DNA from: Tubulanus polymorphus
Taxonomy: Eukaryota > Animalia > Nemertea
Direction of reading: 5' to 3'
NCBI RefSeq assembly: GCF_964204645.1
Contig: NC_134031.1
Coordinates: 10,976,088 to 11,040,087, forward strand
DNA: 64,000 bases
In this document: positions 1 to 64,000 of the stretch, piece by piece
Position numbering within the stretch: the first letter of the stretch is position 1
Layout: each line of letters begins with the position of its first letter
Position numbers and translations under genes: made by a program
The notes under the pieces: generated by a model
What the model saw: only the letters and a program-made list of their open reading frames with translations
The model's database searches: none
Told to the model about the DNA's origin: nothing

Positions 1-463
1 ATCAACACCATGGTATACAATGTATCAGTGTCAAATACATAGGTTACTATTTTCTGAGGCCTGAAATTATACCCCAATGAAACCCTTACATCCGGCCTTC
101 CGACATATTGGTGGAGAAGTTGGTAAATGAGTGGAAAAATAAATTTTTTAATTGTTCTATTGCTTTGAAATTTTTACTACATAAAGTAAGGATATATGGC
201 ATACAATTTCAGTTGGAATAGATCAGTGCATTTTGCTGGGAGACAGAGCAGTTTATCTGAAACTTTCTTGGATTATGTAACCTTGACCTCAAGTTCATTT
301 ATATCTACATTGTTGGCCCAAAAGTTATCAACAACATGGTATATAAATTTTCTGTGTCGGATACCTTGGTAACTATTCTATGAAGTTTCAAATATACCCC
401 AATAAACCCCTAAATTCCCTCCGGTACAGCAGCAGAGACACTATGTGGTATTGAAAGGGTTAA
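1..463. repeat. End of a probable non-autonomous piggyBac-like element with internal ~326 bp-period direct repeat
   Basis: 1-90 is similar to 327-414; segment ends AAAGGG-TTAA (454-463), the reverse complement of a TTAA-CCCTTT piggyBac-type end; the other end is not in the window. Confidence 0.4.
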
Positions 464-767
464 ACAGTGTATTAATTTCCTTCTCTTTCAATAATCGATC
501 TTTGGGCGATAGCTGTGCACCTGTGTGACGTGACCTCATTTGTACGCGTAGGCTATTTATAGCGACCTCTTCTGCTTGAGATCCTGATTGTTAGTGAAAT
601 ATGGATGTGCCGCATTGGAAATTGACATTACTTTTCAAAATATGGTGATCGTTCATGATGGGCTTAAGATCGCTCTGAGTGCTCGGAAAACGCTTTTAAT
701 TTCAAATAATTTTCTAAATCCACCCCCCCCTTGCGTTTATTCATTTACTGCAGACGTTTCATTTACT

Positions 768-1137
768 GCTTAGCAACAGTACTACGCGAGGCGGGCGCCT
801 GTTGGCAGTAGTGTCTCACACTGCACACACTACAGTGACAGTTATGAATACGCGCGGTTCATACAGTGAAATAAGTTGTTTTGAATGAAATAAACTTTAT
901 CATAGATTTTCATTTAAATTATCATCGGTCCAATTATTATTAAAAAGACTTTGAAAGTGGTACGCATTGGTCTGTCAGAACGATCTGACGTATGACATAT
1001 TTGTTCCTGCCTACCACTGTCTGAGGCGTCCAGTCTCACCATATTGCCCATGGCAGTTGTTAGAGTAGTGGAATAAACAATTTAAATGTTTTCAAAAAAC
1101 TGTACCTTGAGAGCACAGGACCTTTGGTCCTCTAGTT
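768..1137 (+). mobile_element. Non-autonomous Helitron/Helentron-like interspersed repeat (second copy at ~18725-19569)
   Basis: Colinear similarity with 18725-19020 and 19405-19569; ends in hairpin GGACC-TTT-GGTCC followed by TCTAGTT. Confidence 0.55.
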
Positions 1138-1319
1138 TATAGAAACTGAAGCATAAACCACCCTTTTGTACTGGGGAATAAAATGATAGATGAATAAAGT
1201 GAGTAGAAACATGAATTATGAATTAGAAACATCAATACGTAAACATATTTGCTGCAACTGATTTCTGCTGCTATTTTGATGTGAAATTCAATAAATTACC
1301 AAGTTATTAATGATAGACT

Positions 1320-1456
1320 GGGACTTTTTTCCTACGTTACAAATGGGACAATTTTTCCGGGGACATTTTTTCCAGGAATATTTTTTCCCTGGGACATTTT
1401 TCGGGGTCATATTTTCCGGGACATTTTTTTGGGGACATTTTTTCCTGGGACATCTT
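1320..1456. repeat. Minisatellite, ~19-20 bp unit GGGACA(T)nCC
   Basis: Repeated gggacattttt units; explains spurious ORFs 1310-1516 and 1337-1597. Confidence 0.85.
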
Positions 1457-3210
1457 TACCGTATACTGGGAAGGAGCGGCTTTACTTGGTGTACTACAGT
1501 ACGATGTTCTGATTGAAAAGGGTGACAAGTCTCCTGGGGATACGAGGTTTTGAAAGAAATAACAATAAAGGCCTGTCAGATAAGGTACATATACCATGTT
1601 TATTCAACATAGATTAGTATAAAAAGGATATTTTGAGCCCACGTGTCTGCAACAATTTGTTTTATGACAAAATTTGCAGACCCTATATACCTCGGAAATC
1701 GCATACCTCAGAAAAAATTTTGCAGTCCCAAGAATTCTGAGGTAACAAAGTGTGCCGTATTTCCAAATCGACTGGGAATTGACCAACATATACATAGCCT
1801 ACATGCTGCTGGATGCATAGCGGTCCTTGAAAGTCATGGAGACTATGAACCCTGTACATTTATATCTTAGGTGTATCCGACTTACGCTTATACTATAGCA
1901 ACTCGGTTTTCCTAAGTTGAAAGGGGAACGTAACTGACGGCAATTAACAACCAGACAACCGATGTAGAATATTCGATATAGCAGTTTTATTAGGCCAGCC
2001 GTAGGCTGAGCCTATTACTATACAAATGGAGCGAATTTAAATGACATGGTTTCCAGAGCAAAGCCTCTTTGAATGTGCAACTGAGCATATATTCATTCAG
2101 ATCATTCATTGAAGCATTATCCATTCTACAAACTCTCCGTAGCTGAATTTTGAAAGAGGGCCTCGTTAAAATTTATATGAGCTTTTTCGCGAATATCTAA
2201 TCGCAAAAATATAGGTTTTGAAAAGCCAATCAGAAAGCTAAGACTATGATAGGCTTAGCCGCAGAAATCAGCAGGTGTTCACGTGAACCTACGGTATCGT
2301 CTACCGTTTACTTCCGGGTTTTATTTTAAGATCTAAAATTGTATTTCAAGATCGATTTCTGTGAAAGCTTTTAGTTGATTTGGTTTTTGGGAGGAATATT
2401 TTCATTAGCACTACAGGAAATATCATTGACCATTGTGCCAAGTCCAAAAAATTGCTTTTTCTCAAATTGGATAGATGACCTTGATATGCTAATAAGCCAT
2501 GTGCTCAAACTACAAATTCAATCCAATTTTATTCTGCAAAAAATATCAAATCCAATTCAATTTAACTTTATTGAACAAATAAAAACCTCAAATCCAATTC
2601 AATTTTGTTTTTATTGAGCAAATTCAATTCTATTCCGCATTGAAATCAATAAGACCAAGGGGAAAGATTTATCTGAGGTATTTGTTCCTGCCAGATCCAG
2701 TCGCTGTCTGGGCTACTTTTGTATTCTACGAGTGTAAATTATTAGATATTGACTCTGTGCTGGGAGTTAGTCAGTAATCTCACTGTGGTTTAATTTCACG
2801 ATCGGATATTTTCATGTTGGTATAAGCTCATCCGATTATAGAAAGCTTAAAGTAACTAAGCTTGGAGTGTATTTTGACAAATTTAACCCATAGAATGCAT
2901 CATCATTTCTCATTTTATGAAAAGCTGACAGGCTGACCATAGTGCCCCTTGGGGCTCTTGTTCTGAATCCAAAGTCGAGATATCCAACTTGGTTGACAAG
3001 GGTACAATTTCTTATGGTTCATAACATTCATATCACATTTATACACATACATAATACTTAAACAAAGACAGTACAATATGTTTCACACTAGAATAGCTAT
3101 GAATGAGCCAGAGACAATTCAAGTTGAGACCGCCAGTTTGATTTTGGCAAAGACAGGCATTGTCAGGTGTACACCCGATTGACACTAATCAATAAACAAA
3201 CTGGTTATAA

Positions 3211-5755
3211 CTCTTTGCACTCCAAGAACTCGAGCTTGGCGCGACTCCCCATATCCGGGCGTTTTCGGCAAAAATACCCAAAATTCAAAATAAGATATCT
3301 TAAAAACTACTTACCCCAGTTAGTTGAACTATATCTCATTTGAAAGATCTCCTATTCTTCTTTCTATTGATATATAAAACTTATGAAGTGAATGTCTACA
3401 GTAATCCACAGTAATCCATATTTATTTTGATATTTTGGTATATTACGAGTCCATAAATTACTGGCACAAAATTGCTTTCTCTTGAATCATATAGTTTATA
3501 TCATATAATGTAATTTTCAGCTACCACATTAGAAATCCAGCTTATAAACAATAACTTAACACTCCTATATACACTTTGAGTACCCGATTTATATATTTCC
3601 AAGTGGTAATGCTTCACGGTATGATATTCACCAAAGCACGGTACCGGACAAAGAACAACGCCACACTGTTCACACCAATACATTGTTTCCTTCCTCTTAG
3701 AGTCACCTCTCTGTGTATTCTGTACTCTATGTGCATGTACTGATTTAGCATAGCATACTTTACATTGCCTGGTTGGCTTTTGTTTTTTTTCTGTTGGAGG
3801 AATGACTGAAGGGAAATGTCGAGCTATAAGTCGGGTAACATCGCCGTCTCCAACTGGTGCTGGAACATTGTGCATATCTTCACCTGCAGACTCAACAAGT
3901 CCTTCACATACATCAATCAGGAATCGCTTTAGACCAACTGTAGACTGTCTGTTTGTTACTAAAACTTTATTGTAGATACAATGTGAATTGACCAATGCCA
4001 AATAGAAGAAATGAAAGAATAATTTCTTCCACCATTTCAGCGTCTTGCGGCGAAAGGCATAGTACTGCATCATTTGATCAGAAAAGTCCACACCTGACAT
4101 ATACTCGTTGTAATTCTGGACTACCACAGGTTTTTGTTAAGCCTTTCTACCACCTGGGGCCCTAACCATTACCTCTTGTGTGCTACTATCGTCTGTGTAG
4201 ACAACATCAAAACATCTTTACGATCTTTCCATTTCAAACAAAGTAGAGCGTCGCGACGAAAGGCAACAATGTCTCCTTTATTTCGAAGAGGCTCCTTTAT
4301 ATTTGGTGGGCCTGTCCCTGTGGCAACTGTTTGTCTTCTCCATAGTTCATCATACAACTTTGGGCTACTATAGTAGCGATCCATGTAAACTATGTGGCCC
4401 TTGTAAATACAGTTCACATAGATCCATCACTGTGTGGTAGGTGGCATCCTGGGTCACTGCAACCTCTCTCCCAGTACAGACCTTGAATTCGAAACAGTAC
4501 CCCTTATTAGGCTCACAAAGTTCATGCCCCATTTCTCAGGCTTGTCTTTGTTGTACACGCGAAATGACAGACGAACTTTGAAACCGCATGTGGCTTCATC
4601 TTGGCTGATATGTTGCATAGGGTTCACAGCTTCCCTAAATTTTGTTTGAAAATGGTCCACAATAGGTTTTACTTTGAACAGAGGATCATGTCCATCCTGC
4701 CCTCTAGGGACATAGTTGTCATTATCGGCAACATGCAGCATCCACAGAATACTAAGCCACCGATTATGAGGCATAAGTCGACTGGCAAATGTCGTTTTCA
4801 AGACATCACACGAACTCCAGTTGTCTTGTAATTCGGGTTTATGGACCAGTCCCATATGTAGAACTATGGCAAAAAACAATTTCAACTCAGCTATTGTTAG
4901 TGTTTGCCATGTGTCTATGTAACTGTTTGGAGAGCGGACACCTGCTGCACGTTTCTTCTGTCGGCTGTATTTGTTCGTCTGTTGTTTCAAATGAGTAAAA
5001 AGATCATTATCCTAAAATTGTGACACAACTGTTAGTGCACTGGGGATCTCATTCCCAAAATCTATATTCTCTCCAGGTTGTCCAGTAAAAACCGGCTGAG
5101 CCCAGATATCGACATTTCCAGTCCAGTTGTTTTGAGGAAGAGCTACACGTCCAACACCACGACCACGGCCGTGACTTCACGACCAGGAGGTTGACCAGCA
5201 ATAGGCCCACCACGTCCACCCTTTGCCCATGGCCACGTCCATTCCTTTAACCACGGCCACGTGTGTTATCATTTACTGGGTTAGGCCTTTGGCGTTTTGG
5301 TGAAGCAGCCCTTTCATTTTCACTGCTGGAATAATTTGAATCATCAGAATAATTTGATAAATTTAGATCTGCATCGAGTCAGATGTATAAGAATTTTCAT
5401 CAGATTCATCACCTTCATCTCCAGACCTACTAGTTTCATCTAATTCTGATACGTCTAGTTCGTCTAAAACCTCTCTTGCTGAAATAATTGTCTTTCTCTT
5501 GAAGCCATTTTGACAGTATTTCCGGGTTTTCTGGGGATTCCCTGATATGCTGTAAGTTCATGATTAGTACAGTTTACTCAAGAAATGCATTAAATAGTGT
5601 CTAAGGTTACTTTCAGATGGCAGCACTTCATGTTGAAACATTCTTCGCGGGTAGGTATTGAATTGAATTGAAAAAACGTCATCTCGTATATATCCGTGAC
5701 TAGATGCTCAGGACTGCTTTGCTATCACGGATATATCCGAGACCAGTGCAAAGAG
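3211..5755 (-). mobile_element. piggyBac DNA transposon, full length, decayed
   Basis: TIR CTCTTTGCACT (3211-3221) / AGTGCAAAGAG (5745-5755), flanked by ATAA and TGAA (each one mismatch from TTAA); subterminal inverted repeat 5682-5742; transposase inside. Confidence 0.85.
3501..5508 (-). pseudogene. piggyBac (PGBD4-like) transposase, frameshifted
   Basis: Fragments DPLFKVKP, KPEKWG, VYMDRYYSSP, YNEYMSGVDFSDQ, KWWKKLFF and C-terminal Cys-rich domain (CKVC...CEQCGVVLCPVPCFGEYH) over several frames; acidic N-terminus from ATG at 5508. Confidence 0.9.
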
Positions 5756-6179
5756 TGAAATTATGAATGACTTTAGTGTCTGGTTATCTATGTCTAAATA
5801 GATCCCTAATTCGTAGTTGTTATAACTGTGGTACAGTATATTTTGATAATTTGATTCATTTATTTTTTTAGGTACACCATATATAAAGATCACATCAAGT
5901 TAGAAGACTGTATCCTTAAAAAGTATTGTATTTATTCATATCTATGTTCCTGTCCTGAATGTTGCTGTCACTCAAAAATGGGAGAAAAAATTATACATAA
6001 TTGATTTCTACATGCATTGTGAAGCATTTTGATAGATCGCATCACTAAAGATCCTGATTTGTGCTATTAAGAACTGAATCTTAATGTGATTAGTTGACAT
6101 GCTGAACAAAATAACAGAGATAAGAATATATCACTGTTGATTAGATAAAAGACAAAATGTTATATCCATCTTTGAAATT

Positions 6180-6990
6180 CACTTTTGAATGGGAACAAAA
6201 TGACCAAATTCCGTTTTAGATGATCTTATTCACAATAAATATTCTCATTTGATTTTCTCAGTCTACCGTAAACCTATCAACGCCGAGGCATACCTCCACT
6301 TCTTTTCGGTAACTGCTAAATCAATCAAAATTGGTCTCGCTCAAGGCCTCTTTCTCCGTGCACTACGGATATGCGATGAAACCTTCCTTTCAGCTGAATT
6401 TGACCATATACCAGGGTATCCAACTCTCTTAAGAAATTGGCTAACCCTGATGACATTATGAAAATCGCTATTTCTAAAGCTAAACTTACTTTCTTCAATC
6501 CTAAACCTCCAGAAAATAAAAAACACATTTCAAAGGTCATTGTAGTTCCATATGTACCTGTTTTGGAAAAGTTTCGTCACTCTCTCCCTTTATTGGATAA
6601 ACAAATCATTTTCACATATGAAAACAAAATTAGTAAGACTTTGGTTAAAAACAATCAATCTAAACCTTTGGACTGCAGAGTTCACAAAATTCCTTGTTTT
6701 GGCTGTGATAAAATGTACTTTGGAAAAACTGGTCATGAATTAAAAACTAGAATTTCGGAGCACAAAAAGGATATTGTAAATAAAAAACCGGCTAGTGGCG
6801 TAGCCAATCATGTTTGGAACACTGGTCATCATTTTAATTTTTCATAAAGCCAAAATTATTTATAATTCCAGCAATTACACTAAACGCCACATAGTTGAGT
6901 CTGCCCTAATTACTCGTCACTCAGATATTAGTATCAATTTGAATAATGGCTTTTCTCCGCACATTTCCCTCTTTCTAGGTATATTACTTC
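6180..6990 (+). pseudogene. Penelope-like retroelement fragment (RT C-terminus/thumb plus GIY-YIG endonuclease)
   Basis: VYRKP..YLHFFS, FLRALRIC, VPYVP, VHKIPCFGCDKMYFGKTG..LKTRISEH, R.IVESALI. Confidence 0.85.
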
Positions 6991-7439
6991 ATGCCTTGCC
7001 AAACACTAATTATTCACTCACTCACCAATTTACTCAATTAACCTGTTCTCCTCTGTATACTCATCACCACAAGTAATTTTTTTTTTCTAATAAATGGGTA
7101 AAGTATCAGCAAATTTAAGTTACTGTAATGTTAGTACAACGTGAGAATTTAAAGTATTTTTACCCGATAAATGGGTTTCATTGAGTACAGAGGAATTAAA
7201 AGATTAAGAAGGATTTAAAATAATTTACCATGGGAAAAATGAAGACGGGCATCATGATTTAGAAGTTGTTGATTAAAAAAAATAAATTGATAATAAAATT
7301 AATTAAATATTAGGAATCCGAAATGACTTATCTGGAAAATTTAATTGCTCCCCATAGATAGACAAAAGTAGTGAGATATTTAATTAATTAAAAATGAAAT
7401 TATTTTTTTTTTCCTTTTTCTAAAATATTAATCCATTTC

Positions 7440-8339
7440 TTATATTGTGAATTTTGGAATTTCAGAAGTATTTTCATTTTTGATAGCAGTTTTAGAATTA
7501 TTAATATCATAAATTTTATTTGATTTTTTATACCAACTACACCCAATCAAAATGAACACAATTACAAATCCAGTTGTAAAATATTTATCAAATATTCTAT
7601 TATCAGAGGGAGTAGAAATAACAATATTTTCACCATTTTTATTAACATCTTTATTATTTATTTTTTCTTTTATAGCTTTTTTAAATTCTCTTGATTTAAT
7701 TCCTAATTGCCGAGACCATTCAATTTGTTTCTGTGATCTCGGTTTTTTCTTCACAGTTAATCCTTTCACCTCTTCCACCCTGTCATTTATTGTAGAAAAA
7801 TCTTTACTTTCAATATTTGAGAATGTTATAAATCCAGTGGATAATAATGTCATAAATCCACCTTATTGAAATGATAAATATCCAATCCATTTATTTAATT
7901 CAGTCTTAACTAAATAATCATTTTTTAAATCGGAACATATTCTATTTTCATCTTGAATTGGTAGCATATATTAACATAATTGACTATAACCTTTTACTAC
8001 ATTTCCTGATATTGCATCATTAATTCTAGCTATTCTCGCAGTTTCATAAATCTTAAATAATGTAATAATTTCATCTTATTTCATTGTATCTAGTTCATTA
8101 TAAGTTAAATTTTTACTAATAAAACTTTTACATTTCCCAGATGCTATTAATATTTCTAATTGATGTTTGCAATAAAGATAATATTCATAATTATTGTTTG
8201 TAATAATATCATTTAAAGCACCATTATTATCTGGTGTTAATTTTGTTTCTGTTATACCTAAATCATCCAAAGTTTTTTCAATTGGAACATCACTATTTTT
8301 AGATTTTATTTTCTTTACACCTCCCTTATATATACTCAA
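7440..8339 (-). pseudogene. Two conserved type-A Polinton accessory genes (homologs of 39004-39890 and 60985-61890)
   Basis: Shared YEYYLYCKH.LE.LIA and KKPR..KQ.EWS motifs; C-terminal TM helix. Confidence 0.75.
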
Positions 8340-8711
8340 AAAAATTAATTGTGTTGTTGCAACTAGAATTTAACTACAATGTAACTAAAAATATACTAGA
8401 TTAACAAGCTAGTTGAAATATCATTGTTTTTATTTATTTCTTGTTGAATTTTATTTGATTTTTGTTTCAACTACCAATAACTAGAATCAACTAGAATGTA
8501 ACTAAAAATATACTAGATTAACAAGCTAGTTGAGTTTAAATAAATTCATATTTAAATGGGTGTTGTAATCAAAATAGTTATTTTCGAAATAGTAATCGAA
8601 ATAGTCATTCATTGAATTTATCTGGCCATCCAACCCATTTTACTAAAGAATATTTTTTCTATTAACAGTTTTTGTTTTTAATACTTTTTCAATTTTATAT
8701 TCTTGTTCTTG

Positions 8712-9951
8712 ATTTTTGGCGAACCATACTTTTGCCTATGCAAACCGTCTGATGAAGCTGTTTTCATTGAAAATGAATAGAGTACCGGTGTGTCAACAAG
8801 GCACAAACATTGGCTGTTGAACCAATAGTGTTGATTTTTGGTGTCATGGTTTGGCTTAATGAGTTCTAGAGCCCACAAAAATTTCATAGTGATCGAGTTA
8901 TCTTTAGGGGACTTATACTTGAAAAAAACGCAAAAACCCTGCTTTTTGCACTAAGTAACGGCACTTAATAAGATAAAATCCCACTATTTACAGATTAAAA
9001 GAATTTAAAAAGCAGAATTTATTTATTAAATCTTAAATATATAAAAGACACGACGTTTCGATCTCACCCTAGAGATCATATTCAGGTGTGACGATGATCT
9101 CTAGGGTGAGATCGAAACGTCGTGTCTTTTATATATTTTAGATTTAATAAATAAATTCTGCTTTTTAAATTCTTTTTATCTGTAAATAGTGGGATTTTAT
9201 CTTATAATCCGTTCACCACGTTTGAGTTTGGTCATCGTTCTATTAAGTAATGGCACGTTTTTACATATGACAATTTGCATGCTTGGAATTGAAATATATA
9301 AAAGTTCAATCCTTCCTGGAAGTGTTGCTGTTTTTAGTTCGACTGATCTCAATTAACTTTTCGACCTACAGCCCTCACTTTATAAACCCCTTAAATTTCC
9401 TCGCTTCTATTTATTTGAGTTGACCTTGTAACCTGAGCTACAATGAATGTGAGATATACGGGGCATTCCGGGAATTTTGCCGTTTCTGATGTCATTGGGA
9501 AAGCCCATTGGGAAAGCCTAATGTGAAACCCAAAACAAAATGGCGCGCATTTTATTGTATTTGTTTTGATTTCTAGAAAAAAAGTCTGTATATGTTTGTA
9601 TTTTTTACATTTTGTCGATGGATGGATTCTGACTTGTGAAATTGCGGTCAATCTAATATTGCATCGCTAGTACATTTGTATATACGCGCGTCAGCTGTCA
9701 GCCGTGTGTGTGCGAATATAGGTTACAGTTTGTGGTGTGTTAGTAATCACCTGAGCGAGTCTATATTGGCAATTATAGTATACACAATTCAAATCAATTC
9801 TTTGTACACAGCACTCTCACACATCTGCAGGCGCATAAATTGTCAGCCTCACATACTTTTCTAATCCAAATTTATTCATATTTAGTATAATATTTTTGAC
9901 AATATATGCACTCAATGATTTAATGGTAAGCCACAGGGCCATTGGACCTTT
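8712..9951 (+). mobile_element. Non-autonomous Helentron-like (HINE) insertion
   Basis: Subterminal IR TGGCGAACCAT / ATGGTAAGCCA, 3' imperfect hairpin then TTT, inserted in a T run; integrase sequence resumes on either side. Confidence 0.6.
8965..9243. mobile_element. Inverted Penelope-type pLTR insertion (~240 bp palindrome) with hammerhead-like cores and 13 bp TSD
   Basis: Arms 8968-9079 and 9094-9205 nearly perfect reverse complements; TSD TAAGTAAYGGCAC at 8952-8964 and 9244-9256; motif TGACGA-T-GATCTC-loop-GAGATC-GAAAC-GTC. Confidence 0.75.
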
Positions 9952-10467
9952 ATCATTTGTTAAACTTAATTCTTCTTCATAATAGTACCCATCAACTTCT
10001 TCACAATCTAAATCTTCTAATTTATAGACATGGTTTTGTTGTTATTACCTTTTATATATTTCTCTAGTAAAATTACGATCGTATCCTTTGTCAAATATCT
10101 TTTTATACTTTCTAACATTATTTTCTAACTATAAATTCTAACATTTTGACCAACTTTAAATTTAGGTTCACCAAAATCATCTACAAGAAATGCTCCATAT
10201 AAATTATTCCAAACGATTTCAGCATTTTCAGGTTTTCTAGCATCAATAGGTTTCATTCCAATAGAAGAATGATAAGAATTATTATAACCTTCTATAAAAA
10301 TAATATGGTAATTATAACCTTCTGTAAAATATTACCACATTCTTGTTCTTAATGTTCTATTAAATCGTTCAACTGCTGCTTTTTTATCCGATTTTGTTGA
10401 AAAATATTCAATATTATGATAATCCAAGAGTTCATGAACAGATGAATTATCAAATTCTTTTCCATCA

Positions 10468-10755
10468 TTTGTTGCGAGCGGGGGACTTGGTATCCGCCTC
10501 CGTCCGTCCGTCCGTCCGCATGAGCTTGCGATTCAAGAAGAACCGTTGATAGCAGGACCATGATATTACGTAGTATGATTACCCATAGGGCGAGGATGTG
10601 CCCTATTGATTTTGGGGTCCCAGGACCAAACGTCAAGGTCACTACAGGTCATTCATGTGAAAGCTTGTGAACATGTTTTAAGAGGAACCGTCGATAGCAG
10701 TACCATAATATTCCGTAGTATGATTACCCCTAGGGAGAGGATGTGCCCTATTTCT
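10468..10755 (+). mobile_element. Helentron/pearl-like repeat fragment with (GTCC)n and ~140 bp internal tandem repeat
   Basis: tccgtccgtccgtccg microsatellite, GTCAAGGTCA motif, 10540-10610 duplicated at 10682-10752. Confidence 0.6.
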
Positions 10756-12127
10756 TTTATATTCGATTTTATTTTTTCTTTATAACTTTTCATATTTAAT
10801 TTTGAACTTATGTCGGTTAATACACTTGAACTTAAACCTAAAGCGCCAATTGAGATAGCTAAAGGTGTTAATGGTGAAAATATTGCTAGCAATTTTATTA
10901 CAGAACTAATTGTAACTGAACTACTAATAATGAAATAATATATAATTTTACTTTTTAAATATTTTTTCTTTTTAATTTTCAAATCATTTTCAAATTCTAA
11001 TATTTGTTTTTCCAAATATAATTTTAATTTAGTTTTATTCATATCATGAGGAATAATATCAACATTATCAACTTTATCATCCATTTAATTAGAAAAGAAC
11101 TTACTAATTAGTAAATTTATAAGCAACAAATAATAAAATAACTGTTCCACCTAAAATCCAAATTATTTCATATTGTTGTTGTTCTTTACTTGGTGTATGA
11201 TAATCTGATGATTTAGGTTTGTATAGATGTAATTTTTCTTTATTTGTTACTGCATTATATAAACTCATAGCTTCATCAACTGATTGAAAATCTCTATGTG
11301 TAATTTTCTGATCATATAATTCTTTATTAATATAATCCATGTAATTTTGTCTCTTTTCTCTATATTCTTCTGCTGCTTTATTATATTTCTCTAATGCTAA
11401 GTTGTCTTCTTTGTTCTGCTAATGAATTATTTTTATCAATATGCTAAAATAAATAACCACCACCTGTAAATGCTAAAGCATTAACAATTGCTGATCCTAT
11501 TATCAGTTATAATTGCAGATGCCATTTATTTAGTAAAAAATTATGTATTTATATAGGAGGAATATATTTTTGTTTTTCTAAATAATCGATTGTTGAATTA
11601 GATAAAGTTACTGCTAATGTTATTTTTAAAATATCATTGATATCAAATTTATCAACATTAATACTTCCCATTCTAAATACTTTTTTTAATACCATTGTAT
11701 AACCAACAGTTCCAACTGATAGTAATGCTCCATTATATAAACCAGTGATTATCCCCTTCTGAACCGCCATTCCTTTAGAAAAAAAATTACTATCTTCAAA
11801 ATATTTTTTGATCTTAGTTATAATTATTTCAACATTTATAGTATTATTAGTTTCATTTCTATATATTTCAGTTATTATTTTTTTATTATCATCAATGATA
11901 AAATCCTCATCTAATTCATAAAATCTTAAAGATTCTCTAATTAAATCAGTAATCTTTTCTACATTGATAGTTTCTTTATTTATTGTTGTTTCATATTCAA
12001 ATGTTGTTTCATTAGAAAATGTAATATTTTTAATACGTGTTATTACATCATTAATATCAAATTTCATTACTTTCTCAAGTTTAAGATCAAATCCAAAACA
12101 TATACTCGGTCCTACTGTAATATTCAT
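10755..12127 (-). pseudogene. Block of type-A small membrane/structural genes (homologs of 29937-31386)
   Basis: High identity of translated ORFs 10653-11084, 11104-11340 and 11549-12127 with 30952-31386, 30528-30940 and 29937-30502. Confidence 0.8.
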
Positions 12128-12144
12128 TAATATAATGAAAAAAA

Positions 12145-12820
12145 TTAATCTCTACATCTTATAACTAATTCATAAATTACAGGAAAGTTATTCAAATCAA
12201 TTAAGTAACCATTATGATTTCTTACTTCTAATTTATAATTATTGAATAGTGAAATACAAGTTTTAAAATCGCACTCAGCTAAATTATAATTATAATTTAT
12301 TTTTGTTCCAAATTGTTTAACATTTTTTAAAGGTAAAATAGTTAATATACTAGAATTACAAATTGTATCTTTAGTTGCTTCGAATGTGTTTGTAAGATCA
12401 ATTAAATTGCAATAAATATAAAATTGTGTAAAGGGCTTAATTCCTAACAATTTAGCTATTGGTTTTTTTACTCAAAATGCATATTTATTTCATTATCAAA
12501 CTTTATTTTGATTTTATCAGAATTAACACTTTTTTAAAAATCTAATGTTAAATCCAGCATCACTACCTAATTTGATCCGAGCTCTTCAATTTCTTCAGAT
12601 AATGTTTCTAGATTATATAATCCTGGTTTTAGAAATAGAGGATGCCATTTATTTATATTTTTAATATGAACTAAAAAGGCTCTATGTTCAATAGTTTTAT
12701 CCGATATATTATAAAAAGAATTACATAAACTTATATTTACTAATTTTAAATCTACACAATTTTTAAATTATCTAATTGTACTAGTAAATTATGTGATTTA
12801 TAATTTGTAAGTTTTCTAAA
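12145..12820 (-). pseudogene. Minor capsid (penton-like) protein remnant
   Basis: SLCNSFYNI, LKPGLYNL, FYIYCNLID, ILP, LIDLNNFP motifs typical of Polinton/virophage single jelly-roll mCP; homolog of 29159-29920. Confidence 0.6.
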
Positions 12821-12899
12821 ATCAACAACTAAAATCAACCACCAAAAAAATTACTTCGAACCACCAAAAATTAATTTTAATAAAATTTTTCCTAAATAA

Positions 12900-14150
12900 A
12901 TGGATGAGAAGATAGGATGTGAAATTTGTGGTGAACTTCAAAGAAAAAGTGATATGGCTCGACATATGAAAAAACAGGATGAAAATTATAAACCCCCTAA
13001 AATAACTGCCCAAATTGTAATAAATTATTCTCAAGAAATTATGTTAAAAAACATTCAGAGAAGTGTAAAATTAATGACTCAACGGTTAATGTTGATAGTA
13101 ACGAAAGTAATAATACTTCTGTTGAAGTTGCACCTGAAAATATTTGGAAAAGACCTTTTTTATTTTATGACAAGAATAATATAAAAGATCATTTCTGTGA
13201 GCCTTGTCGAATAAAATATAGCCCTGAAAATATAGAAGATTGGGAGAATCATCAATTTCGTAAAGCACATATAGATAAAATTTCTAATAAATATGAAGCA
13301 GAATTTAATGAAAGAAAAAATAATATATAAGAAAAAATAAAATATGAGAAAACGTTACCAAATAATAAAGAAACACTTGAAAAATGGGAAAAGCAATATA
13401 ATGAATTAGTAAGAAAAACATATTATTGAAAATATTGTAAATTGATTATTACAACAAGTAATTCAAATCTACATAATAGAACAATAAAACATAAAGAAAA
13501 CGTAAGAAGATACCAAGAACTTAATGAAGATCTATTACCAAGCTATGATAGAAAAAAATGCCCACAATGTATTTATGAGTACTTAAGACAAGAAGATTCT
13601 GTGATATTTTGTAATAAATGTGGATGGCAAAAAAGTTTATGGGGTGATGAAAAAACTAGAGATATTCTTATTGAACCAAAATTAAAATATCTAGATGAAA
13701 TTTTTACGATATTTTCTATGGAAGATCATACACCAGAATATAAGCAATGGCTTGAAAAAATGAAAATGATAGAAAATAAAAATGGTGAAATAACTAAGAA
13801 AGATATGATAAAAACAATTATTCCATCAACATGTAACACAAAAGAAAAGAAAATGTATTTATATTTATTATTTAACGATTATTATAAAAAACCTAAATTA
13901 ACAAACAAAGATATGGAAAATATAAAAGAAACATTCACAAACATATTAAAATATTATGTGGATATTAAAATAAGAGATTCAATTAATTATGAATTCTTTT
14001 TAAATAAGATTGTTAATTTTTTGAACATCGATATTATAATTCCATTTGATGAATTAACAAACAAAAAGGAAACAAAGAGAGCGAGATGAAATGTGGAATA
14101 ATATAGAATTTCATTTAAATGAGAAAAATGAAATGGAAGAACCTTAACAA
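12900..14150 (+). pseudogene. Zn-finger protein with VLTF3 (poxvirus A2-like late transcription factor)-like C-terminal part
   Basis: CPQC-x13-CNKCG Zn ribbon and C-terminal INYEFFLNKIVNFL..P...K...(frameshift) DEMWNNI, recalling the VLTF3 NY.Y.L.K...D.IW motif; N-terminal C2H2-like fingers; frameshifted. Confidence 0.5.
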
Positions 14151-14209
14151 TTATATGAAAATGAAGAAGCTAATAGTGATTACGAGTATGATGATATTGA
14201 TTTTCTGTT

Positions 14210-17200
14210 TTAATGACCGTAAGGTAATGTTTTTATTCCGTCACCCAAAATATCTTTTATCATCTTTTATCGTCGAATGGATTTAAGCTAGTTTTTTCAA
14301 CACCATTAATGTACATCTCGTGATCTTCTGATCTTAAACAATTCATTTTATGTTTCATTACAATTGAGTTATATAAAGACTTTATATAATCTTGAAATTC
14401 TACATGTTTATCAACCACATGCTTTGTTATTCCTTTTAACTTTTTTGCTTCATGATCTTTTGTTCTATAACTATAATTTACCAGGAATTTTCTTATTATC
14501 ATTGCTAAATAATTCATGATCTTTTGGATAATTGCTAAAATCAAAATGATGTTTTAATGTTTTTAAGTCTTTTGTTATGTCATTTGTCTTGATTTTTAGT
14601 ATGTTCGCATCCGTATTTTTGGGGATTAATGGGAACTCAGAATTGAATGTTCCATCATCTGTTGATAAATCATAAACATAATCTGTTGGGTTATATATTT
14701 CAAATAAATCTTTAACTTCTTCTGTTAATTCTTTTTCTACATGCCTTAAATTTTTACTTTTAACTATTACATGAATATAGAATTCATCATTATATTTAAT
14801 TGCAAAATCTTTAGGATTATTTACATGTATTCCATAACATTGTGATGATTTCATAACATCTATCTATTTTAAATGTTTTATTATGATAAACTTCTTCACA
14901 ATATTTTTTAATTCTTTCTAATAATTTCTAATCTTGATTGCATAAATACTAACAATATTTATTACCCCAAACATAATTATAAACACCTGCTGAACCATCA
15001 CCCATAAAAAATCCTTTAATAAAATATTCTTTTCTAATGTTTCAGGTTCTCTATTATAAATATTATCAATTATTTCATCAAATGACATATGATTCATTCT
15101 TTGGAAAAATCTTTTATGTAATAATTCATCTCCAATTTTTATTCATCTCCAGTTGGTTTTATTTCGTTTAATTAAACTGTGGTCTTCAGTAACATCTACA
15201 AACCCTAATTTAGTTCTAACTCTATAAATCTTTTTATTTGTTTTATGTCTAATTATATTCTTTAATTTTTCTATCCATTTCTTGTCCAAACATCCATTAA
15301 TCCGTTTATTTATATTAATTCTTTTTCACCATATGAAATATAAAGTTTATTTTGATGAGGTATTATATCTGAAATTCTTCTAATTAATATTTGATTATTA
15401 TATTTTAATAATCTTGGGGTATCAGCTGTTACAGAATCAAAATATAATATTTCAATATGTTTTTCCCCAAAAAGTGGTTGTAGAACATTATAATAAAAAT
15501 CATACATTAATAATTTTGACACTTCTAAAACAGTTGAACCTATAAATATAGGTTTATTAAATTTCATTGACGTTCTTTTTAATTTTACTGCTGTTAAATA
15601 ATCTTCAAATCTTTTATTTCCTCAATGTCTAGGACTTGATTGTAAATGTCTTAATCGTTCAGAATCATTTACTAATTCAATATGATTTCTATTTCTAATA
15701 TTTTCACATGTTTTTCCATAAAAACTATTATTCATTAATTTAAAAAAATCTTTTTCAAAATCTGTTTTTGATATGGTTCTCTGTTGAGTATGGAAATCTA
15801 TATATTTTTCTAACCACTTCGATTGATTAAATTCAATATATCTATGTACTTTCTTTAATTTCATTCCTTGTTTTAGATAAAATTTTAACTTTCTATAATG
15901 AACAATATACTTATATTTATTATTTTGTATTAATATTAATTTTTCTGTAAAAACATGATCTTTCGGTTTTATTTTTTTCTGATATTCACTTAAATAACTG
16001 TCATCTACGGCTAAATGTTCTGGGCAATATGGTAAATTTCTTGTTTTTAACTTTATGTTATCAGGATATTCTAAATCAACTATAAAGAAATAACCAATTG
16101 GTGCATCATCTTCTAAACTCATAATTGCGCTTTCTCAATTAGTTTTATCATCATTTTCAACTTCTGTTTATATAAAATTTTTATATGGTTGAGGTTGCAT
16201 CATTGCCCAACCATATAAATTATTAGTGTCAATATATAATAATTTATATTCATCATTTGCTTTAAAATGTCTATCTCCCATAACACCACTAATTCAACCT
16301 CTAATTGATTTTTCAAATAATAAAACCATGTCTGGTTCTTTTAATAAATCTAATTCTACATTTGTATATTTTAAACCACATTGCCAGGTTAAACCAGGAC
16401 TAGAGTAGCAATAACAAGGATCAACATTAAAATGATTTAAATTAACTTCTCTAAATTTTTCAAATATATCAGCCAATATCATAACATCTGATTTTAAGTG
16501 TAAATCTACTAATTCACCATGATTTTCTATCTTAAAATGATTCCAAAATATTTAATGTTCTATTAAAAACTTCATCTTTCACAAACTCCTCTTTTAATTG
16601 ATCATAAAATTGTTCTTTTGTTAATTCTGTTACATTAAAATCATCATGTGTTTTATGCGCCTTTATATCTCAATAATTTAAATTCTAGTTCATTTGGGTA
16701 ATAATGTCGAGTTATTACAAAATCATTATCAACTAAACTTTTTGCTAAATTATCTAATGAACTTGCTAACAATCTATAAGAATCTAAAAATCTAATGCAA
16801 CCAAATTGAAATGAAATATAATTTTAAGATGTTTTAGCTTATAGTTTAAAATTATAATTTCTTACATTTAAATCATTTATAGCATTATATTCTTCTATTT
16901 CTTGATTAATTGTGCCTAATTTTCCTGATAATTGTTTCGTAAATAGATGAGTATCATAACCCGATAAATTATGAAATAATATTGGTACGAAATTAACTTT
17001 CTTAGCTTGTAAATTGCAATCTTTATGAGCAGCTCCACGATATTTGGAATTTTAATGATCATGATCTCTAACTTTTTTATCAAATGAATAAAAACGTTTT
17101 TCACACTTACAACAATGAGTTGCATAATTAAAATCAATTTCATCTTCTTTTGTTATAACTATTCTTTTGTTTTTGTTTAATAATTTTGCAAAATCACTTT

Positions 17201-17335
17201 CTAATTCAATTATTTTATTACAAAATTCATTTGCTACATCTTCACCTCTAAAACAAATATATTGACTTAAATATAATTCAGAATAATTTGATTTTATATA
17301 AATTCCATAAGCAGCACCTCTTTGATGAATTCTTT
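14210..17335 (-). pseudogene. polB: Protein-primed DNA polymerase B containing an intein (copy 1)
   Basis: VRDHDH, FHNLSGYD, KLMNNSFYGKT, YFD-[intein]-TD, LNPFDDKR; many frameshifts. Confidence 0.92.
14615..15435 (-). mobile_element. Intein in PolB motif C with partially deleted LAGLIDADG endonuclease (decayed)
   Basis: YFD|SVTADTP ... DVTEDHS ... GFFMGDG ... VYDLSTDDGTF..LIPKN|TD; lacks the second LAGLIDADG block present in the 56755-57819 copy. Confidence 0.9.
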
Positions 17336-18180
17336 GGTTTACCTTTGTCAGTGATATGAGGTTGGCATTGAGCCAATTCATGTAAAATCGCGGTACTTTT
17401 TTATGTGAGCATTTGTTTCATTGGTTCTCGGCTTAAACAACGTATAATCGATGCGATTGAAGACATGGCGAACCTCCGTCGATGTACATGGTCAACTGAT
17501 TTAAAATTCTATGAAAATTCTTAGCTCTCGCATATAAAATTGCAATGACCTCGATTTGGGGGCGTCATCTCTACGAGCGAATAGGATTGGCTGTTTTTGG
17601 GATATACGGGGAATTCCGGCACTACTAAAATAATTATGGGAATGGCGTACGTTTCATTGGATTAGGTGTCGTATACGTGCGAATTTTAAATGCTCATTGC
17701 TGGTGAGGATGTAATTATTTCACACATCCGCCATAGGTATTGTTTCATTTAAATACCTGGTGATAGTTTTGATAAACATTGATGTGTAAGCAAACATTCA
17801 CTTACACGAGGCCTCCACCTGTGCGCGCAAAGTGCTACACGACACACACAAGCTCGTACAGTACACTACTCAAGGTGATGCTGTAACGCGTGCGCGTTTG
17901 ACATGAAAATAGGCTGCATAATCGTAGCAGAAGATGAGCGCTGTGTTTTCTGTTTGATGGAATTTGTAATAAATTGTAATTTCTTGTGACCTGAAAATAT
18001 TAAGCAGCAAACTAAAAGTATAGGTCGAGGTCTGAATATTGTAGTCGTAAATTCCAGGATTTAAAACGATCTAATAACCGATTTCTTCTGTACCGGTATT
18101 TTAACTTCCGCGGCCAACATTGGAAGAGGTTTCCAGGACCCAATATTCAGCCACCCTCTGATATGTGACATCATATGACA
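17336..18180 (+). mobile_element. Helentron-like non-autonomous repeat, partial copy of 20897-22060, inserted in PolB
   Basis: Colinear ~840 bp similarity with 20897-21773; starts GGTTTACCTT. Confidence 0.75.
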
Positions 18181-18724
18181 TAGTCATATATCTCATAGTG
18201 ACTATATCAAAGCTGGTAACTTAATTCAATGTACTGTTTCATTTTTAACACAGAGATGACGCTCTGGACGAAGTTATAATTTTAGAATAATTCTCGAAAT
18301 CTACGCTATTAGACAAATTTCCCATGCACAACGTAGATCATTTTTGTTATATCCGGCAATTTGTATTCCAGATTATTTCCGATTATATTGGGTTGAATGG
18401 TGATAGAAGTTGATGTTGAAAAGATTTTTGAATAATATTTTATTAATAATTCATTCCAATAGATTTATTTTACAAGGTGAATTAATGTGCGGATGACTAC
18501 ATCACTCGGGTGTGAACGGGCACCTTGCACCAAGGGTCGGTACCGTAGCAGTCTTAAATTCCTTGTTTTTTGCTGAGAAAATCAGTGGGAGTCTTTAACT
18601 TCGAAAGCTTGGCAGACAATGTCCTTGAAAGTCCTAATTTTTACAGGCAGACCGAAATTATCACCGAGTTGTATGACAGTGTGGCGTGTGTTTATTCATG
18701 CAGACGTATTGCGTAGCAGCTGTT

Positions 18725-19569
18725 GGCGTAGCCATACTACGCGAGGCAAGCGTGCGCTGGCAGATAACTAGTATCTCACACTGCACATACTACAGTGACA
18801 TTGTGGCATAGGCTCATATTGATGCACGCATTATGAATACGCCGATTTTTCATACAGTGAAATCAAGTTTTTTTGAATGAAGTTAACATTATCATAGATT
18901 TTCATTTAAGTTATTATCGGTCACATTATTACTAAAAAGACTTTGAAAGTGATATACATTGGTTTGTCGATCTTTTTGTACTTTAACCGGCCATAACAAA
19001 TCGATCTGACGTATTTGTTACACCTACTGTAACAACTAGAATTTTCAGTGCACTCGGGAACTAGCTCATCAAAATAAATCCAAAGTCATCAATTCCATCT
19101 TGATAGAATATCTTTTATTCAAATGCTTGGTCGGCTTCCGACCGACCGCAACAACTGCTCAGTACAAACTGCCAACTAAAAGTGTGCGTTGTGTCCCTCA
19201 TTCTGTTTCAACTGACTATTATATCTATATATATATTCCTGCATAGTAACAAAAACTTAGGTATGAAAAACAAAGGTGACAGACAGTGAGTAGACAATTT
19301 GAGCAACAACATGCCATAAACAAAGACAGAAAGAACATATGACTAATTACTTTACAAACACGACTAACAAATACATTTCTAAACAAAACAACAAGTTGCT
19401 ATACTACCACTGTCTTGAGGCGCCTAGTTCCACCGTAGTGTCAAGGGCAGTTGTGAAGCGAACAGATCTGCATAATTAAAAGAGTAAGAATGATCAATGT
19501 AATATGTTTTCATTGATATTATAAAAAAAAACTTTGCCTCGAGAGCACAGGACCGTTGGCCTTCTAGTT
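18725..19569 (+). mobile_element. Second copy of the 768-1137 Helitron-like repeat with an internal insertion
   Basis: Shared blocks and the same 3' end gagagcacaggacc.ttgg..tctagtt. Confidence 0.6.
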
Positions 19570-20090
19570 ATAGTTACTGGATATTGATCAATTTTATATA
19601 ATGTTTCATATTTCCGGTAATCTGTTATTCTACCAACATTTTCCTGAGTTGGATGTAAGCAACTAATAATTGCCCACAGAAAACATTTGTTGTCTTCATT
19701 TTGAAAATTTATAATTGCTTTAGTTCAGATTTATTTTTTAAAGCTGTTTTTTTTACTTGTTGAGGTTTATCATCTAAATATTCTGTTCCTAAAATATTTC
19801 TATTTAAAACTTGTTTGTGTTTGTGTGATTCGAGATGTCTTTATAATTCCTTTTTGTTATAAATTCATTACAAACATCACATTTTATTTCATCCACATTC
19901 ATATTTACTAATCATTCTTTTCTTTCATTGGAATTTTCTGGAGTTTCAAAATCTATTAACATTTTTTATATGATTTGCAGTTTTTTCATGGCGCGATTTT
20001 TGAGGTTTATCGATGAATTTTTTACAATACGCACAATAATATTGATTTTTATTAACATCATTGTTTTCTGTCTAATACTCACTGTCTCCA
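19570..20090 (-). pseudogene. N-terminal fragment of PolB copy 1 with Zn fingers
   Basis: Minus strand YCAYCKK..RHEKTANH, CDVC..RHLESHKH, INFQNEDNKCFLWAIISCLHP, homologous to 25620-25690. Confidence 0.7.
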
Positions 20091-20425
20091 ATTTATAAGG
20101 AAAAAAATTTACTTGTGGTGATGAGTGATTAAAAAAAGCAAAAAAATTAAATCATTTAACAATATTTCTATATTGAAAAAGTTAAATGAACTGGGGCCAC
20201 CCGAGCGGGATCACCTTCCCCCTGTGTATAACAAACACGCAATCAACCGTTCTGGTCAATGCCTCGCTGCGTCGATCTATCCAAGAGCAGCTGTTGTTAC
20301 CCGCACTCACTGTACATAGCACAACGCAATCGACCGTTCTTGTCAGCGCCTCGATCAATCAAATTGTCCAGATAAGTCATTTCGGATTCTTAATGTTTAA
20401 TTAATTTTATTATCAATTTATTTTT

Positions 20426-20701
20426 AATCAACAACTTCTAAATCATGATGCCCGTCTTCATTTTTCCCATGGTAAATTATTTTAAATCCTTCGAATTCCT
20501 CTGTTCTCAATGAAACCCATTTATCAGGTAAAAATACTTTAAATTCTCGCGTTCTCCATATTTAGTTTTTATCTTTTCTAATTTCAATATTTTGTGTTCA
20601 ATTTCTTTTGTAACATCGACTAACTTTTTTATTTCAAATTGTTTTTTTGCTGGTTTTATTCTGTTATTTATTGTTGCTAAGAATACCTTTCTATCTCCCA
20701 T
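20426..20701 (-). pseudogene. Small conserved Polinton protein, possibly OB-fold ssDNA-binding (homologs 28791-29144, 62040-62321, 7095-7276)
   Basis: KKL.....I..L....TKYG....VFLPDKW...IIYHGKNEDGHHDLE; fold assignment is inference. Confidence 0.6.
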
Positions 20702-20809
20702 TTATTAGAAAAAAAAAATTACTTGTGGTGATGAGTGGTGTGTTGACCTCACGACCTCTGATCTGAACCCCTCATATTCCAATTACTTATATACCCCTGT
20801 TTTTAACCT

Positions 20810-22142
20810 TTATTTCATACCTGACGATGATCTCTAGGGTGAGATCAAAACGTCGTGTATTCTATACATTTTAGAGTGAATAAATAAATTCTTGTTGGTT
20901 TACCTTTGTCAGCAGTATGAGGTTGGGAGTATGAGCCAATTCATGTAAAATCGCGGTATGTTTTTTTATGTGAGCATTTTTTCATTGGTCTCGGGTTAAA
21001 TGACATACAATCGATGCGATTGAAGACATGACGAACCTCCGTTGATGACATGGTCAACTTTGTTTAAATTCAACGAAAAACTGTTTTTGGCAGGAAAATT
21101 CTTAGCTCTTGCGTATAAAATTGCAATCACCTCGATCGGGGGCTTCGTCTCTACGAGCGAATGTGATTGGCTGTTTTTGGGATATATGGGGAATTCCCGG
21201 CGCTACTAAAATAATTATGGGAAAGCCATTAATGGCGAACGTTTCATTGGACTGGTGCCGTGTATGTGCAAATTTTAAATGCTCATTGCTGGTGAGAATA
21301 TAATTATTTCACATATCGCCATAGGTATTGTTTCATTTTAATACCCGGTGATTGAGATTGAAGTGAAGCGAACGTTCACTACACAGGCCTCCACTTGCGC
21401 ATGAGTGCTAAACATTAGACTGCTGCACACAAACACACGCTCATACAGACTACCGGTATGGTGATGCTGTAACGCTGCTTGGCGCGTGCACGTTTGGTAT
21501 GATAACAGGCTGAATGATCGTCGTAGCAGAAGATAAGCACTGTGTTTTCTGTTTGATAGAATTTGTAATAAATTGTAATTTCTTGTGACCTGAAAATACT
21601 AAGCAGCAAACTATAGGTATAGGTTGAGGTCTGAATATTGTAGTGGTAAATTCCGCGATTTAAAACGATCCAATACTACGCCCTGGTGTTTTAGCTTCCA
21701 CGGCCATACATTGGAAGAGGTTTCGTTCCCAAGACTCAATATTCAGCCACCCTCTGATATGTGACATCATATGAATTTTATTTGAATATTTTTTCATATT
21801 GTGAACGATATTTTTTTGAAAATATAAAATAGTTTCCCTCCCGCGCCTGCCTGTACCCTACGAAATTTTGGACGTAGACCATAAACAAATGTTTATCTTT
21901 GGTCTTATTTGACTACAAAGTATTACTGTAAGAAAGATAAAATACAATATAAACTTCTAGAGCTTCGAAGTCACATATTAATAAGATTTTTCAAGCAATG
22001 CCCTTACTCCAAACAACCTCTAGCTTTTAAGGTAAACCACACTTTTGCCCATGGGCTATTTATTTTTAAATTCTTTTGATCTGTAGATAGTGGGTTTTTA
22101 TCTTATTATCTGTTCACCACGTTTGAGTGTGGTTATCGTTCT
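20810..22142 (+). mobile_element. Penelope-type pLTR copy (hammerhead-like core at 20821) interrupted by a Helentron-like element
   Basis: 20821-20893 and 22057-22142 together match 9089-9242. Confidence 0.7.
20897..22060 (+). mobile_element. Complete non-autonomous Helentron-like (HINE) element
   Basis: subTIR GGTTTACCTT (20897-20906) / AAGGTAAACC (22029-22038), 3' palindrome GCCCATGGGC, T-rich ends. Confidence 0.75.
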
Positions 22143-23889
22143 AACATAAAATGTTTATTGATATATTTCAATACATACGTATGTAAGTTGTAAATCGTCA
22201 ATAAAGCACTATTATCATTATTATTAAAAGTTAAATTCATTCTGGTCCTCGGCCGCTGTTGATACTAGATTTTAAGGACTTCTAAATCCATACTAAAAAA
22301 CAATGATGGAGAACAAACCTAGTTAAAGTTTGTGCAGCCGAATAAACTGAGCAGTCACTTCGTTATTAAAATCAAACACAATTTGTGATCTCCACTAGTA
22401 TTTGCAAAACCTGGTTTACATTGTACGATCAAGCTTAAATCCACTTTTGGTCACAAATTGTCAATAAGTGTGAAGATATGTAAACCGACCGGCGATAACT
22501 AGCCGAAGTTATAATGCGTTTACAGATTACGAAACCATTAATGAAGCTGAAAGACATACGGACACATTTGATTGAGCCAAAACAGTGTTGATATTGTGCG
22601 GCTGGGCGTTGTTTGGTGAATAAAACGTAACGATATCTACCATGTCAATAATTACCCGCTTACAATAAAAATCCTGGCTATAAGAAAGGCCATATTCAAA
22701 ATGACCGTACGACCAACACTATTGAAAACTATAATAACTATAAATGTCCATAAACCTATACAAATCAAATGGAAACCCCGTTAGAAAAAAAGAATATTAA
22801 AATGCGGGCGGCGGCCAGTTTTGAACATGCACACTACTGAATGTTAGTCCAGCACATGTTCCGCTGCGCTAATGGGTCTGTTCAGTTGACGACTCGTAGA
22901 GCTATTATATATTAGAATTCAATGTAGCTTAGATATTAGGTTCACACCTACGTTCATTCTTGTTCGCTCTTCTGACCTGGTAAAATTCTTTTACGCGATA
23001 TTAATTCATAATAAATTACTATACGCAAATTCGAAATGATCAGACGCTGAGTTATATTTCTCTCTGAGTTGAAAATTACGTTTATAAGCTGTTAGTAGTT
23101 GAATCTGAGAGGAGATACATTTTATGAGGAATATCTGTCTGGAAAGTGGAAAAGGAATAATCATGAGAATTACAATACGGATTCTCGCAGCAGTAGTAAC
23201 ACTAATGATAGAAATAATGATAACACTAATAATAACTAATGTCTCTAATGTTAATGCTTCATAGAATATCTATTTGATCATTTATTTCTTTGTACTTGAC
23301 TCATTTTACCAGATGAAATACACGATGGACAGAATTTGGAGTTATATTACCAGTAGTGTGAGTCAACTATATGCTCGACAGTAAAACAAGGTGTATATTT
23401 CCAGATGTATCCGATCTTAGTATGCTCCATACCACGAAGTTGTCTCTGCATGATTTTTCTAGCCAGAATATGAAAATACTGAATATTGTATTATGTATGA
23501 ATAAAGAACTTGTGTAGTGTACTCTAAATCACTGGTATTTCACCTTCATATTATGATACATTATACATTTTATGTACATGTATACTGTTGCTCTATTGCT
23601 ATTTGTTAGATAAGTCATAAAGGTTGCGATGTGCCAGTTTTCTGAAATGAAGTGTATGTTTGTTGTGTTAGTTGGACGTTTTCGTACGAATTTGTATGGG
23701 GTGTGTCCCATTATTTAATGCAGTGTCCGAACTGAGCGGATAAACAAAGAACACAAAATTGCCTCAATGATATCTAAATCGCTACCGCCTAATCGGTACA
23801 GGTTGAATCTAGATTGTTCTACCGAATTAGGCTTGCTGTTACCAGTTTGGAGAACATTTCTTTTAAATTCTGGTTTGTAATTATACAAA

Positions 23890-24056
23890 AATTGATAAGT
23901 TCAACGAGACTTACCTGGAAGTTGAAGTTTGACTGCGATTCTCCGGAGTGAGGTCGAACTGGTTGGGATAAAATGAGATATGCACCGAACCCTCAGTATT
24001 TAACAACTTTTTATGCAACTTCAACTTGCAGGTAAGTCTCGTTTAACTTATCAATT
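23890..24056. mobile_element. MITE-like foldback with ~40 bp TIRs
   Basis: AATTGATAAGTTCAACGAGACTTACCTGGAAGTTGAAGTT versus its reverse complement at 24017-24056 (2 mismatches). Confidence 0.7.
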
Positions 24057-24267
24057 CTCCGTCATTTCAGTGACACTAGTAGGGATCCAATGAGACGTTA
24101 ATGTGGGTGAATGAAAAGTATCTACAATCAACAGAGATTGAGAACAACAATCCATATCAAAACAATAAAATCACCTCTTTATCTACCAATTATATAAGAC
24201 TTATCAGAATCTTACAATATACCAATTCCTGATTTCAATAAATCCCATGGATAGAATAAGATATACC

Positions 24268-24454
24268 AGTAATAGGGGATTGTGGCTTTCATACCAAAGG
24301 TCGAAAGGTCGAGCTCGTAAAAATGAAAATAACAATAATTTCCATTTGAATTAGTCGCGCACACTCCTAATTCAACTGGAAATTATTGTTATTTTCATTT
24401 TTTACTCACTCACCCTTTCAACCTTTGATATGAAAGCCACATTCCCCTATTACT
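24268..24454. mobile_element. Palindromic MITE (~190 bp foldback)
   Basis: AGTAATAGGGGATTGTGGCTTTCATA... / ...TATGAAAGCCACATTCCCCTATTACT, arms ~88 bp. Confidence 0.75.
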
Positions 24455-24735
24455 CTTAAAATATTCATTTACATGGATAAAATATATATGAAAAACATAT
24501 AAAAGTAATTAGTAAATGGCTTTTTCAGGTCGGAGGTCGAGCTCTTATAAATAGATATATTTTAAACATTATTTCAATATTTATATTGTTACGAGTTAGA
24601 TTTTTAAACATTAAAAGTGTGAGTAAAGTGTGGTTGAAATAGTTCATATATATACACATGAATAACATATAAATGAATAACTTCTAAATGAATAAAATGT
24701 GTCAAATCAATTTAAAAAAAAAAATTAGTATTAAA

Positions 24736-27700
24736 ATGGAAGAAAATAAGTACTACTGTTCAACATGTAATATCAATATAGATAAATCCCAAAAATCAAG
24801 ACACAATAAAACTAAAACACATTTAGAGAATAAATTGGAATTATAATATGAAGATGATATATTAGAAACTAAATTAGATGAATTAAAGAATGAAAAAGAA
24901 ACATACAAATGTGATACATGTAATCAATCATTCAGTGATAAAAGATATTATAATGAACATTTAAAATCAAAAAGTCATATTAGAAATAAGAATAATGATA
25001 TTTTAGGTGAGGATTATTTTGATGAAGATAATGATAAGAAACAGATGACAATTAAAAGAATAAGAAATAAATTAAACAATAAAAGACCATACATGGAAGA
25101 TGTAAGAAATTATATTAATTCATTAGATAATAAAAAAGATATAGAAATAACCGAAGCATTTAAAAGTGATATTGGTCCAGCAGCTATTGAGTTTAAATTT
25201 CATAAAGGGAAAACATTAGAAGAAAATAAAATACATTTAGAAAATATGAAAAATATTATAAAAATAATAACTGATGTTGAATACCCTAAATTTAGTATAT
25301 CTTCTAAAGTAAAGTTTATAAAATCTGAAGATAAACCAATATATAATATAAATTCTCATTCACAACATATTATATCTAAACAACATATAGATGAAAAATT
25401 AGATAAATGTTATAATGAAGTAAAAACTAAAATAGAAGAGAAATATTTTGAAGGGTCTGGTTTAATATTTGATGAGATAATATTTATGACTTTACATGTT
25501 TATAACACAAAATATAATAAGTTAGCTAAATCAAAACCAATAGATGAAAATAATGTATCATATTATAAAGAACCAGATATTGAAGCATCAAGTTATATTA
25601 AACCACCATTTAAAACTAATGCTGTTATAAATGTACAAAATTTTGATGATAAATGTTTTCTATGGACAATTATTAGTTGCTTACATCAAACAGAAGATAT
25701 TACACATAGTTTTAGATTAACAAATTATAAACCATTTGAAAATAATTATAAGATAGATAAGTATCCAGTTAGAATTAAAAATATCCCAAAAATAGAAAGA
25801 GATGATAATTTAAGAATAAATGTATTTGATTTAATCAAATTACCAAAAACAAAAGGCAACAATATAAAATATTTTACATTAGAACCTTTATACCTATCAA
25901 AAGAATATGATTCAAATGATGTTATAGATATATTATATTATGAAAATCATTATATGTGGATTAAACAAATCGATTTATTCTTTAGAACAGAAAGTGATCA
26001 TCATCGTAAAATTTATCTATTGAAAATGTTTACATAGATTCAGTAATGAAAGTACATTATTAAATCATAAACAATTATGTGAAAATCATGATTATTGTAA
26101 ATTAGTTTTACCAAATGAAAAAGATAAAATATTAGAATTCAAAAAATATGATTACAAGAATAAAGTACCATTTGTAATATATGGAGATTTTGAATCATTA
26201 AATAAAGAATTAACTGATCAAGATAGAAAAGAAATATATTATAAAAGAAAGAAATTAAATTCTAATGAAAATGATTTTTCAGATGAACCACCAAAAACAA
26301 ATACAATTAAAAAGATTCATCAATCAGCTGCTGCTTTCGGGTTGTATATAAAATCTGATTATCCAGAACTAATTGAAAGTGAATATTATCATTATAGAAA
26401 TGAAAATGTTATCAATCATTTTTGTGACTTATTAATTGAATATGAAATAAGATTTAGTAAATTATTGAATACAAATTATAATGACAGAAGAAGATAAAGA
26501 AGAATTTGTTGCAGGTAAATGTTATTATTGTGAAAAGATATTTAATTATAAAGATAAAAAAGTAAGAGACCATGATCATTTGAACGGAAAGTTTAGAGGT
26601 GCAGCGCATGAGAATTGTAATTTGCAAGCAAAGAAAATACATTTTGTACCAGTTATATTTCATAATCTATCAGGATATGACGCACATTTATTTATCAAAC
26701 AGTTATGCCATTAAATAGAAGAAATCAATAATGAAATAGAAAGATTAAATTCAAATAGATCAAAAGATAAAATACCAACTTATAAATTTAAAATGTTAGC
26801 TAGAACATCTGAGAATTATATATCATTCCAATTTGGTTGCCTAAGATTTATAGATTCATATAGATTTTTAAATAGTTCATTGGATAACTTATCAAAATCA
26901 TTAGTTGATGATGAATTAAGAATATTAAAGCAACACTACCCAAATAATGATGATTTGCAATTAATGAGATATAAAGGTGCAATTCCATATTCTTTCTATA
27001 AAAATCATAATGATTTTAATATAACTGAATTATTGAAAGAACAATTCTATGATGAATTAAAAAATGAATATGTTAAAGATGAAGTATATAATAGAACATT
27101 GAATATTTGGAATCATTTTGGAATGAAAAATCATGGACAATTAGTAGATTCATATCTAAAATCAGATGTATTATTATTAACTGATATATTTGAAAGGTTT
27201 AGAGATGTAAACCTAAAATATTTCAATATTGATCCTTGTCACTGTTATTCTAGCCCAGGTTTAACATGGGATTGTGGATTAAAATTTACAGATATAAAAA
27301 TGGATTTGTTAACAAATATAGATCAATTATTATTATTTAAAAAATCTGTAAGAGGAGGAGTTTCAGGTGTATTAGGTGATAGATATTTCAATGTAAATGA
27401 TAACCCTGGATATAAGTTATTATATATAGATGCAAATAATTTGTATGGTTGGGCAATGATGGAACCACAACCTTATGGAGTATTTGAAATAAGTGAAGTT
27501 TTACAACATGAAAATAATGACAAATTTGATTGGAAGAAAAGAATCCTAGATATTGCAGATGATTCAGATACTGGTTACTTCTTTGTTGTAGACTAGGAAT
27601 ATCCTGAAAACATTAAATTTAAATCTAGAAATCTAGCATACTGTCCCGAACATAGAACTGTAACTCATGAAGAATTATCAAATTATCAAAAAAGAATTAA

Positions 27701-28709
27701 ACCGGAAAATCATATTCATACAGAAAAGTTAATGGTAACTCAAGAAGATAAATATAATTATGTAGTACATTATAGAATGTTAAAGTTTTATCTAAAACAA
27801 GGAATGATCCTAAAAAAAGTACATAGATATATTTCATTCAGTCAATCTAAATGGTTAGAAAAATATATAGATTTTAACACCAAACAGAGAACTGAAGCTA
27901 AAACTGATTTCGAAAAAGATTTCTTCAAGTTAATGAATAATGCATTCTATGGTAAGACTTGTGAAAATATTAGAAATAGAAATGATATTGAGTTAGTTAG
28001 TAATGGTAAAAGGATAAGGCATTTACAATCATATCCTAAGTTTTTAGGTAACAGAATATTTGATGAAAATTTAGCTGCAGTTAAAATGAGAAGAACTTCT
28101 ATGAAATTTAATAAACCAATTTATGTTGGTGCTTCAGTTTTAGAAATATCAAAGCTATTGATGTATGAATTCTATTATAATGTATTACAACCTCATTTTG
28201 GAGAAAAGCATATAGAAATTCTATACTTTGATACTGACAGTTACATATTAAAGATAAAAACTAATAACATAACTGATGATTTAAAAACATTAAAACATCA
28301 TTTTGATTTTAGTAACTATCCTAAAGATCATGAATTGTTTAGCAATGATAATAAAAAGCGACCCGGGAAGTTTAAGGATGAATTAGGTGGTGAAGAAATG
28401 ATTGAATTCATTGGTATAAGATCGAAAATGTATTCATATAAAACTAAAGAACATGAAGCTAAAAAGTTAAAAGGAATTACTAAAAGTGTAGTAGAAAATA
28501 ACATTCATTTCAAAGATTATATCAATTGTATATTCAATGAAGAAGTAAGAAAACATAAGATGAAATGTTTAAGATCAGAAGATCACGAAATGTTTATTGA
28601 AGAGATAGAAAAGGTTAGTTTGAATCCATTTGATGATAAAAGATATATTTTAGATGATGGAATTCATACAGTTGCATATGGTTGCAATTTAGATGAATCT
28701 AAAATTTAA
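24736..28709 (+). pseudogene. polB: Protein-primed DNA polymerase B, intein-free allele, with N-terminal Zn fingers and EndoVII-like domain
   Basis: YGDFES, VRDHDHLNGKFRGAAHENCN, FHNLSGYD, FIDS, YIDANNLYGWAM, KLMNNAFYGKT, YFDTDS, GIRSKMYS, KKLKG. Confidence 0.95.
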
Positions 28710-28790
28710 AAGAGAAGAAACAAAAGAGAACGAGATTATGAAAAGAATTCTAACGTGTTAATTCAGTTTTAATAAAAACATATATTATAA

Positions 28791-29144
28791 ATGGAGAGTA
28801 AACAAACAAACAGTGAGAACAACAAATTATTTCTAGATAGAATAAAAAATACTTCAAATGTCAAATCAGTAGATTATAAATTTAAGAAGTTAAAAGAATT
28901 AACAATCCATAAGAAATATCTAATTACAGATATTGTTACAGTTACTAACAAATATGGAGATAAATTAGTTATACACTTAGAATATGAAGGATTAAAAGGA
29001 AATACATATAAATTCAGAACATATTTACCAGATAGATTTCATAGATTATCAAGTGAAGATTTAGAAGAATTATGTTCTGGTGATTTCTATTTCGTATACA
29101 AAGGTAAGAATGAAAAAGGCCACCATGAAATAGATTTCGAATAA
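28791..29144 (+). CDS. Small conserved Polinton protein, possibly OB-fold ssDNA-binding
   Basis: Intact 117 aa ORF; three homologs elsewhere in the window. Confidence 0.65.
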   Translation: MESKQTNSENNKLFLDRIKNTSNVKSVDYKFKKLKELTIHKKYLITDIVTVTNKYGDKLVIHLEYEGLKGNTYKFRTYLPDRFHRLSSEDLEELCSGDFYFVYKGKNEKGHHEIDFE

Positions 29145-29158
29145 AATATGTAAAATAA

Positions 29159-29920
29159 ATGGTAGAATTAAAAGAATATAGAATACATGTTGATTCTAAA
29201 AAACTTACAAATTATAAATCTCATAATTTACAAGTACAATTAGATAGAGAATTTAAGAATTGTGTTGATTTATAATTAGTAAATGTAAGTTTATGTAATT
29301 CTTTTTATAATGTCTCGAGTAAAACTATTGATCATGATATTTTTTTAATTCATTTTAGAAATATAAATAAATGGTTTCATCTAATTTTAAAACCAGGATT
29401 ATATAATTTAGAAACATTAGCTCAAGAAATTAATAGAAGAGCACGGTTGAAAATTAGAAGTGAAGATAAATTTTTAATTAGATTTATAAAAAGTGATAGC
29501 ACAAATGAAATTAAAATAAAGTAACATGATGAAAGTCAACATTCATTTATGGTGAGAAAACCATTAGCTAAATTGCTAGGAATTGCACCAGATATTGTTA
29601 CAGGAAACGTAGATGGTAATTCAAATATAATGCCTTTTTCACACTTTTAAATTTATTGCAATTTAATTGATGCTACAAAAAAAAAATTTCGAAGCAACTA
29701 AAGACACAAGTTGTAATTCTATTATATTAAATATTATACCATTACAAAATGTTAAAAAATTTGGAACACAAATTAATTATAATTTAGCTGAATGTGATTT
29801 TAAACCTTGTATTTCACGATTTAACATTTTTAAATTAGAAATAGAAATCATAATGGTTATTTAATTGATTTGAATAACTTTCCTATAATTTATGAATTAA
29901 TTATAAGATGTAAAGAGTAA
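29159..29920 (+). pseudogene. Minor capsid (penton-like) protein
   Basis: IHVDS..., SLCNSFYNV, LKPGLYNL, IYCNLID, IIPL, LIDLNNFP; stops and frameshifts. Confidence 0.6.
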
Positions 29921-29936
29921 TTTTTTCACTATATAA

Positions 29937-30502
29937 ATGAATATAACTGTTGGATCGAGTATATGTTTTGGATTTGATTTTAAACATGAGAAAGAAATGA
30001 AATTTAACATTAATGATGTAATAACACATATTAAAAATATTGCATTTTCTAATGAAACAACATTTGAGTATGAAAAAACAATAGATAAAGAAACTTTTAA
30101 TGTAGAAAAGATAACCGAGTCTTTAAGATTTTATGAATTAGATGAAGATTTTATAATTGATGATATTAAAAGAATAATTACTGAAATATATGAAAATGAA
30201 CCTAATAATACTATAAATGTTGAAATAATCATAAATAAGATAACTAAATATTTTGAAGATAGTAATTTTTTTTATAAATTAATGAGTGATAATAAGTGGA
30301 TAATAACTGGTTTATATAATGGAGCATTATTATCAGTTGGAACTGTTGGTTATACAATGGTATAAACAAAAGTATTTAAAATGGGAAGTATTAATGTTGA
30401 TAGATTTGATATAAATGATATTTTTAAATTAACGTTAGCAGTTACTTTATCTAATTTAACTATTGATTATTTGGAAAAACAAAAATATATTCCTCCCATA
30501 TA
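29937..30502 (+). pseudogene. Uncharacterised protein with hydrophobic C-terminal part
   Basis: Homolog of the intact ORF 11549-12127; premature stop at 30363. Confidence 0.7.
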
Positions 30503-30527
30503 AATGCATAATTTTTTTGCTAAATAA

Positions 30528-30945
30528 ATGGCTTCTGCAATTATAACTATTTTAGGATCAGCAATTGTTAACGCTTTAGCATTTACTGGTGGTGGTTATT
30601 TATTTAAACATATTGATAAAAATGGTTCATTAACAGAATAAAAAAGACATAACTTAGCATTAGAAAAATATAATAAAGCTGCAGAAGAATACAGAGAAAA
30701 AAGACAAAACTATATGGATTATATTAACAAGGAATTATATAATCATAGAGATTTTCAATCAGTTGATGATGCAATGCGTTTATATAACGCAGTAACCAAT
30801 AAAGAAAATTTACATCTACATAAACCTACAATATCAGATTATTATACCCCAAGTAATGAACAGAAATAATATGAAATAATTTGGATTTTAGGGGGAACAG
30901 TTATTGTTATATTTGTTGCTTATAAATTTACTCAATTTTTTTGCT
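30528..30945 (+). pseudogene. Small membrane protein (MASAIITILGSAIVNALAFTGGGYLF...)
   Basis: TAAATG start, hydrophobic ends, coiled middle; homolog at 11104-11525. Confidence 0.7.
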
Positions 30946-30951
30946 AAATAA

Positions 30952-31386
30952 ATGGATGATAAAGTTGATAATATTGATATTATTCCTCATGATATAAATA
31001 AAACTAAATTGAAAATATATTTAGAAAAACAAATATTAGAATTTGAAAGTGACTTAAAGATAAAAAAGAAAAAATATTTAAAAAGTAAAATTATATATTA
31101 TCTTATTATCAGTGGTTCGGTTACAATTAGTTCTGTAATAACATTTCTAGCAATATTCAGTCCATTCACACCTTTAGCTATATCAATTGGCGTGTTAGGA
31201 TTATCATCAAGTGTATTAACCGGCATAAGTTCAAAATTAAATATAAATAGTAATAAAGAAAAAATTAAAACTAATATAAAAGAAATTAATAAATCAAGGA
31301 ATACACTAGATTATATAATAAATTTAAATGGTAATATTACAGTTGAAGAACAAGATAAATTATTAAAAGAATTAATAAATTATTAA
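30952..31386 (+). CDS. Two-TM membrane protein
   Basis: Intact 144 aa ORF with hydrophobic hairpin flanked by Lys-rich coils; homolog at 10755-11084. Confidence 0.75.
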   Translation: MDDKVDNIDIIPHDINKTKLKIYLEKQILEFESDLKIKKKKYLKSKIIYYLIISGSVTISSVITFLAIFSPFTPLAISIGVLGLSSSVLTGISSKLNINSNKEKIKTNIKEINKSRNTLDYIINLNGNITVEEQDKLLKELINY

Positions 31387-31402
31387 TTTTTTAATTATAT
31401 AA

Positions 31403-32708
31403 ATGGGGTTTCCAAAAGCTTTCCAATATAATAAATCAATTAAATATAATATTCCTGCTATAGATTTTAACAAAAATATTACATATAAAAATTTAGTTTT
31501 AAATTCATTGACTAATTTAGAAATTTATGTTACTGAATCACAGTTTTTTATTTCTAAAATGGAAAATATACATGTGAATACATATGAAGTTACTTTTACT
31601 CGAGATGAATATCATATGTATAAAGTAAAATGTAATATGAAATATTGGCAGAATCAATTAAATTTTGCTGTTTATTGTGCAACAACTGGTTGTGGTATAA
31701 GTTGGAATGATCATTTAAATAACTTAGATAAAAATTTGAATTATTCTGATTTAAAATTAATTCACACAATATTTAGATTTCACACATATTTTTCAAATCA
31801 GAATAATATTAAATGAATTAGAATGTCCTTTTCCCGGATCTAAATATTTCAAAGAATTGGATAATAATATTAATCTATGTAAGTTTTATAAAATATGTAA
31901 AGAATTTAATATAAATATTAATTCCTATTTTAGAGCGCATGGTAAATTGCAAGGTATTGGTGAAGAGTATGAAATAAAAAGAATTGATTATATGCATAGA
32001 ATTTCAGCTTATCATAATTATAAAATTGATAATAATAATGGTTGGGTTTATTTCATTTTAGAAAATTGTGAAGGTTTTACAAAATCGGGCATACAAAGAA
32101 TAAATCAATCTATTAGAACTTATTTGATATGTATTTTAGGTGCGCAAGTTGAAACAAGATCACCAATAGTTGGAAATGATAGTACTTCATTTGATGCGCA
32201 GAAACAATTCAAAGTATTATTTGAAGATTCCATTCATAATGATAAAAATAGATCGATTCCAGAAAACATTGTAAGATATCAAAATTACTTAGATAAATCA
32301 GATATTAGATTAAATTATTGTATAGGTCCTAATCTATTAATTATTTCTAATGATTTAGTATTAAAGATGGGAAATATAATTGGTTATAATAATCTAATTA
32401 AAACTGCAACAATAAATAATTCATTTGGATTAAATGATATAAATAAAAAGATAATTACTGCTCCAAAATTAATGGAAGGTGAAAAAAATAAAAAACATAT
32501 TCAATCAACAGAAACTAAAACTAATAATATTAAATTAAATAATGATTCTAAAATAAAAGATTACAATACATCAGAAAATATTAAAACTGATAATATTCAA
32601 CATGAAATAATTAAACTAAATGATGATAATAAATCCCATGAAAATGCTAAATTAGCTTTAACTTGTATAGGAATTGTTATAGGAGGAATATTATATTTTA
32701 AATTTTAA
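31403..32708 (+). pseudogene. Uncharacterised conserved protein with C-terminal TM anchor (frameshift near 31795)
   Basis: YWQNQLNFAVYCATTGCGISW, GFTKSGIQRINQSIR; homologous fragment at 55890-56238. Confidence 0.7.
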
Positions 32709-32723
32709 TTTTTTATTATATAA

Positions 32724-34410
32724 ATGGAAGAAGATATGCCAATGGATACTTTTGGTGACACCCCCGGTATAAGTGATGAACCACAACCTGATTTTAATGA
32801 AACTAATATCGATAATGATGATGGAGCAGCATATAATACTAATTTTGGTGAATATGATACTAGTGGGCCTATATTATATGATTATGATGAATTTAAAGAT
32901 GATACTGAAACAAGTGAAAAATTAATAGATTATTTAAGAACCCACGATGAGATAATAATTACAACTAGACCAAAAAGAAAAGATTTAATTAATAGATTAG
33001 AAAAAACAATTATTATACATAAAACATAGTGTAACAAATACAGTTATTGAAGAATTATTACCAAAAAATGTAACATATAACATTGAATCAGAAGATATTT
33101 CAGAACAAATTAGAAAAGATGATCCATTTTTCATAAATAATTTAGAATTTAAAAATGATTCATGGTTTTATAAAATTGAATTGAATAACGAAACTGTATC
33201 AATTCAATTATCTAAAATGGGACAAGAAGATCTGTACCATCCTGAAATGCGAGCAAGATCTACAATTGAAGGTTCAAAAGGCGGTAGAGAATTTCTCAAA
33301 ATTACATGGAATGCAATCGATAGAATAAATGAAGAAGAACCAATTCCTAAAATTGATATTAACAAATATTCACCATTTAAAAATCGAAATTCAAACCCTA
33401 CTGATTTTGATCCAGAAATGGAAGAATATGGAGATCGATCAGATAGATTAAGATCTTCAACACCAGAAACATCGAGAAGAGATATTCAACAAATTGATAA
33501 TGATTCAAATCAATTACAATTAGGAAAACGTTTAGATAACTTACTGGATAGAATGAATTCATTTGAAGAAGATATGATTAGTGTTTTAGATACGCCAGGT
33601 GCTGAAACTGGAATAAATCGAATACAATCTTTACTAGAAAAAGGATTACTTGATTTAACTGATGATGAATTGGAAGCATTTCCTGAACAAGCACGTAGAG
33701 AAATTAAAGGTATGCAAGAATCAGCTGGTGAAATTGCTAATATTAAGATGAGATTTTCTAAAATAACCATGTTAGAAAAAGAATTAACTAATGCAAATGA
33801 AGAATTAAAACAATTAGAATTAAATAGAGATCTTCAAGTAATAGAGGAAGCTGATTATGAAAGCAGAAAGTTAGCTTTAGAAAAAGAAATTGATGATTTA
33901 AAATATAACAAAGAATTTCAGGAAAAAGAAAGAGATATATTATTAAAATCATATGATCTTAATCATATTAAAAGATTAAAAGGTATTTTTAAAGATTTAA
34001 TAATAAAACCAGATTCTAAAATATCATTGAAAGACAGAATAAAATTGTTATTTAAATTAGAAGGAATCACATTTCTTTCAATTCTAACAGCTGTAACTAT
34101 GGTATTCACAACAATAGGTTTAGCTATATCAAGTTCATTAAAATTTACTCCTACTCCCAATAAACCGGATAAACCCCCAGATAATAATTCAATACAAGAT
34201 AAAGTTAGAGATGTTTTGAAAAAATTAGCAAAATATTTATGGGAACTATCTAAAAAATCTGCTGCAGGATTACCCGGTGTTATTGCATCAATTGTTGGTT
34301 TTATATTGAAATCTGCTGGGAATATTCTTAACTTTGCTGCTGAACATATTATTTTTAATTACAGTTGTAAGTGCAATTATTTTTGGGTTAGTTAATATGA
34401 TAAAGAATAA
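32724..34410 (+). pseudogene. Acidic/coiled-coil protein with hydrophobic C-terminal helices (putative membrane-active virion protein)
   Basis: ORFs 32724-33029 and 33181-34395; long coiled coil followed by GITFLSILTAVTMVFTTIGLAI and LPGVIASIVGFIL. Confidence 0.6.
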
Positions 34411-34433
34411 ATAATTAATTTTTTGTCAAATAA

Positions 34434-35690
34434 ATGAGTTGGAGTTATATAAGTCCTTCGAAGAATCATAGAATATCTAATGCTATTTAAGCAGAAAGAT
34501 CACATCATATAATTACTCATAATCCTTCTAATTTTAATCCCGATGAAACTTTATATGTTAGAATGCCTCGATTAACACAAAATACTTTTTTATGTTCCAA
34601 ATAGTAACTATTTATCAGCCGATATAAAAGTAACTGGTCATGATAATAATTATGTTGTCGATAATGTTGGGAGATATTTGATTAAAAAATTAGCTGTAAA
34701 GATTGGGCCAGAAACAGTTTTCTCATTAGATAATTATAATTTATTTATGCATTATAAAGATTTATGGTTAAACAAAAGAAAATAGAAATAATATGATATT
34801 TCAAGGCATCCAATCAGAAAACCAAAATGAATTAAGATCTGAAGCCAATAATGCAGTAGTAACTAATGCTGTAGATAATTTGATAAAAAAGATTTATGGA
34901 AGCAAATATAAAATTCCATTAGATTTTGAATTGATAAATAATAATGCGCCTTTATACAAATACGCAATTCAAGAAGATGTTATATTCGAAATAACATTTG
35001 CTCCTGTAAATGAAATTGTATTATCTAGCGTTAATAAAGATATGTGTTATGAATTATCGAATATATGTTTGGAATATAATACAGTAACTGATGAAAATAT
35101 TGCTAGCATAATTCAAACTCAATACAACCAAGGATTTTCATTATTATATGATTATATTGAAAAATTTAAAATTGTATCATATTGATGCCAATGATGAAAT
35201 AATTAATGAAAATATTAACTTCCCAAGAAGATCTATTAAAGGTATATTAATATTTTTTACCATTGCAACATATACTAATGGTGCAATAAATGTTGATAAT
35301 TATTATAATCCTGAAATATCAAAAGTAGAAATAACAATTGAAAGCATAGCAAATAAAACATTTCGTCAAGGAATGAGAATGATAGATCAATGGCCAGAAA
35401 TTAGAAAACATTTTACGAATGAAAAAGTAAAATCATTTGAAAATTGTTATATTAATCAAATTGATTATTATACCGGCAATAAATATGCATTATGGTTAGA
35501 TTTTAGAACAACAGAGGATAATTCATTACATGGTTCTGGGAAAAAACTACAAAATACTAAAGATGGAATACAATTATTCATGAAAAAGAAAAAAGGAGGC
35601 AAAAATTTCAAAATGCACATTTATATTATTATCTGACGCGCAATTTAATATTGTAAATTCACAATTAGATAGTATTATGTTTCAAGTGTT
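34434..35690 (+). pseudogene. Major capsid protein (double jelly-roll), type A
   Basis: ~420 codons; HNPS..P.ETLYVRMP, VDNVGR.LI, YKDLWL, YKIPLDF, L.NI.LEY, INFPRRSIKGIL, YYNPEI.KVEITIE, ALWLDFRT, HGSG; position in the structural block. Confidence 0.75.
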
Positions 35691-35734
35691 ATGAAATATT
35701 AAAATTTTAATTTTAATAAAAAATCTTATATTAA

Positions 35735-36900
35735 ATGGAAGGTGGAATATATGAAATACAAACTCCAAGTGAAATGATTCCAGATATATATTATATATTA
35801 CCTTATGATGAATACAGTAAGTATTTTGGAGAATACTTTAATCAATTTAAATATAGAATAAGTAAAATAGATAAGAATATTGAATCAAAAAAAGAAAATA
35901 ATATTGAACCTAAAATAGAAGATAAGAATGATATTGAATATAAAACAGAAGATAATATTGAAACTAAAATAGAAGATAGTAATAATATTAAAACTAAAAT
36001 AGAAGATGTAACTGCATCTACATCTTGTAATATACCCTCTACATATGATTTTGAATCAAAAAAAGATTATTATAATCCAAAATATTGTGATGTATGTTAG
36101 AAATATATATCATATAAAAATTGGGCATCACATAAGAAATCAAAGAAACATATAGAAAAAGAAAAGAATAATAATGATAATAATATATCTGGTAATAATA
36201 TAATAGATAATATCATAGATAATGTTAATACAATTGAAACAAATGATACCATAGATAATATAACAGATAATGTTGATAAAATTGAAACTAATGATAATGA
36301 AACGATTGATGATTCTAAAAAACATTGTAACATTTGTGATTTAGATATTTCTAAAAGTAATTTTTCTAAACATAAAAAATCTCAAGCACATATCGAAAAT
36401 GAAAGGAAGTTAGAAGAAATAGAAAGAAATAAAATGTGCCAATATTGTAATAAAAAAAATTGAACCTGTTTATAAAAATACTCATTATAAATCAAAATTG
36501 CATCTAATAAATGTTTATAAAATAATGGGTATGATACCATTGTTAAATAACCCAGAGAAATATATCAAATATTTTAATCCTAAAACTAACCAATATTATA
36601 TATTCTATAAGTTGTTATTTGATAAATTATTAGCTTATGCAGAAGATAAACCTGAACAAATCTATTTTTTATTATATTTTAGAAAAATAGATTTAAGTTA
36701 TCTAATAAAACATTTTGGATAGCAATTTGATTTTGATAATGATGATTTTGATGAATACTATAATGAAAAAGCTAATATACCTACTAATTATCATTCAAAG
36801 ATGACTCGACTAAAACTAATAAATCTACCTAAGACTTTTGATGAATTAGATATAAACAGAGATGATTTTATAAATGTATTAGAAACAAAATTAGAATAAT
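35735..36900 (+). pseudogene. Zn-finger protein with (NIETKIED)-like repeats
   Basis: YCDVC..H.KSKKH, CNIC..HKKSQAH fingers; internal stop at 36098. Confidence 0.55.
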
Positions 36901-36933
36901 TATTATAAAACTTTTAATTTTTTTAATAATTTT

Positions 36934-37270
36934 TATATCTATATACTAGACGTACGTAAGAATCTTGGTAAGAATCCAAGAATCCAAGAAATCTTACTTT
37001 CTTACTCGTACGTCTAGTACATAGATATATATAATAGTTTTCATAAAAATTAAAAACATAAAATTTTTAATCTAAGTATAGAAATAGTTATAATATAATC
37101 TATTTTTATTTTTATTAAGAGAAAACATATAATTTATTCATTTTTATATAATTCATTTAATAATTTATATATCTATGTACTAGACGTACGAGTAAGAATC
37201 CAAGAATTCTTACTTTCTTACTTTCTTAGCAAGAATCTTGGATTCTTACGTACGTCTAGTATACAGAAAT
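36934..37270. repeat. Pair of hairpins between convergent genes
   Basis: TACTAGACGTACG...CGTACGTCTAGTA stems at 36934-37029 and 37168-37270. Confidence 0.8.
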
Positions 37271-37305
37271 ATAAATTAGTTTGTATAATATTCCAAATAA
37301 GGATT

Positions 37306-37917
37306 TTATTTTATAAATTTATATTCATAGGGAAATTGAAGCCGCAGTAATAATTTTGAACCTTTACTATTCTTTAATTTATTCATATATTCATCATGTA
37401 ATTTAGTAGTTATAATTTGATTTTCTTCCAATGATTGTTGCATAGATTTTCTATCTTTATTGTAGAATAAAACTAAAAATCTTATATTCTCCCTAAAGTG
37501 TTTAACAATTGAATTATATTTTTGATTTAAAACCCATGTTGTTATCCCAAAATTTCTTCCAGAGAAAGCTAGATAACATAACTCACTTTCTCTTACTTTT
37601 GAATCATGTAAATTTGCACAATCATCTATAATGAATAATGTATTTGATCCTTTATAAATATCTAATGCTATTTTTATACAATTATCTAAATTTTCTTTTA
37701 CTGTTTTAGGATCTAATATAATAAAATTTTTTATCTTAACTATATCTCTATTATATGTTTTATTCATTTCATAAGTAGGACAGAATAATATTATATTATC
37801 AAAATGATTCTTATATATAGTTTCTAACAAATCTAATATGAAATGTGTTTTACCACAATTGGTTACTCCAGTAACTAACATATTATGCGGTTCAAATATA
37901 AATAAATCTTTATTCAT
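37306..37917 (-). CDS. A32/FtsK-like DNA packaging ATPase
   Basis: Walker A GVTNCGKT, Walker B FIIDD, SGR.FGIT...NQ, R.N; intact ORF. Confidence 0.92.
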   Translation of the reverse strand: MNKDLFIFEPHNMLVTGVTNCGKTHFILDLLETIYKNHFDNIILFCPTYEMNKTYNRDIVKIKNFIILDPKTVKENLDNCIKIALDIYKGSNTLFIIDDCANLHDSKVRESELCYLAFSGRNFGITTWVLNQKYNSIVKHFRENIRFLVLFYNKDRKSMQQSLEENQIITTKLHDEYMNKLKNSKGSKLLLRLQFPYEYKFIK

Positions 37918-38997
37918 TTATTCTTTTAATTTTACTAGATAAAATCCATTCATTAAATTTATCATCATATCCTTTATATTTCACCAAAGAATACTTTTTT
38001 CCTTTAAGAGTTTTTGTTTTCAATACTTTTTCTATTTTGTATTCTATTTCATCTGGATTTGGTACAAGTGATAATTCTTGTTCATAGAAATAACCTAATA
38101 TTTCTTAACATCTTTTATATCTTCTAATTTATAAACAAAAGGTTTAGTTAATATTATCTTTTTATTCTTGAATATTTCTTCAGTAAAATTAGGGGTATAA
38201 CCTTTATAAAATGTTTTTCTATATTTAGATATTCTAACGTGTTGTCCAATTTTAAATTTAGGTTCACCGAAATCATGTGTAACAAACGCACCATATAAAT
38301 TATTCCAAACTATTTCTGAATTATCTTCTTTTCTAGCTTGTATAGGTTTCATATTTATAGAACTATGTTTAGAATTATTATAACCTTTCACTAAATCATC
38401 TAACACATCGATATATTTATATGTTTCATAAGCAGTATAATATTTCCACATTCTAGTTTTCAATGTTTTATTAAATCTTTCTATAATAGATGCTTTTTTA
38501 TCTGAATGCGTTGAAGAATATTCTACATCGTTATCAGATAATAGTTTTTAAAAATGTTTATTATAGAATTCTTTACCTTCATCAAATTGTATCTTACCTG
38601 GAATAGCTTCTTTAAATATTGATTTAAAAGCATTTGTCGCTTCTATTCCAGTTTTATTTTTGATTGGAATTGACCATGCGTATCTACTGAATATATCTAT
38701 AACATATAATATCCAGAAATATCCTTTGTTGTATTCTTCTAAATTCTTCATGTCAATTAAATCTGCTTGCCATTGTTGATCAATATATGAAATCATAACT
38801 TTCCTTGTTAAATAAGTTTTATCCATTTTCTTGTGGATTTGATATGTTGGTTGATTTTGTAGCCATGATTTTAATTCACTATATTTTATATAACCATTAT
38901 CAGATTTAATTTTACCCCATAATTCTGAAACGCTAGAATATGATACTTCACTTTCTGGGTTATAATATAAATCTCTTAAATATTGTTCTTTTTTCAT
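37918..38997 (-). pseudogene. rve integrase with C-terminal chromodomain
   Basis: QQWQADLIDM, VIDIFSRYAW, IQFDEGKEF, KASIIERFNKTLK, YKIEKVL..VKYKGY..KFNEW. Confidence 0.92.
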
Positions 38998-39003
38998 CTT
39001 ATT

Positions 39004-39890
39004 TTAATCAATTAATAATAATTTAGATTTAGTTTCAATGACTTTATGATTTGACTTATTTTCTGGTATAATAGGTTTATTATCATTGGAATCATTATTG
39101 TTATAATAAGATTTATACTTATATTTATATATTACACCGGATAATATAGTAATTGTGATTAACCCAATTGTAATATATAAGTAATTATTTCTTCCAGCAA
39201 TAGAAGAATCAGATGGATTATTATTTGAATCAATATCAGATAATTTCTGTGATTCATTTATATCAGCTAATTTCTTTTTCTTAGCTCTTTTAAATTCTGC
39301 AGATCTTTTTCCCAACTCCTTTGACCATCATTTTTGTTTTTCAGTTCTAGGCTTCTTCTCAATATCATCACTCATTTATTTTAGTTAATTTTTGTTCTGA
39401 TTCATTTTCTGTTTCGCCGTTTGGTTGTAGTACAATCCTAATTGGAATGAAGCGTAACCAACCCATTTTTGTAATTCAGTCATAACTAGGTAGTCATTTT
39501 TCAAATCACTATATAATTTATTTTCAGCATCAATTGGTATTAACCGTTTACAAAATTTTGAATAACATTTGACAATACCATCTGAAATAGAATCATTTAT
39601 TCTAGCTAATCTAGCTTCTTCATAAATCTTAAAATATTTTATTACTTTATCTGGTTTCATAGAGTATAGTTCTTGAAAAGTAATGGTCTTAGTTAAAAAC
39701 TCCTTAGATTTCCCGCCAGCAATTAGTAACTCAAGATGGTGTTTACAATATAAATAGTATTCATAATCTATATTGTTATTAACTTGAATATTATTTTCAA
39801 TTTTGGTCGGAATATCCTTATTATCACTAATGCCCAAATCATCTAATGTTTTTCAATATCTGTATTATTCTTACCCGATTTCTTTGACAT
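39004..39890 (-). pseudogene. Two conserved accessory genes (starts 39890 and 39375)
   Basis: Homologs of 7440-8339 and 60985-61890; both start at TAAATG. Confidence 0.7.
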
Positions 39891-40168
39891 TTATATTAGA
39901 GAAAAAAAGCGAAAAAAATATTATAAGTATTATAAAATGATATTAGTATCTCTTTAGGTTAATACTAGCTTAGTTAAGTTAAAGAATTCTAGTATTAGTT
40001 ATTGTTTTTTAGTATTTTTTATTTGTGATATAAAGTATTCTCTTTTGAAAAGAATTGTAAAAGAAAATATTAAAAAAAAACAATAACTAATACTAGCTTC
40101 GTTCAGTTAAAGAATTTTAGTATTAGTTATTGTTTTTTAAATATTTTTTATTTAAATTCTATTATTCT

Positions 40169-40836
40169 TTAACCACTCATTAAAGATTCAACGTATTGTT
40201 CATTATTTGGATCATTATTCCATAATTCAATAAATTTCTTTGCCTTTGTTAACTGTTCTAAATATAACTGTAAATCTAGTTTATTAGATTTGATTTTATT
40301 TTCTTTCTTTTCAAGAGGTCTTAGATTCTTCCAATTCCAAATAAGTTTTTTATTGTGTTCAACATTCATGTTAAATTTAGATATCGGTAACACGTGATCA
40401 ATATGAAAATAATCTCCATAATTATCTATATTCATTTGACTATCGAATTGAAATATAATCCGTGATTTGAGAAATTCATCTGTACAACCCAACAAATTAG
40501 ATAGTGTTTCTGAATGTGTTTCCTTGTTGAATAATTGTGTTAATCTAGATCTCAAGCATTGTTTCAATCTAAAATTAAGATCTGTTTGATATCTTTCTCT
40601 CATATATTCTGTCATATAATCATTATAGCTTCTCTATTATCTTCTCGATATTGTTGAGTATATAGTTTAAAACAAGTTTTACAGCAATATTGAAAACCAT
40701 CTTTGCTAATCTTACGCTTACTAAATTCTGTTATAGCTAATTTATCTAATTCACATTTAGAGCACTTCTTGTAGTATATATTTATGACACCAGTGTTATT
40801 TGTAATATTGATAGTTTGTGGTTGTTCTGGTTCCAT
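40169..40836 (-). pseudogene. HNH endonuclease of large-DNA-virus type with N-terminal Zn finger
   Basis: CSKC..K...EF....SKDG....CKTC; NFRL...LRSRL, LLGC, NYG..FHIDHVLPIS.F, WKNLRPL...EN..KSNK; one frameshift. Confidence 0.75.
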
Positions 40837-40974
40837 TTATTATACATATTTTTTTACTAAATTGGTTAATATTTTAGAATCCTCTTCCATTTCTTCGACT
40901 AACGTCATCCTTTTTCATTCCTCGCTGCTTTTGATAAGTCGTTTCGATTCCTTGATATCTAAATCATACCACTG

Positions 40975-41272
40975 GGCAAAAGCGCGCATACAGGCGCGCT
41001 TTTGCTTAATGCGCATGCGCTAATCATAATTATATATTCATTCTGTAAAATAGAAACAACCGGCATAAAATATCAAAACGCGTTCGCATTAGGAAAATGC
41101 GCGCATATAGGCGCGCTTTTGCTTAATGCGCATGCGCTAATCATGATTATATATTCATTCTGTAAATTCTGTAAAATAGAAACAACCGACATAAAATATC
41201 AAAACGTGTTCGCATTAGGCAAAAGCGCGCATACAGGCGCGCTTTTGCTTAATGCGCATGCGCTAATCATAA
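40975..41272. repeat. GC-rich tandem repeat, 117-126 bp unit, ~2.5 copies
   Basis: GCGCGCATAYAGGCGCGCTTTTGCTTAATGCGCATGCGCTAATCAT at ~40982, 41098, 41226. Confidence 0.85.
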
Positions 41273-41963
41273 TTGAAACGAATCATAATTGAAACGACTG
41301 AACATAAAAATTCACCAAACAGATTTAAACAATACATTATACAAGTTGTTCAGTCGTTTCTTCCAATACATCATTTGATTTCTATAAATACAATTTATAA
41401 TTACAAACATTTTTTCAATTGCCGGTAAATATTTAACTACATCAACAAATGTTAAACTTAATCATTGGAGTCTTAATGTTTTTGAAATTCTTATATAGTT
41501 TCTTCTTCGATCTTTTGTGATTCTTGTGCTTCTACGTCAATTTCTATTGGTTCGATATCCATTGCTGTTGATTCCTCAGTCAGAAAGAGTATCTTGAGTT
41601 TCTCTATCACTTCTTGATGCGTATGACGTTTTATTAATCTAAAAGATATTAGTTGTAACTCTAATTATCTAAAAGATAAACTAAATACACTTAAATATAT
41701 CTAAAGGTTTCATATTTAATAGCCCTAATAACTACAAAAAACTGTACTTACATTTAGATTTAGAATTGTAAACTATAAACTCCTAATTGCGTTTCGAGAG
41801 AGAATATCCTAAGCGTTATGTTGTATCATCTATTCAGTTCCGGTGCGATTTCTAGAATGAACACGTCTGCGATTATGACACGTCATCTATTCAATTCCGG
41901 TTCGCTTTCTAGAATGATATAATGTATGTGTCTGCAGTGTATTATGACTCATATGTCTCGGTG

Positions 41964-42440
41964 TCATAGTAACGGCTGTGACAGCTGTAGTTTATAGACT
42001 TGTTCAATAGTCTTTACATACGAGTAAGGGGGTAGAGCAAATCTCCCAAAGTCTTTATTCAGCGTGGGGTGTCTCAGGTATATGTAAAATGACTCCTGAA
42101 CACCTCGTTCGAACCACCGGGGTTCCACCGTCAAAATGTCTGTGTTGCCTATATCAACAGAGTGATCAGGATTGTCAGTATGGATGTGTTGGGATACCTC
42201 TGACGTCATAGAGCTAGGTCGACGGTGTTCACCAAAGCGGGCTCTCAAGGAGCGCTCAGTTTCACCAACATAACTCGCATCGCAAGATTCACATTTAACA
42301 TGGTACACCGGTCCTTTAATGCGTTCTTTAGGTACCGGGTCCTTCGGTCTAACTAATAACTGGCGTAACGTGTTCACCGGTTTAAAATACACACTAATGT
42401 TGTAGTCTTTCATCACCCGTCTGATTTGTTCAGACATGCC
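41964..42440 (-). pseudogene. Penelope-like retroelement GIY-YIG endonuclease fragment, cut by the type-B Polinton
   Basis: GMSEQIRR, VYFKP..TLR, GPVYHVKCESCDASYVGETERSL..R..EH, R...E..YI....P.LN.D.G. Confidence 0.88.
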
Positions 42441-42498
42441 AGTAGTTATATAGGGTCACTTTGGGACCGAGTGAGAAGTGAGGAGCAGTGAGGAGCAA

Positions 42499-42554
42499 TG
42501 ACGTCATCGCTGACGTCATGGATGACGTCATGGATGACGTCATTGATTACATCA
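42499..42554. promoter_or_regulatory. Array of CRE/ATF palindromes in the terminal repeat
   Basis: TGACGTCA at 42499, 42511, 42523, 42535 (12 bp period) plus a degenerate fifth. Confidence 0.6.
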
Positions 42555-42739
42555 TGTTGGTGGGGGAAAACGTGTTTGGGCGAGAATATCGATAACAATA
42601 AAGCGAAGCCATAAAACGTGTTCGGGCCTGATATTTGTGGACAATAAAAACGCGATATAAATCATGTTTAGACGTCATTTAACTCGGAGACTTCGGGCGG
42701 TTAACATCGGATCTCTTCACATCGACTATCGCGGATATC

Positions 42740-43577
42740 ATGGATTCACCAAGCGGCCGAAGCACATGTAGTTTAGAAATATGTAGTTCTCCTAAAAAAG
42801 CGAAGCTTTCACCCGCATATAGGAAAAGGAAACCGGTTCATCTCAAACTTAATTTCGGTAAGTCTATTTCTGTTTCGAGACAATATTTCGTAAAATGATG
42901 TATGTATGTTCTAAATACTCAATTTCGTAACTTTATTTTCTATAGACTCAATCGTTAATGATAACGCCGTCGATACGCCTCAGTCAATGAAAACCGTCAC
43001 ATCGTCAGATGGTCAACCCGATCCTCATTATTTAGGACAACTCGTTTACGCGTGCGTGAAAACATGGCAGGGTTCAAAACGTATCGATCTCAGGACATAC
43101 GAGTGCTGCGACCGGAAGCACCAGTTATACCCGACTAAAAACGGTATCGCGTTAGATTTGCAAGAGTGGGTACATATCGACTACTGTAAATCCGATATCG
43201 AACACGAAATTGAGCGAGTCAAACAACAAGCGGGATATGTGGGAGTTATGACTATCGGTCGTTCGAACTTTATTAAAATCTATCGTTCTAGTCATAATAG
43301 TCGTGTATACATCGATATACGGTTCTATATACTATGCGATGCGAAAGGCGAAACCGTACCTTCTAGAAAAGGTGTAAAATTATCTCTCTCTCAGTGGAAG
43401 AAATTAAAAGACATTAATTTTAGCGACGATGTACCCGAACTATCCGATATGAAACCGTGTTGGTACGAACAAAGTCATCAAAATCAAGAATATAGATGCG
43501 CATACTGCGCAAAGGACACTAGCGGAGTTCGTAATGCTCCAGAATATTCCGCATACGCTCCCAGTAAGAATAAATGA
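42740..43577 (+). CDS. Tandem PC4-like ssDNA-binding/coactivator protein, two exons (42740-42857, 42946-43577)
   Basis: RIDLRTY..PTKNGIAL..QEW and YIDIRFY..PSRKGVKLSLSQWKKL; GTAAGT...TTTTCTATAG intron joins a 39 aa basic exon in frame. Confidence 0.8.
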
Positions 43578-44013
43578 ATACGTTTAATTAACGGTCTAAT
43601 AATATGTATTGTTTTTCTAACTTTATTATCCACGATTAAATGAAAATAAACGTGTGTCAATAGAAGTCAATTGTCTTTGTCATTGTTTCGTCGGTCATTC
43701 ATTCCCTTAAAGTTCAGTCATTTCGATATGTCGACTGTCTGTAGCATGATTCCATCAATTGCCTATCAATCAATCCTCTCATTGTTGGCCTTATCTACAC
43801 GATCAAATTCCATCCTTTAGTGTAATCCAAAGCGACTATGATAATTAACATATCAATAAACGAATAACGATGTTCAATTTAACATAATATTTGATAAACT
43901 TTATTATATTAGTAAAGGATAAATATTCTATATAAATAGTAAATGTACAAAAAAATTCATTATTTAAATTCAAAAAAATAGTGGTGACTAGAGGAGAATA
44001 ATAAAACGCGTGT

Positions 44014-46676
44014 CTAAAAACCGTAGGGAAGCGTGTTAAATCTGTTCGTTGGATCAAAAGCCCTTTTAGTGTATACGGCGCGATATATTTTTCGCTCGTC
44101 TCTATTAAAAATGGAACATTTTTTGATGTCTCGATTTATCTTGTTTGGAATGGAAACGTACAAATGATCGTATTTTTCACCGACTATAATATCAACCATT
44201 GATTTAAAGTTGACTATTTGTTTATTTCTAAAATTCAAATTAATTCCTTTCACTTTGCATTCCGATGAGAATTTATTGTCACGCGGACTGAAAACACGGA
44301 ATGCATAGTTTTTCGGACCGGCCGAAACGAATTCCGAAATATAGGCACCATCTCCGTATTTATCTGCCAACTCATCGGTCATATCCCCTAAAAAGTTTCC
44401 AGTTGGCGGATCCCATTGATCAGGTTTAACGGTGTAAATGATTGAGTCGGTATCCGTGTAAAGGGTTCGATCCCCTAGTTTCTCCATATAACTATAGAGA
44501 ATTAGTCGAGCGCGGCTAAGGCGACGCTAGTTTTACCGGAGGATTCGACAAATTCGTCGCGTTTTCTGTAGTGCACCCTTAACACCTCTTCGTTACACAA
44601 CAGTAAATCTTGTATCTCCAAACTATCGTCTAAAAGCATGCTGTACATTTCACCGGGGTCTGAAATATATTTAGCAGTGGTTTTGTTTTCATTTTGACCG
44701 AGTTTACCCCACATGCTATTTAAACATAGTTTGGCGACAGTTCGCATGCCCTTCGCCTTCTTTATGTTATTTTCTTCGAGACGGATACCCTCGCGCTCGA
44801 AATAATCGGATAGAAATTGGTCTTTTTCGGCGCGAGTCATATCGGGAGATGGCCACCCGCTAGCTTCGGTTTTTACTTTTAGAAATTTTCCTATATAGTC
44901 TGCAAATAATCCGGTTTCGCTACGTTCCCAATTCCAAATTTCGAATATACCGATAATACGGTATCCCAATTCAACGGCTTTTTGGATCTCTAAACTGACC
45001 CACGTTCCGGTAATAGCACGTTCGTCTTCCGAGTGGCGACACCTTTCGCGTTGATTACTATCTTCAGCGCACGAGCGACACAAAGGAAAGGATAATTTGC
45101 CATTGGCTCTGTATGGAAGGATGGGTAAATATAAGCCCCGAGGTGGTAAAATTCGGCATTTAATCAACCCGTAATAATCTTTGATATCACCGAAATTTTC
45201 AGTTATAACTGTTGGGTGACCTATTGGATAGCTACAACGACTATTAACGTACGGGTATAGCGAACATATGTCAATTAGCCTTCACCTTTTTGTCCAGCTC
45301 GGGGATTCCACACTTGCCGGTGGGGACTCCTGTCGCCTGGTGCAATGCGAGAGCGGCTTCTCGTTGCGGTGATTTTTCGCATTTACGAATTATGTTATAA
45401 CGAGGGTCATTATCGGCTCGCGCCTTCGCCACGACTAGCGCCCTCGCTAGGCATAAATCGTCATCATTATTTATACTGATGACCGATTTCTTTGTTTTTC
45501 GGAACTGTTCAAAGTCAGTCGTTATCCGCTTTTGTCTAGCACCACCGAGAGGCATCCTAATGAGTGTACAATGAAAGATCAGCCCGTCCAAAGATAGATC
45601 TTCGTTAGACTGAAGAACACTAACAATACGCTCGAGTAAATAATCGATAGTGATTTCTTCTAGAGGTACGTAGAAGTATTCGATATTTCTTTGAAGATTT
45701 TCATGTTCTATCGAAATCCTCAACATATCGGTTGGCCGGGCGTCTAACATCTCACTCATTGCCGCTAGGATGTTACTTAAATACTCGCGGAGTATTGTTT
45801 CGTTATCGCGCGCTGTTACGGTATCGTCCTCTTCCTTATTACTATCATCGTCCTTGTCATTGTTGGTAATCACAATAGCCTTGAACCATTCAGTATTCAT
45901 GTTGAATTTACGGCTATGCTGCGTTCCGGTCTGTAAAATAAATATAAAATTGTTGAAAAACAATCAGGTTTTTTTTTTTTACACGATCTATCGAATTTGT
46001 TCGATAATACTTACTCTAACTAACTTAATATTCCCTCTAATAATTTCATCGGGACTATTATTATTATGACACAGACGTTTTTGTGTCGAATGCTGGTCAT
46101 TGTCGTCATCGTCCCTGGGTCGTTTCTGAGCCGTAGAACTACAATGTTCCCTATGTATTTTCAGATCGTTTATTTCGGTAAAAGATCTTGCGCAATTAGA
46201 ACATGAGAATTCCTTCGCAACCGGTCGTCGTGGTTTACACGATCTCATGTGCCGCTTAAGATTATCTTTTCGAGCCGATCTTTTACCGCAATTATTACAC
46301 TGAAATACAAATTAAATACATATAAATACAAAACGTATAACGTATATATTATGATCATGATAATATATATATATATATGTCTGAGGATTCTTACCGTGAA
46401 AGCGGTTGACGTAGATGGTTGAGGAGATCACCGAACATTTGATATAGGTTGCTTATCGTCTGGTTGGTCAGAAGTCTGAGCTATCGGTGGCACTCTATCC
46501 TGCGCTACCTGCCGATTATTACAATTTTTCATATGCCGCACTAAATTATCTTTTCTGGCGTGTGCTTTACCGCACTCCAGACATTTGAAACCCTTCTTAC
46601 CCTCATGCATCATCTCATGACGTTTGAGATTGAATTTCGAGGCGAAGGTAGCGTTACAAATGCTGCACGAATACAT
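44014..46676 (-). pseudogene. polB: Protein-primed PolB, type B, with spliced Zn-finger exons and large internal deletion
   Basis: DICSLYPY, KLCLNSMWGK, LYTDTDS, FVSAGPKNY, KVKG; N-terminal NDDDLCLARAL joined directly to motif A near 45275; introns 45931-46014 and 46300-46394. Confidence 0.9.
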
Positions 46677-46695
46677 GATCTATAAAAGAGAACAT

Positions 46696-47229
46696 CTTTG
46701 TTACTTTAAAAAAATATCCAAACCACAAATTTTATAATTGAATATTTTATCAAACCTCTTAGTATTTTCCTATTAAAAATGTACAAACCACATTTTCTAA
46801 AACTTGAAAAATTGTCAAACCGGGTTTTGTAAAATTCTAAACTTTATCATTACGATATAGTTTTTACGGATTTCGTTTTAAACAAACTTTGTTACTTTAA
46901 AAAATATCCAAACCACAAATTTTATAATTGAATATTTTATCAAACCTCTTAGTATTTTCCTATTAAAAATGTACAAACCACATTTTCTAAAACTTGAAAA
47001 ATTGTCAAACCGGGTTTTGTAAAATTCTAAACTTTATCATTACGATATAGTTTTTACGGATTTCGTTTTAAACAAACTTTGTTACTTTAAAAAATATCCA
47101 AACCACAAATTTTATAATTGAATATTTTATCAAACCTCTTAGTATTTTCCTATTAAAAATGTACAAACCACATTTTCTAAAACTTGAAAAATTGTCAAAC
47201 CTGGTTTTGTAAAATTCTAAACTTTATCA
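46696..47229. repeat. 190 bp tandem repeat, ~2.8 near-identical copies, between divergent PolB and ATPase genes
   Basis: Unit starts CTTTGTTACTTTAAAA at 46696, 46887, 47077. Confidence 0.92.
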
Positions 47230-47304
47230 ATTTTTGAAATTCAAAATTATTAAAAGTCGGCTACTACGGATAATCAAAAACCCTAAAACCCTAAAACCAC
47301 TAAG

Positions 47305-47955
47305 ATGGCAGAATACGATGGGCCTAGATATCTCGTGCATCCATTTACTATGCTAGTCTGCGGACCTACATCATCCGGTAAAAGTTGGTTTGTAAAGAAA
47401 CTAATTACCGAAAAACTTATAGAAAAACAACCGGAAAAAATTTATTGGTGTTATGGAGAGGCGCAGCCCGAAATGTTTCAAGAATTGGAAAAATTTGATG
47501 TTCAATTTGTCGAAGGATTTTCTGATGAACTATACGAAAAAATAAACGGTAGTAGTCGCACCTTAATAATAGTCGACGATCTGATGAACGAAGTTGGCGG
47601 TAATGACACCTTGGCGGCGTTGTATACTAAGGGCGCTCATCATAGAAATATTTCTATTATCACTATTGTTCAAAACTTATTTCCTAAAGGGAAAGGTTTT
47701 AGGACGATTAGTTTAAATAGTCATTATATCGCCGTATTCAAAAACGCTCGAGATAGAAACCAAATTCGGGTGTTAGCTCAACAAGTGGGACTAAAAAATG
47801 AAATAGAACAGGCTTTCAAAGATGCTACAGAAGAACCACACGGTTATTTGTTATTAGACTTTAAACCGAAAACAGATGATAAATGGCGACTAAGGACTAA
47901 AATATTTCCCAGTGATGTATACCACATCGTTTACAAAACTAAGAAAATCCATTAA
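47305..47955 (+). CDS. A32/FtsK-like packaging ATPase
   Basis: HPFTMLVCGPTSSGKS, IIVDDLM, HHRNIS...VQNLF, RTISLNSHY, HGYLLLDF. Confidence 0.93.
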   Translation: MAEYDGPRYLVHPFTMLVCGPTSSGKSWFVKKLITEKLIEKQPEKIYWCYGEAQPEMFQELEKFDVQFVEGFSDELYEKINGSSRTLIIVDDLMNEVGGNDTLAALYTKGAHHRNISIITIVQNLFPKGKGFRTISLNSHYIAVFKNARDRNQIRVLAQQVGLKNEIEQAFKDATEEPHGYLLLDFKPKTDDKWRLRTKIFPSDVYHIVYKTKKIH

Positions 47956-47989
47956 AAGAAAGCTAAGGTCTACTATTTATAAAAGGAAG

Positions 47990-48388
47990 ATGGTTCCTCG
48001 TAACAATAAATCCGTTGATCGGTTAAAAAAGTACGTTCATCATTTTCACGTGTTGGCAAGTTGTAAGAAAAAGCAACGAGAAGCGTTGATCGAATCGGCA
48101 CCAGTAGAACTAATTAACTGTATTTGTGAAATATCTAAAAACAGTTTACTGGGAAATATAGAACATAGCGACAAAGAGAAACGGGTGTTACAACAACATA
48201 AACGATACATTCGTATGTTAGCGAATAAATCTATAGCTGTTAAACATAAAAGGAGAGTTATTTCTCAAAAGGGAGGATTTCTGCCATTCATATTGACACC
48301 TCTCTTGTTGAAACCGATTCTAGAATCTATCGTGACTAATGTTTTAAGTAAAGCCGCGAACAAAGTAATAGATAAAGTTTCGTCATGA
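47990..48388 (+). CDS. Conserved Polinton basic/amphipathic virion protein
   Basis: LINCICEI..N.L.GN, QKGG|FLP adenain-type cleavage motif followed by an amphipathic helix; start uncertain. Confidence 0.7.
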   Translation: MVPRNNKSVDRLKKYVHHFHVLASCKKKQREALIESAPVELINCICEISKNSLLGNIEHSDKEKRVLQQHKRYIRMLANKSIAVKHKRRVISQKGGFLPFILTPLLLKPILESIVTNVLSKAANKVIDKVSS

Positions 48389-49071
48389 AGAACGTAGAGA
48401 AATTGGTTATTCTACCGGAAGCAATGTTACCGCAAGTACAAGCATTCGTAGCTAGTCTACAGGGAAATGAATCTATAACTAAAAAACCAGTTACCGGAAA
48501 TCCGTTAAACGATAACAACCTATCCGATGATTTGAAATATCTAAAATATAACCCGTTGCTACAGCAAGCTATACAAAAAACGGAGCACGATAAACAATCA
48601 CTACCTCGAAAAATTGAAGATATCAACGTCGTTAATAATCCTTATTCGACTGAAAAAATTGTCGAACGTATACCGGTTAAATTCCGGAATAAGTGTAAAT
48701 CGTTATAAACATTTTTCACAGAAAATCCAAACGTTTTGAGATGGAACGAAAAAGGAGAAATAATCTACAAGAATAATTTAATTCCTGGAAGCAATATTTC
48801 TGACCTCGTTTACGTTTCGTTAGTATTAACTACATTAAACCAAAGCTATATTGGATTAGAAGATTATATGTCAGCGATAAACGAACTTAATATTCCTACT
48901 AGCCTAATAAATAATAAAATGTTAAAGAGACGGCTCAAAGGCGAACTTACCGTAGATTTAGATGCGTCGTTGTCTCCAGTAAAAAAGAAGGCAAAAGTAG
49001 ATCAGCGCGGTTCCGGACTGCGTAGTAAGCGAGCTAGGAATGTCGATTTCACCAATTGGCTTAGCTTTTAA
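48385..49071 (+). pseudogene. Conserved Polinton protein, one internal stop
   Basis: ORFs 48385-48708 and 48736-49071 in the same frame; WNEKGEIIY...IPGSNISDL, ELNIP.SLI.N. Confidence 0.7.
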
Positions 49072-49168
49072 TGGCTTCAAAATGCAATTAAAATGTATTG
49101 TTCAATTGTTCGTAGTATTATTGCGCAACTGAACGTGTTCGGGCACGTTTTGATTTCCATTTGATACG

Positions 49169-49696
49169 ATGGTCGTTAACGTGGTGAACATCGTCTCTAC
49201 GGCGTGTTTGAATAGTTCATTAAATCTTACCGATGTCGCTAGAATCTCGCACGATGTAATTTACAACCCTTCCAAGTTTAGCGGGTTAATATGGAAGAAT
49301 CGTAAAATAGAAGGTAATTGTCTATTATTCGGCAATGGAAAGATGGTAATTACTGGGTGTAAAAGTAAATCTAATAGTCGACGGAGTACGAGACAATTTG
49401 CGCGTTTACTGCAAAAGATGGGATACAACGTGAAGTTAAACAACTTCAAAATACAAACAATAACCGGTGTCGTTAGAACTGGTCGGCATATTGACTTGAT
49501 GAAATTTTCGAACTATTGTTGTACAGCGGAATATAACACAGAAATACTCCCCGGTTTAGTGTATATGTGCGAAAATGGAGTTAAATGTATTGTTCATAAT
49601 GGCGGAACCATAATACTAGCCGGCGCAAAACAAACAAAAGAACTACAAAAAGCGTACGAAGAAATTTTATTCTACATCATCTTATGTTCTAAATGA
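49169..49696 (+). CDS. Divergent TATA-binding protein (TBP)-like protein
   Basis: Two TBP repeats: VNIVST..L...LNL, YNPSKFSGLI, LLFGNGKMVITGCKS, ARLLQKMG, FKIQ, EYNTEILPGLVY, GTIILAGAK....KAYE. Confidence 0.85.
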   Translation: MVVNVVNIVSTACLNSSLNLTDVARISHDVIYNPSKFSGLIWKNRKIEGNCLLFGNGKMVITGCKSKSNSRRSTRQFARLLQKMGYNVKLNNFKIQTITGVVRTGRHIDLMKFSNYCCTAEYNTEILPGLVYMCENGVKCIVHNGGTIILAGAKQTKELQKAYEEILFYIILCSK

Positions 49697-49865
49697 ATAA
49701 ATTAATAAAAGGCGTGTTATCACAAATATTTTATTGTAAAAATAAAGATGAATTGGCGAAAATTGTTTTGTTGTTGTTGTTTGGACCGAGACGATCCAAG
49801 TTTTATTTGTAAATTCAATCGAATTAACTGCGTGAGCACGTGTTGTAACGGAAATACCGTTATCA

Positions 49866-50948
49866 ATGAAGGCGGAGCTGAAAAAATTCCTAGCCAATCA
49901 GTATTATGGTATCGAAAAACCAGCCAGTTTTTCGAGCGCAAACGCTCTACACAGAATATGTCGGCAAGAAAATAAAAACATTTCGCTTAATGAGATAAAG
50001 GATTGGCTATCCGAACAAGAAGTTTACACATTACACGCCAAAGTGAGGAAAAGGTTTCCCAGAAATAAAACAATAGCCTATCGAATGAACGAACAATTTC
50101 AAATAGATTTGTGCGACGTTTCAAATATTTCCAAACACAACGACGGTATCAAGTTTCTATTGACGGCTATAGATGTTTTATCGAGATACGGTTTCGCCGT
50201 TCCTTTGTTGAATAAATTCAACTCGACAGTTGTGGAAGGATTGAAAAAGATAATTAAACATAGAAAACCTAGCGTTATACAATCTGACGCCGGGACCGAG
50301 TTCCTCGGTTCAAAAACACAGAATTTTCTCAGAAACGAGGGTATAAGTTTTTTCAGAAGTAAAAACGAAGTAAAATGCGCTATTGTCGAACGATGGATAC
50401 GTACATTAAAATCAAAAATGTATAAAATATTCTCGCATAGACATTCGTATAGATACATCGATGTACTGGACGATATAGTTCGATCATATAACAATACATA
50501 TCACCGCAGTATAAAAATGGCTCCAATAGACGTTAACCAGTTAAACGAATACATAGTTTTCAAAAACCTATACGGACCCCACCGCATAGTAAATAGAGCG
50601 AAATTCAAATTTCGAGTGGGTGATACTGTTAGAATAAGCGAACTAAAAGGACAGTTCCAAAAAGGTTATTTACCCGGTTGGAGTACAGAGTTGTTTGTTG
50701 TAACTAAAAGAATTAATCGCCAACCGTGTGTATACAAGATTAAAGATTTACAAGATGTTGAAATAGATGGCGTTTTTTACGAATACGAAATGATAAAAGT
50801 CAATAAAAGGGATGATGTTTATAAAGTCGAATCGATCATTAAATCCCGTGGAAAGGGTTCGAGAAAACAATATTTGGTGAAGTGGTATAATTACGCTGAT
50901 AAATTTAATTCCTGGGTAAACGCAAAAGATATTAAAAAACTGAAATGA
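49866..50948 (+). CDS. rve integrase with C-terminal chromodomain (intact)
   Basis: QFQIDLCD, AIDVLSRY, IQSDAGTEF, KCAIVERWIRTLK, YKVESII..YLVKWYNY..KFNSW. Confidence 0.95.
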   Translation: MKAELKKFLANQYYGIEKPASFSSANALHRICRQENKNISLNEIKDWLSEQEVYTLHAKVRKRFPRNKTIAYRMNEQFQIDLCDVSNISKHNDGIKFLLTAIDVLSRYGFAVPLLNKFNSTVVEGLKKIIKHRKPSVIQSDAGTEFLGSKTQNFLRNEGISFFRSKNEVKCAIVERWIRTLKSKMYKIFSHRHSYRYIDVLDDIVRSYNNTYHRSIKMAPIDVNQLNEYIVFKNLYGPHRIVNRAKFKFRVGDTVRISELKGQFQKGYLPGWSTELFVVTKRINRQPCVYKIKDLQDVEIDGVFYEYEMIKVNKRDDVYKVESIIKSRGKGSRKQYLVKWYNYADKFNSWVNAKDIKKLK

Positions 50949-51758
50949 TTGGTAGTGATTTTTACGTGTATCTCAAAAGCGACGCAAGCGTTGATCTTTA
51001 CCCCGATAACATTCAACATAGTTTCAAAGTTCGATTGAGAGAATCGATTTCGCTCGAGGGTAAATGGGTTTGCACCTTGCACCAAATAAACTTTATGCTA
51101 GATTTCGATAACGTCGAAGATGGACGATTTGAATTGGCGTCACCGGAGCATGGAAAACAATACTTACGTATACCGAAGGGTCGATATCACACTATTGCGC
51201 AATTAATCACCGTTATACAAACGGAAATCAACAAGTGGTTTTACGATAAAGTAATTATAGGTTTCGACGAATTAAGTCATAAAGTTAATGTGAAGTTTTA
51301 CGACGAGTGTTCGTTAACTTTTACGAACGATATAGCGTGGATTTTAGGCTTCAAATCTGGTATACCGGTAAACGATATACCTAACGACCTTCGTCAGGGT
51401 TCGAAGAAAAATGGACCATTTGTAGATAGTAATGGTACCAAAACTATTTACAAATACATCGAAGTCACAGCGTCTAGATGTGTCGATATAAACGTCGACT
51501 ATCATAATTTGATGATATATAGCGATGTTATAGAACCCCAACTAGTCGGCGATCAGAGCGCAAATCTTTTGCGTATGGTACATTTAAACACGATAAATTT
51601 TGGAAAGGTTATTGTTTAACAAATTACAATATTTTCCAGTGCAAAGGAGTAATTTTCAGACTATAGAAGTCTTTATAAGAAGAGAATCGGGTAAAATACC
51701 TGTTTTAAAAAAAGGAAAAGTTAATCTTGTTTTACATTTTAAAAAGAAAAATATATTA
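50945..51758 (+). pseudogene. Minor capsid (penton) protein, frameshift near 51610
   Basis: FYVYLKSDAS..YPDN...FKV.L, IPKGRY, LMIYSDVIEPQLVGD...LLR, LHF. Confidence 0.85.
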
Positions 51759-51760
51759 AT

Positions 51761-52168
51761 ATGAGGGCTATTTGCGAAATAGATCACGATGTCTGTTGTA
51801 GATATTACGCAAATCAAAGCGGTGCCGGAGTCGACGTGTACACATCATCGCCTATACAAGGCGGTGCTGGATTTGCTTCTGTTTTAGGCGGTCTCGCTCG
51901 ACCGGCGATACCCCTATTGAAAAATATGGCTAAACGAGCGGTGCCTCATTTACTAAGAACGGGTTTGCACGTTGCGAGCGATGTCGTAGGTGGTAAGAAT
52001 TTTGCCACAGCCATTAAAGATCGCGGATTAGAAACAATGGGTCGTATTATCCGGGGTAAAGTGCGAACCGGTACAAAACCATTAAAAGGTCAAAAGAGAA
52101 AACGAAAACAGCGGATTATTTCCACAGGCAAACGTATAAAGAGAAGTGTTAGCGGCGAAGCGTATTAG
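51761..52168 (+). CDS. Core/membrane-lytic precursor-like virion protein
   Basis: YYANQSGAG, IQGGAGF glycine motifs, amphipathic helix, basic tail; lies between penton and MCP. Confidence 0.75.
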   Translation: MRAICEIDHDVCCRYYANQSGAGVDVYTSSPIQGGAGFASVLGGLARPAIPLLKNMAKRAVPHLLRTGLHVASDVVGGKNFATAIKDRGLETMGRIIRGKVRTGTKPLKGQKRKRKQRIISTGKRIKRSVSGEAY

Positions 52169-52173
52169 ACAAG

Positions 52174-53484
52174 ATGTCGTTATTAGTACACAAAGACTCG
52201 CCCCTGTGTGTCAAATCCGAATTGGATTTGTTTACTATCCCCGGTACCCAGATAAACTACAAAGAATGCCGTTACGTTAGTTACGAACCCTCTACATCGA
52301 TCAATGATTCGGGACCTATCGTCTTCAGGATACCGAAAACAGAACAATATTTAGATTTAAACGTCACTTATTTGAAACTACAATTTAAAATAGTCAACGG
52401 TGATGGCACTAATGTGGCGCCCGATAAATACGTGTCGATGATTAATGGCGTCTACAGTTTATTTAGCGACGTTCAAATTACGCTCAATGATCGCGTCGTT
52501 ACGCACGACGGCGGATTGTACCCGTTTAAATGTGAGTTGGAAAATATGCTGAACTATAATTCCGAAACTAAAAATAGCAGTTGGCTACAATGCGAATTAT
52601 ACACTGAAGATGAGGCTGGCAAGAAAAATCATATCGACCCGACGATAGCCGGTGCTAATACCGGGCTGGTTAGAAGAAATAATTACACAAAAAACAGTAA
52701 ACTAATCTGCGCTTATTCTCGATTATACTGCGATGTAATGAGAATGAATAAAATTTTCATCAACAATACAGATATGCAAATTAAACTGAATAGATCGAAG
52801 GAATGTTTCGTTTTACTTTCTCCCGCGGAAAACGCTGATTTTCGTATAAGAATAGAAAGCGCTCAACTTTATTAGCGAAAACTAGAATTAGATAGCTCGG
52901 TTTTGGTTGCGCACGCAAAGGCATTAGAAAAAAACACGGCTAAATACTACTTTTAAAGAACCGAATTAACTTCATTGAATATTCCTAGAGGCCATAGAAC
53001 GATCGTAAAGGATTCCGTTTTTGTGGGTGAAATTCCAAAGGCTATCGTTTTAGCGCTCGTAGACGACGATGCGTTGAGCGGGAATATACGAAAAAATCCC
53101 TTTGATTTCCGAGACTTTTCATTGAGTTATGTAGGTGTTAGTGTCGATAACAATCACGTACAAAATTCGCCGTTAATTATAGACTCCCGCGGTGATGGAT
53201 GTGAAGTGTATCATAGTTTATATTTAGCTAGGGGTCTATTGTATAAAAATGAGGGTATAGGAATTAAACGAGAACATTTTAAAAACGGCAACTTTATTTG
53301 TTGTTTTAATATATCGCCCGAATACGGTGATCAACCGCACTTGTCACTTATTAAAAGGGGTTCGTTAAAAATTGAAATGAGATTTGACGAAGCTTTACCC
53401 CACAACGTCAATTTAATCGTTTACGCCGTTTTCGACGAATTATTACAAGTAACTAAAGAACGTCATATCGAAATTGATTATTAG
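52174..53484 (+). pseudogene. Major capsid protein (hexon-like), two in-frame stops
   Basis: KSELDLF..P.TQ, YLDL, SLFS.V.I.LN, NPFDF, GNFICCFN..P, G.L.IE.RF...L. Confidence 0.9.
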
Positions 53485-53489
53485 TAACT

Positions 53490-53957
53490 ATGTTGTACAC
53501 GAATCAGATTTTAGAATTTATGAAAAAAGACGAGTGTCTACGATCGTGTTTTTTAGGCGTTTTTCCGTGCGACCGACTACCCGATATACATAGTTATCCA
53601 GCTGGTTTTATAGTAAATACCGATTATCACGATCAACCGGGTGAACATTGGTTAAGCATTTATATCAATAAGTTTGGTATCGGTTACTTTTTCGATTCCT
53701 TTGGACAATTACCCAGAACTAACGATGTAATATTAGAAAATTTTCTGGACGAAAATTGTATAGATTGGAAATATAATACTAAAATGTATCAAAACGTATT
53801 ATCCGATGTATGTGGTTATTACGCGATATTTGTACAAATTTACCTATGTCACGGTTTTGAAATAGACGAAATTAAGAAATTATTGTCAAATAAAACTAAT
53901 GATAACGACTATATTGTAAAAAATTTCATCGTAAAATATTTCAAATTAGTAAAATAA
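53490..53957 (+). CDS. Adenain-like cysteine protease
   Basis: FLGVFP.D.LP, IVNTD....PGEHW, FFDSFG, YQ...SDVCGYY (His/Asp/Gln/Cys intact). Confidence 0.93.
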   Translation: MLYTNQILEFMKKDECLRSCFLGVFPCDRLPDIHSYPAGFIVNTDYHDQPGEHWLSIYINKFGIGYFFDSFGQLPRTNDVILENFLDENCIDWKYNTKMYQNVLSDVCGYYAIFVQIYLCHGFEIDEIKKLLSNKTNDNDYIVKNFIVKYFKLVK

Positions 53958-53996
53958 AAAATAGTGAAATATATCAATAAAAAAAAAAAAAAAAAA

Positions 53997-54494
53997 TCTC
54001 CCTCCCTCCCTCCCTCCCTCCCTCCCTCCCTCCCTCCCTCCCTCCCTCCCTCCCTCCCTCCCTCCCTCCCTCCCTCCCTCCCTCCCTCCCTCCCTCCCTC
54101 CCTCCCTCCCTCCCTCCCTCCCTCCCTCCCTCCCTCCCTCCCTCCCTCCCTCCCTCCCTCCCTCCCTCCCTCCCTCCCTCCCTCCCTCCCTCCCTCCCTC
54201 CCTCCCTCCCTCCCTCCCTCCCTCCCTCCCTCCCTCCCTCCCTCCCTCCCTCCCTCCCTCCCTCCCTCCCTCCCTCCCTCCCTCCCTCCCTCCCTCCCTC
54301 CCTCCCTCCCTCCCTCCCTCCCTCCCTCCCTCCCTCCCTCCCTCCCTCCCTCCCTCCCTCCCTCCCTCCCTCCCTCCCTCCCTCCCTCCCTCCCTCCCTC
54401 CCTCCCTCCCTCCCTCCCTCCCTCCCTCCCTCCCTCCCTCCCTCCCTCCCTCCCTCCCTCCCTCCCTCCCTCCCTCCCTCCCTCCCTCCCTCTC
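53997..54494. repeat. (TCCC)n microsatellite, ~490 bp, perfect
   Basis: Uninterrupted tetranucleotide run after an A tract. Confidence 0.97.
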
Positions 54495-54667
54495 TCTGTA
54501 GAGTCCTTATAAGAACTGATGGTGTAGAAGTCCTTATAAGAACTGATGATATAAGCATATAAGCGAGGAGCTTGGCGGTTCATACACTGACTCTTTCTGA
54601 GAAATTTAGGTTGGCCTTGATAAAGGCCGTTTTAATTGGTTTGTTCTTAGTTTCGTTCACCAAGTTA

Positions 54668-54674
54668 CTATTCT

Positions 54675-54709
<35 letters not shown>

Positions 54710-55048
54710 TATTCCGGGTCTATCTTCAGCACGGGCATCTAGTGTGGGCCGAGCGCCTACTCCAGGCCTTGGTAGTTCCGTTACATCGCTGTGTTGGAAC
54801 ATCATTCCGCGTCCTACGAACGGCCTGACTTGTAAAAAGGCACCGCCCGCGAACCAAAACCTCCTACAATACGGGCACGTCAGCCTTCTACGTATACCGG
54901 CCATCTTTACCAGTGTTGAATAACAGCTAACACATATATTGTTACATAACCGATGATTCGGGCATGTAACTGTTGTCAATTTTGTCTCTAAACACACCAC
55001 GCAGTCAAACTGGTCGATCGCCGTGATGGTTATCGATTGGGTAGCCAT
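54668..55048 (-). CDS. RING-finger-like protein with RG-repeat tail
   Basis: CVVC-x9-CPNH..C..IC..C...LTCPYCR; C-terminal (GR)n. Confidence 0.65.
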
Positions 55049-55889
55049 TTTTTTTACGAATGAAGTGACTAGTTTACAAGGGTCTATATACTCATAAGCA
55101 GAAAATATGATTAATAGTAATAGACATTGGTTGACACTAATTTAGTGTAAATTACCATTATTTGACATTGACTATGGAGAATTAGTTACGATTGAAACTA
55201 TGGCCGAGATAGTGATAATTGTCGTCAACGAGAACTCGATGACATATCACAAGGTTTGGTTACTTATTTCCGTCTGCGAATAGCTCTTAACCTTCTAGAC
55301 GATGAAATAACTGTTTTATCGCTATATAAACGAAAATATTATAACTACGTACTATTATTTTATAATAGAATACTGTTTTATCTAATGTATATGGTTATAA
55401 TGGACGGCTAATGGTTTATTTTGACACATCCGAGACGCTATAGTTTGAATAGGTGTTATAATTATATGGGTTAATTGGGATGGAAAAATAAAATAGGGCG
55501 TAATTTAGTAATACCGATGGGGGGTTATTTACTTAATTGAGGCAATTTTAAGATGTTTGATAAGATTATACGGGTTAGTAATTCGCTTTTAGAGGATTTG
55601 ATTTTTTATCTCATTCTATTACTCGCTGTGGACCGTGCAACCCTAATATTAACCCACTACCGACTACGACGATGGCTTTTTCCAACGACTTTTGGAAAAA
55701 AGAACAGGATGTGGAAAGAAGCGAAATTCCAATTTTTTATACCGCTACCGGTGATGTTAAATGTCACTGCTGTATGAAACAACTGGGTCACGATGAGGAT
55801 CCATTTGATTTCGTCACAAACTGTTGCGAGAAGATCATTTGCTTCAGGTGTTTCAGTGAGGCAGCGGCCGACCAGATCGACCAAGAACA

Positions 55890-56238
55890 TTTGTTTCTGT
55901 GTATCAAATGATGTATTTAAATTTCCCATTATTGGGGATCTTGTTTCAACTTGCGCACCTAAAATACATTTCAAATAAGTTCTAATTGATTGATTTATTC
56001 TTTGTATACCTGATTTAGTAAAACCTTCACTATTTTCTAAAATAAAATAAACCCAACCATTATTGTTTTCTTGTTTTAAATGATCATAAAATTTCGGTAA
56101 TTTATTGAAATTTAATGTTTCTAAATCCTTTGTTTCTATTTTACCATAACCTAATTTATTATTATAGATATTATAAAAGCTATTAGATGGTATGGGAAGT
56201 GTACAATATGCTGCAACATTTTCAGGGCAAGGAAACAA
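55890..56238 (-). pseudogene. Fragment of a type-A gene homologous to 31857-32708
   Basis: NNNGWVYFILENSEGFTKSGIQRINQSIRTYL.CILGAQVETRSPI. Confidence 0.8.
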
Positions 56239-56297
56239 TTAATTGAAAATGAAGAAGCCAATAGGGATTTCGAGTATGATGATATTGATTTTCTGTT

Positions 56298-58619
56298 TTA
56301 ATGGCCATAAGGTAATGTTTTTATACCATCATCTAAAATATGCCTTTTATCATCAAATGGATTCAAACTAGCTTTTTCAAATTCATTAATGTACATTCTC
56401 AAGATTTTCTGATCTTAAACAATTCATTTTATGTTTCATTACGATTGAGTTATATAAACACTTTATATAATCTTGAAATTCTATATGTTTATCAACCACA
56501 TGTTTTGTTATTCCTTTTAACTTTTTAGCTTCATGATCTTTTGTTCTGTAACTATACATTTTACTTCTTATCCCAACAAATTCAATCATTTCATCACCCC
56601 CTAATTCATCTTTAAATTTACCAGGAATCTTTTTATTATCATTGCTAAATAGTTCATGATCTTTGGGATAATTGCTAAAATCAAAATGATGTTTTAATGT
56701 TTTTAAGTCTTTTGTTATGTCATTTGTCTTGATTTTTAGTATGTACGCATCAGTATTGAACGCAATTAATGGAAATCCACAGCTAAATGTACCATCTTCA
56801 GTTGATAAATCATAAACATAATCTGTTGGGTTATGTATTTCAAATAAATCTTTAACTTCTTCTGTTAACTCATTTTCTACATGGCTTAAATTAAAGCAAT
56901 TTGGTTTAGATTTAATCAATCTAATATTCATATTAAATCCTAATGAATTGCATAATATATTCAATCCTGATATAGCAACTTTTCCTTTTCGAGCTAAAGA
57001 TATCGTTTTGCGGTTTTTGAAACTTTTTGAACCATCTGCAGCATAGAACCCAATGAAGAACCATTTTCTTAAATTATTTTTTGCATTTAATACATAATCT
57101 GGAACTATCTTTTCTTTTGTTGAAGTATTACTTTTCACTATTGCATGAATATAGAATTCATCATTATATTTTATAGCAAAATCTTTAGGATTATTTACAA
57201 GTATTCTATAAACTGCTGATGATTTCATAACATCCATGATTCTAAATGTTTTATGTGAAAAAACTTCTTCACAGAATTTCTTTATTCTTTCTAATAATTT
57301 TAAGTCTTGATTGCATAAATACCAACAATATTTATTACCCCAAACATAATTATACACACCTGCTGAACCATCACCCATGAAAAATCCTTTAATAAAATAT
57401 TCTTTTTCTTGTAATGTTTCAGGTTCTATATTATAAATATTATCAATTATTTCATCAAATGACATATGATTCATTCTTTGGAAAAATCTTTTATGTAATA
57501 ATTCATCTCCAATTTTTATATCAGTTGGTTTTATTTCATTGCCATTTCGTTTAATTAAACTATGATCTTCTGTAACATCTACAAACCCTAATTTTGTTCT
57601 AACTCTATAGATTTTCTTATTTATTTTATGTCTAATAATATTCTTTAATTTTTTCCATCCATTTCTTGTCCAAACATCCATTAATTCATTTATTTGTATT
57701 AATTCTTTTTCACCATATGAAATATAACATTCATTTTGTTTTGGAATTATTTCTGAAATTCTTCTTATCAATATTTTATCATTAAATCTGAATCATATTG
57801 GGGTGTCAGCTGTTACAGAATCAAAATATAATATTTCAATATGCTTTTCCCCTAAAAGTGATTGTAAAACATTATAATAAAAATCATACAATAATAATTT
57901 TGATACTTCTAAAACAGTTGAACCAATGAGTATAGGTTTATTAAATTTCATTGACGTTCTTTTTAATTTAACTGCTGTTAAATAATCTTCAAATCTTTTA
58001 TTTCCTAAATGTCTAGGGCTTGATTGTAAATGTCTTAATCTTTCAGAATTATTTACTAATTCAATATCATTTCTATTTCTAATATTTTCGCATGTTTTTC
58101 CATAAAAACTATTGTTCATTAATTTGAAGAAATCTTTTTCAAAATCTGTTTTTGATATGGTTCTCTGTTGAGTATTGAAATCTATATATTTTTCTTATCA
58201 CTTCGATTGATTAAATTCAATATATCTATGTACTTTCTTTAATTTCATTCCTTGTTTTAGATAAAATTTTAACATTCTATAATGAACAATATAATTGTAT
58301 TTATTATTTTGAGTAAGTATTAATTTTTCTGTAAAAACATGATCTTTAGGTTTTATTTTCTTCTGGTATTCACTTAAATAACTATCATCTACAGTTAAAT
58401 GTTCTGGGCAATAAGGTAAGTTTCTTGTTTTAAACTTTATATTTTCAGCATATTCTAAATCAACTACAAAGAAATAACCAATTGGTGCTTCATCTTTTAA
58501 ACTCGCAATTGCGCTTTTCCCAATCAGTTTTATCACCATTTTCAACTTCTGTTAATATAAAATTTTTGTATGGTTGAGGTTGCATCATTGCCCAACCATA
58601 TAAATTATTGGCGTCAATA
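56298..58619 (-). pseudogene. polB: Protein-primed PolB (3' half) containing a full-length intein (copy 3)
   Basis: IDANNLYG, MNNSFYGKT, YFD-[intein]-TDAY, GIRSKMYS; 5' part truncated at a SINE. Confidence 0.93.
56755..57819 (-). mobile_element. 355-codon intein with LAGLIDADG homing endonuclease; single nonsense codon at position 9
   Basis: Block A SVTADTP, block B VTEDH, LAGLIDADG blocks FIKGFFMGDG and FFIGFYAADG, block F VYDLST, terminal FN then Thr+1; absent in the 28221-28241 allele. Confidence 0.95.
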
Positions 58620-58620
58620 T

Positions 58621-58694
58621 ATGGTTTCACTAGGATTCGAACCCTCAATCTCTCACTTGGGAGTCAAACACCTTATCCACCCTGCCACAGGACA
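58621..58694 (-). mobile_element. tRNA-derived SINE head (pseudo-tRNA)
   Basis: Minus strand has A box TGGCAGGGTGG and B box GGTTCGAATCC at tRNA spacing; stems pair poorly. Confidence 0.6.
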
Positions 58695-59092
58695 GGACGC
58701 GTCTTTTATCGTTAGTGGGAGTACGCGACACGGCGAGTGGCGATTGCTACTATCATCTGGTGTTATCTTACAGTAAGTAATTTTAAGTTTTAAATAGGAT
58801 AGAGAGTGCATAGATAGAATCTACTCGGAAAGAATGAGTGTTATATTACTATCAGAATTCTACATTTCGATTAGAAGCTGTTAGTTGTCGAATCTGATAG
58901 AAGATGAATTTTATGTGCGAAAAAAAGTAAAAAATATGTAAATAATAATAATAATCAACAGAATTACAAGAGGGTTTTCGACGAAAGTCAGAAAACCCTA
59001 ATGATGATGATTATAAACCTATTATACCAGAAAATAAGTCAAATGTTAAAGTCATTGAAAATAAATCTAAATTATTATTTACGGATTAAAAA

Positions 59093-60062
59093 ATGATCAA
59101 AAAAGAACAATATCTAAGAGATTTACATTATAATCCAGAGAGTGAAGTATCATATTCTAGTGTTTCAGAATTATGGGATAAAATAAGTTATGTAGATCAA
59201 CAGTGGCAAGGAGATTTAATTGATATGAAAAATGTTAAGAAAGATGATGATGATTATTGGTGGTTATTGAATATAATTGATATTTTTAGTCGTTATATAT
59301 GGAGCTTCCCACTTTATAGAAAAGATGCTGTACAAACATCAAATGTTTGAAGAAAATTTCTTTCGGATGATAAACTAAAACCAGAAAAAATACAATTTGA
59401 TGATGGAAAAGAATTTGATAATTCACTTGTTCATGAACTCTTAGACAATCATAATATTAAATATTTTTCAACAAAATCGGATAAAAAAGCAGCAGTTGTT
59501 GAACGATTTAATAGAACATTAAGATCAAGAATGTGGAAATATTTTACAGCAAATAATACTTTTAAATGGATTGATGTTTTACGAAAATTGATGGAAGGAT
59601 ATAATAATTCTTATCATTCTTCTATTGGAATGAAACCTGTTGATGCTAGAAAACCTGAAAATGCTGAAATTATTTGGAATAATTTATATGGAGCATTTCT
59701 TGTAGATGATTTTAGTGAACCTAAATTTAAAGTTGGTCAAAATGTTAGAATTTTTAAGTATAAAAAGATATTTGATAAAGGATACGATCGAGAAATATAT
59801 ACTAGAGAAATATATAAAAAAGGTAATAACAACAAAACCATATGTCTATAGATTAGAAGATTTAAATGGTGAAGAAGTTGATGGGTATTTTTATGAAGAA
59901 GAATTGAGTTTAACTACTGAAAATCTAGAACAAGAATATAAAATTGAAAAAGTATTAAAAACAAAAACTGTTAAAAGAAAAAAATATTCTTTAGTAAAAT
60001 GGGTTGCATGGCCAGATAAATTCAATGAATGGATATTATCAAGTAAAATTAAAAATATATAA
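59093..60062 (+). pseudogene. Type-A rve integrase with chromodomain, internally deleted
   Basis: QQWQGDLIDM, IIDIFSRY, IQFDDGKEF, VERFNRTLR, LVKWVAWPDKFNEW. Confidence 0.88.
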
Positions 60063-60677
60063 ATGAATAAGGAATTATTTATATTTGAGCCTCGATATAT
60101 GTTAATTTCTGGTGTAACAAATTGGGGAAAAACTTATTTTATATTAAATTTATTAGAAACTGTTTATAAAAACTATTTTGATAATATAGTATTATTTTGT
60201 CCAAAATATGAATTTAATCAAACTTATGATAGAAATATTACTAAAAATAATAAATTTATTATATTAGATCCTAAAACAGTAAAAGAAAATTTAGATAATT
60301 GTATTAAAGTAGCAATTGATGTTTATAAAGGATCAAATACATTATTCATTATAGATGATTGCGCAAATTTACATGATTCAAAAGTTAGAGAAAGTGAGTG
60401 TATTTATGTTATTTAGCTTTTTTCTGGTAGACATTTTAGGATAACAACTTGGGTTTTAAATCAAAAATATAATTCAATTGTTAAAGATTTTAGAGAAAAC
60501 ATTAGATTTTTAGTTTTATTCTACAATAAAGATAGAAAATCGATGAAAAATGCGCTTGAGGAAAATGATATTATTCCCCATGATTTACATAATGAATATA
60601 TGGATAAATTGAAAAATAATAAAAGATCAAAATTACTATTTCGATTACAGCACCCATTTAAATATGAATTTATTTAA
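60063..60677 (+). pseudogene. Packaging ATPase, frameshifted
   Basis: GVTNWGKT, FIIDD; homolog of 37306-37917. Confidence 0.88.
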
Positions 60678-60955
60678 ATTCAACTAGCTTGTTAATCTAT
60701 TACATATTTAGTTACAATCTAGTTGAATTCTAGTTATTGGTAATTGAAACAAAAAAATAAATAAAAACAACAATATTTTAACTAGCTTGTTAATCTAGTA
60801 TATTTTTAGTTACATTCTAGTTGAATTCTAGTTATTGGTAGTTGGAACAAAAATCATCTAGATTTAACAAGAAATAAATAAAAACAATAATAATTCAACT
60901 AGTTTGTTGATCTAGTTGATTTTTAGTTACATTCTAGTTAAATTCTAGTTGCAAC
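60678..60955. repeat. Intergenic AACTAG/CTAGTT hairpin repeats (inverted homolog at 8360-8540)
   Basis: Three ~100-118 bp units, each beginning AACTAG and containing CTAGTT. Confidence 0.7.
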
Positions 60956-60984
60956 ATCACAACTAATTTTTTTTCGTTATATAA

Positions 60985-61890
60985 ATGGGAGGTAAAAAGA
61001 AAATAAAATCTAAAAACGGTGATGTTCCAATTGAAAAAACTTTAAATGATTTAGGAATAACAGAAACAAAATTAACTCCAGATGATGGTGCTTTAAATAA
61101 TGTTACAACAAATAATAATTATGAATATTATCTTTATTGTAAACATCAATTAGAAATATTAATAGCATCTGGGAAATGTAAAAGTTTTATTAGTAAAAAT
61201 TTAACTTATAATGAATTAGATACAATGAAATCGGATGAAATTATTAAATTATTTAAGATTCATGAAACTGCGAGAATAGCTAGAATTAATGACGGGATAT
61301 CAGAAAATGAAGTAAAAGGTTTTAGTAAATTATGTAATTATATGCTACCAATTCAAGATGAAAATAGATTATATTCCGATTTAAAAAATGATTATTTAGT
61401 TATGACCGAATTTAATAAATGGATTGGATATTTATCATTTCAATTAGGTGGATTTATGTCATTATTATCAACTGGAGTTATAACATTTTCGAATATTGAA
61501 AGTAAAAATTTTTCTACAATAAATGCGCGAAGTAGAAGAAGTGAAGGAATTAACTGTGAAGAAAAACCTGAGAAGTCCGAAACAAAATGAATGGTCTCGG
61601 CAATTAGGAATTAAATCACAAGAATATAAAAAAGCTAAAAAAGAAGGAATAAATAATGACAATTTTTTAATAATAGTGAAAATATTGTTATTTCTACTCC
61701 TTCTGGTAATAGAATATTTGATAAATATTTATATTTCACAGTTGGATTTGTAATTGTATTCATTTTGATTGGGCGTAATTGGTATAAGAAATCAAATAAA
61801 ATTCATGATATTTATAACTCTGAAACAACTGCTATCAAAAATGAAAATACTTCTGAAATTCCAAAATTGACAATACAAAAAATGGATTAA
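60985..61890 (+). pseudogene. Two conserved type-A accessory genes
   Basis: Near-identical to 7440-8339 in inverted orientation. Confidence 0.75.
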
Positions 61891-62039
61891 TATTTTAGAA
61901 AAAAGCAAAAAATTATTTCGTTTTTAATTAATTGAATATCTCACTACTTTTGTCTATCTATGTGGAGCAATTAAATTGTCCAGATAAGTCATTTCGGATT
62001 CTAGATATTCATTATTTTAATTAATTAATTTTTTTAAAT

Positions 62040-62310
62040 TTAATCAACAATTTCTAAATCATGATGACCATCTTCATTTTTTCCATGATAGATTATTTTA
62101 AATCCTTCTAAATCTTTTAATTCCTCTGTACTCATTGAAACCCATTTATCCGGTAAAAATACTTTAAATTCTCGTGATGTACTAACATTGCAGTAGCTTA
62201 AATTGGCTGATATTTTATCTCCATATTTAGTTTTAACCTTTTCTAATTTCAATATTTTGTGTTCAATTTCTTTTGAAACATCGACTAACCTTTTTATTTC
62301 AAATTGTTTT
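62040..62310 (-). pseudogene. Small conserved (OB-fold-like) gene, 5' truncated
   Basis: Homolog of 20426-20701 and 28791-29144. Confidence 0.65.
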
Positions 62311-63141
62311 TTGTGCATCACAGCATCTATTTATCCGGGCACAGTTGACACGCAATCACTGTACTACAGTAATAACACACACGTTAATAACCGTTCTCAG
62401 TAGCACCTCGCTGTATCGATCTATCCACGCGCAGTTGTTGTTACGCGCACTCACTGTATATGTGTATCAAAGAGCAATCGTCCGTTCTCACTAGCGCCTA
62501 GCTGTGATGAGACTTGTGGTGATGAGAGCTAGTACTCTAGTACTCTGGGCCATCTTCTAATTACTAATATTGAAACAAAAATAGAAAATAATATTGATAC
62601 TAAAATAGAAAATAATATTGATACTAAAATAGAAAACAATGTTGAACCTAAAATAGAAGATTATATTGAAACACAAAACGAAGGTGTAACAGAATCTACC
62701 TCTAACTATAAAATAGAACAAGAAAGAAATTCTAAAAATGGGCTTGCTGACATGGTTGTACTGAAAGCTGGCTTGTTGGTTTTGTATTTCTGTAGTAGAA
62801 TTAATCGAACTTTGAACTGATTACTCTTTTAACAGCTAAGAGATCGATGTTGTCTTACATCGTACGAGTGTACGACAGGGGGGTCTTATTTGAAATGAAC
62901 CCCTATGTCTTTTTTATATTTTATTAAAATAATATTTACATATAGTATAAATTGATAAAATAAGTTAATATCAAACTCGTACTGTTTTTTAAATAAAATA
63001 CATATATAAATTACATATGTTACCCTTATCCATTTCGTCGACTCGTCCACTCATACACAATTAAAAATTCTATAATATTTCAAATTTTAAGTATTAAGGC
63101 ACCTAATACGTATCTAATACATAAATACTTAAATTATGATT

Positions 63142-63753
63142 TTATTTTATAAATTTATATTCATATGGATATTGTAGTCTCAGAAGTAATTTGGAACCTT
63201 TATTACTTTTTAATTTATTCATATATTCATCATGTAAGTCAGTAGGTATAATTTGATTTTCTTCCAGAGATTGGTGCATAGATTTTTTATCTTTATTGTA
63301 GAATAAAACTAAAAATCTAATGTTTTCTCTAAAATCTTTTACAATTGAATTATATTTTTGATTTAAAACCCAGGTTGTTATCCCAAAATGTCTTCCAGAA
63401 AAAGCTAAATAATATAACTCACTTTCTCGCATTTTTGAATCATGTAAATTAGCACAATCATCCACGATGAATAATCTATTTGATCCTTTATAAATATCAA
63501 TTGCTATTTTTATACAATTATCTAAATTTTCTTTTACTGTTTTAGGATCTAATATAATAAACTTTTTAATCTTAACTATATCCCTATTATATGCTTTATT
63601 CATTTCATGAGTAGGACAGAATAATATTATATTATCAAAATGATTCTTATAAATAGTTTCTAACAAATCTAATATGAAATGTGTTTTACCACAGTTTGTT
63701 ACACCAGTTACTAAAACATTATGCGGTTCAAATATAAATAAATTTTTATTCAT
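63142..63753 (-). CDS. Packaging ATPase of a further type-A copy
   Basis: Intact 203 aa, highly similar to 37306-37917. Confidence 0.92.
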   Translation of the reverse strand: MNKNLFIFEPHNVLVTGVTNCGKTHFILDLLETIYKNHFDNIILFCPTHEMNKAYNRDIVKIKKFIILDPKTVKENLDNCIKIAIDIYKGSNRLFIVDDCANLHDSKMRESELYYLAFSGRHFGITTWVLNQKYNSIVKDFRENIRFLVLFYNKDKKSMHQSLEENQIIPTDLHDEYMNKLKSNKGSKLLLRLQYPYEYKFIK

Positions 63754-64000
63754 TTAATCTTTTAATTTTACTAGATAAAATCCATTCATTAAATTTATCA
63801 TCGTACCCTTTATATTTCACTAAAGAATACTTTTTTCCTTTAAGATTTTTTTTTTCAATACTTTTTCTATTTTGTATTCTATTTCATCTGGATTTGGTAC
63901 AAGTGATAATTCTTGTTCATAAAAATAACCTAATATTTCTTCATCTTTTAAATCTTCTACTTTATAAACAAATGGTTCAGTTAATATTATCTTTTTAATT
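63754..64000 (-). pseudogene. Integrase C-terminus (chromodomain), continues beyond the window
   Basis: Near-identical to 37918-38165. Confidence 0.85.

Follow-up and report, generated by a model that had tools for sequence, protein, structure and literature searches.

Nearly all genes of a Polinton-like element in the genome of Tubulanus polymorphus, here called type A, open at TAAATG behind a T-rich patch, a combination which we take, with a probability of about 0.7, to be a leaderless late promoter that a large DNA virus of the cytoplasm, with transcription of the poxvirus type, would read. Established here are the gene set and the motif, together with the fixed spacing and conservation of the motif and the way it switches as a block from clade to clade, whereas the promoter function is proposed from sequence and by analogy with studied viruses. 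The TAAATG pattern reaches beyond the 64-kb window (the whole stretch of DNA analyzed) to many distant relatives, and a literature search found no earlier report of the motif in Polintons. A preliminary description of this DNA had already proposed transcription of type A by the RNA polymerase of a cytoplasmic large DNA virus. A promoter of that kind is supported, because overlapping stop codons and AT content fail to explain the motif, a second poxvirus-like element is present, and sister clades exchange motifs as a block; the accompanying argument from an intein is weak.

By its gene set of protein-primed DNA polymerase (pPolB), RVE integrase, A32 ATPase and double jelly-roll capsid, the focal type-A element is a decayed, genome-embedded Polinton-like virus (PLV). 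The protein-primed PolB, which bears zinc fingers at its N-terminus as well as an endonuclease VII domain, is encoded on the forward strand at 24736..28709, from a homology-placed ATG at 24736 in the context TAAAATG; in this copy it is broken by stops and one frameshift, and lacks an intein. On the same strand, three genes have starts of an A-tract class, namely a 117-aa gene (28791-29144; TAAATG at 28788..28793), a broken gene of ~250 aa (29159-29920; TAAATG at 29156..29161), which from its size and place probably encodes the minor capsid protein, and a broken zinc-finger and repeat protein (35735 to ~36900; TAAATG at 35732..35737). Between them, starts of a T-tract class belong to a gene with one internal stop (29937-30503; TAAATG at 29934..29939), a conserved ~139-aa protein with a hydrophobic N-terminus and internal stops (30528-30947; 30525..30530), an intact 144-aa protein with a weak match to a SLATT-like pair of membrane helices (30952-31386; 30949..30954), a conserved, frameshifted ~430-aa protein with a C-terminal hydrophobic anchor, for which a family match was sought and none found (31403-32708; 31400..31405), a long, frameshifted helical protein with C-terminal hydrophobic segments (32724-34395; 32721..32726), and the broken major capsid protein gene (34434 to ~35690; 34431..34436). 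A non-coding region with nested inverted repeats (36850..37290) separates these from convergent genes on the reverse strand, which encode an intact A32-like packaging ATPase of 203 aa (37306..37920), whose TAAATG (37920-37915) sits within the end of the integrase gene; the RVE integrase itself, with a chromodomain and internal stops (37910..38997; starting TAAGATG at 38997); a small conserved protein with a membrane helix (39004..39378; TAAATG at 39378-39373); a conserved ~200-aa protein with a T-tract start (39385..39893; 39893-39888); and an HNH/endonuclease VII-like protein (40169..40839; 40839-40834). A second, fragmented type-A copy lies mostly on the reverse strand at 7094..17400, with TAAATG at 7094, 7786, 11084, 11525, and 12900, and its PolB retains intein remnants. 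Further type-A fragments occupy 55891..64000, with TAAATG at 60063, 60985, 61523, and 63753, and include a reverse-strand PolB fragment with an intein and LAGLIDADG endonuclease (~56758-57810), the intein lying inside the YFD/TD motif. A Penelope-like protein is coded in the flank, with an amphioxus relative at 47% among the matches listed.

The packaging ATPase matches Pox_A32 (E 3e-10), the polymerase DNA_pol_B_2 (E 7e-12), and the integrase both rve and chromo. The capsid of an intact relative (L001), 70% identical to the window gene, is predicted to adopt a double jelly roll (pLDDT 71, pTM 0.76, in a model built from a 10-row alignment; a single-sequence model reached only pLDDT 34). This model is nearer to PBCV-1 Vp54 (E 1e-13, TM 0.55) than to mavirus and Sputnik (TM 0.47–0.49), and the capsid's Atlas neighbours carry Capsid_N and DJR families. 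No Pfam match to an adenain-like cysteine protease was found in type A, and the protease of the neighbouring type-B Maverick, used as a query, recovered nothing at E 0.01 in type A or in 80 metagenomic relatives, most of which are partial contigs; the N-terminal part of the type-B capsid likewise matched neither type A nor any of its relatives. Virophage status in the taxonomic sense (Virophaviricetes) was considered and is not supported, given that no protease was found and that the capsid fold lies nearer Vp54 than mavirus or Sputnik. The likeliest home for type A, offered as a lead since the comparison is by description, is among PLVs from animals that fall outside Maverick groups 1 and 2. 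A search for terminal inverted repeats gave no inverted match between the flanks of this decayed and nested copy, PDB profile searches with the ATPase, capsid and ~430-aa alignments returned nothing useful, and a Pfam PolB search of two viral records gave no match.

All 13 focal starts at which the preliminary description had placed TAAATG do carry it, and the exceptions it gave, PolB and integrase, are as stated, such that 13 of 15 starts bear the motif; its four additional sites (12900, 20701, 60063, and 60985) are also real. In the other type-A copies of the window, TAAATG opens 10 of 12 homology-placed starts, the exceptions being 12127 (TTAATG) and an integrase near 59093. As TAA makes up 8% (43/540) of trinucleotides upstream of the focal starts, the binomial probability of 13 of 15 is ~5e-13. 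A control based on internal ATGs (24 of 391) is biased, since no ATG lying in frame within a gene can come after a stop, and was set aside in favor of the composition control and the relatives. The claimed contrast with type B holds, with TAAATG at none of the 13 correctly placed starts of the neighbouring Maverick. So does the claimed lack of introns, type-A genes being colinear with intact relatives and interrupted only by stops and frameshifts. The T tract said to precede many starts was found, as TTTTT followed by TAA, at 7 of 14 starts and at 0 of 391 other ATGs; an A tract takes its place at six.

Among the 80 metagenomic relatives, the ATPases of which are 37–79% identical, counts were made on 70 after removal of 10 near-duplicates. 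Where the ATPase gene opens with TAAATG, so do 100 of the 111 other genes in those loci; where it does not, only 13 of 77 others do. In the relatives, TAAATG is an element-wide switch, and its label changes 9 times on a quick ATPase tree compared with 19.6 when shuffled. Hairpins at gene ends fail to separate motif-bearing from motif-lacking clades. The viral_contigs collection, searched with the ATPase and PolB P0121, yielded no relative, and the kinase of L001 has one viral relative (37%), on a contig lacking the motif at all listed starts but one.

A second element strengthens the likeness to poxvirus late promoters, which in vaccinia pair TAAAT(G) with a conserved T lying ten bases farther upstream, at -13 (PMC11980589, excerpt). 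In the relatives, T reaches 86, 68, and 73% at -14, -13, and -12. In the window, a T some ten bases upstream of TAAAT marks 16 of 23 starts and 26 of 111 other TAAATG sites, and a weight matrix derived from a distant clade separates the same two sets (P 7e-8), as it does the 13 starts from the 37 other TAAATG sites inside the focal element (P 8e-4). Type A thus has both a TAAAT overlapping the start codon and a conserved T about ten bases upstream of it, the arrangement described for vaccinia, mpox and salmon gill poxvirus, and its A-rich class resembles poxvirus intermediate promoters (PMC11980589, PMC4542343, excerpts). It differs from poxviruses in carrying the motif on nearly all genes of a 16-kb element without an RNA polymerase match, and in a T peak at -14 rather than the -13 of the vaccinia promoter, as known from its published description. 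The poxvirus early terminator TTTTTNT is scarce only mildly (9 vs. 16.6 expected; 22 vs. 33.4 expected), which tells somewhat against the poxvirus-type reading.

The clades without TAAATG are also informative. One sister clade (L022, L023, and L080) carries a different two-part motif, TTCT-N7-9-TATA, at 11 of 26 starts, compared with 0 of 111 in two TAAATG groups. This would be expected if helpers differ, and resembles the different motifs of EMALE types (PMC8547959, excerpt). In spacing, the sister motif departs from what is published for mimivirus late promoters (exact core in 1 of 26), which also counts against our reading, and the published mimivirus late motif fits none of the clades well.

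If transcription follows the vaccinia pattern, the T-rich patch near -14 would be where late factors bind, and the polymerase would start on the AAA and slip, producing an untemplated poly(A) head that runs directly into the AUG. Each gene would form its own leaderless unit, so that two genes lying head to head could have a few bases in common. On the model of mavirus and Gezel-14T, an integrated copy may remain silent until a helper infects the cell, and then replicate with its own pPolB and be packaged in its own capsid at the helper's cost. No RNA polymerase or transcription-factor match was found among the genes scanned. PolB and, in many cases, the integrase deviate from TAAATG (integrase, 10 of 14 in motif-bearing loci), which counts against this reading.

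The identity of the helper is less certain than its class. A poxvirus or close relative is plausible at somewhat below even odds, because similar starts occur in some giant-virus contigs and the intein's relatives are not poxviral; nor did any poxvirus sequence surface to serve as a positive control. Rather less probable, and counted within the 0.7 given to the main reading rather than added to it, is that the same mechanism serves a nucleocytovirus other than a poxvirus, such as one resembling iridoviruses or mimiviruses, whose late promoter is a T tract plus TATATAAATG. Giant-virus-like contigs do carry a T tract and TA(A/T)ATAAATG at gene starts. Of 120 IMG/VR matches to a long form of the motif, 35 open an ORF, many on such contigs; L138 has TAAATG at 5 of its 7 starts, and genes placed head to head at a distance of 32 nt, and L230 has it at 5 of 11. 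TAAATG is therefore not exclusive to poxviruses. However, the bases before ATG vary in those viruses, where at GC below 30% TAT, ATA, ATT, TAA, and AAA are about equally common; in the PLVs, by contrast, TAAATG stays invariant over 20–45% GC with a free -4 base. The fixed T peak is also absent from those viruses: among the 1018 ORFs in 81 loci of large viruses that have a delta-like PolB, 100 begin with TAAATG, and in these T reaches 45% at -14. The 10% frequency itself discriminates little, since in poxviruses, too, only some genes carry TAAATG (PMC4542343, excerpt). The intein clade is placed among the delta-like polymerases of large DNA viruses other than poxviruses, its nearest relatives outside Polintons, and as a sign of a poxvirus helper the intein was rejected. 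The view of the preliminary description, that transcription by a cytoplasmic large DNA virus would also explain the acquisition of the intein, is weak, since the focal copy has none and homing-endonuclease or intein insertions in Polinton pPolBs were already noted (PMC11071308, excerpt).

Explanations without a helper virus fare worse. It is improbable that TAAATG acts as a compact host promoter for nuclear RNA polymerase II, or as a translation signal in which an in-frame TAA shields the AUG from upstream reading, although the element integrates in nuclear DNA with a chromodomain integrase, a related PLV of algae was originally obtained as a nuclear lytic virus (10.64898/2026.06.19.733378), and no helper was found. 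Other stops do not substitute for TAA, the triplet before ATG at 169 starts of motif-bearing loci being TAA in 154, TAG in 1 and TGA in 0; the T peak keeps a fixed distance to the ATG, genes placed head to head start 4–6 nt apart, and the type-B element of the same genome lacks the motif. Further, T at -3 is a poor context for translation starts in animals. We give still less weight to a pox-like polymerase or factor supplied by the element family itself or by another cytoplasmic plasmid-like element. Yeast pGKL1/2 offer the precedent, with a pPolB, their own RNA polymerase and slippage at a TAAAN initiator that yields untemplated poly(A) heads (PMC6211774, excerpt), and several conserved type-A genes lack a family assignment; but pGKL also encodes a capping enzyme and, unlike type A, has no capsid and does not integrate. 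Neither a polymerase, capping enzyme or helicase match nor an unassigned ORF above ~500 aa was found in the focal copy or in L001, L026, and L079, and the unassigned genes are mostly membrane-protein-like and present in motif-lacking clades too. Finally, TAAATG might mark a junction for stop and restart on polycistronic RNA, or simply follow from AT-rich spacers, but this idea is already largely refuted and scarcely credible. The preliminary description had itself named overlapping stops and AT content as potential refutations, and neither accounts for the enrichment. An upstream stop coincides with the TAA at 15 of the 154 TAAATG starts of the relatives and at 60063 in the window, but at 0 of 13 in the focal copy, where the upstream gene ends 4–86 nt away or the start falls within the integrase end; 53 of the 154 lie head to head (gap down to 4 nt) with no same-strand upstream gene, in-frame TAA at -6 to -21 occurs at only 1 to 16 of them, and TAAATG shows no trend with GC over 41 loci (rho 0.06).

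A promoter lent by a large DNA virus has parallels among helper-dependent viruses. Mavirus and the EMALEs, Sputnik and Zamilon, and Gezel-14T are small double-jelly-roll viruses with one motif before most genes and with different motifs in different clades, as in the type-A relatives, and mavirus shares the integrase and pPolB (PMC8547959, PMC11464507, 10.1101/2022.07.28.501842, excerpts). Their motifs are the CroV TCTA, the mimivirus late motif or AAAATTGA, and their hosts are protists, whereas type A has a pox-type motif and a probable animal host; it also differs in that no protease was found and gene-end hairpins are lacking (2 of 128 in three TAAATG groups). PLVs from entomopoxvirus occlusion bodies, proposed parasites of poxviruses in animals, provide a precedent, likened here by description (PMC11296320). 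Unlike type A, they have a cysteine protease gene but no RVE integrase, and some carry primase-helicases; the main text of that report contains no mention of "promoter," "motif" or "TAAAT." The PLVs named above as the likeliest home, Polinton-3_NV/N1A_NV and the octocoral, hydrozoan and bivalve elements with Aquintovirus-like ATPases, are integrated in animals and have pPolB/RVE and a non-Maverick-type capsid; for animal-derived PLVs the excerpts of these sources describe no promoter (PMC11296320; 10.64898/2026.06.19.733378).

No Maverick-Polinton virions have been observed so far, according to 10.64898/2026.06.19.733378, and a helper-specific promoter would explain, for one lineage, both the mode of expression of animal Polintons and the failure to see their particles. 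By analogy, we tentatively suggest that this widespread lineage of integrating PLVs may represent endogenous animal virophages, silent until the late transcription machinery of as yet undescribed relatives of poxviruses activates them, with the promoter changed as a block along with the helper. In that case, TAAATG would point to poxvirus-like viruses in many invertebrates that are not known to have any, and promoter class could serve to assign likely helpers to thousands of annotated Polintons. Should this hold, endogenous viruses triggered by a helper, shown to date in protists, would occur in animals as well, where such elements might blunt infection by large viruses.

In the focal type-A element (24736-40839), one of several decayed Polinton-like copies in the window, TAAATG was present at all 13 starts named beforehand, and thus at 13 of 15 once the + strand pPolB (TAAAATG, start 24736) and the − strand integrase (TAAGATG, start 38997) are included, as the preliminary description had claimed. 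TAA constitutes 43 of 540 trinucleotides upstream of focal starts, which places the chance probability of 13/15 at ~5e-13 and argues against AT content as an explanation; a biased internal-ATG control (24/391) was dropped. Nor does any focal TAA double as the stop of the previous gene. The remaining type-A copies carry the motif at 10 of 12 homology-placed starts, and the type-B Maverick at none of 13, again as first described. The T tract reported before many starts was found at seven focal starts, and an A tract at six.

In the focal element the pPolB has an endonuclease VII domain; the other genes are an A32 ATPase, an RVE-chromodomain integrase, one HNH-like gene and ~10 that are unassigned. 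Most of the whole set is disrupted by stops or frameshifts, yet colinear with that of intact relatives; this comparison gave no sign of introns, in agreement with the initial reading. The gene at 34434 shares 70% identity with a 415-aa protein of the metagenomic relative L001, predicted to adopt a double jelly-roll fold, for which PBCV-1 Vp54 is the nearest match. No protease was found in type A, and no terminal repeats around the focal copy, whose gene content is largely decayed. This gene set thus identifies a Polinton-like virus (PLV) that lacks one of the features by which Maverick group 1 is defined. Taxonomically it is no virophage, and its likeliest home would be among the few animal PLVs that fall outside the Maverick groups (PMC11296320; 10.64898/2026.06.19.733378). 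Its neighbours, namely the classical Maverick and the Penelope and piggyBac sequences, point to an animal host. Hydrophobic segments in proteins of five or six conserved genes (29937-34395, 39004-39375) suggest a membrane-containing particle; these proteins yielded no family match above cut-off, one doubtful case excepted. Long imperfect non-coding palindromes and short repeats occur at 24268-24454, 36850-37290, 39960-40163 and 60654-60950, and in relatives the corresponding position after the ATPase holds palindromic repeats that differ from these. The viral copies are flanked by pieces of piggyBac transposase and by two Penelope-like GIY-YIG fragments (3504-5011, 6204-7073, 41967-42455); tandem arrays of three ~120-nt units (40970-41292) and, inside type B, three 190-nt units (46706-47275), and a long four-base microsatellite (53970-54500), were also observed.

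The motif is real and conserved through a broad lineage. The ATPase has 295 homologs at E 1e-10. A 50-sequence alignment led to 165 metagenomic relatives, and all counts for relatives refer to the best 80 of these, a start being taken by rule as the first ATG that follows a stop. The long loci separate into two groups, with TAAATG at 14/15, 10/10 and 7/7 starts, or at 0/12 and 0/14. When ORFs were grouped into families, excluding PolB, antisense shadow families and 10 near-duplicate loci, 100 of 111 non-ATPase genes carried the motif in loci whose ATPase has it, and 13 of 77 in loci whose ATPase lacks it. On a quick ATPase tree (66 loci and three window rows) this label requires nine changes versus 19.6 when shuffled, and is therefore clustered, albeit with several gains or losses. 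Replication genes are exchanged inside this lineage, as the same capsid module is paired with either of two pPolB types (L026:138-4205, L079:14-3919). A deoxynucleoside kinase in the close relative L001 (10340-10981, Pfam dNK E 2e-31) likewise starts at TAAATG.

Could stop-restart or base composition generate this pattern? Of 169 triplets before starts in motif-bearing loci, 154 are TAA, one is TAG and none is TGA, and the TAAATG fraction is unrelated to GC (rho 0.06, 41 loci). Fifteen of the 154 TAAs do serve as the upstream stop; 11 others fall within the preceding gene, 50 come after a gap, and 25 lack any family gene within 150 nt. The remaining 53 belong to genes arranged head to head, with a smallest gap of 4 nt, at which one CATTTAAATG palindrome is common to both genes. 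We consider such an origin very improbable.

A second element accompanies the motif. Before the 154 starts, T frequencies are 86, 68 and 73% at -14, -13 and -12, and those of A 49% at -17 and 58% at -16, while -4 is free. A weight matrix (-18 to -11) trained on 86 starts of a distant clade distinguishes the 23 window starts from the window's 111 other TAAATG sites (P 7e-8). Vaccinia late promoters are described as TAAAT(G) spanning the start codon, with a conserved T 10 bases upstream of TAAAT (i.e., -13), and intermediate promoters as TAAA with an A-rich upstream portion (PMC11980589). Motif-lacking clades have signals of their own: a GC-richer sister clade (L022, L023, L080) bears TTC(T/G)-N7-9-TATA a few bases before ATG, the TTCT form at 11/26 starts against a background of 0.8%, and AT-rich clades (L017-L021, L030, L077) have TATA-rich starts. 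Clade-specific motifs likewise characterize EMALE types, reportedly reflecting specificity for different giant viruses (PMC8547959).

Together, the T patch and TAAATG most likely constitute a late promoter for the RNA polymerase of a helper, a putative co-infecting large DNA virus. Transcription would begin within TAAAT and slip to yield a poly(A) head, as described for poxviruses (PMC4542343, PMC6211774), which would explain why the spacing is locked, why shared spacers are tiny and why TAA alone is used. The integrated element would be silent until helper infection, then replicate and be packaged, by extension from mavirus-type systems and Gezel-14T (PMC8547959, 10.1101/2025.10.09.676808, 10.1101/2022.07.28.501842). 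The proposed virophage-like Polinton is thus apt insofar as TAAATG appears to act like a virophage's borrowed late promoter, but not taxonomically.

T at -3 is a poor animal start-codon context, and reading of the motif by the host seems unlikely. Less probable again is a transcription system of the element's own; no polymerase or transcription factor encoded by type A was recognised. In contrast, type B (42987-53957), a classical Maverick with PolB, ATPase, integrase, capsid and protease, encodes host-type polymerase II factors, namely homologs of TATA-binding protein (49169-49696, Pfam TBP E 1e-34) and the PC4 coactivator (42987-43577, E 2e-18).

The proposal of a cytoplasmic large DNA virus polymerase is supported by the T peak and spacing as regards late-promoter reading; its poxvirus label is tentative, and we assign a poxvirus relative a probability of about 0.4. 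Another nucleocytovirus is a somewhat weaker candidate. A scan of IMG/VR with a long form of the motif recovered 120 loci, 35 at an ORF start, many of them giant-virus-like. However, across 81 IMG/VR loci with delta-like PolB (80 of at least 579 confirmed, plus one), 100 of 1018 ORFs begin with TAAATG and lack the T peak, which favours a poxvirus relative without being decisive; nor is the low share, as poxviruses also place TAAATG on part of their genes only (PMC4542343). No poxvirus locus turned up that could serve as a control. In L138, a large-virus-like contig of 161,868 bases, five of seven ORFs start with TAAATG, one being the selection site. The pox early terminator TTTTTNT is only mildly scarce, and gene-end hairpins, rare throughout PLV clades, occur at 2/128 gene ends in TAAATG groups versus 21/202 in the large-virus control. 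The inteins, whose acquisition the initial reading had tied to a large DNA virus polymerase, are weak evidence for a poxvirus helper. They carry a LAGLIDADG endonuclease and interrupt the catalytic YFD/TD motif of two other type-A PolBs (56758-57810 and ~14590-15620, both − strand), and are absent from the focal copy. Six pPolB inteins, one hosted by the other pPolB type (P0123), group together as a single clade (98) amid inteins from large PolBs and topoisomerases. The nearest relatives outside this clade, up to ~40% identical, lie in large PolBs; the two of these hosts that were checked resemble polymerase delta most and are distant from vaccinia E9.

A late-type TAAATG promoter in Polintons is apparently unreported: no title or abstract on pox-type promoters in Polintons was found, with subscription papers mostly outside the search, and the word 'promoter' is absent from the main text of PMC11131425 as available. 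Sharing of promoter motifs with a helper is a known trait of virophages; what appears to be new is a pox-type motif across a broad lineage of Polinton-like elements.

Follow-up and report, generated by a model that had tools for sequence, protein, structure and literature searches.

An insertion site for inteins within the motif YGD/TDS (here and below the slash marks the insertion point), known as pol-c, is described for the family B DNA polymerases of Mimivirus and archaea (PMC549080). Viral polymerase inteins listed by a 2018 survey come from phycodna-, irido- and mimiviruses and from unclassified viruses, and the same survey reports inteins to be absent from metazoan genomes (PMC5784728). 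Polintons have protein-primed family B polymerases (pPolBs), and nuclease inserts are on record for these enzymes: those of nematode Polintons were described as HNH and VSR domains (PMC10748475), and one sentence in PMC11071308 suggests that such inserts resulted from intein invasions. Our full-text search of openly available articles did not turn up a Hint-type intein in the polymerase of any Polinton, and an earlier mention may exist elsewhere. Here we analysed a 64,000-nucleotide stretch of DNA, hereafter the window, that holds Polinton polymerases with and without an insert at this site.

The window is AT-rich and consists of decayed pieces of Polintons piled up with other transposons. The hallmarks of Polinton/Maverick elements, pPolB (PF03175), retroviral-type integrase (PF00665) and packaging ATPase (PF04665), are all present (Table 1). 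The interval 34772-35636, which we took by eye to be capsid-like, had no match in Pfam or NCBIfam, and no terminal pair was seen among the 25 inverted repeats listed out of 115. A second, GC-richer Polinton occupies 42915-54500 and includes genes for TBP (49154-49696; Pfam TBP E 1e-34), the PC4 coactivator (42915-43577; E 4e-18) and an integrase with a chromodomain. We also observed a nearly perfect tandem array with a period of 52 nt (53998-54496), another near-perfect repeat with a period of ~190 nt (46696-47229), and remnants of a piggyBac-like transposase on the minus strand (3501-5011; Pfam DDE_Tnp_1_7).

Table 1. Positions within the window of the polymerase copies, their inteins and associated Polinton genes.
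Feature	Positions	Strand	Remarks
pPolB copy A, occupied allele, interrupted upstream	14146..17335	-	further piece at 19551-19724
Intein of copy A, 821 nt	14615..15435	-	frameshifts, stops, 234-nt internal deletion
pPolB copy B, empty allele, broken	24847..28709	+	2 frameshifts, 2 stops; Pfam DNA_pol_B_2 E 7e-12
Empty pol-c site (motif C, YFD/TDS) in copy B; insertion point 28232/28233	28221..28244	+	
Packaging ATPase of the Polinton array holding copy B	37306..37917	-	Pfam Pox_A32 E 3e-10
Retroviral-type integrase, split by a stop	38095..39003	-	Pfam rve E 2e-6, rve_3; 80-86% to integrase of L002
Broken HNH-like ORF, possible alternative cutter	40169..40836	-	weak Pfam HNH_4 E 0.63; homologue directly behind pPolB in L001-L003
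Fourth pPolB, other Polinton group, empty site YTD/TDS	44014..45963	-	GC ~40%; same group as occupied P0003
pPolB copy C fragment, occupied allele	56234..58622	-	upstream end cut off at 58622
Intein of copy C, Ser…Asn, +1 Thr, block B TEDH	56755..57819	-	355 codons; one stop near its start; model pLDDT 94
Second LAGLIDADG-type motif of copy C intein, FFIGFYAADG	57031..57060	-	deleted in copy A
First LAGLIDADG-type motif of copy C intein, FIKGFFMGDG	57367..57396	-	

Copy A reads ILYFD/SVTADTP…PKN/TDANILKIK and copy C reads ILYFD/SVTADTP…AFN/TDAYILKIK, the insert of copy C being 1065 nt long and in frame. An earlier reading of this DNA from its letters (the sequence-only reading) had described copy B as free of the intein, and direct reading of the plus strand confirmed this: its pol-c site is EILYFDTDSYILKIK, with L at 28221, D ending at 28232 and T starting at 28233. 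By itself, the empty site is the ordinary state. All three polymerases are pseudogenes, and none could act today. The internal deletion in copy A takes out the second endonuclease motif, in addition to its stops and frameshifts, and copy C contains in-frame stops, of which one lies near the start of the intein. An intact protein, P0127, is 89% identical to copy B in amino acids.

The insert of copy C has the residues of a class 1 Asn-type intein, namely an N-terminal Ser, a terminal Asn, a +1 Thr and the block B motif given in Table 1. Its penultimate residue is Phe (Lys in copy A) and not His; across 177 related pol-c inteins this position is His in 91 and Lys in 58. In Pfam searches LAGLIDADG_3 scored above its cut-off (E 2e-7), and Intein_splicing fell just below (E 8e-8; 32.6 bits, cut-off 35.8) in copy C and above it in the relative P0002 (42.4 bits). 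A structure model of the unbroken 346-aa part of the copy C intein (pLDDT 94.3) found as its best PDB matches the intein homing endonucleases 7qsu (E 8e-15), PI-PkoII, PI-PfuI and PI-SceI, followed by I-DmoI. Within this model the Hint fold matches 7qsu, 2cw7 and 1dq3, and an I-DmoI-like fold is matched at E about 1e-6; the best named viral matches were the PolBs of a phycodnavirus, pandoraviruses and a marseillevirus. The endonuclease is of the DOD type, with two LAGLIDADG motifs bearing acidic catalytic residues in copy C and its complete relatives. A shift in base composition was also considered and ruled out, the GC content being 0.25 in the intein and 0.24-0.26 in the exteins. An in-frame insert of this length at the most conserved motif, combined with an intein fold, cannot be put down to chance. 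We conclude that copies A and C carry a LAGLIDADG intein at the pol-c site of archaeal and giant-virus PolBs, with splicing and cleavage as its predicted activities.

Next, we compared the three copies with each other and with their relatives. Identity between copies A and C is 93.5% across 630 nt upstream of the site and ~90% within the intein, and their differences comprise 20 synonymous, 18 non-synonymous and 3 involving a stop in 230 codons. They most likely inherited a single insertion from a common ancestor. The sequence-only reading had called the three polymerases closely similar and treated copy B as the counterpart of A and C. This overstated the kinship, as C and B are only 77.6% identical in nucleotides and belong to different subfamilies. 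Copy B groups with P0127-P0129, and forcing it together with A and C was rejected (p-AU 0.0002). The sister and nearest empty relative of A and C is instead P0130/L004 (85-87% nt), and, of the 24 bases proposed as the target, copy B has 6 that differ from those flanking the intein. Occupancy inside the window follows subfamily, and no co-conversion was seen among A, B and C, identity between A/C and B showing no rise toward the insertion site. Divergence between C and L004 was likewise examined at the site and was not significantly raised (9 differences in 36 nt, a level reached in 101 of 925 windows).

Beyond the window, 12 Polinton inteins formed one clade (support 100/100) against 29 inteins of other family B polymerases; 32 outgroup rows had been intended, and 3 were dropped when the pattern did not cut them out. 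Uninterrupted intein-bearing pPolBs among the search matches are P0001, P0002, P0003, P0006, P0007 and P0158, accompanied by many fragments. The P0001 intein is 61% identical to that of copy C. Both LAGLIDADG motifs, each with its Asp, are kept in all eight full-length inteins aligned, and the endonuclease part is full-length and 42-58% identical to C in six complete relatives. P0003 belongs to the other deep pPolB group, beside the fourth polymerase of the window, and its intein is 48% identical to that of C, so that the predicted intein is present in both deep groups. The intein query had no match in the viral contig collection or in the first metagenome scan. The named eukaryotic relatives of the extein (46-48%) belong to a spider, a leafhopper and a mussel, which makes an animal host probable.

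Several further matches were of separate interest. P0411 and P0442-P0455 come from a 55-member cluster of short, almost intein-only ORFs whose contigs are long (those listed measure 19-825 kb); after the intein, several of these ORFs have TN and not TD. The cluster probably represents decayed multi-copy Polintons of another host. P0158, an intein-bearing Polinton polymerase, is assigned to the MAG of a bacterial symbiont, Candidatus Thiodiazotropha, and is probably host DNA in the bin. Related inteins were also observed in proteins with type II topoisomerase domains (P0004 and others), some with more than one copy, indicating that the intein family has moved between genes.

We then mapped occupancy onto the polymerase tree. 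In a set of 130 rows, of which the 12 occupied include two identical pairs and from which P0003 was left out as unalignable, nine occupancy changes were needed, all forced by well-supported branches, compared with a mean of 11.7 after shuffling. Occupancy is therefore slightly clustered, yet does not form a single clade. A 49-row maximum-likelihood tree again required nine changes; because its empty rows (38 of 118) were mostly chosen as neighbours of occupied rows, this tree favours interleaving, and the count was repeated on all 130 rows. Forcing A, C and P0001 into one clade was rejected (p-AU 2e-49), and the empty neighbours of occupied alleles are 87-92% identical to them in amino acids. 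Incongruence between intein and extein within the NELVASD group gave p-AU 0.009 for one grouping on exteins and 0.09-0.38 in the other three tests. As judged from these alignments, occupancy is discordant with the polymerase tree.

A second line of evidence came from a pair of nearly identical relatives with empty sites. L002, a single assembled metagenome contig, and L003 are 99.55% identical over 5125 nt, and 15 of their 23 differences fall within 52 nt, at -43 to +9 across the empty site (binomial probability about 1e-20; the prior chance of covering this very site is ~1% per tract). In this region L003 is matched by L006, P0129 and P0394. The upstream part of the L002 tract best matches copy B (39/43) and the downstream part A and C (8/9), and at either end the similarity to the known candidate donors is lost again within a few bases. 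Conflict with the tree was also concentrated here: tree-conflicting sites were enriched at most 45 nt from the site in four quartets holding B and L004 (Fisher p 0.0002-0.001), whereas the two quartets without B showed no enrichment (p 0.06 and 0.14). Together, the tract and the quartets suggest that the site region was exchanged between subfamilies, although the signal is undirected. At the protein level, P0418 and P0459/P0461 have inteins 96-97% alike and differ in six adjacent residues 11-16 aa upstream of the site, where P0459 exactly matches the empty P0145 and the occupied P0158. This is a possible second site-proximal tract, read from the protein sequences.

As controls, we examined eight other near-identical pairs from distant families. 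Over -45 to +15, six had no difference, one had 2 (0.9 expected) and one had 8 (1.9 expected). Dense 52-nt windows in these pairs held 2-14 differences, indicating that short mosaic tracts are common in Polintons. In one pair from a distant family with no intein seen, L069 and L072, a tract of 14 differences starts 112 nt upstream of motif C, and 8 more differences lie at -45 to +15.

Taken as a whole, the comparisons make it fairly probable that the intein was acquired once, from a giant-virus-type polymerase, and has since been maintained among related Polintons by homing through splicing, cutting and repair. In such a cycle the intein would splice out of the polymerase and restore motif C, and its endonuclease would cut the DNA of a co-resident Polinton at an empty motif C. 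With an occupied copy as the repair template, the intein would then be inserted together with short flanks; alternatively, repair from a differing empty copy would leave the site empty with a short swapped tract, as in L002. Homing would act mainly within polymerase subfamilies, so that intein subclades would track extein groups, and the subclades observed do match these groups. The sequence-only reading had proposed homing on the strength of occupied and empty copies in one locus. Coexistence of the two allele types is seen both in the window and in reads, and the homing proposal is partly supported, by discordant occupancy and by the conversion tract in a relative; copy B as the target and TDA as the mark of occupancy find no support. 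With occupancy off the extein tree and a tract lying on the site, the sequence part of the case against homing, in which presence strictly follows the extein phylogeny and conversion tracts are absent, does not hold.

The same agreement between intein and extein groups, which is large, would also be expected from an old gain followed by vertical descent and many precise losses through recombination with empty alleles, in which there is no ongoing homing and the tracts are ordinary recombination at a conserved motif. Copies A and C, which share one insertion and whose differences look like decay, fit this account, as do the mosaic tracts elsewhere, and the homing-cycle model as set out in PMC1654191 itself includes precise loss by recombination. 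That model also expects the endonuclease to decay without homing (PMC1654191), yet it is still full-length in the six complete relatives. Moreover, occupied alleles are a small minority in sets gathered with the extein (2 of the top 120 matches; 1 of 80 loci), so very many losses would be needed, and P0003 sits in the other pPolB group. We therefore regard descent with loss as unlikely, and return to homing among related Polintons as the preferred reading.

Where homing would take place is a separate question, on which raw reads have some bearing. Four runs of one organism contain 43-46% of the words of copy C, so the runs may come from another individual or a close species. In X6, raw reads under the same species label (1934 Mb, surveyed for reads at at least 80% likeness), intein depth was 130-260, which implies many occupied copies unless the genome is smaller than ~15 Mb. 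Empty copies are present too: an exact skip of the 1065 nt is seen in 31 reads, which have 19 different starts, and B/L004-type letters mark two additional joint classes, of 26 and 10 reads. Most X6 reads lack the stop found in copy C. A marine metagenome run, X5, had a small word share in short pieces and was left out of the results.

A multi-copy occupied family, with occupied and empty copies sharing one locus and the DNA of one species, is what would be expected of a germ-line drive between integrated copies, in which B-type alleles are the target and TDA is a change linked to invasion. High copy number is explained equally, however, by transposition of one occupied founder, every copy in the window is broken, and the distance of copy B (77% identity, another clade, an altered target) argues against its being a target. 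Copy B is most likely a bystander, and possibly a resistant allele. The sequence-only reading had noted that both occupied alleles change TDS to TDA, and both window copies, as well as the fragment P0248, do read TDA. As a mark of occupancy TDA was tried and rejected: it occurs in none of 177 other occupied pol-c sites, 157 of which read TDS, and in 5 of 117 empty proteins, and L002 is empty yet reads TDA. Because the same Ala codon lies within the L002 tract, TDA may nevertheless have been carried along in this lineage as a marker of co-conversion. We consider this form of germ-line drive quite improbable; homing during virus replication or co-infection would explain the data equally well as drive between endogenous copies.

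It is very improbable that the L002 tract was made by another nuclease or is an assembly artefact, leaving the intein real and the tract uninformative about it: L002 is a metagenome contig with an HNH-like ORF at 4079-4849 immediately after pPolB, and Polinton-like viruses are reported to have genes for HNH homing endonucleases (PMC12220804), but the Pfam match of this ORF is weak (E 0.63), the gene is present in both L002 and L003, the tract ends at +9, a long way short of the gene, and in its upstream part matches real sequence in copy B, and the divergence of the known donors close to both tract ends does not allow a chimera with them. The free-standing HNH-like ORF adjoins pPolB in L001-L003, but in the window it lies at the array's far end.

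Homing among related Polintons could also be placed within a wider history, in which a giant-virus intein colonised Polintons and an arms race followed in animal genomes, with homing between integrated and replicating copies and cross-subfamily repair yielding mosaic, resistant empty targets such as B and L002. We put this forward tentatively, as a possibility that is rather doubtful at present. If true, it would mean that metazoan nuclear DNA, which is considered to be free of inteins, harbours active ones together with a natural homing drive. In any case, with a clade of full-length pol-c inteins in the polymerases of Polintons, the known range of this parasite grows by a new class of viruses, one that integrates into cellular genomes, likely including those of animals. 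The clade also suggests that Polintons and giant viruses have been in contact. These elements keep occupied, empty and converted sites next to one another, a multi-copy natural record that allows tests of the homing cycle and of target resistance through sequence comparison alone.

Among known systems, the closest are the pol-c inteins of archaeal and giant-virus family B polymerases. The Mimivirus PolB intein, as described in PMC549080, shares the site, the Ser start, the Asn end, the +1 Thr, a length of ~350 aa and a LAGLIDADG domain, and the nearest outgroup pol-c inteins are 35-39% identical to the Polinton intein. The Polinton inteins nevertheless form a clade of their own apart from other pol-c inteins, and their host, unlike that of the Mimivirus and archaeal inteins, is the protein-primed PolB of an integrating Polinton with many decaying copies in a cellular genome. 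The HNH and VSR inserts in Polinton pPolB2 are likewise nuclease domains within Polinton polymerases (PMC10748475; PMC11071308). In contrast to those inserts, for which the main text of PMC10748475 does not use the word intein, a complete Hint splicing domain and a LAGLIDADG endonuclease are here found at catalytic motif C, with matching empty alleles. Finally, patchy occupancy, a conserved endonuclease and an apparent exchange of flanks beside the site are shared with the homing cycle with co-conversion as outlined in PMC1654191 and PMC10643990. The partners in that cycle are alleles of a cellular gene, whereas here they are paralogous copies of a virus or transposon, and the clearest tract, that of L002, lies on an empty allele.

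Follow-up and report, generated by a model that had tools for sequence, protein, structure and literature searches.

What does a TATA-binding protein (TBP) do in a Polinton, and does its DNA-binding face still suit it to the task? The question arises from a 175-aa open reading frame (ORF) in a 64-kb stretch of the genome of the nemertean Tubulanus polymorphus, the whole of which is referred to below as the window. An earlier note, made from the letters alone, had described the product as a Polinton-encoded TBP homolog with an intact two-repeat fold, in which repeat 1 keeps its Phe residues and repeat 2 has lost them. It had proposed either an altered promoter specificity or a decoy for host transcription factors, and had regarded a basal transcription factor as unusual cargo for such an element.

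The protein, hereafter mini-TBP, has the two TBP repeats and the saddle fold of the TBP superfamily (PF00352). Pfam matched TBP in 2 stretches (E 1.1e-34, 118.5 bits), and the top PDB sequence match was yeast TBP (E 1e-29, spanning residues 4-166), the alignment to which provides the yeast numbering used throughout. An AlphaFold model built on a 24-sequence alignment (pLDDT 97.1, pTM 0.87) superimposed on TBP-DNA structures with a TM score of 0.95 and an rmsd of 1.2-1.4 Å; folding from the single sequence alone gave a pLDDT of 35 and no usable model. The intact two-repeat fold and the TBP profile match are thereby confirmed. A look-up in the ESM Atlas returned generic TBP clusters only, a word-seeded protein search gave no match, and the family hidden Markov model found no second TBP in the window. 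Mini-TBP resembles cellular TBP (yeast 1ytb, human 1cdw) in fold, in sequence (33-34% identity), in the DNA face of repeat 1, and in E188, but is encoded by a mobile element, lacks the N-terminal extension, carries the replacements N159T, V161T, M104W, E93I, and F207H, and falls into a separate clade.

The surroundings of the gene are those of a Polinton/Maverick (adintovirus), with a broken family B DNA polymerase, an integrase, a packaging ATPase, and a protease that scores below the curated cut-off. The Pfam matches to the ATPase, the integrase with its chromodomain, the protease, and PC4 around the gene bear out its attribution to a Polinton. The element runs in the order PC4, polymerase, zinc-finger ORFs, 190-bp repeat, ATPase, two small conserved ORFs, and TBP, followed by the Cys-rich ORF, integrase-chromodomain, penton, major capsid protein, protease, and RING ORF (see the table). 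Its capsid genes had no Pfam match and were assigned from homologous ORFs at corresponding positions in related elements. We take the AGTAGT start at 42441 to be a Polinton terminus; no second, right-hand copy of the terminus was found within the 64-kb window. The copy is decaying: besides the broken polymerase and the interrupted ORF upstream of TBP, the putative penton frame is broken near 51613-51619, and the putative major capsid gene contains a stop at 52873-52875. Because the element copy is decaying, its TBP is probably no longer working.

Table. Features of the Polinton around the mini-TBP gene (window positions)
Feature	Position	Strand	Evidence or remark
Left end, AGTAGT start, repeated palindromic TGACGTCA-type sites	42441..42760	+	One terminus copy in window
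PC4-like protein, two PC4 domains	42987..43577	+	Pfam, E 2.4e-18
Family B DNA polymerase, broken into at least 3 frames	44014..45963	-	Pieces match an ORF of L002 that is Pfam DNA_pol_B_2
Two C2H2 zinc-finger ORFs	45988..46679	-	Pfam scan
190-bp tandem repeat, three copies (third partial)	46706..47275	.	Between divergent zinc-finger and ATPase genes
Packaging ATPase (IVa2/A32-like)	47305..47955	+	Pfam
Two conserved Polinton ORFs	47915..49071	+	Second interrupted by stop 48706-48708
Mini-TBP gene, 175 aa	49169..49696	+	Open ORF; bare two-repeat saddle without N-terminal extension
Phe37 (yeast F99), kept	49277..49279	+	Alignment to yeast TBP
Phe54 (yeast F116), kept	49328..49330	+	Alignment to yeast TBP
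Thr97-Ile98-Thr99, family-wide replacement of TBP N159 and V161	49457..49465	+	62-row alignment
Leu127 (yeast F190 position)	49547..49549	+	Private to this or a minority of copies
His143 (yeast F207 position)	49595..49597	+	Fixed in copies compared; P0002 also has His, P0003 has Gln
Small Cys-rich ORF, 75 aa, N-terminal CCCC run	49748-49975		Overlaps integrase start; no Pfam match
Retroviral-type integrase with chromodomain	49866..50948	+	Pfam
Putative penton, small basic ORF, putative major capsid protein	50945..53484	+	Position and homology to neighbors in related elements
Adenovirus-type cysteine protease	53490..53957	+	Peptidase_C5, E 7e-4, below curated cut-off; homology in relatives
RING-finger ORF	54668-55048	-	After microsatellite
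Candidate promoter motif site HWTAAAAGK	47249..47257	+	56 nt before ATPase start
Motif site	47978..47986	+	12 nt before ATG 47990; sole site with canonical TATA 5' end
Motif site	48245..48253	+	140 nt before ORF 48385
Motif site	49704..49712	+	44 nt before ORF 49748, 162 nt before integrase
Motif site	50802..50810	+	143 nt before putative penton gene
Motif site	52081..52089	+	93 nt before putative major capsid gene
Motif site	53350..53358	+	140 nt before protease gene

Several further features of the window were recorded. The left end of the element (42441-42560) is inserted in a retroelement ORF (41964-42455), presumably of a GIY-YIG/Penelope-like type, and its repeated palindromes are CRE/ATF-like. 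A (CTCC)n-type microsatellite of ~590 bp (53970-54560) lies directly 3' of the protease gene. A second, AT-rich and TBP-less Polinton family occupies 25045-40836, with related pieces at 7000-17400 and 55600-64000. Its genes often start in a TAAATG context (e.g., 28788, 30949, 31400, 32721, 35732, and 40839), reminiscent of the poxvirus late-promoter signature, and its polymerase (56386-57681 and 14471-14854) has, by eye, an apparent intein/homing-endonuclease-like insert (RVRTKLGFVDVTEDHSL ... VYDLSTED). A fragmented piggyBac-like transposase, also labeled by eye, lies at 3501-4855 on the minus strand.

Sequencing runs distinguish substitutions of the element from those of this one copy. The stretch was found in 4 of 10 listed runs, all from one study; the copies compared come from runs X1, X2, X3, and X4 and the raw-read run X5, one of which may be the source sample, and the same-species read sets are of limited size and passed a filter of 80% likeness. 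Repeat 1 keeps both Phe residues, F99 and F116, as previously described. For repeat 2, Phe is encoded at codon 127 (49547) by 17 of the 25 X5 raw reads and by the contigs of X1, X2, and X4, and Leu127 is a mutation of this ageing copy or of a minority of copies, not a trait of the element. Codon 143, covered at a depth of ~23 in X5 and also by the X2 and X4 contigs, had no listed variant. The nearest database relative, P0002, combines Phe at 127 (EIFPG motif) with His at 143, and P0003 has Ser and Gln at these positions. Canonical TBP has four intercalating Phe residues; this copy retains two of them and most copies compared retain three. Because one of the two substitutions is private, a circumstance that the earlier note had itself named as counting against its reading, loss of the repeat-2 Phe pair is not supported, and half of that note's headline residue claim is an artefact of this single copy; the other half, His143 at the F207 position, is invariant in the copies compared and common to P0002. 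Codons 43, 87, 93, and 158 also vary among near-identical copies of the gene, and 6 of 21 reads carry a 1-nt deletion at 49647. More distant same-species copies differ mostly at third positions: one set of diverged reads, comprising only 3 reads, has 14 synonymous versus 4 non-synonymous codons, and two further read sets have 5 versus 4 and 5 versus 2.

To place mini-TBP among its relatives, we took the best 150 of 3608 matches from a HMMER search, of which, with the query, 149 rows entered a first tree (2 of 151 were dropped for coverage). In this FastTree analysis, 24 short proteins including mini-TBP formed one clade; among the matches listed, P0002 was the nearest, at 47% identity. A metagenome scan with the family alignment yielded 102 confirmed loci, 80 of which were kept. 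The TBP gene lies beside homologs of Polinton integrase, ATPase, polymerase, capsid, or protease genes in 27 of the 80 loci. Among the 23 best it does so in 20, and the other 3 are contigs of at most 2.4 kb, two of them with PC4. Hence, the gene is not the one-off capture implied by "unusual cargo" but a recurrent gene of many Polinton lineages. Its position varies among loci, and in four of them (L016:2249-3091, L018:3332-4192, L019:2007-2954, and L022:1923-2753) the protein has an N-terminal extension of ~110 aa, which had no Pfam match in the two that were scanned; this lineage carries the CATAGGA motif described below. PC4-like genes are common and often adjoin TBP (L006, L007, L010, L011, L013, and L014), as well as being present in the window at 42987-43577.

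Maximum-likelihood analysis with IQ-TREE (46 rows; bootstrap not fully settled) recovered 20 Polinton-type rows as one clade (support 100/98), apart from canonical TBP (98/97) and from TRF2-like rows (100/100); a quick tree of 88 rows united 39 Polinton-type rows at an SH-aLRT of 96. The quick tree excluded L054 and L079 from the clade, and IQ-TREE included them. A six-member subclade defined by loss of F207 in FastTree disappeared in IQ-TREE, where firm grouping is confined to the window protein, P0002, and P0003. The dN/dS of TBP was 0.055-0.24 in 10 of 12 pairs, consistent with purifying selection, the other 2 pairs being saturated; integrase pairs gave 0.05-0.10. The phylogeny and the dN/dS comparison, checks of the kind that the earlier note had proposed, set the mini-TBPs apart from canonical TBP and TRF2-like rows and indicate that they are maintained. 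Judged by its sequences, mini-TBP is a member of a widespread Polinton-specific family under purifying selection. The integrase nearest to that of the window element is from L081 (100/98), and the gene appears patchy in distribution because the 12.3 kb of this sister show no TBP. L081 was the one locus recovered from IMG/VR with a capsid alignment, whereas IMG/VR scans with TBP, two TBP alignments, the ATPase, and the integrase gave no match; an ORF that looks PC4-like by eye lies at L081:11376-11885. Because mini-TBP is more similar to cellular TBP than to the viral TBPs among its structure matches (at most 20% identical), the comparison points to a cellular donor, without proving one; the trees contain no named giant-virus TBP.

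Residues of the DNA face were counted in 62 non-redundant rows out of 78 in the family, with 22 canonical TBPs, in which all counted sites are invariant or nearly so, as the reference. The kinking Phe residues are mostly retained (F99 in 53 rows, F116 in 59, F190 in 48, and F207 in 42, with Tyr in 9 more), as are N69 (58), L114 (56), and T215 (54). E188 and E186, which we take to be the TFIIB-contact glutamates, are kept in 57 and 41 rows, and E93, presumably on the TFIIA side, in only 7. N159 is replaced by Thr in 55 rows and V161 by Ser or Thr in 61, each being kept in a single row; M104 has become Trp in 50, and V203, L205, V122, and T124 are replaced in most. The window protein is near canonical in repeat 1 (N69, V71, F99, L114, F116, V122, and T124) and departs in repeat 2 at N159, V161, R196, V203, L205, F207, S209, K211, and T215, leaving the central pairs N69/N159 and V71/V161 of canonical TBP incomplete, with Thr at both N159 and V161. 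The asymmetry noticed earlier is therefore real, but it rests on base-reading sites and one Phe rather than two. The alignment indicates that the family retains the residues that kink DNA and alters those that read bases, mainly in repeat 2. In yeast TBPm3, the switch to TGTA comes about at V203 and L205, together with I194 (PMC1636458). Since the Phe residues are mostly kept while base-reading residues such as N159, V161, V203, and L205 change, an altered specificity is the better of the two earlier suggestions, and the decoy is unsupported.

TBP folds are known from other viruses and from host paralogs, to which mini-TBP bears partial likeness. KSHV ORF24, a TBP of beta- and gammaherpesviruses (vTBP), has a TBP fold proposed to read the late box TATTWAA with host RNA polymerase II (Pol II); large and composed of several domains, it makes direct contact with Pol II within a six-protein viral complex (PMC12529657). 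The likeness that we propose is one of function: mini-TBP, likewise a TBP fold encoded by a virus-like element, would read a candidate noncanonical late box with host Pol II. Mini-TBP differs in being a bare 175-aa core close to cellular TBP, without a Pol II-binding domain, and no herpesviral-type activator partners were recognized among the element ORFs scanned with Pfam; it is not a member of the herpesviral vTBP system. The TBP-like proteins of giant DNA viruses, as described by Ravarani et al. 2020 (PMC7221094), share the two-lobe architecture with key Phe residues mostly kept; they are usually accompanied by a viral TFIIB, and their TFIIB-contact residues are variable (~40% conserved). 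The mini-TBP family differs in its retention of E188 and in its low identity to viral TBPs, and no TFIIB homolog was detected among 40 ORFs scanned with Pfam, several small ones of which had no match at all. TRF2/TBPL1, a paralog of TBP, has an altered DNA face as well, but it is devoid of the Phe residues that contact TATA and is unable to bind TATA (PMC4422821), whereas the mini-TBP family mostly keeps them and did not group with TRF2-like rows. For Polintons, in the portion of Starrett et al. 2021 (PMC8502044) that was available, TBP occurs as a label in the legend of Fig. 5, for MELD viruses with adintovirus-like PolB; the text does not analyze this TBP-like gene of a Polinton-type genome, and one supplement file contained 0 matches to TBP. 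This legend label was all that a literature search, confined to papers outside subscription, found on Polinton TBPs or such promoters, and the papers found did not address the timing of Polinton/Maverick capsid genes.

If mini-TBP reads its own sites, a shared motif may precede the element's genes. A de novo search looked for 6-8-mers that cluster in sense orientation in the 200 nt preceding hand-picked gene starts, and we asked how often random sets of ATGs matched the best score. The top k-mers were TATA-like in all 6 long TBP-bearing elements: TAAAAGG in the window (6 of 8 sites), GTAAGAA in L002, TAAGAAG in L007 and L010, CATAAGAGG in L011, and CATAGGA in L018. Their position was significant in 4 of the 6, with the best score reached in 0/200 null draws for L007, L010, and L018 and 3/200 for L002; the window motif was borderline (14/200 after correction) and that of L011 non-significant (96/200). 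Upstream k-mers of L020 and L022 were non-significant (55/100 and 86/100), and the best k-mer of L043 was a different repeat. The two TBP-less controls, L081 (60/200) and the AT-rich Polinton of the window (55/200), were non-significant; one of them is possibly incomplete, and in the other, a degraded element, TAAAAGA likewise heads the ranking, non-significantly. Strand bias recurs in relatives (15 versus 0 in L001, 6 versus 0 in both L003 and L011), and CGTAAAC recurs before genes in L017, L020, L041, and L043. In several relatives, TBP, PC4, or polymerase genes follow, by eye, a canonical TATA and then TCATT/TCACT ~25-30 nt further on.

Within the window element, HWTAAAAGK precedes seven packaging or structural genes, in three cases with 140-143 nt between site and ATG, and is absent before TBP, PC4, and polymerase. 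It was not found in the 190-bp repeat or at the terminus, the two sequences that the earlier note had named for binding assays; the candidate target is this short motif instead. Over the AT-rich window as a whole it is not enriched (21 observed versus 29.6 expected); on the plus strand of 47101-53960 it occurs 7 times versus 1.8 expected (0/500 shuffles), for a pattern chosen after the fact. Motif-to-ATG distances range from 6 to ~180 nt, some too short for a -30 TATA box; some sites lie inside Lys/Arg-rich coding tails or overlap stop codons, and the one at 49704 overlaps an AATAAA that is possibly the polyadenylation signal of TBP instead. The window motif has a canonical 3' half (TAAAAG) and variable first bases, and the family motifs differ from TATA mainly at the 5' side. 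TATAAGAAG of L007/L010 and the site at 47978 could be read by host TBP. The register of the motif against TATA is ambiguous, two registers being possible, so that any pairing of residues with bases is tentative.

Taken together, the fold, the Polinton context, the single clade, the low dN/dS, the residue pattern, and the strand-biased motifs lead us to read mini-TBP, with a probability of about 0.6, as a genuine TBP-fold protein of a Polinton-specific, selected family that likely serves as the element's own promoter-recognition factor; its DNA binding, target, late timing, and host partners are inferred. By analogy with herpesviral vTBP, it likely works as a late-gene promoter factor. Host machinery would first make mini-TBP early; the protein would then bind a TATA-like box peculiar to the element, upstream of its packaging and capsid genes, where it would recruit host TFIIB and Pol II, and the virion genes would be transcribed late from these variant boxes. 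A bolder version, which we hold tentatively and at somewhat less than even odds, is that a clade of animal Polintons possesses an orthogonal late switch, derived from one ancient TBP capture that was cut down to the core, with base-reading residues co-evolving with lineage-specific boxes (TAAAAGG, CGTAAGAAG, CATAAGAGG, CATAGGA, and CGTAAAC).

Three other functions would suit a TBP fold in this setting. As a decoy, mini-TBP would have given up DNA binding and would soak up host TFIIA, TFIIB, TAFs, NC2, or Mot1/BTAF1, damping host transcription. The loss of F207 in the window protein and its nearest relatives, the changes at R196, S209, K211, and T215 in the window protein, and the conservation of the basic-helix residues R75 and R79 and of the TFIIB glutamate are compatible with this role; yet the four Phe residues, N69, L114, and T215 are kept family-wide, few members retain E93 on the TFIIA side, most copies of the window element still encode F190, and the lineage-specific motifs are left unexplained, so that we consider a decoy unlikely. 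An architectural role, in which mini-TBP bends DNA for replication, packaging, or integration and the motifs are binding or packaging sites, would fit the frequent adjacency to PC4, likely a single-strand DNA-binding protein, and the irregular spacing between motif and ATG. It is improbable given that the motifs sit in sense orientation shortly before gene starts rather than at the termini, and that the TFIIB-contact glutamates are kept.

Mini-TBP might instead have an ordinary or relaxed TATA specificity and supply extra TBP activity outside the control of TFIID, with germ cells and silenced DNA as conceivable settings; the motifs would then be normal TATA variants. Wild-type yeast TBP prefers TATATAAG (PMC1636458), boxes of this type occur in the TBP-less L081, and the repeat-1 face of the window protein is canonical; but CGTAAGAAG, CATAAGAGG, and CATAGGA lack the 5' half of TATA, and the loss of N159 and V161 from almost every row suggests that selection has favored another site, which makes this account, too, a doubtful one. 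Finally, the gene could be a passenger decaying neutrally. The private Leu127, the deletion at 49647, the breaks elsewhere in the element, and the sister without the gene are in keeping with such decay, but dN/dS is low across lineages, and length and fold are conserved in more than 60 divergent members. For the family, neutral decay is largely refuted; it holds only for individual dead copies and is, as a general account, very improbable.

The preferred reading, a promoter-recognition factor of the element's own, shifts the weight away from this copy: the family-wide residue pattern and the link to promoters matter more than its apparent loss of a Phe pair. The family offers many natural TBP variants at residues known to retune TATA recognition and bears on the TBP-DNA recognition code; were the orthogonal switch true, it would amount to a natural library of altered-specificity TBP-promoter pairs and to sequence evidence for a virus-like early/late cascade in Polintons. 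A self-encoded TBP with a matching box would give Polintons an early/late program comparable to the one in large DNA viruses and would strengthen the case for regarding them as viral.

Follow-up and report, generated by a model that had tools for sequence, protein, structure and literature searches.

A decayed LAGLIDADG intein in the active site of a Polinton DNA polymerase from a probable animal genome

The insert, its site and its domains

Inteins are described in reviews as absent from metazoan genomes (PMC5784728; PMC8529194). An insert in the polymerase gene of a Polinton element, located in a stretch of 64,000 nucleotides which was analysed as a whole (the window), raises the questions of whether this insert is an intein, from which lineage it derives, whether the genome carrying it is that of an animal, and whether it moves among Polintons. 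On the basis of the sequence comparisons, the most probable reading (probability of approximately 0.8) is that of a decayed LAGLIDADG intein which splits the D-T-D motif of a Polinton protein-primed polymerase (pPolB), likely in an animal, with the intact members of its family predicted to splice and likely to home into empty copies.

The insert comprises 1065 nt (355 codons; Table 1) and is flanked by EKHIEILYFD on its N-terminal and TDAYILKIKT on its C-terminal side, so that it splits the sequence YFD↓TD (the arrow marks the insertion point). An empty polymerase in the same window (27597-28706, plus strand) reads through without interruption (EILYFD-TDSYILKIKT), and the boundaries of the insert are therefore exact. 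The motifs S1-VTADTP, T83-E-D-H86, GFFMGD150G, GFYAAD262G and VYD337LST occur in succession, with the terminal N355 followed by Thr+1. The site corresponds to pol-c, the insertion point in motif C known from archaeal and Mimivirus PolB (PMC549080), with YFD↓TDA in the focal polymerase and mostly YGD↓TDS in its relatives. The first-pass annotation had placed a LAGLIDADG intein exactly at this YFD↓TD site, with which the insert, motifs and ends agree, the coding strand being the minus strand. It had further described the sequence as open but for one TGA. This is correct for the intein, where the single stop is codon 9 (57795-57793), and incorrect for the host polymerase, which incorporates two more stops (58195-58200) and frameshifts near 58515 and 56397, and is truncated at 58622.

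Table 1. Coordinates of the intein, its host polymerase and associated features in the window
Feature	Position	Strand	Basis
Intein, 355 codons (HINT splicing domain interrupted by a LAGLIDADG endonuclease with two motifs)	57819->56755	minus	Profiles and model
N-terminal splicing region (Ser1, block B TEDH), limits approximate	57493..57819	minus	TIGR01445 residues 2-88; all-beta in the model
LAGLIDADG endonuclease region (D150 and D262 kept), limits approximate	56890..57492	minus	Profiles, model, I-DmoI matches (rmsd about 3 A)
C-terminal splicing region (VYD337L, FSCGFPLIAFN355), limits approximate	56755..56889	minus	Sequence, model
N-extein, mid part of Polinton pPolB ending in EILYFD; two stops, one frameshift, upstream end lost	57820..58622	minus	77 % nt identity to empty copy
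C-extein, opening with Thr+1 (TDAY); frameshift near 56397	56298..56754	minus	Sequence comparison
tRNA-like high-copy repeat, B-box-like GGTTCGAATCC, truncating the polymerase gene	58623..58775	minus	Sequence; 507 reads with loose ends at 58621
Degraded chromodomain integrase of retroviral type, from the same family of elements	59007..60062	plus	Chromo match; 76-91 % nt identity to rve integrase 38095-39086
Broken A32-type packaging ATPase	60063..60673	plus	Pox_A32 E 1.1e-5
Second intein copy, same site, in another broken pPolB (about 14200-17400)	14615..15435	minus	89.9 % nt identity over 815 aligned nt
Related pPolB without intein; empty site between 28232 and 28233	24847..28706	plus	DNA_pol_B_2 45.4 bits

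Profile comparisons placed the NCBIfam model of the intein N-terminal region (TIGR01445) on the insert with 25.8 bits, exceeding the cut-off of 24.5, and the Pfam domain LAGLIDADG_3 likewise above its cut-off (E 1.5e-7), while the Pfam domain Intein_splicing gave an E of 7.5e-8 at 32.8 bits, under its cut-off of 35.8. A protein database search yielded 202 homologues at E<=1e-3 (top 3e-136), with PI-PkoII as the top solved sequence. All class 1 splicing residues are present (Ser1, Thr83/His86, Asp337, Asn355 and Thr+1), and the residues follow PMC549080. The penultimate residue is Phe in place of the usual, though not obligatory, class 1 His; among 22 full-length relatives this position is occupied by His (17), Lys (4) or Ser (1), and Lys is common here in the giant-virus relatives.

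The AlphaFold model of the intein (mean pLDDT 93.4, pTM 0.92; 66-row alignment) is matched by Foldseek first to the TliVMA intein (E 2e-16, TM 0.68) and then to PhoVMA, PI-PkoII, PI-PfuI and PI-SceI as whole matches, and its middle part to I-DmoI. D150 is situated on a helix of residues 136-150 and D262 on a helix of residues 248-262. The search for a HINT fold by profile and structure prediction, as proposed in the first-pass annotation, thus returned one (TIGR01445 over its cut-off; solved inteins at E 2e-16), and as modelled the insert is an intein composed of a HINT domain plus a LAGLIDADG endonuclease. A chance open reading frame or an assembly artefact is ruled out by the second copy, the read depth and the intact relatives, and an Rfam search of the window found no group I intron.

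The intein family of Polinton polymerases and its origin

Full-length inteins occupy the corresponding site in ten clusters (90 % identity) of Polinton polymerases, with 38-60 % identity to the focal intein. The seven best full-coverage matches in long Polinton-type exteins are P0002 (60 %) and P0003, P0004, P0005, P0006, P0010 and P0011 (40-48 %), with P0159, P0168 and P0223 completing the set; P0002, P0003, P0004, P0010 and P0011 represent uninterrupted polymerases of 1500-1700 aa. Ser1, TxDH, both LAGLIDADG acids, VYD, the last Asn and the +1 residue are kept in 22/22 full-length database inteins of Polinton polymerases. The intein is rare, with 2/120 best matches of the empty extein being filled. 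The polymerase class found in the window bears an EndoVII/HNH domain.

The Polinton inteins form one clade in each tree, including 15/15 rows among 211 (FastTree 0.972; 8 near-duplicates removed first) and 10/10 among 60 rows (support 96/87), with an SH-aLRT of 100 among 54 rows (C20, quick tree). Within the main polymerase class the intein tree broadly mirrors the extein tree, which indicates that the invasion is old and that much of the spread has been vertical. A recent jump into the present host is ruled out by this old clade. The jump into this particular element and host proposed in the first-pass annotation is not supported in that form, the intein being a member of an old clade which extends over about ten Polinton polymerase clusters; the co-infection envisaged there is conjectural. 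In the separate intein and extein trees that it had called for, giant-virus PolB inteins are among the nearest non-Polinton relatives, and the Polinton inteins form their own clade, which broadly follows the extein tree.

Mimivirus-type giant-virus PolB inteins resemble the focal intein in their pol-c site (YGD↓TDS), their Ser...Asn/Thr+1 residues, their length of about 350 aa and their LAGLIDADG endonuclease (PMC549080). They differ from it in the extein, here the protein-primed polymerase of an integrated, multicopy Polinton, and in that the present inteins constitute a clade of their own beside the giant-virus sets. The nearest non-Polinton inteins are 35-40 % identical to the focal intein, and the best viral loci are PolB inteins of giant-virus metagenome-assembled genomes (MAGs), likewise at 35-40 %. 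The named matches of the structure search, in phycodnavirus, Pandoravirus, Marseillevirus and Megavirus polymerases, share 22-31 %, with the Megavirus PolB intein at only 26 %, a value which rules out Mimivirus as the direct donor. Locus searches with single-protein queries gave no match. Those with an alignment (A3) covered the best 80 of 516 viral, 5 genome and the best 80 of 293 metagenome loci, with identities of 30-40 % throughout; YGD↓TDS was the site at each of the first 85 junctions extracted, none of which was a filled Polinton relative. A search of a phage collection gave one weak match.

Whether the donor was a virus of eukaryotes or a phage depends on which relatives stand next to the Polinton clade. 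When five jumbo-phage-like PolB inteins are included, these are recovered as its sister (99/96; FastTree 0.905), and three T4-like phage polymerases share the Polinton C-terminal signature F-x-T/C/S-G-x-x-L-I/L-x-x-N, so that a bacteriophage PolB intein rather than a giant-virus one could be the source. However, the jumbo-phage branch is a long one (1.07) with a similar, AT-driven composition, the alternative grouping with giant-virus and T4-like inteins is not rejected in that tree (p-AU 0.34), and once the long branch is removed the Polinton clade joins the signature group under the C20 mixture (SH-aLRT 95; quick tree with one unrelated long row inside). The signature itself is present in 23/23 Polinton inteins, 9/176 other PolB inteins, 3/3 T4-like inteins and 28/158 loci, and in 0/9 jumbo-phage-like and 0/8 topoisomerase inteins. 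Furthermore, the best viral-contig matches are giant-virus MAGs, and a eukaryotic virus shares a cell with Polintons, which a phage does not. A phage donor is accordingly rated as unlikely, and a giant-virus PolB intein is judged the most likely donor, at somewhat better than even odds. The Mimivirus or Imitervirales donor named in the first-pass annotation is not singled out, as the Polinton inteins are a separate clade whose sister is, depending on the tree, a set of giant-virus and T4-like phage inteins or the jumbo-phage-like inteins. About 11/18 bases are common to giant-virus and Polinton sites at the insertion point and 13-15/42 beyond it, so that ordinary allelic homing cannot account for the first jump.

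The wider family extends to other proteins. The T4-like phage polymerases P0014, P0319 and P0322 have inteins which group with giant-virus PolB inteins, a grouping that likely reflects transfer between a phage and a eukaryotic virus. Inteins of the same family are found in type II topoisomerases at TDQD↓TDG (P0068, P0083, P0084, P0087, P0089, P0108, P0109 and P0112); judged from the sequences, this site is a D↓TD look-alike of the polymerase site, and the inteins there represent a jump between unrelated proteins. A pol-c intein of the family also occurs in the green alga Chloropicon primus, in a protein with the annotation DNA polymerase delta (P0077, P0156).

Genomic setting, copies and host

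The focal copy is dead, translation through the stop and the broken exteins being impossible. The Polinton hallmarks are present, with PF03175 on the empty copy and on P0002, and rve, chromo and Pox_A32 domains alongside. No inverted pair was found around three tested elements, which are decayed and rearranged; the missing terminal repeats point to broken copies, and do not speak against membership of the Polinton family. A double jelly-roll capsid had no match in Pfam, and the Atlas look-alikes of a piece of a sister element (35112-35633) are capsid clusters at 0.96-0.97, a value to be taken as a lead only. ARAGORN found no tRNA at the tRNA-like repeat which truncates the polymerase gene, and this repeat is likely a SINE. 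The intein resides in a gene of an endogenous virus and not in one of the host.

At least four copies of this AT-rich Polinton family, in both orientations and with breaks and rearrangements, lie between positions 7000 and 64000 of the window, with other repeats among them. A different Polinton (42915-53957) encodes a pfam03175-type polymerase (44017-45963), an ATPase, a chromodomain integrase and an adenain-like protease; genes for TBP (49154-49693; Pfam E 1e-34) and for a tandem PC4 (42915-43574) also lie within it. The CpG observed/expected ratio is 0.27-0.40 in the polymerase genes of the AT-rich family (24847-28706, 56386-58622) versus 1.68 in the other Polinton (44014-53957), which suggests a differing methylation history or age of the two families. 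A weak match to the histone 3' stem-loop (54587-54633; 27.4 bits, cut-off 34) is situated just beyond a RING-finger ORF. Further repeats include a piggyBac-type transposase remnant (3501-5557), two GIY-YIG remnants with weak Pfam matches, which we take to be Penelope-like (6204-7073 and 41967-42455), a 238-nt palindromic high-copy repeat (8968-9205) and a (CTCC)125 microsatellite (53998-54496).

The second intein copy in the window is more decayed than the focal one, with frameshifts, stops and a 234-nt deletion which removes the second LAGLIDADG motif. Over 263 codons (158 synonymous and 631 non-synonymous sites), the two copies are separated by 33 synonymous and 40 non-synonymous substitutions. 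The resulting dN/dS of 0.27, compared to 0.18 and 0.07 for the exteins, indicates that the intein was under purifying selection while the elements were active; by part, the value is highest in the endonuclease (0.35 versus 0.23-0.25).

In one run of raw DNA reads (X6), which is possibly the source of the window itself and hence not independent, the depth across the intein is 145-255 (mean about 211; seven bins, 85 % likeness) and that across the N-extein about 308 (five bins, 85 % likeness), while the five lowest of 30 bins over positions 1-20000 have a depth of 5-7 (95 % likeness). If these lowest bins are single-copy, the genome would contain roughly 30-40 intein copies, given that the thresholds differ and the baseline is uncertain, and on the same assumption roughly two thirds of the close polymerase copies would be filled. 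At least 27 among the reads listed skip the intein exactly or nearly (19 and 8), showing that close empty alleles also exist. A marine metagenome run (X5) yielded short pieces only.

All named extein matches are from animals, namely Mytilus, Araneus and Macrosteles, with Argiope and Stegodyphus also in their clusters. The filled P0223 derives from a 2.5-kb contig filed under a symbiont assembly from the clam Ctena, and is most likely clam host DNA; together with P0472, P0010 and P0011 it forms a tight extein clade with the Mytilus protein. On the other side, the window contains no host gene, HNH-bearing Polinton polymerases are abundant in metamonads (Trichomonas) and oomycetes (PMC10748475), viral PolB inteins are on record for algal and labyrinthulomycete genomes (PMC10710043), and one member of the first-ranked Atlas look-alike of the capsid piece bears the label Parabasalia. 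The intein could thus be real while its host is a protist or some other eukaryote outside the animals, or while the DNA is a contaminant, in which case the point concerning animal genomes would fall. Against this stand the animal origin of all named extein matches, the grouping of the clam-derived P0223 with Mytilus, the content of the window (the element with adenain, TBP, integrase and pfam03175 genes, the piggyBac and Penelope-like remnants and the SINE-like repeat) and a read depth which fits a repeat-rich genome of some hundred Mb. A non-animal source is therefore considered improbable, and on the sequence matches the host of the intein-bearing Polinton is likely an animal.

Probable homing among Polintons and its implications

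On the extein tree, filled polymerases are scattered among empty ones, and the nearest relative of the focal extein (P0195; 86 %) is empty. In a tree of 51 exteins, which omits P0228, the nine filled ones require eight changes (mean of 8.4 for shuffled labels) and a single filled clade is rejected (p-AU 1e-75). The filled P0139 and the empty P0142 are 99.2 % identical outside the insert. The P0003 cluster comprises 136 members on contigs of up to 1 Mb, and among the 15 listed, seven filled and six empty alleles span the site. In an alignment of the protein sequences of seven filled and five empty alleles (12/136 members), the two sets are 98-100 % identical along 1000 residues upstream, fall to 73 % and 68 % in two windows of 15 residues each at the site and reach 84 % up to +45, and 9/9 fixed differences fall within -6..+44, among 1116 columns. 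As judged from these alleles, the local tract likely reflects homing, with co-conversion from a donor in a different subfamily; it could alternatively have been left by ordinary recombination between subfamilies. In this cluster (P0128, P0130-P0135) the empty alleles have three active-site sequences, YTDCDS, YFDTDA and YGDTDA, in polymerases otherwise 96-100 % identical, with Cys replacing the conserved Thr in the first, and these divergent sites may represent cut-resistant alleles.

The intein has also moved between polymerase classes. P0004 belongs to another class, matching the pfam03175-type polymerase of the window with an E of 1e-54 and the focal class not at all. Its intein groups beside those of the focal copy and P0002 (96/92), and although its exclusion from this group is not rejected (p-AU 0.28), the intein crossed between classes under either placement.

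It is also conceivable that the intein splices while its endonuclease no longer homes, the present distribution being due to one ancient gain, vertical descent and repeated exact loss. The parallel between intein and extein trees in the main class, the peak of dN/dS in the endonuclease part and the loss of one LAGLIDADG motif from the second window copy would be in accordance with this. Both endonuclease motifs are, however, retained in all 22 full-length members at identities down to 38 %, the fixed differences cluster at the site, there are pairs of filled and empty alleles which are nearly identical, P0004 calls for a horizontal transfer, and 1 kb would have to have been lost exactly on many occasions. 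This explanation is consequently held to be very doubtful.

Splicing of such an intein involves an acyl shift at Ser1, attack by Thr+1 and cyclisation of the Asn. In the favoured account of a splicing and homing intein, the precursor would be translated whole, and Ser1, the TxxH block, Asp337, Asn355 and Thr+1 would perform class 1 splicing and restore the polymerase active site; as replication of the element would require splicing, exact retention would be selected. Either in the nucleus or while elements replicate together, the endonuclease would cut the empty D↓TD of sister Polintons; a filled copy, dispersed or co-replicating, would then serve as the repair template and pass on the intein plus flanking codons. 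Loss, divergent empty sites and re-invasion would then give rise to the patchy pattern. The lineage would have started with one old jump from an RNA-primed PolB, for which a giant virus is the leading candidate, followed by at least one later crossing into the distant polymerase class of P0004. Filled elements may be favoured over empty ones when both occupy one cell, an advantage of the kind proposed for Bodo saltans virus (PMC5871332).

Several known systems are comparable. Inteins in endogenous viral polymerases on nuclear scaffolds have likewise been described in Klebsormidium, Tetrabaena and a labyrinthulomycete (PMC10710043); those hosts are algae or protists, while the present intein belongs to a mobile family that occurs in many copies, some alleles being filled and others empty, and the words Polinton, metazoa and animal do not occur in the main text of that paper. 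The HNH domains of Polinton pPolB2 are also homing-type nucleases embedded in a Polinton polymerase (PMC10748475), and the endonuclease domains of Polinton pPolB have been proposed to stem from 'intein invasions' (PMC11071308). The HNH domains are fixed and have no described splicing domain, whereas here a full HINT intein is situated in the active site and its presence varies by allele; 'intein' and 'LAGLIDADG' are absent from the main text of PMC10748475. Within the literature searched, with Repbase, InBase and subscription journals outside its scope, no intein is described in a Polinton or in any protein-primed polymerase, which agrees with the first-pass annotation in that no prior description was found. 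The supplements of three papers contained neither 'intein' nor motif words, a result of little weight as control words for the polymerase were equally absent. Chilo iridescent virus, an invertebrate iridovirus, has an intein in its ribonucleotide reductase. This is likewise an intein in an animal DNA virus (cited in PMC549080 and PMC5784728), and it differs in ending with Gln and in belonging to a large, non-integrating virus, neither germ-line nor in a Polinton polymerase. The pol-c LAGLIDADG intein is thus found in a new kind of extein, and the kingdom of its host genome is likely new as well.

A broader proposition, which is considered slightly better than even, is that of a working intein lineage in animal genomes, of giant-virus origin, which is still driving through the Polintons in the germ lines of several marine invertebrates, crossing polymerase classes and selecting cut-resistant sites. 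If true, a transposon family would contain a natural gene drive, and animals would have their first resident intein lineage. The view that inteins are absent from metazoans would be qualified, as they would be present not in host genes but in tens of integrated mobile-element copies. The pol-c intein in a pPolB would furthermore be a trace of Polintons which once shared a cell with an intein-bearing large virus. Since filled as well as empty copies are scattered through a single genome, homing, co-conversion and resistance can be counted with nothing more than assemblies. Ser/Thr inteins and LAGLIDADG nucleases with an adaptation to animal cells might also serve as tools.
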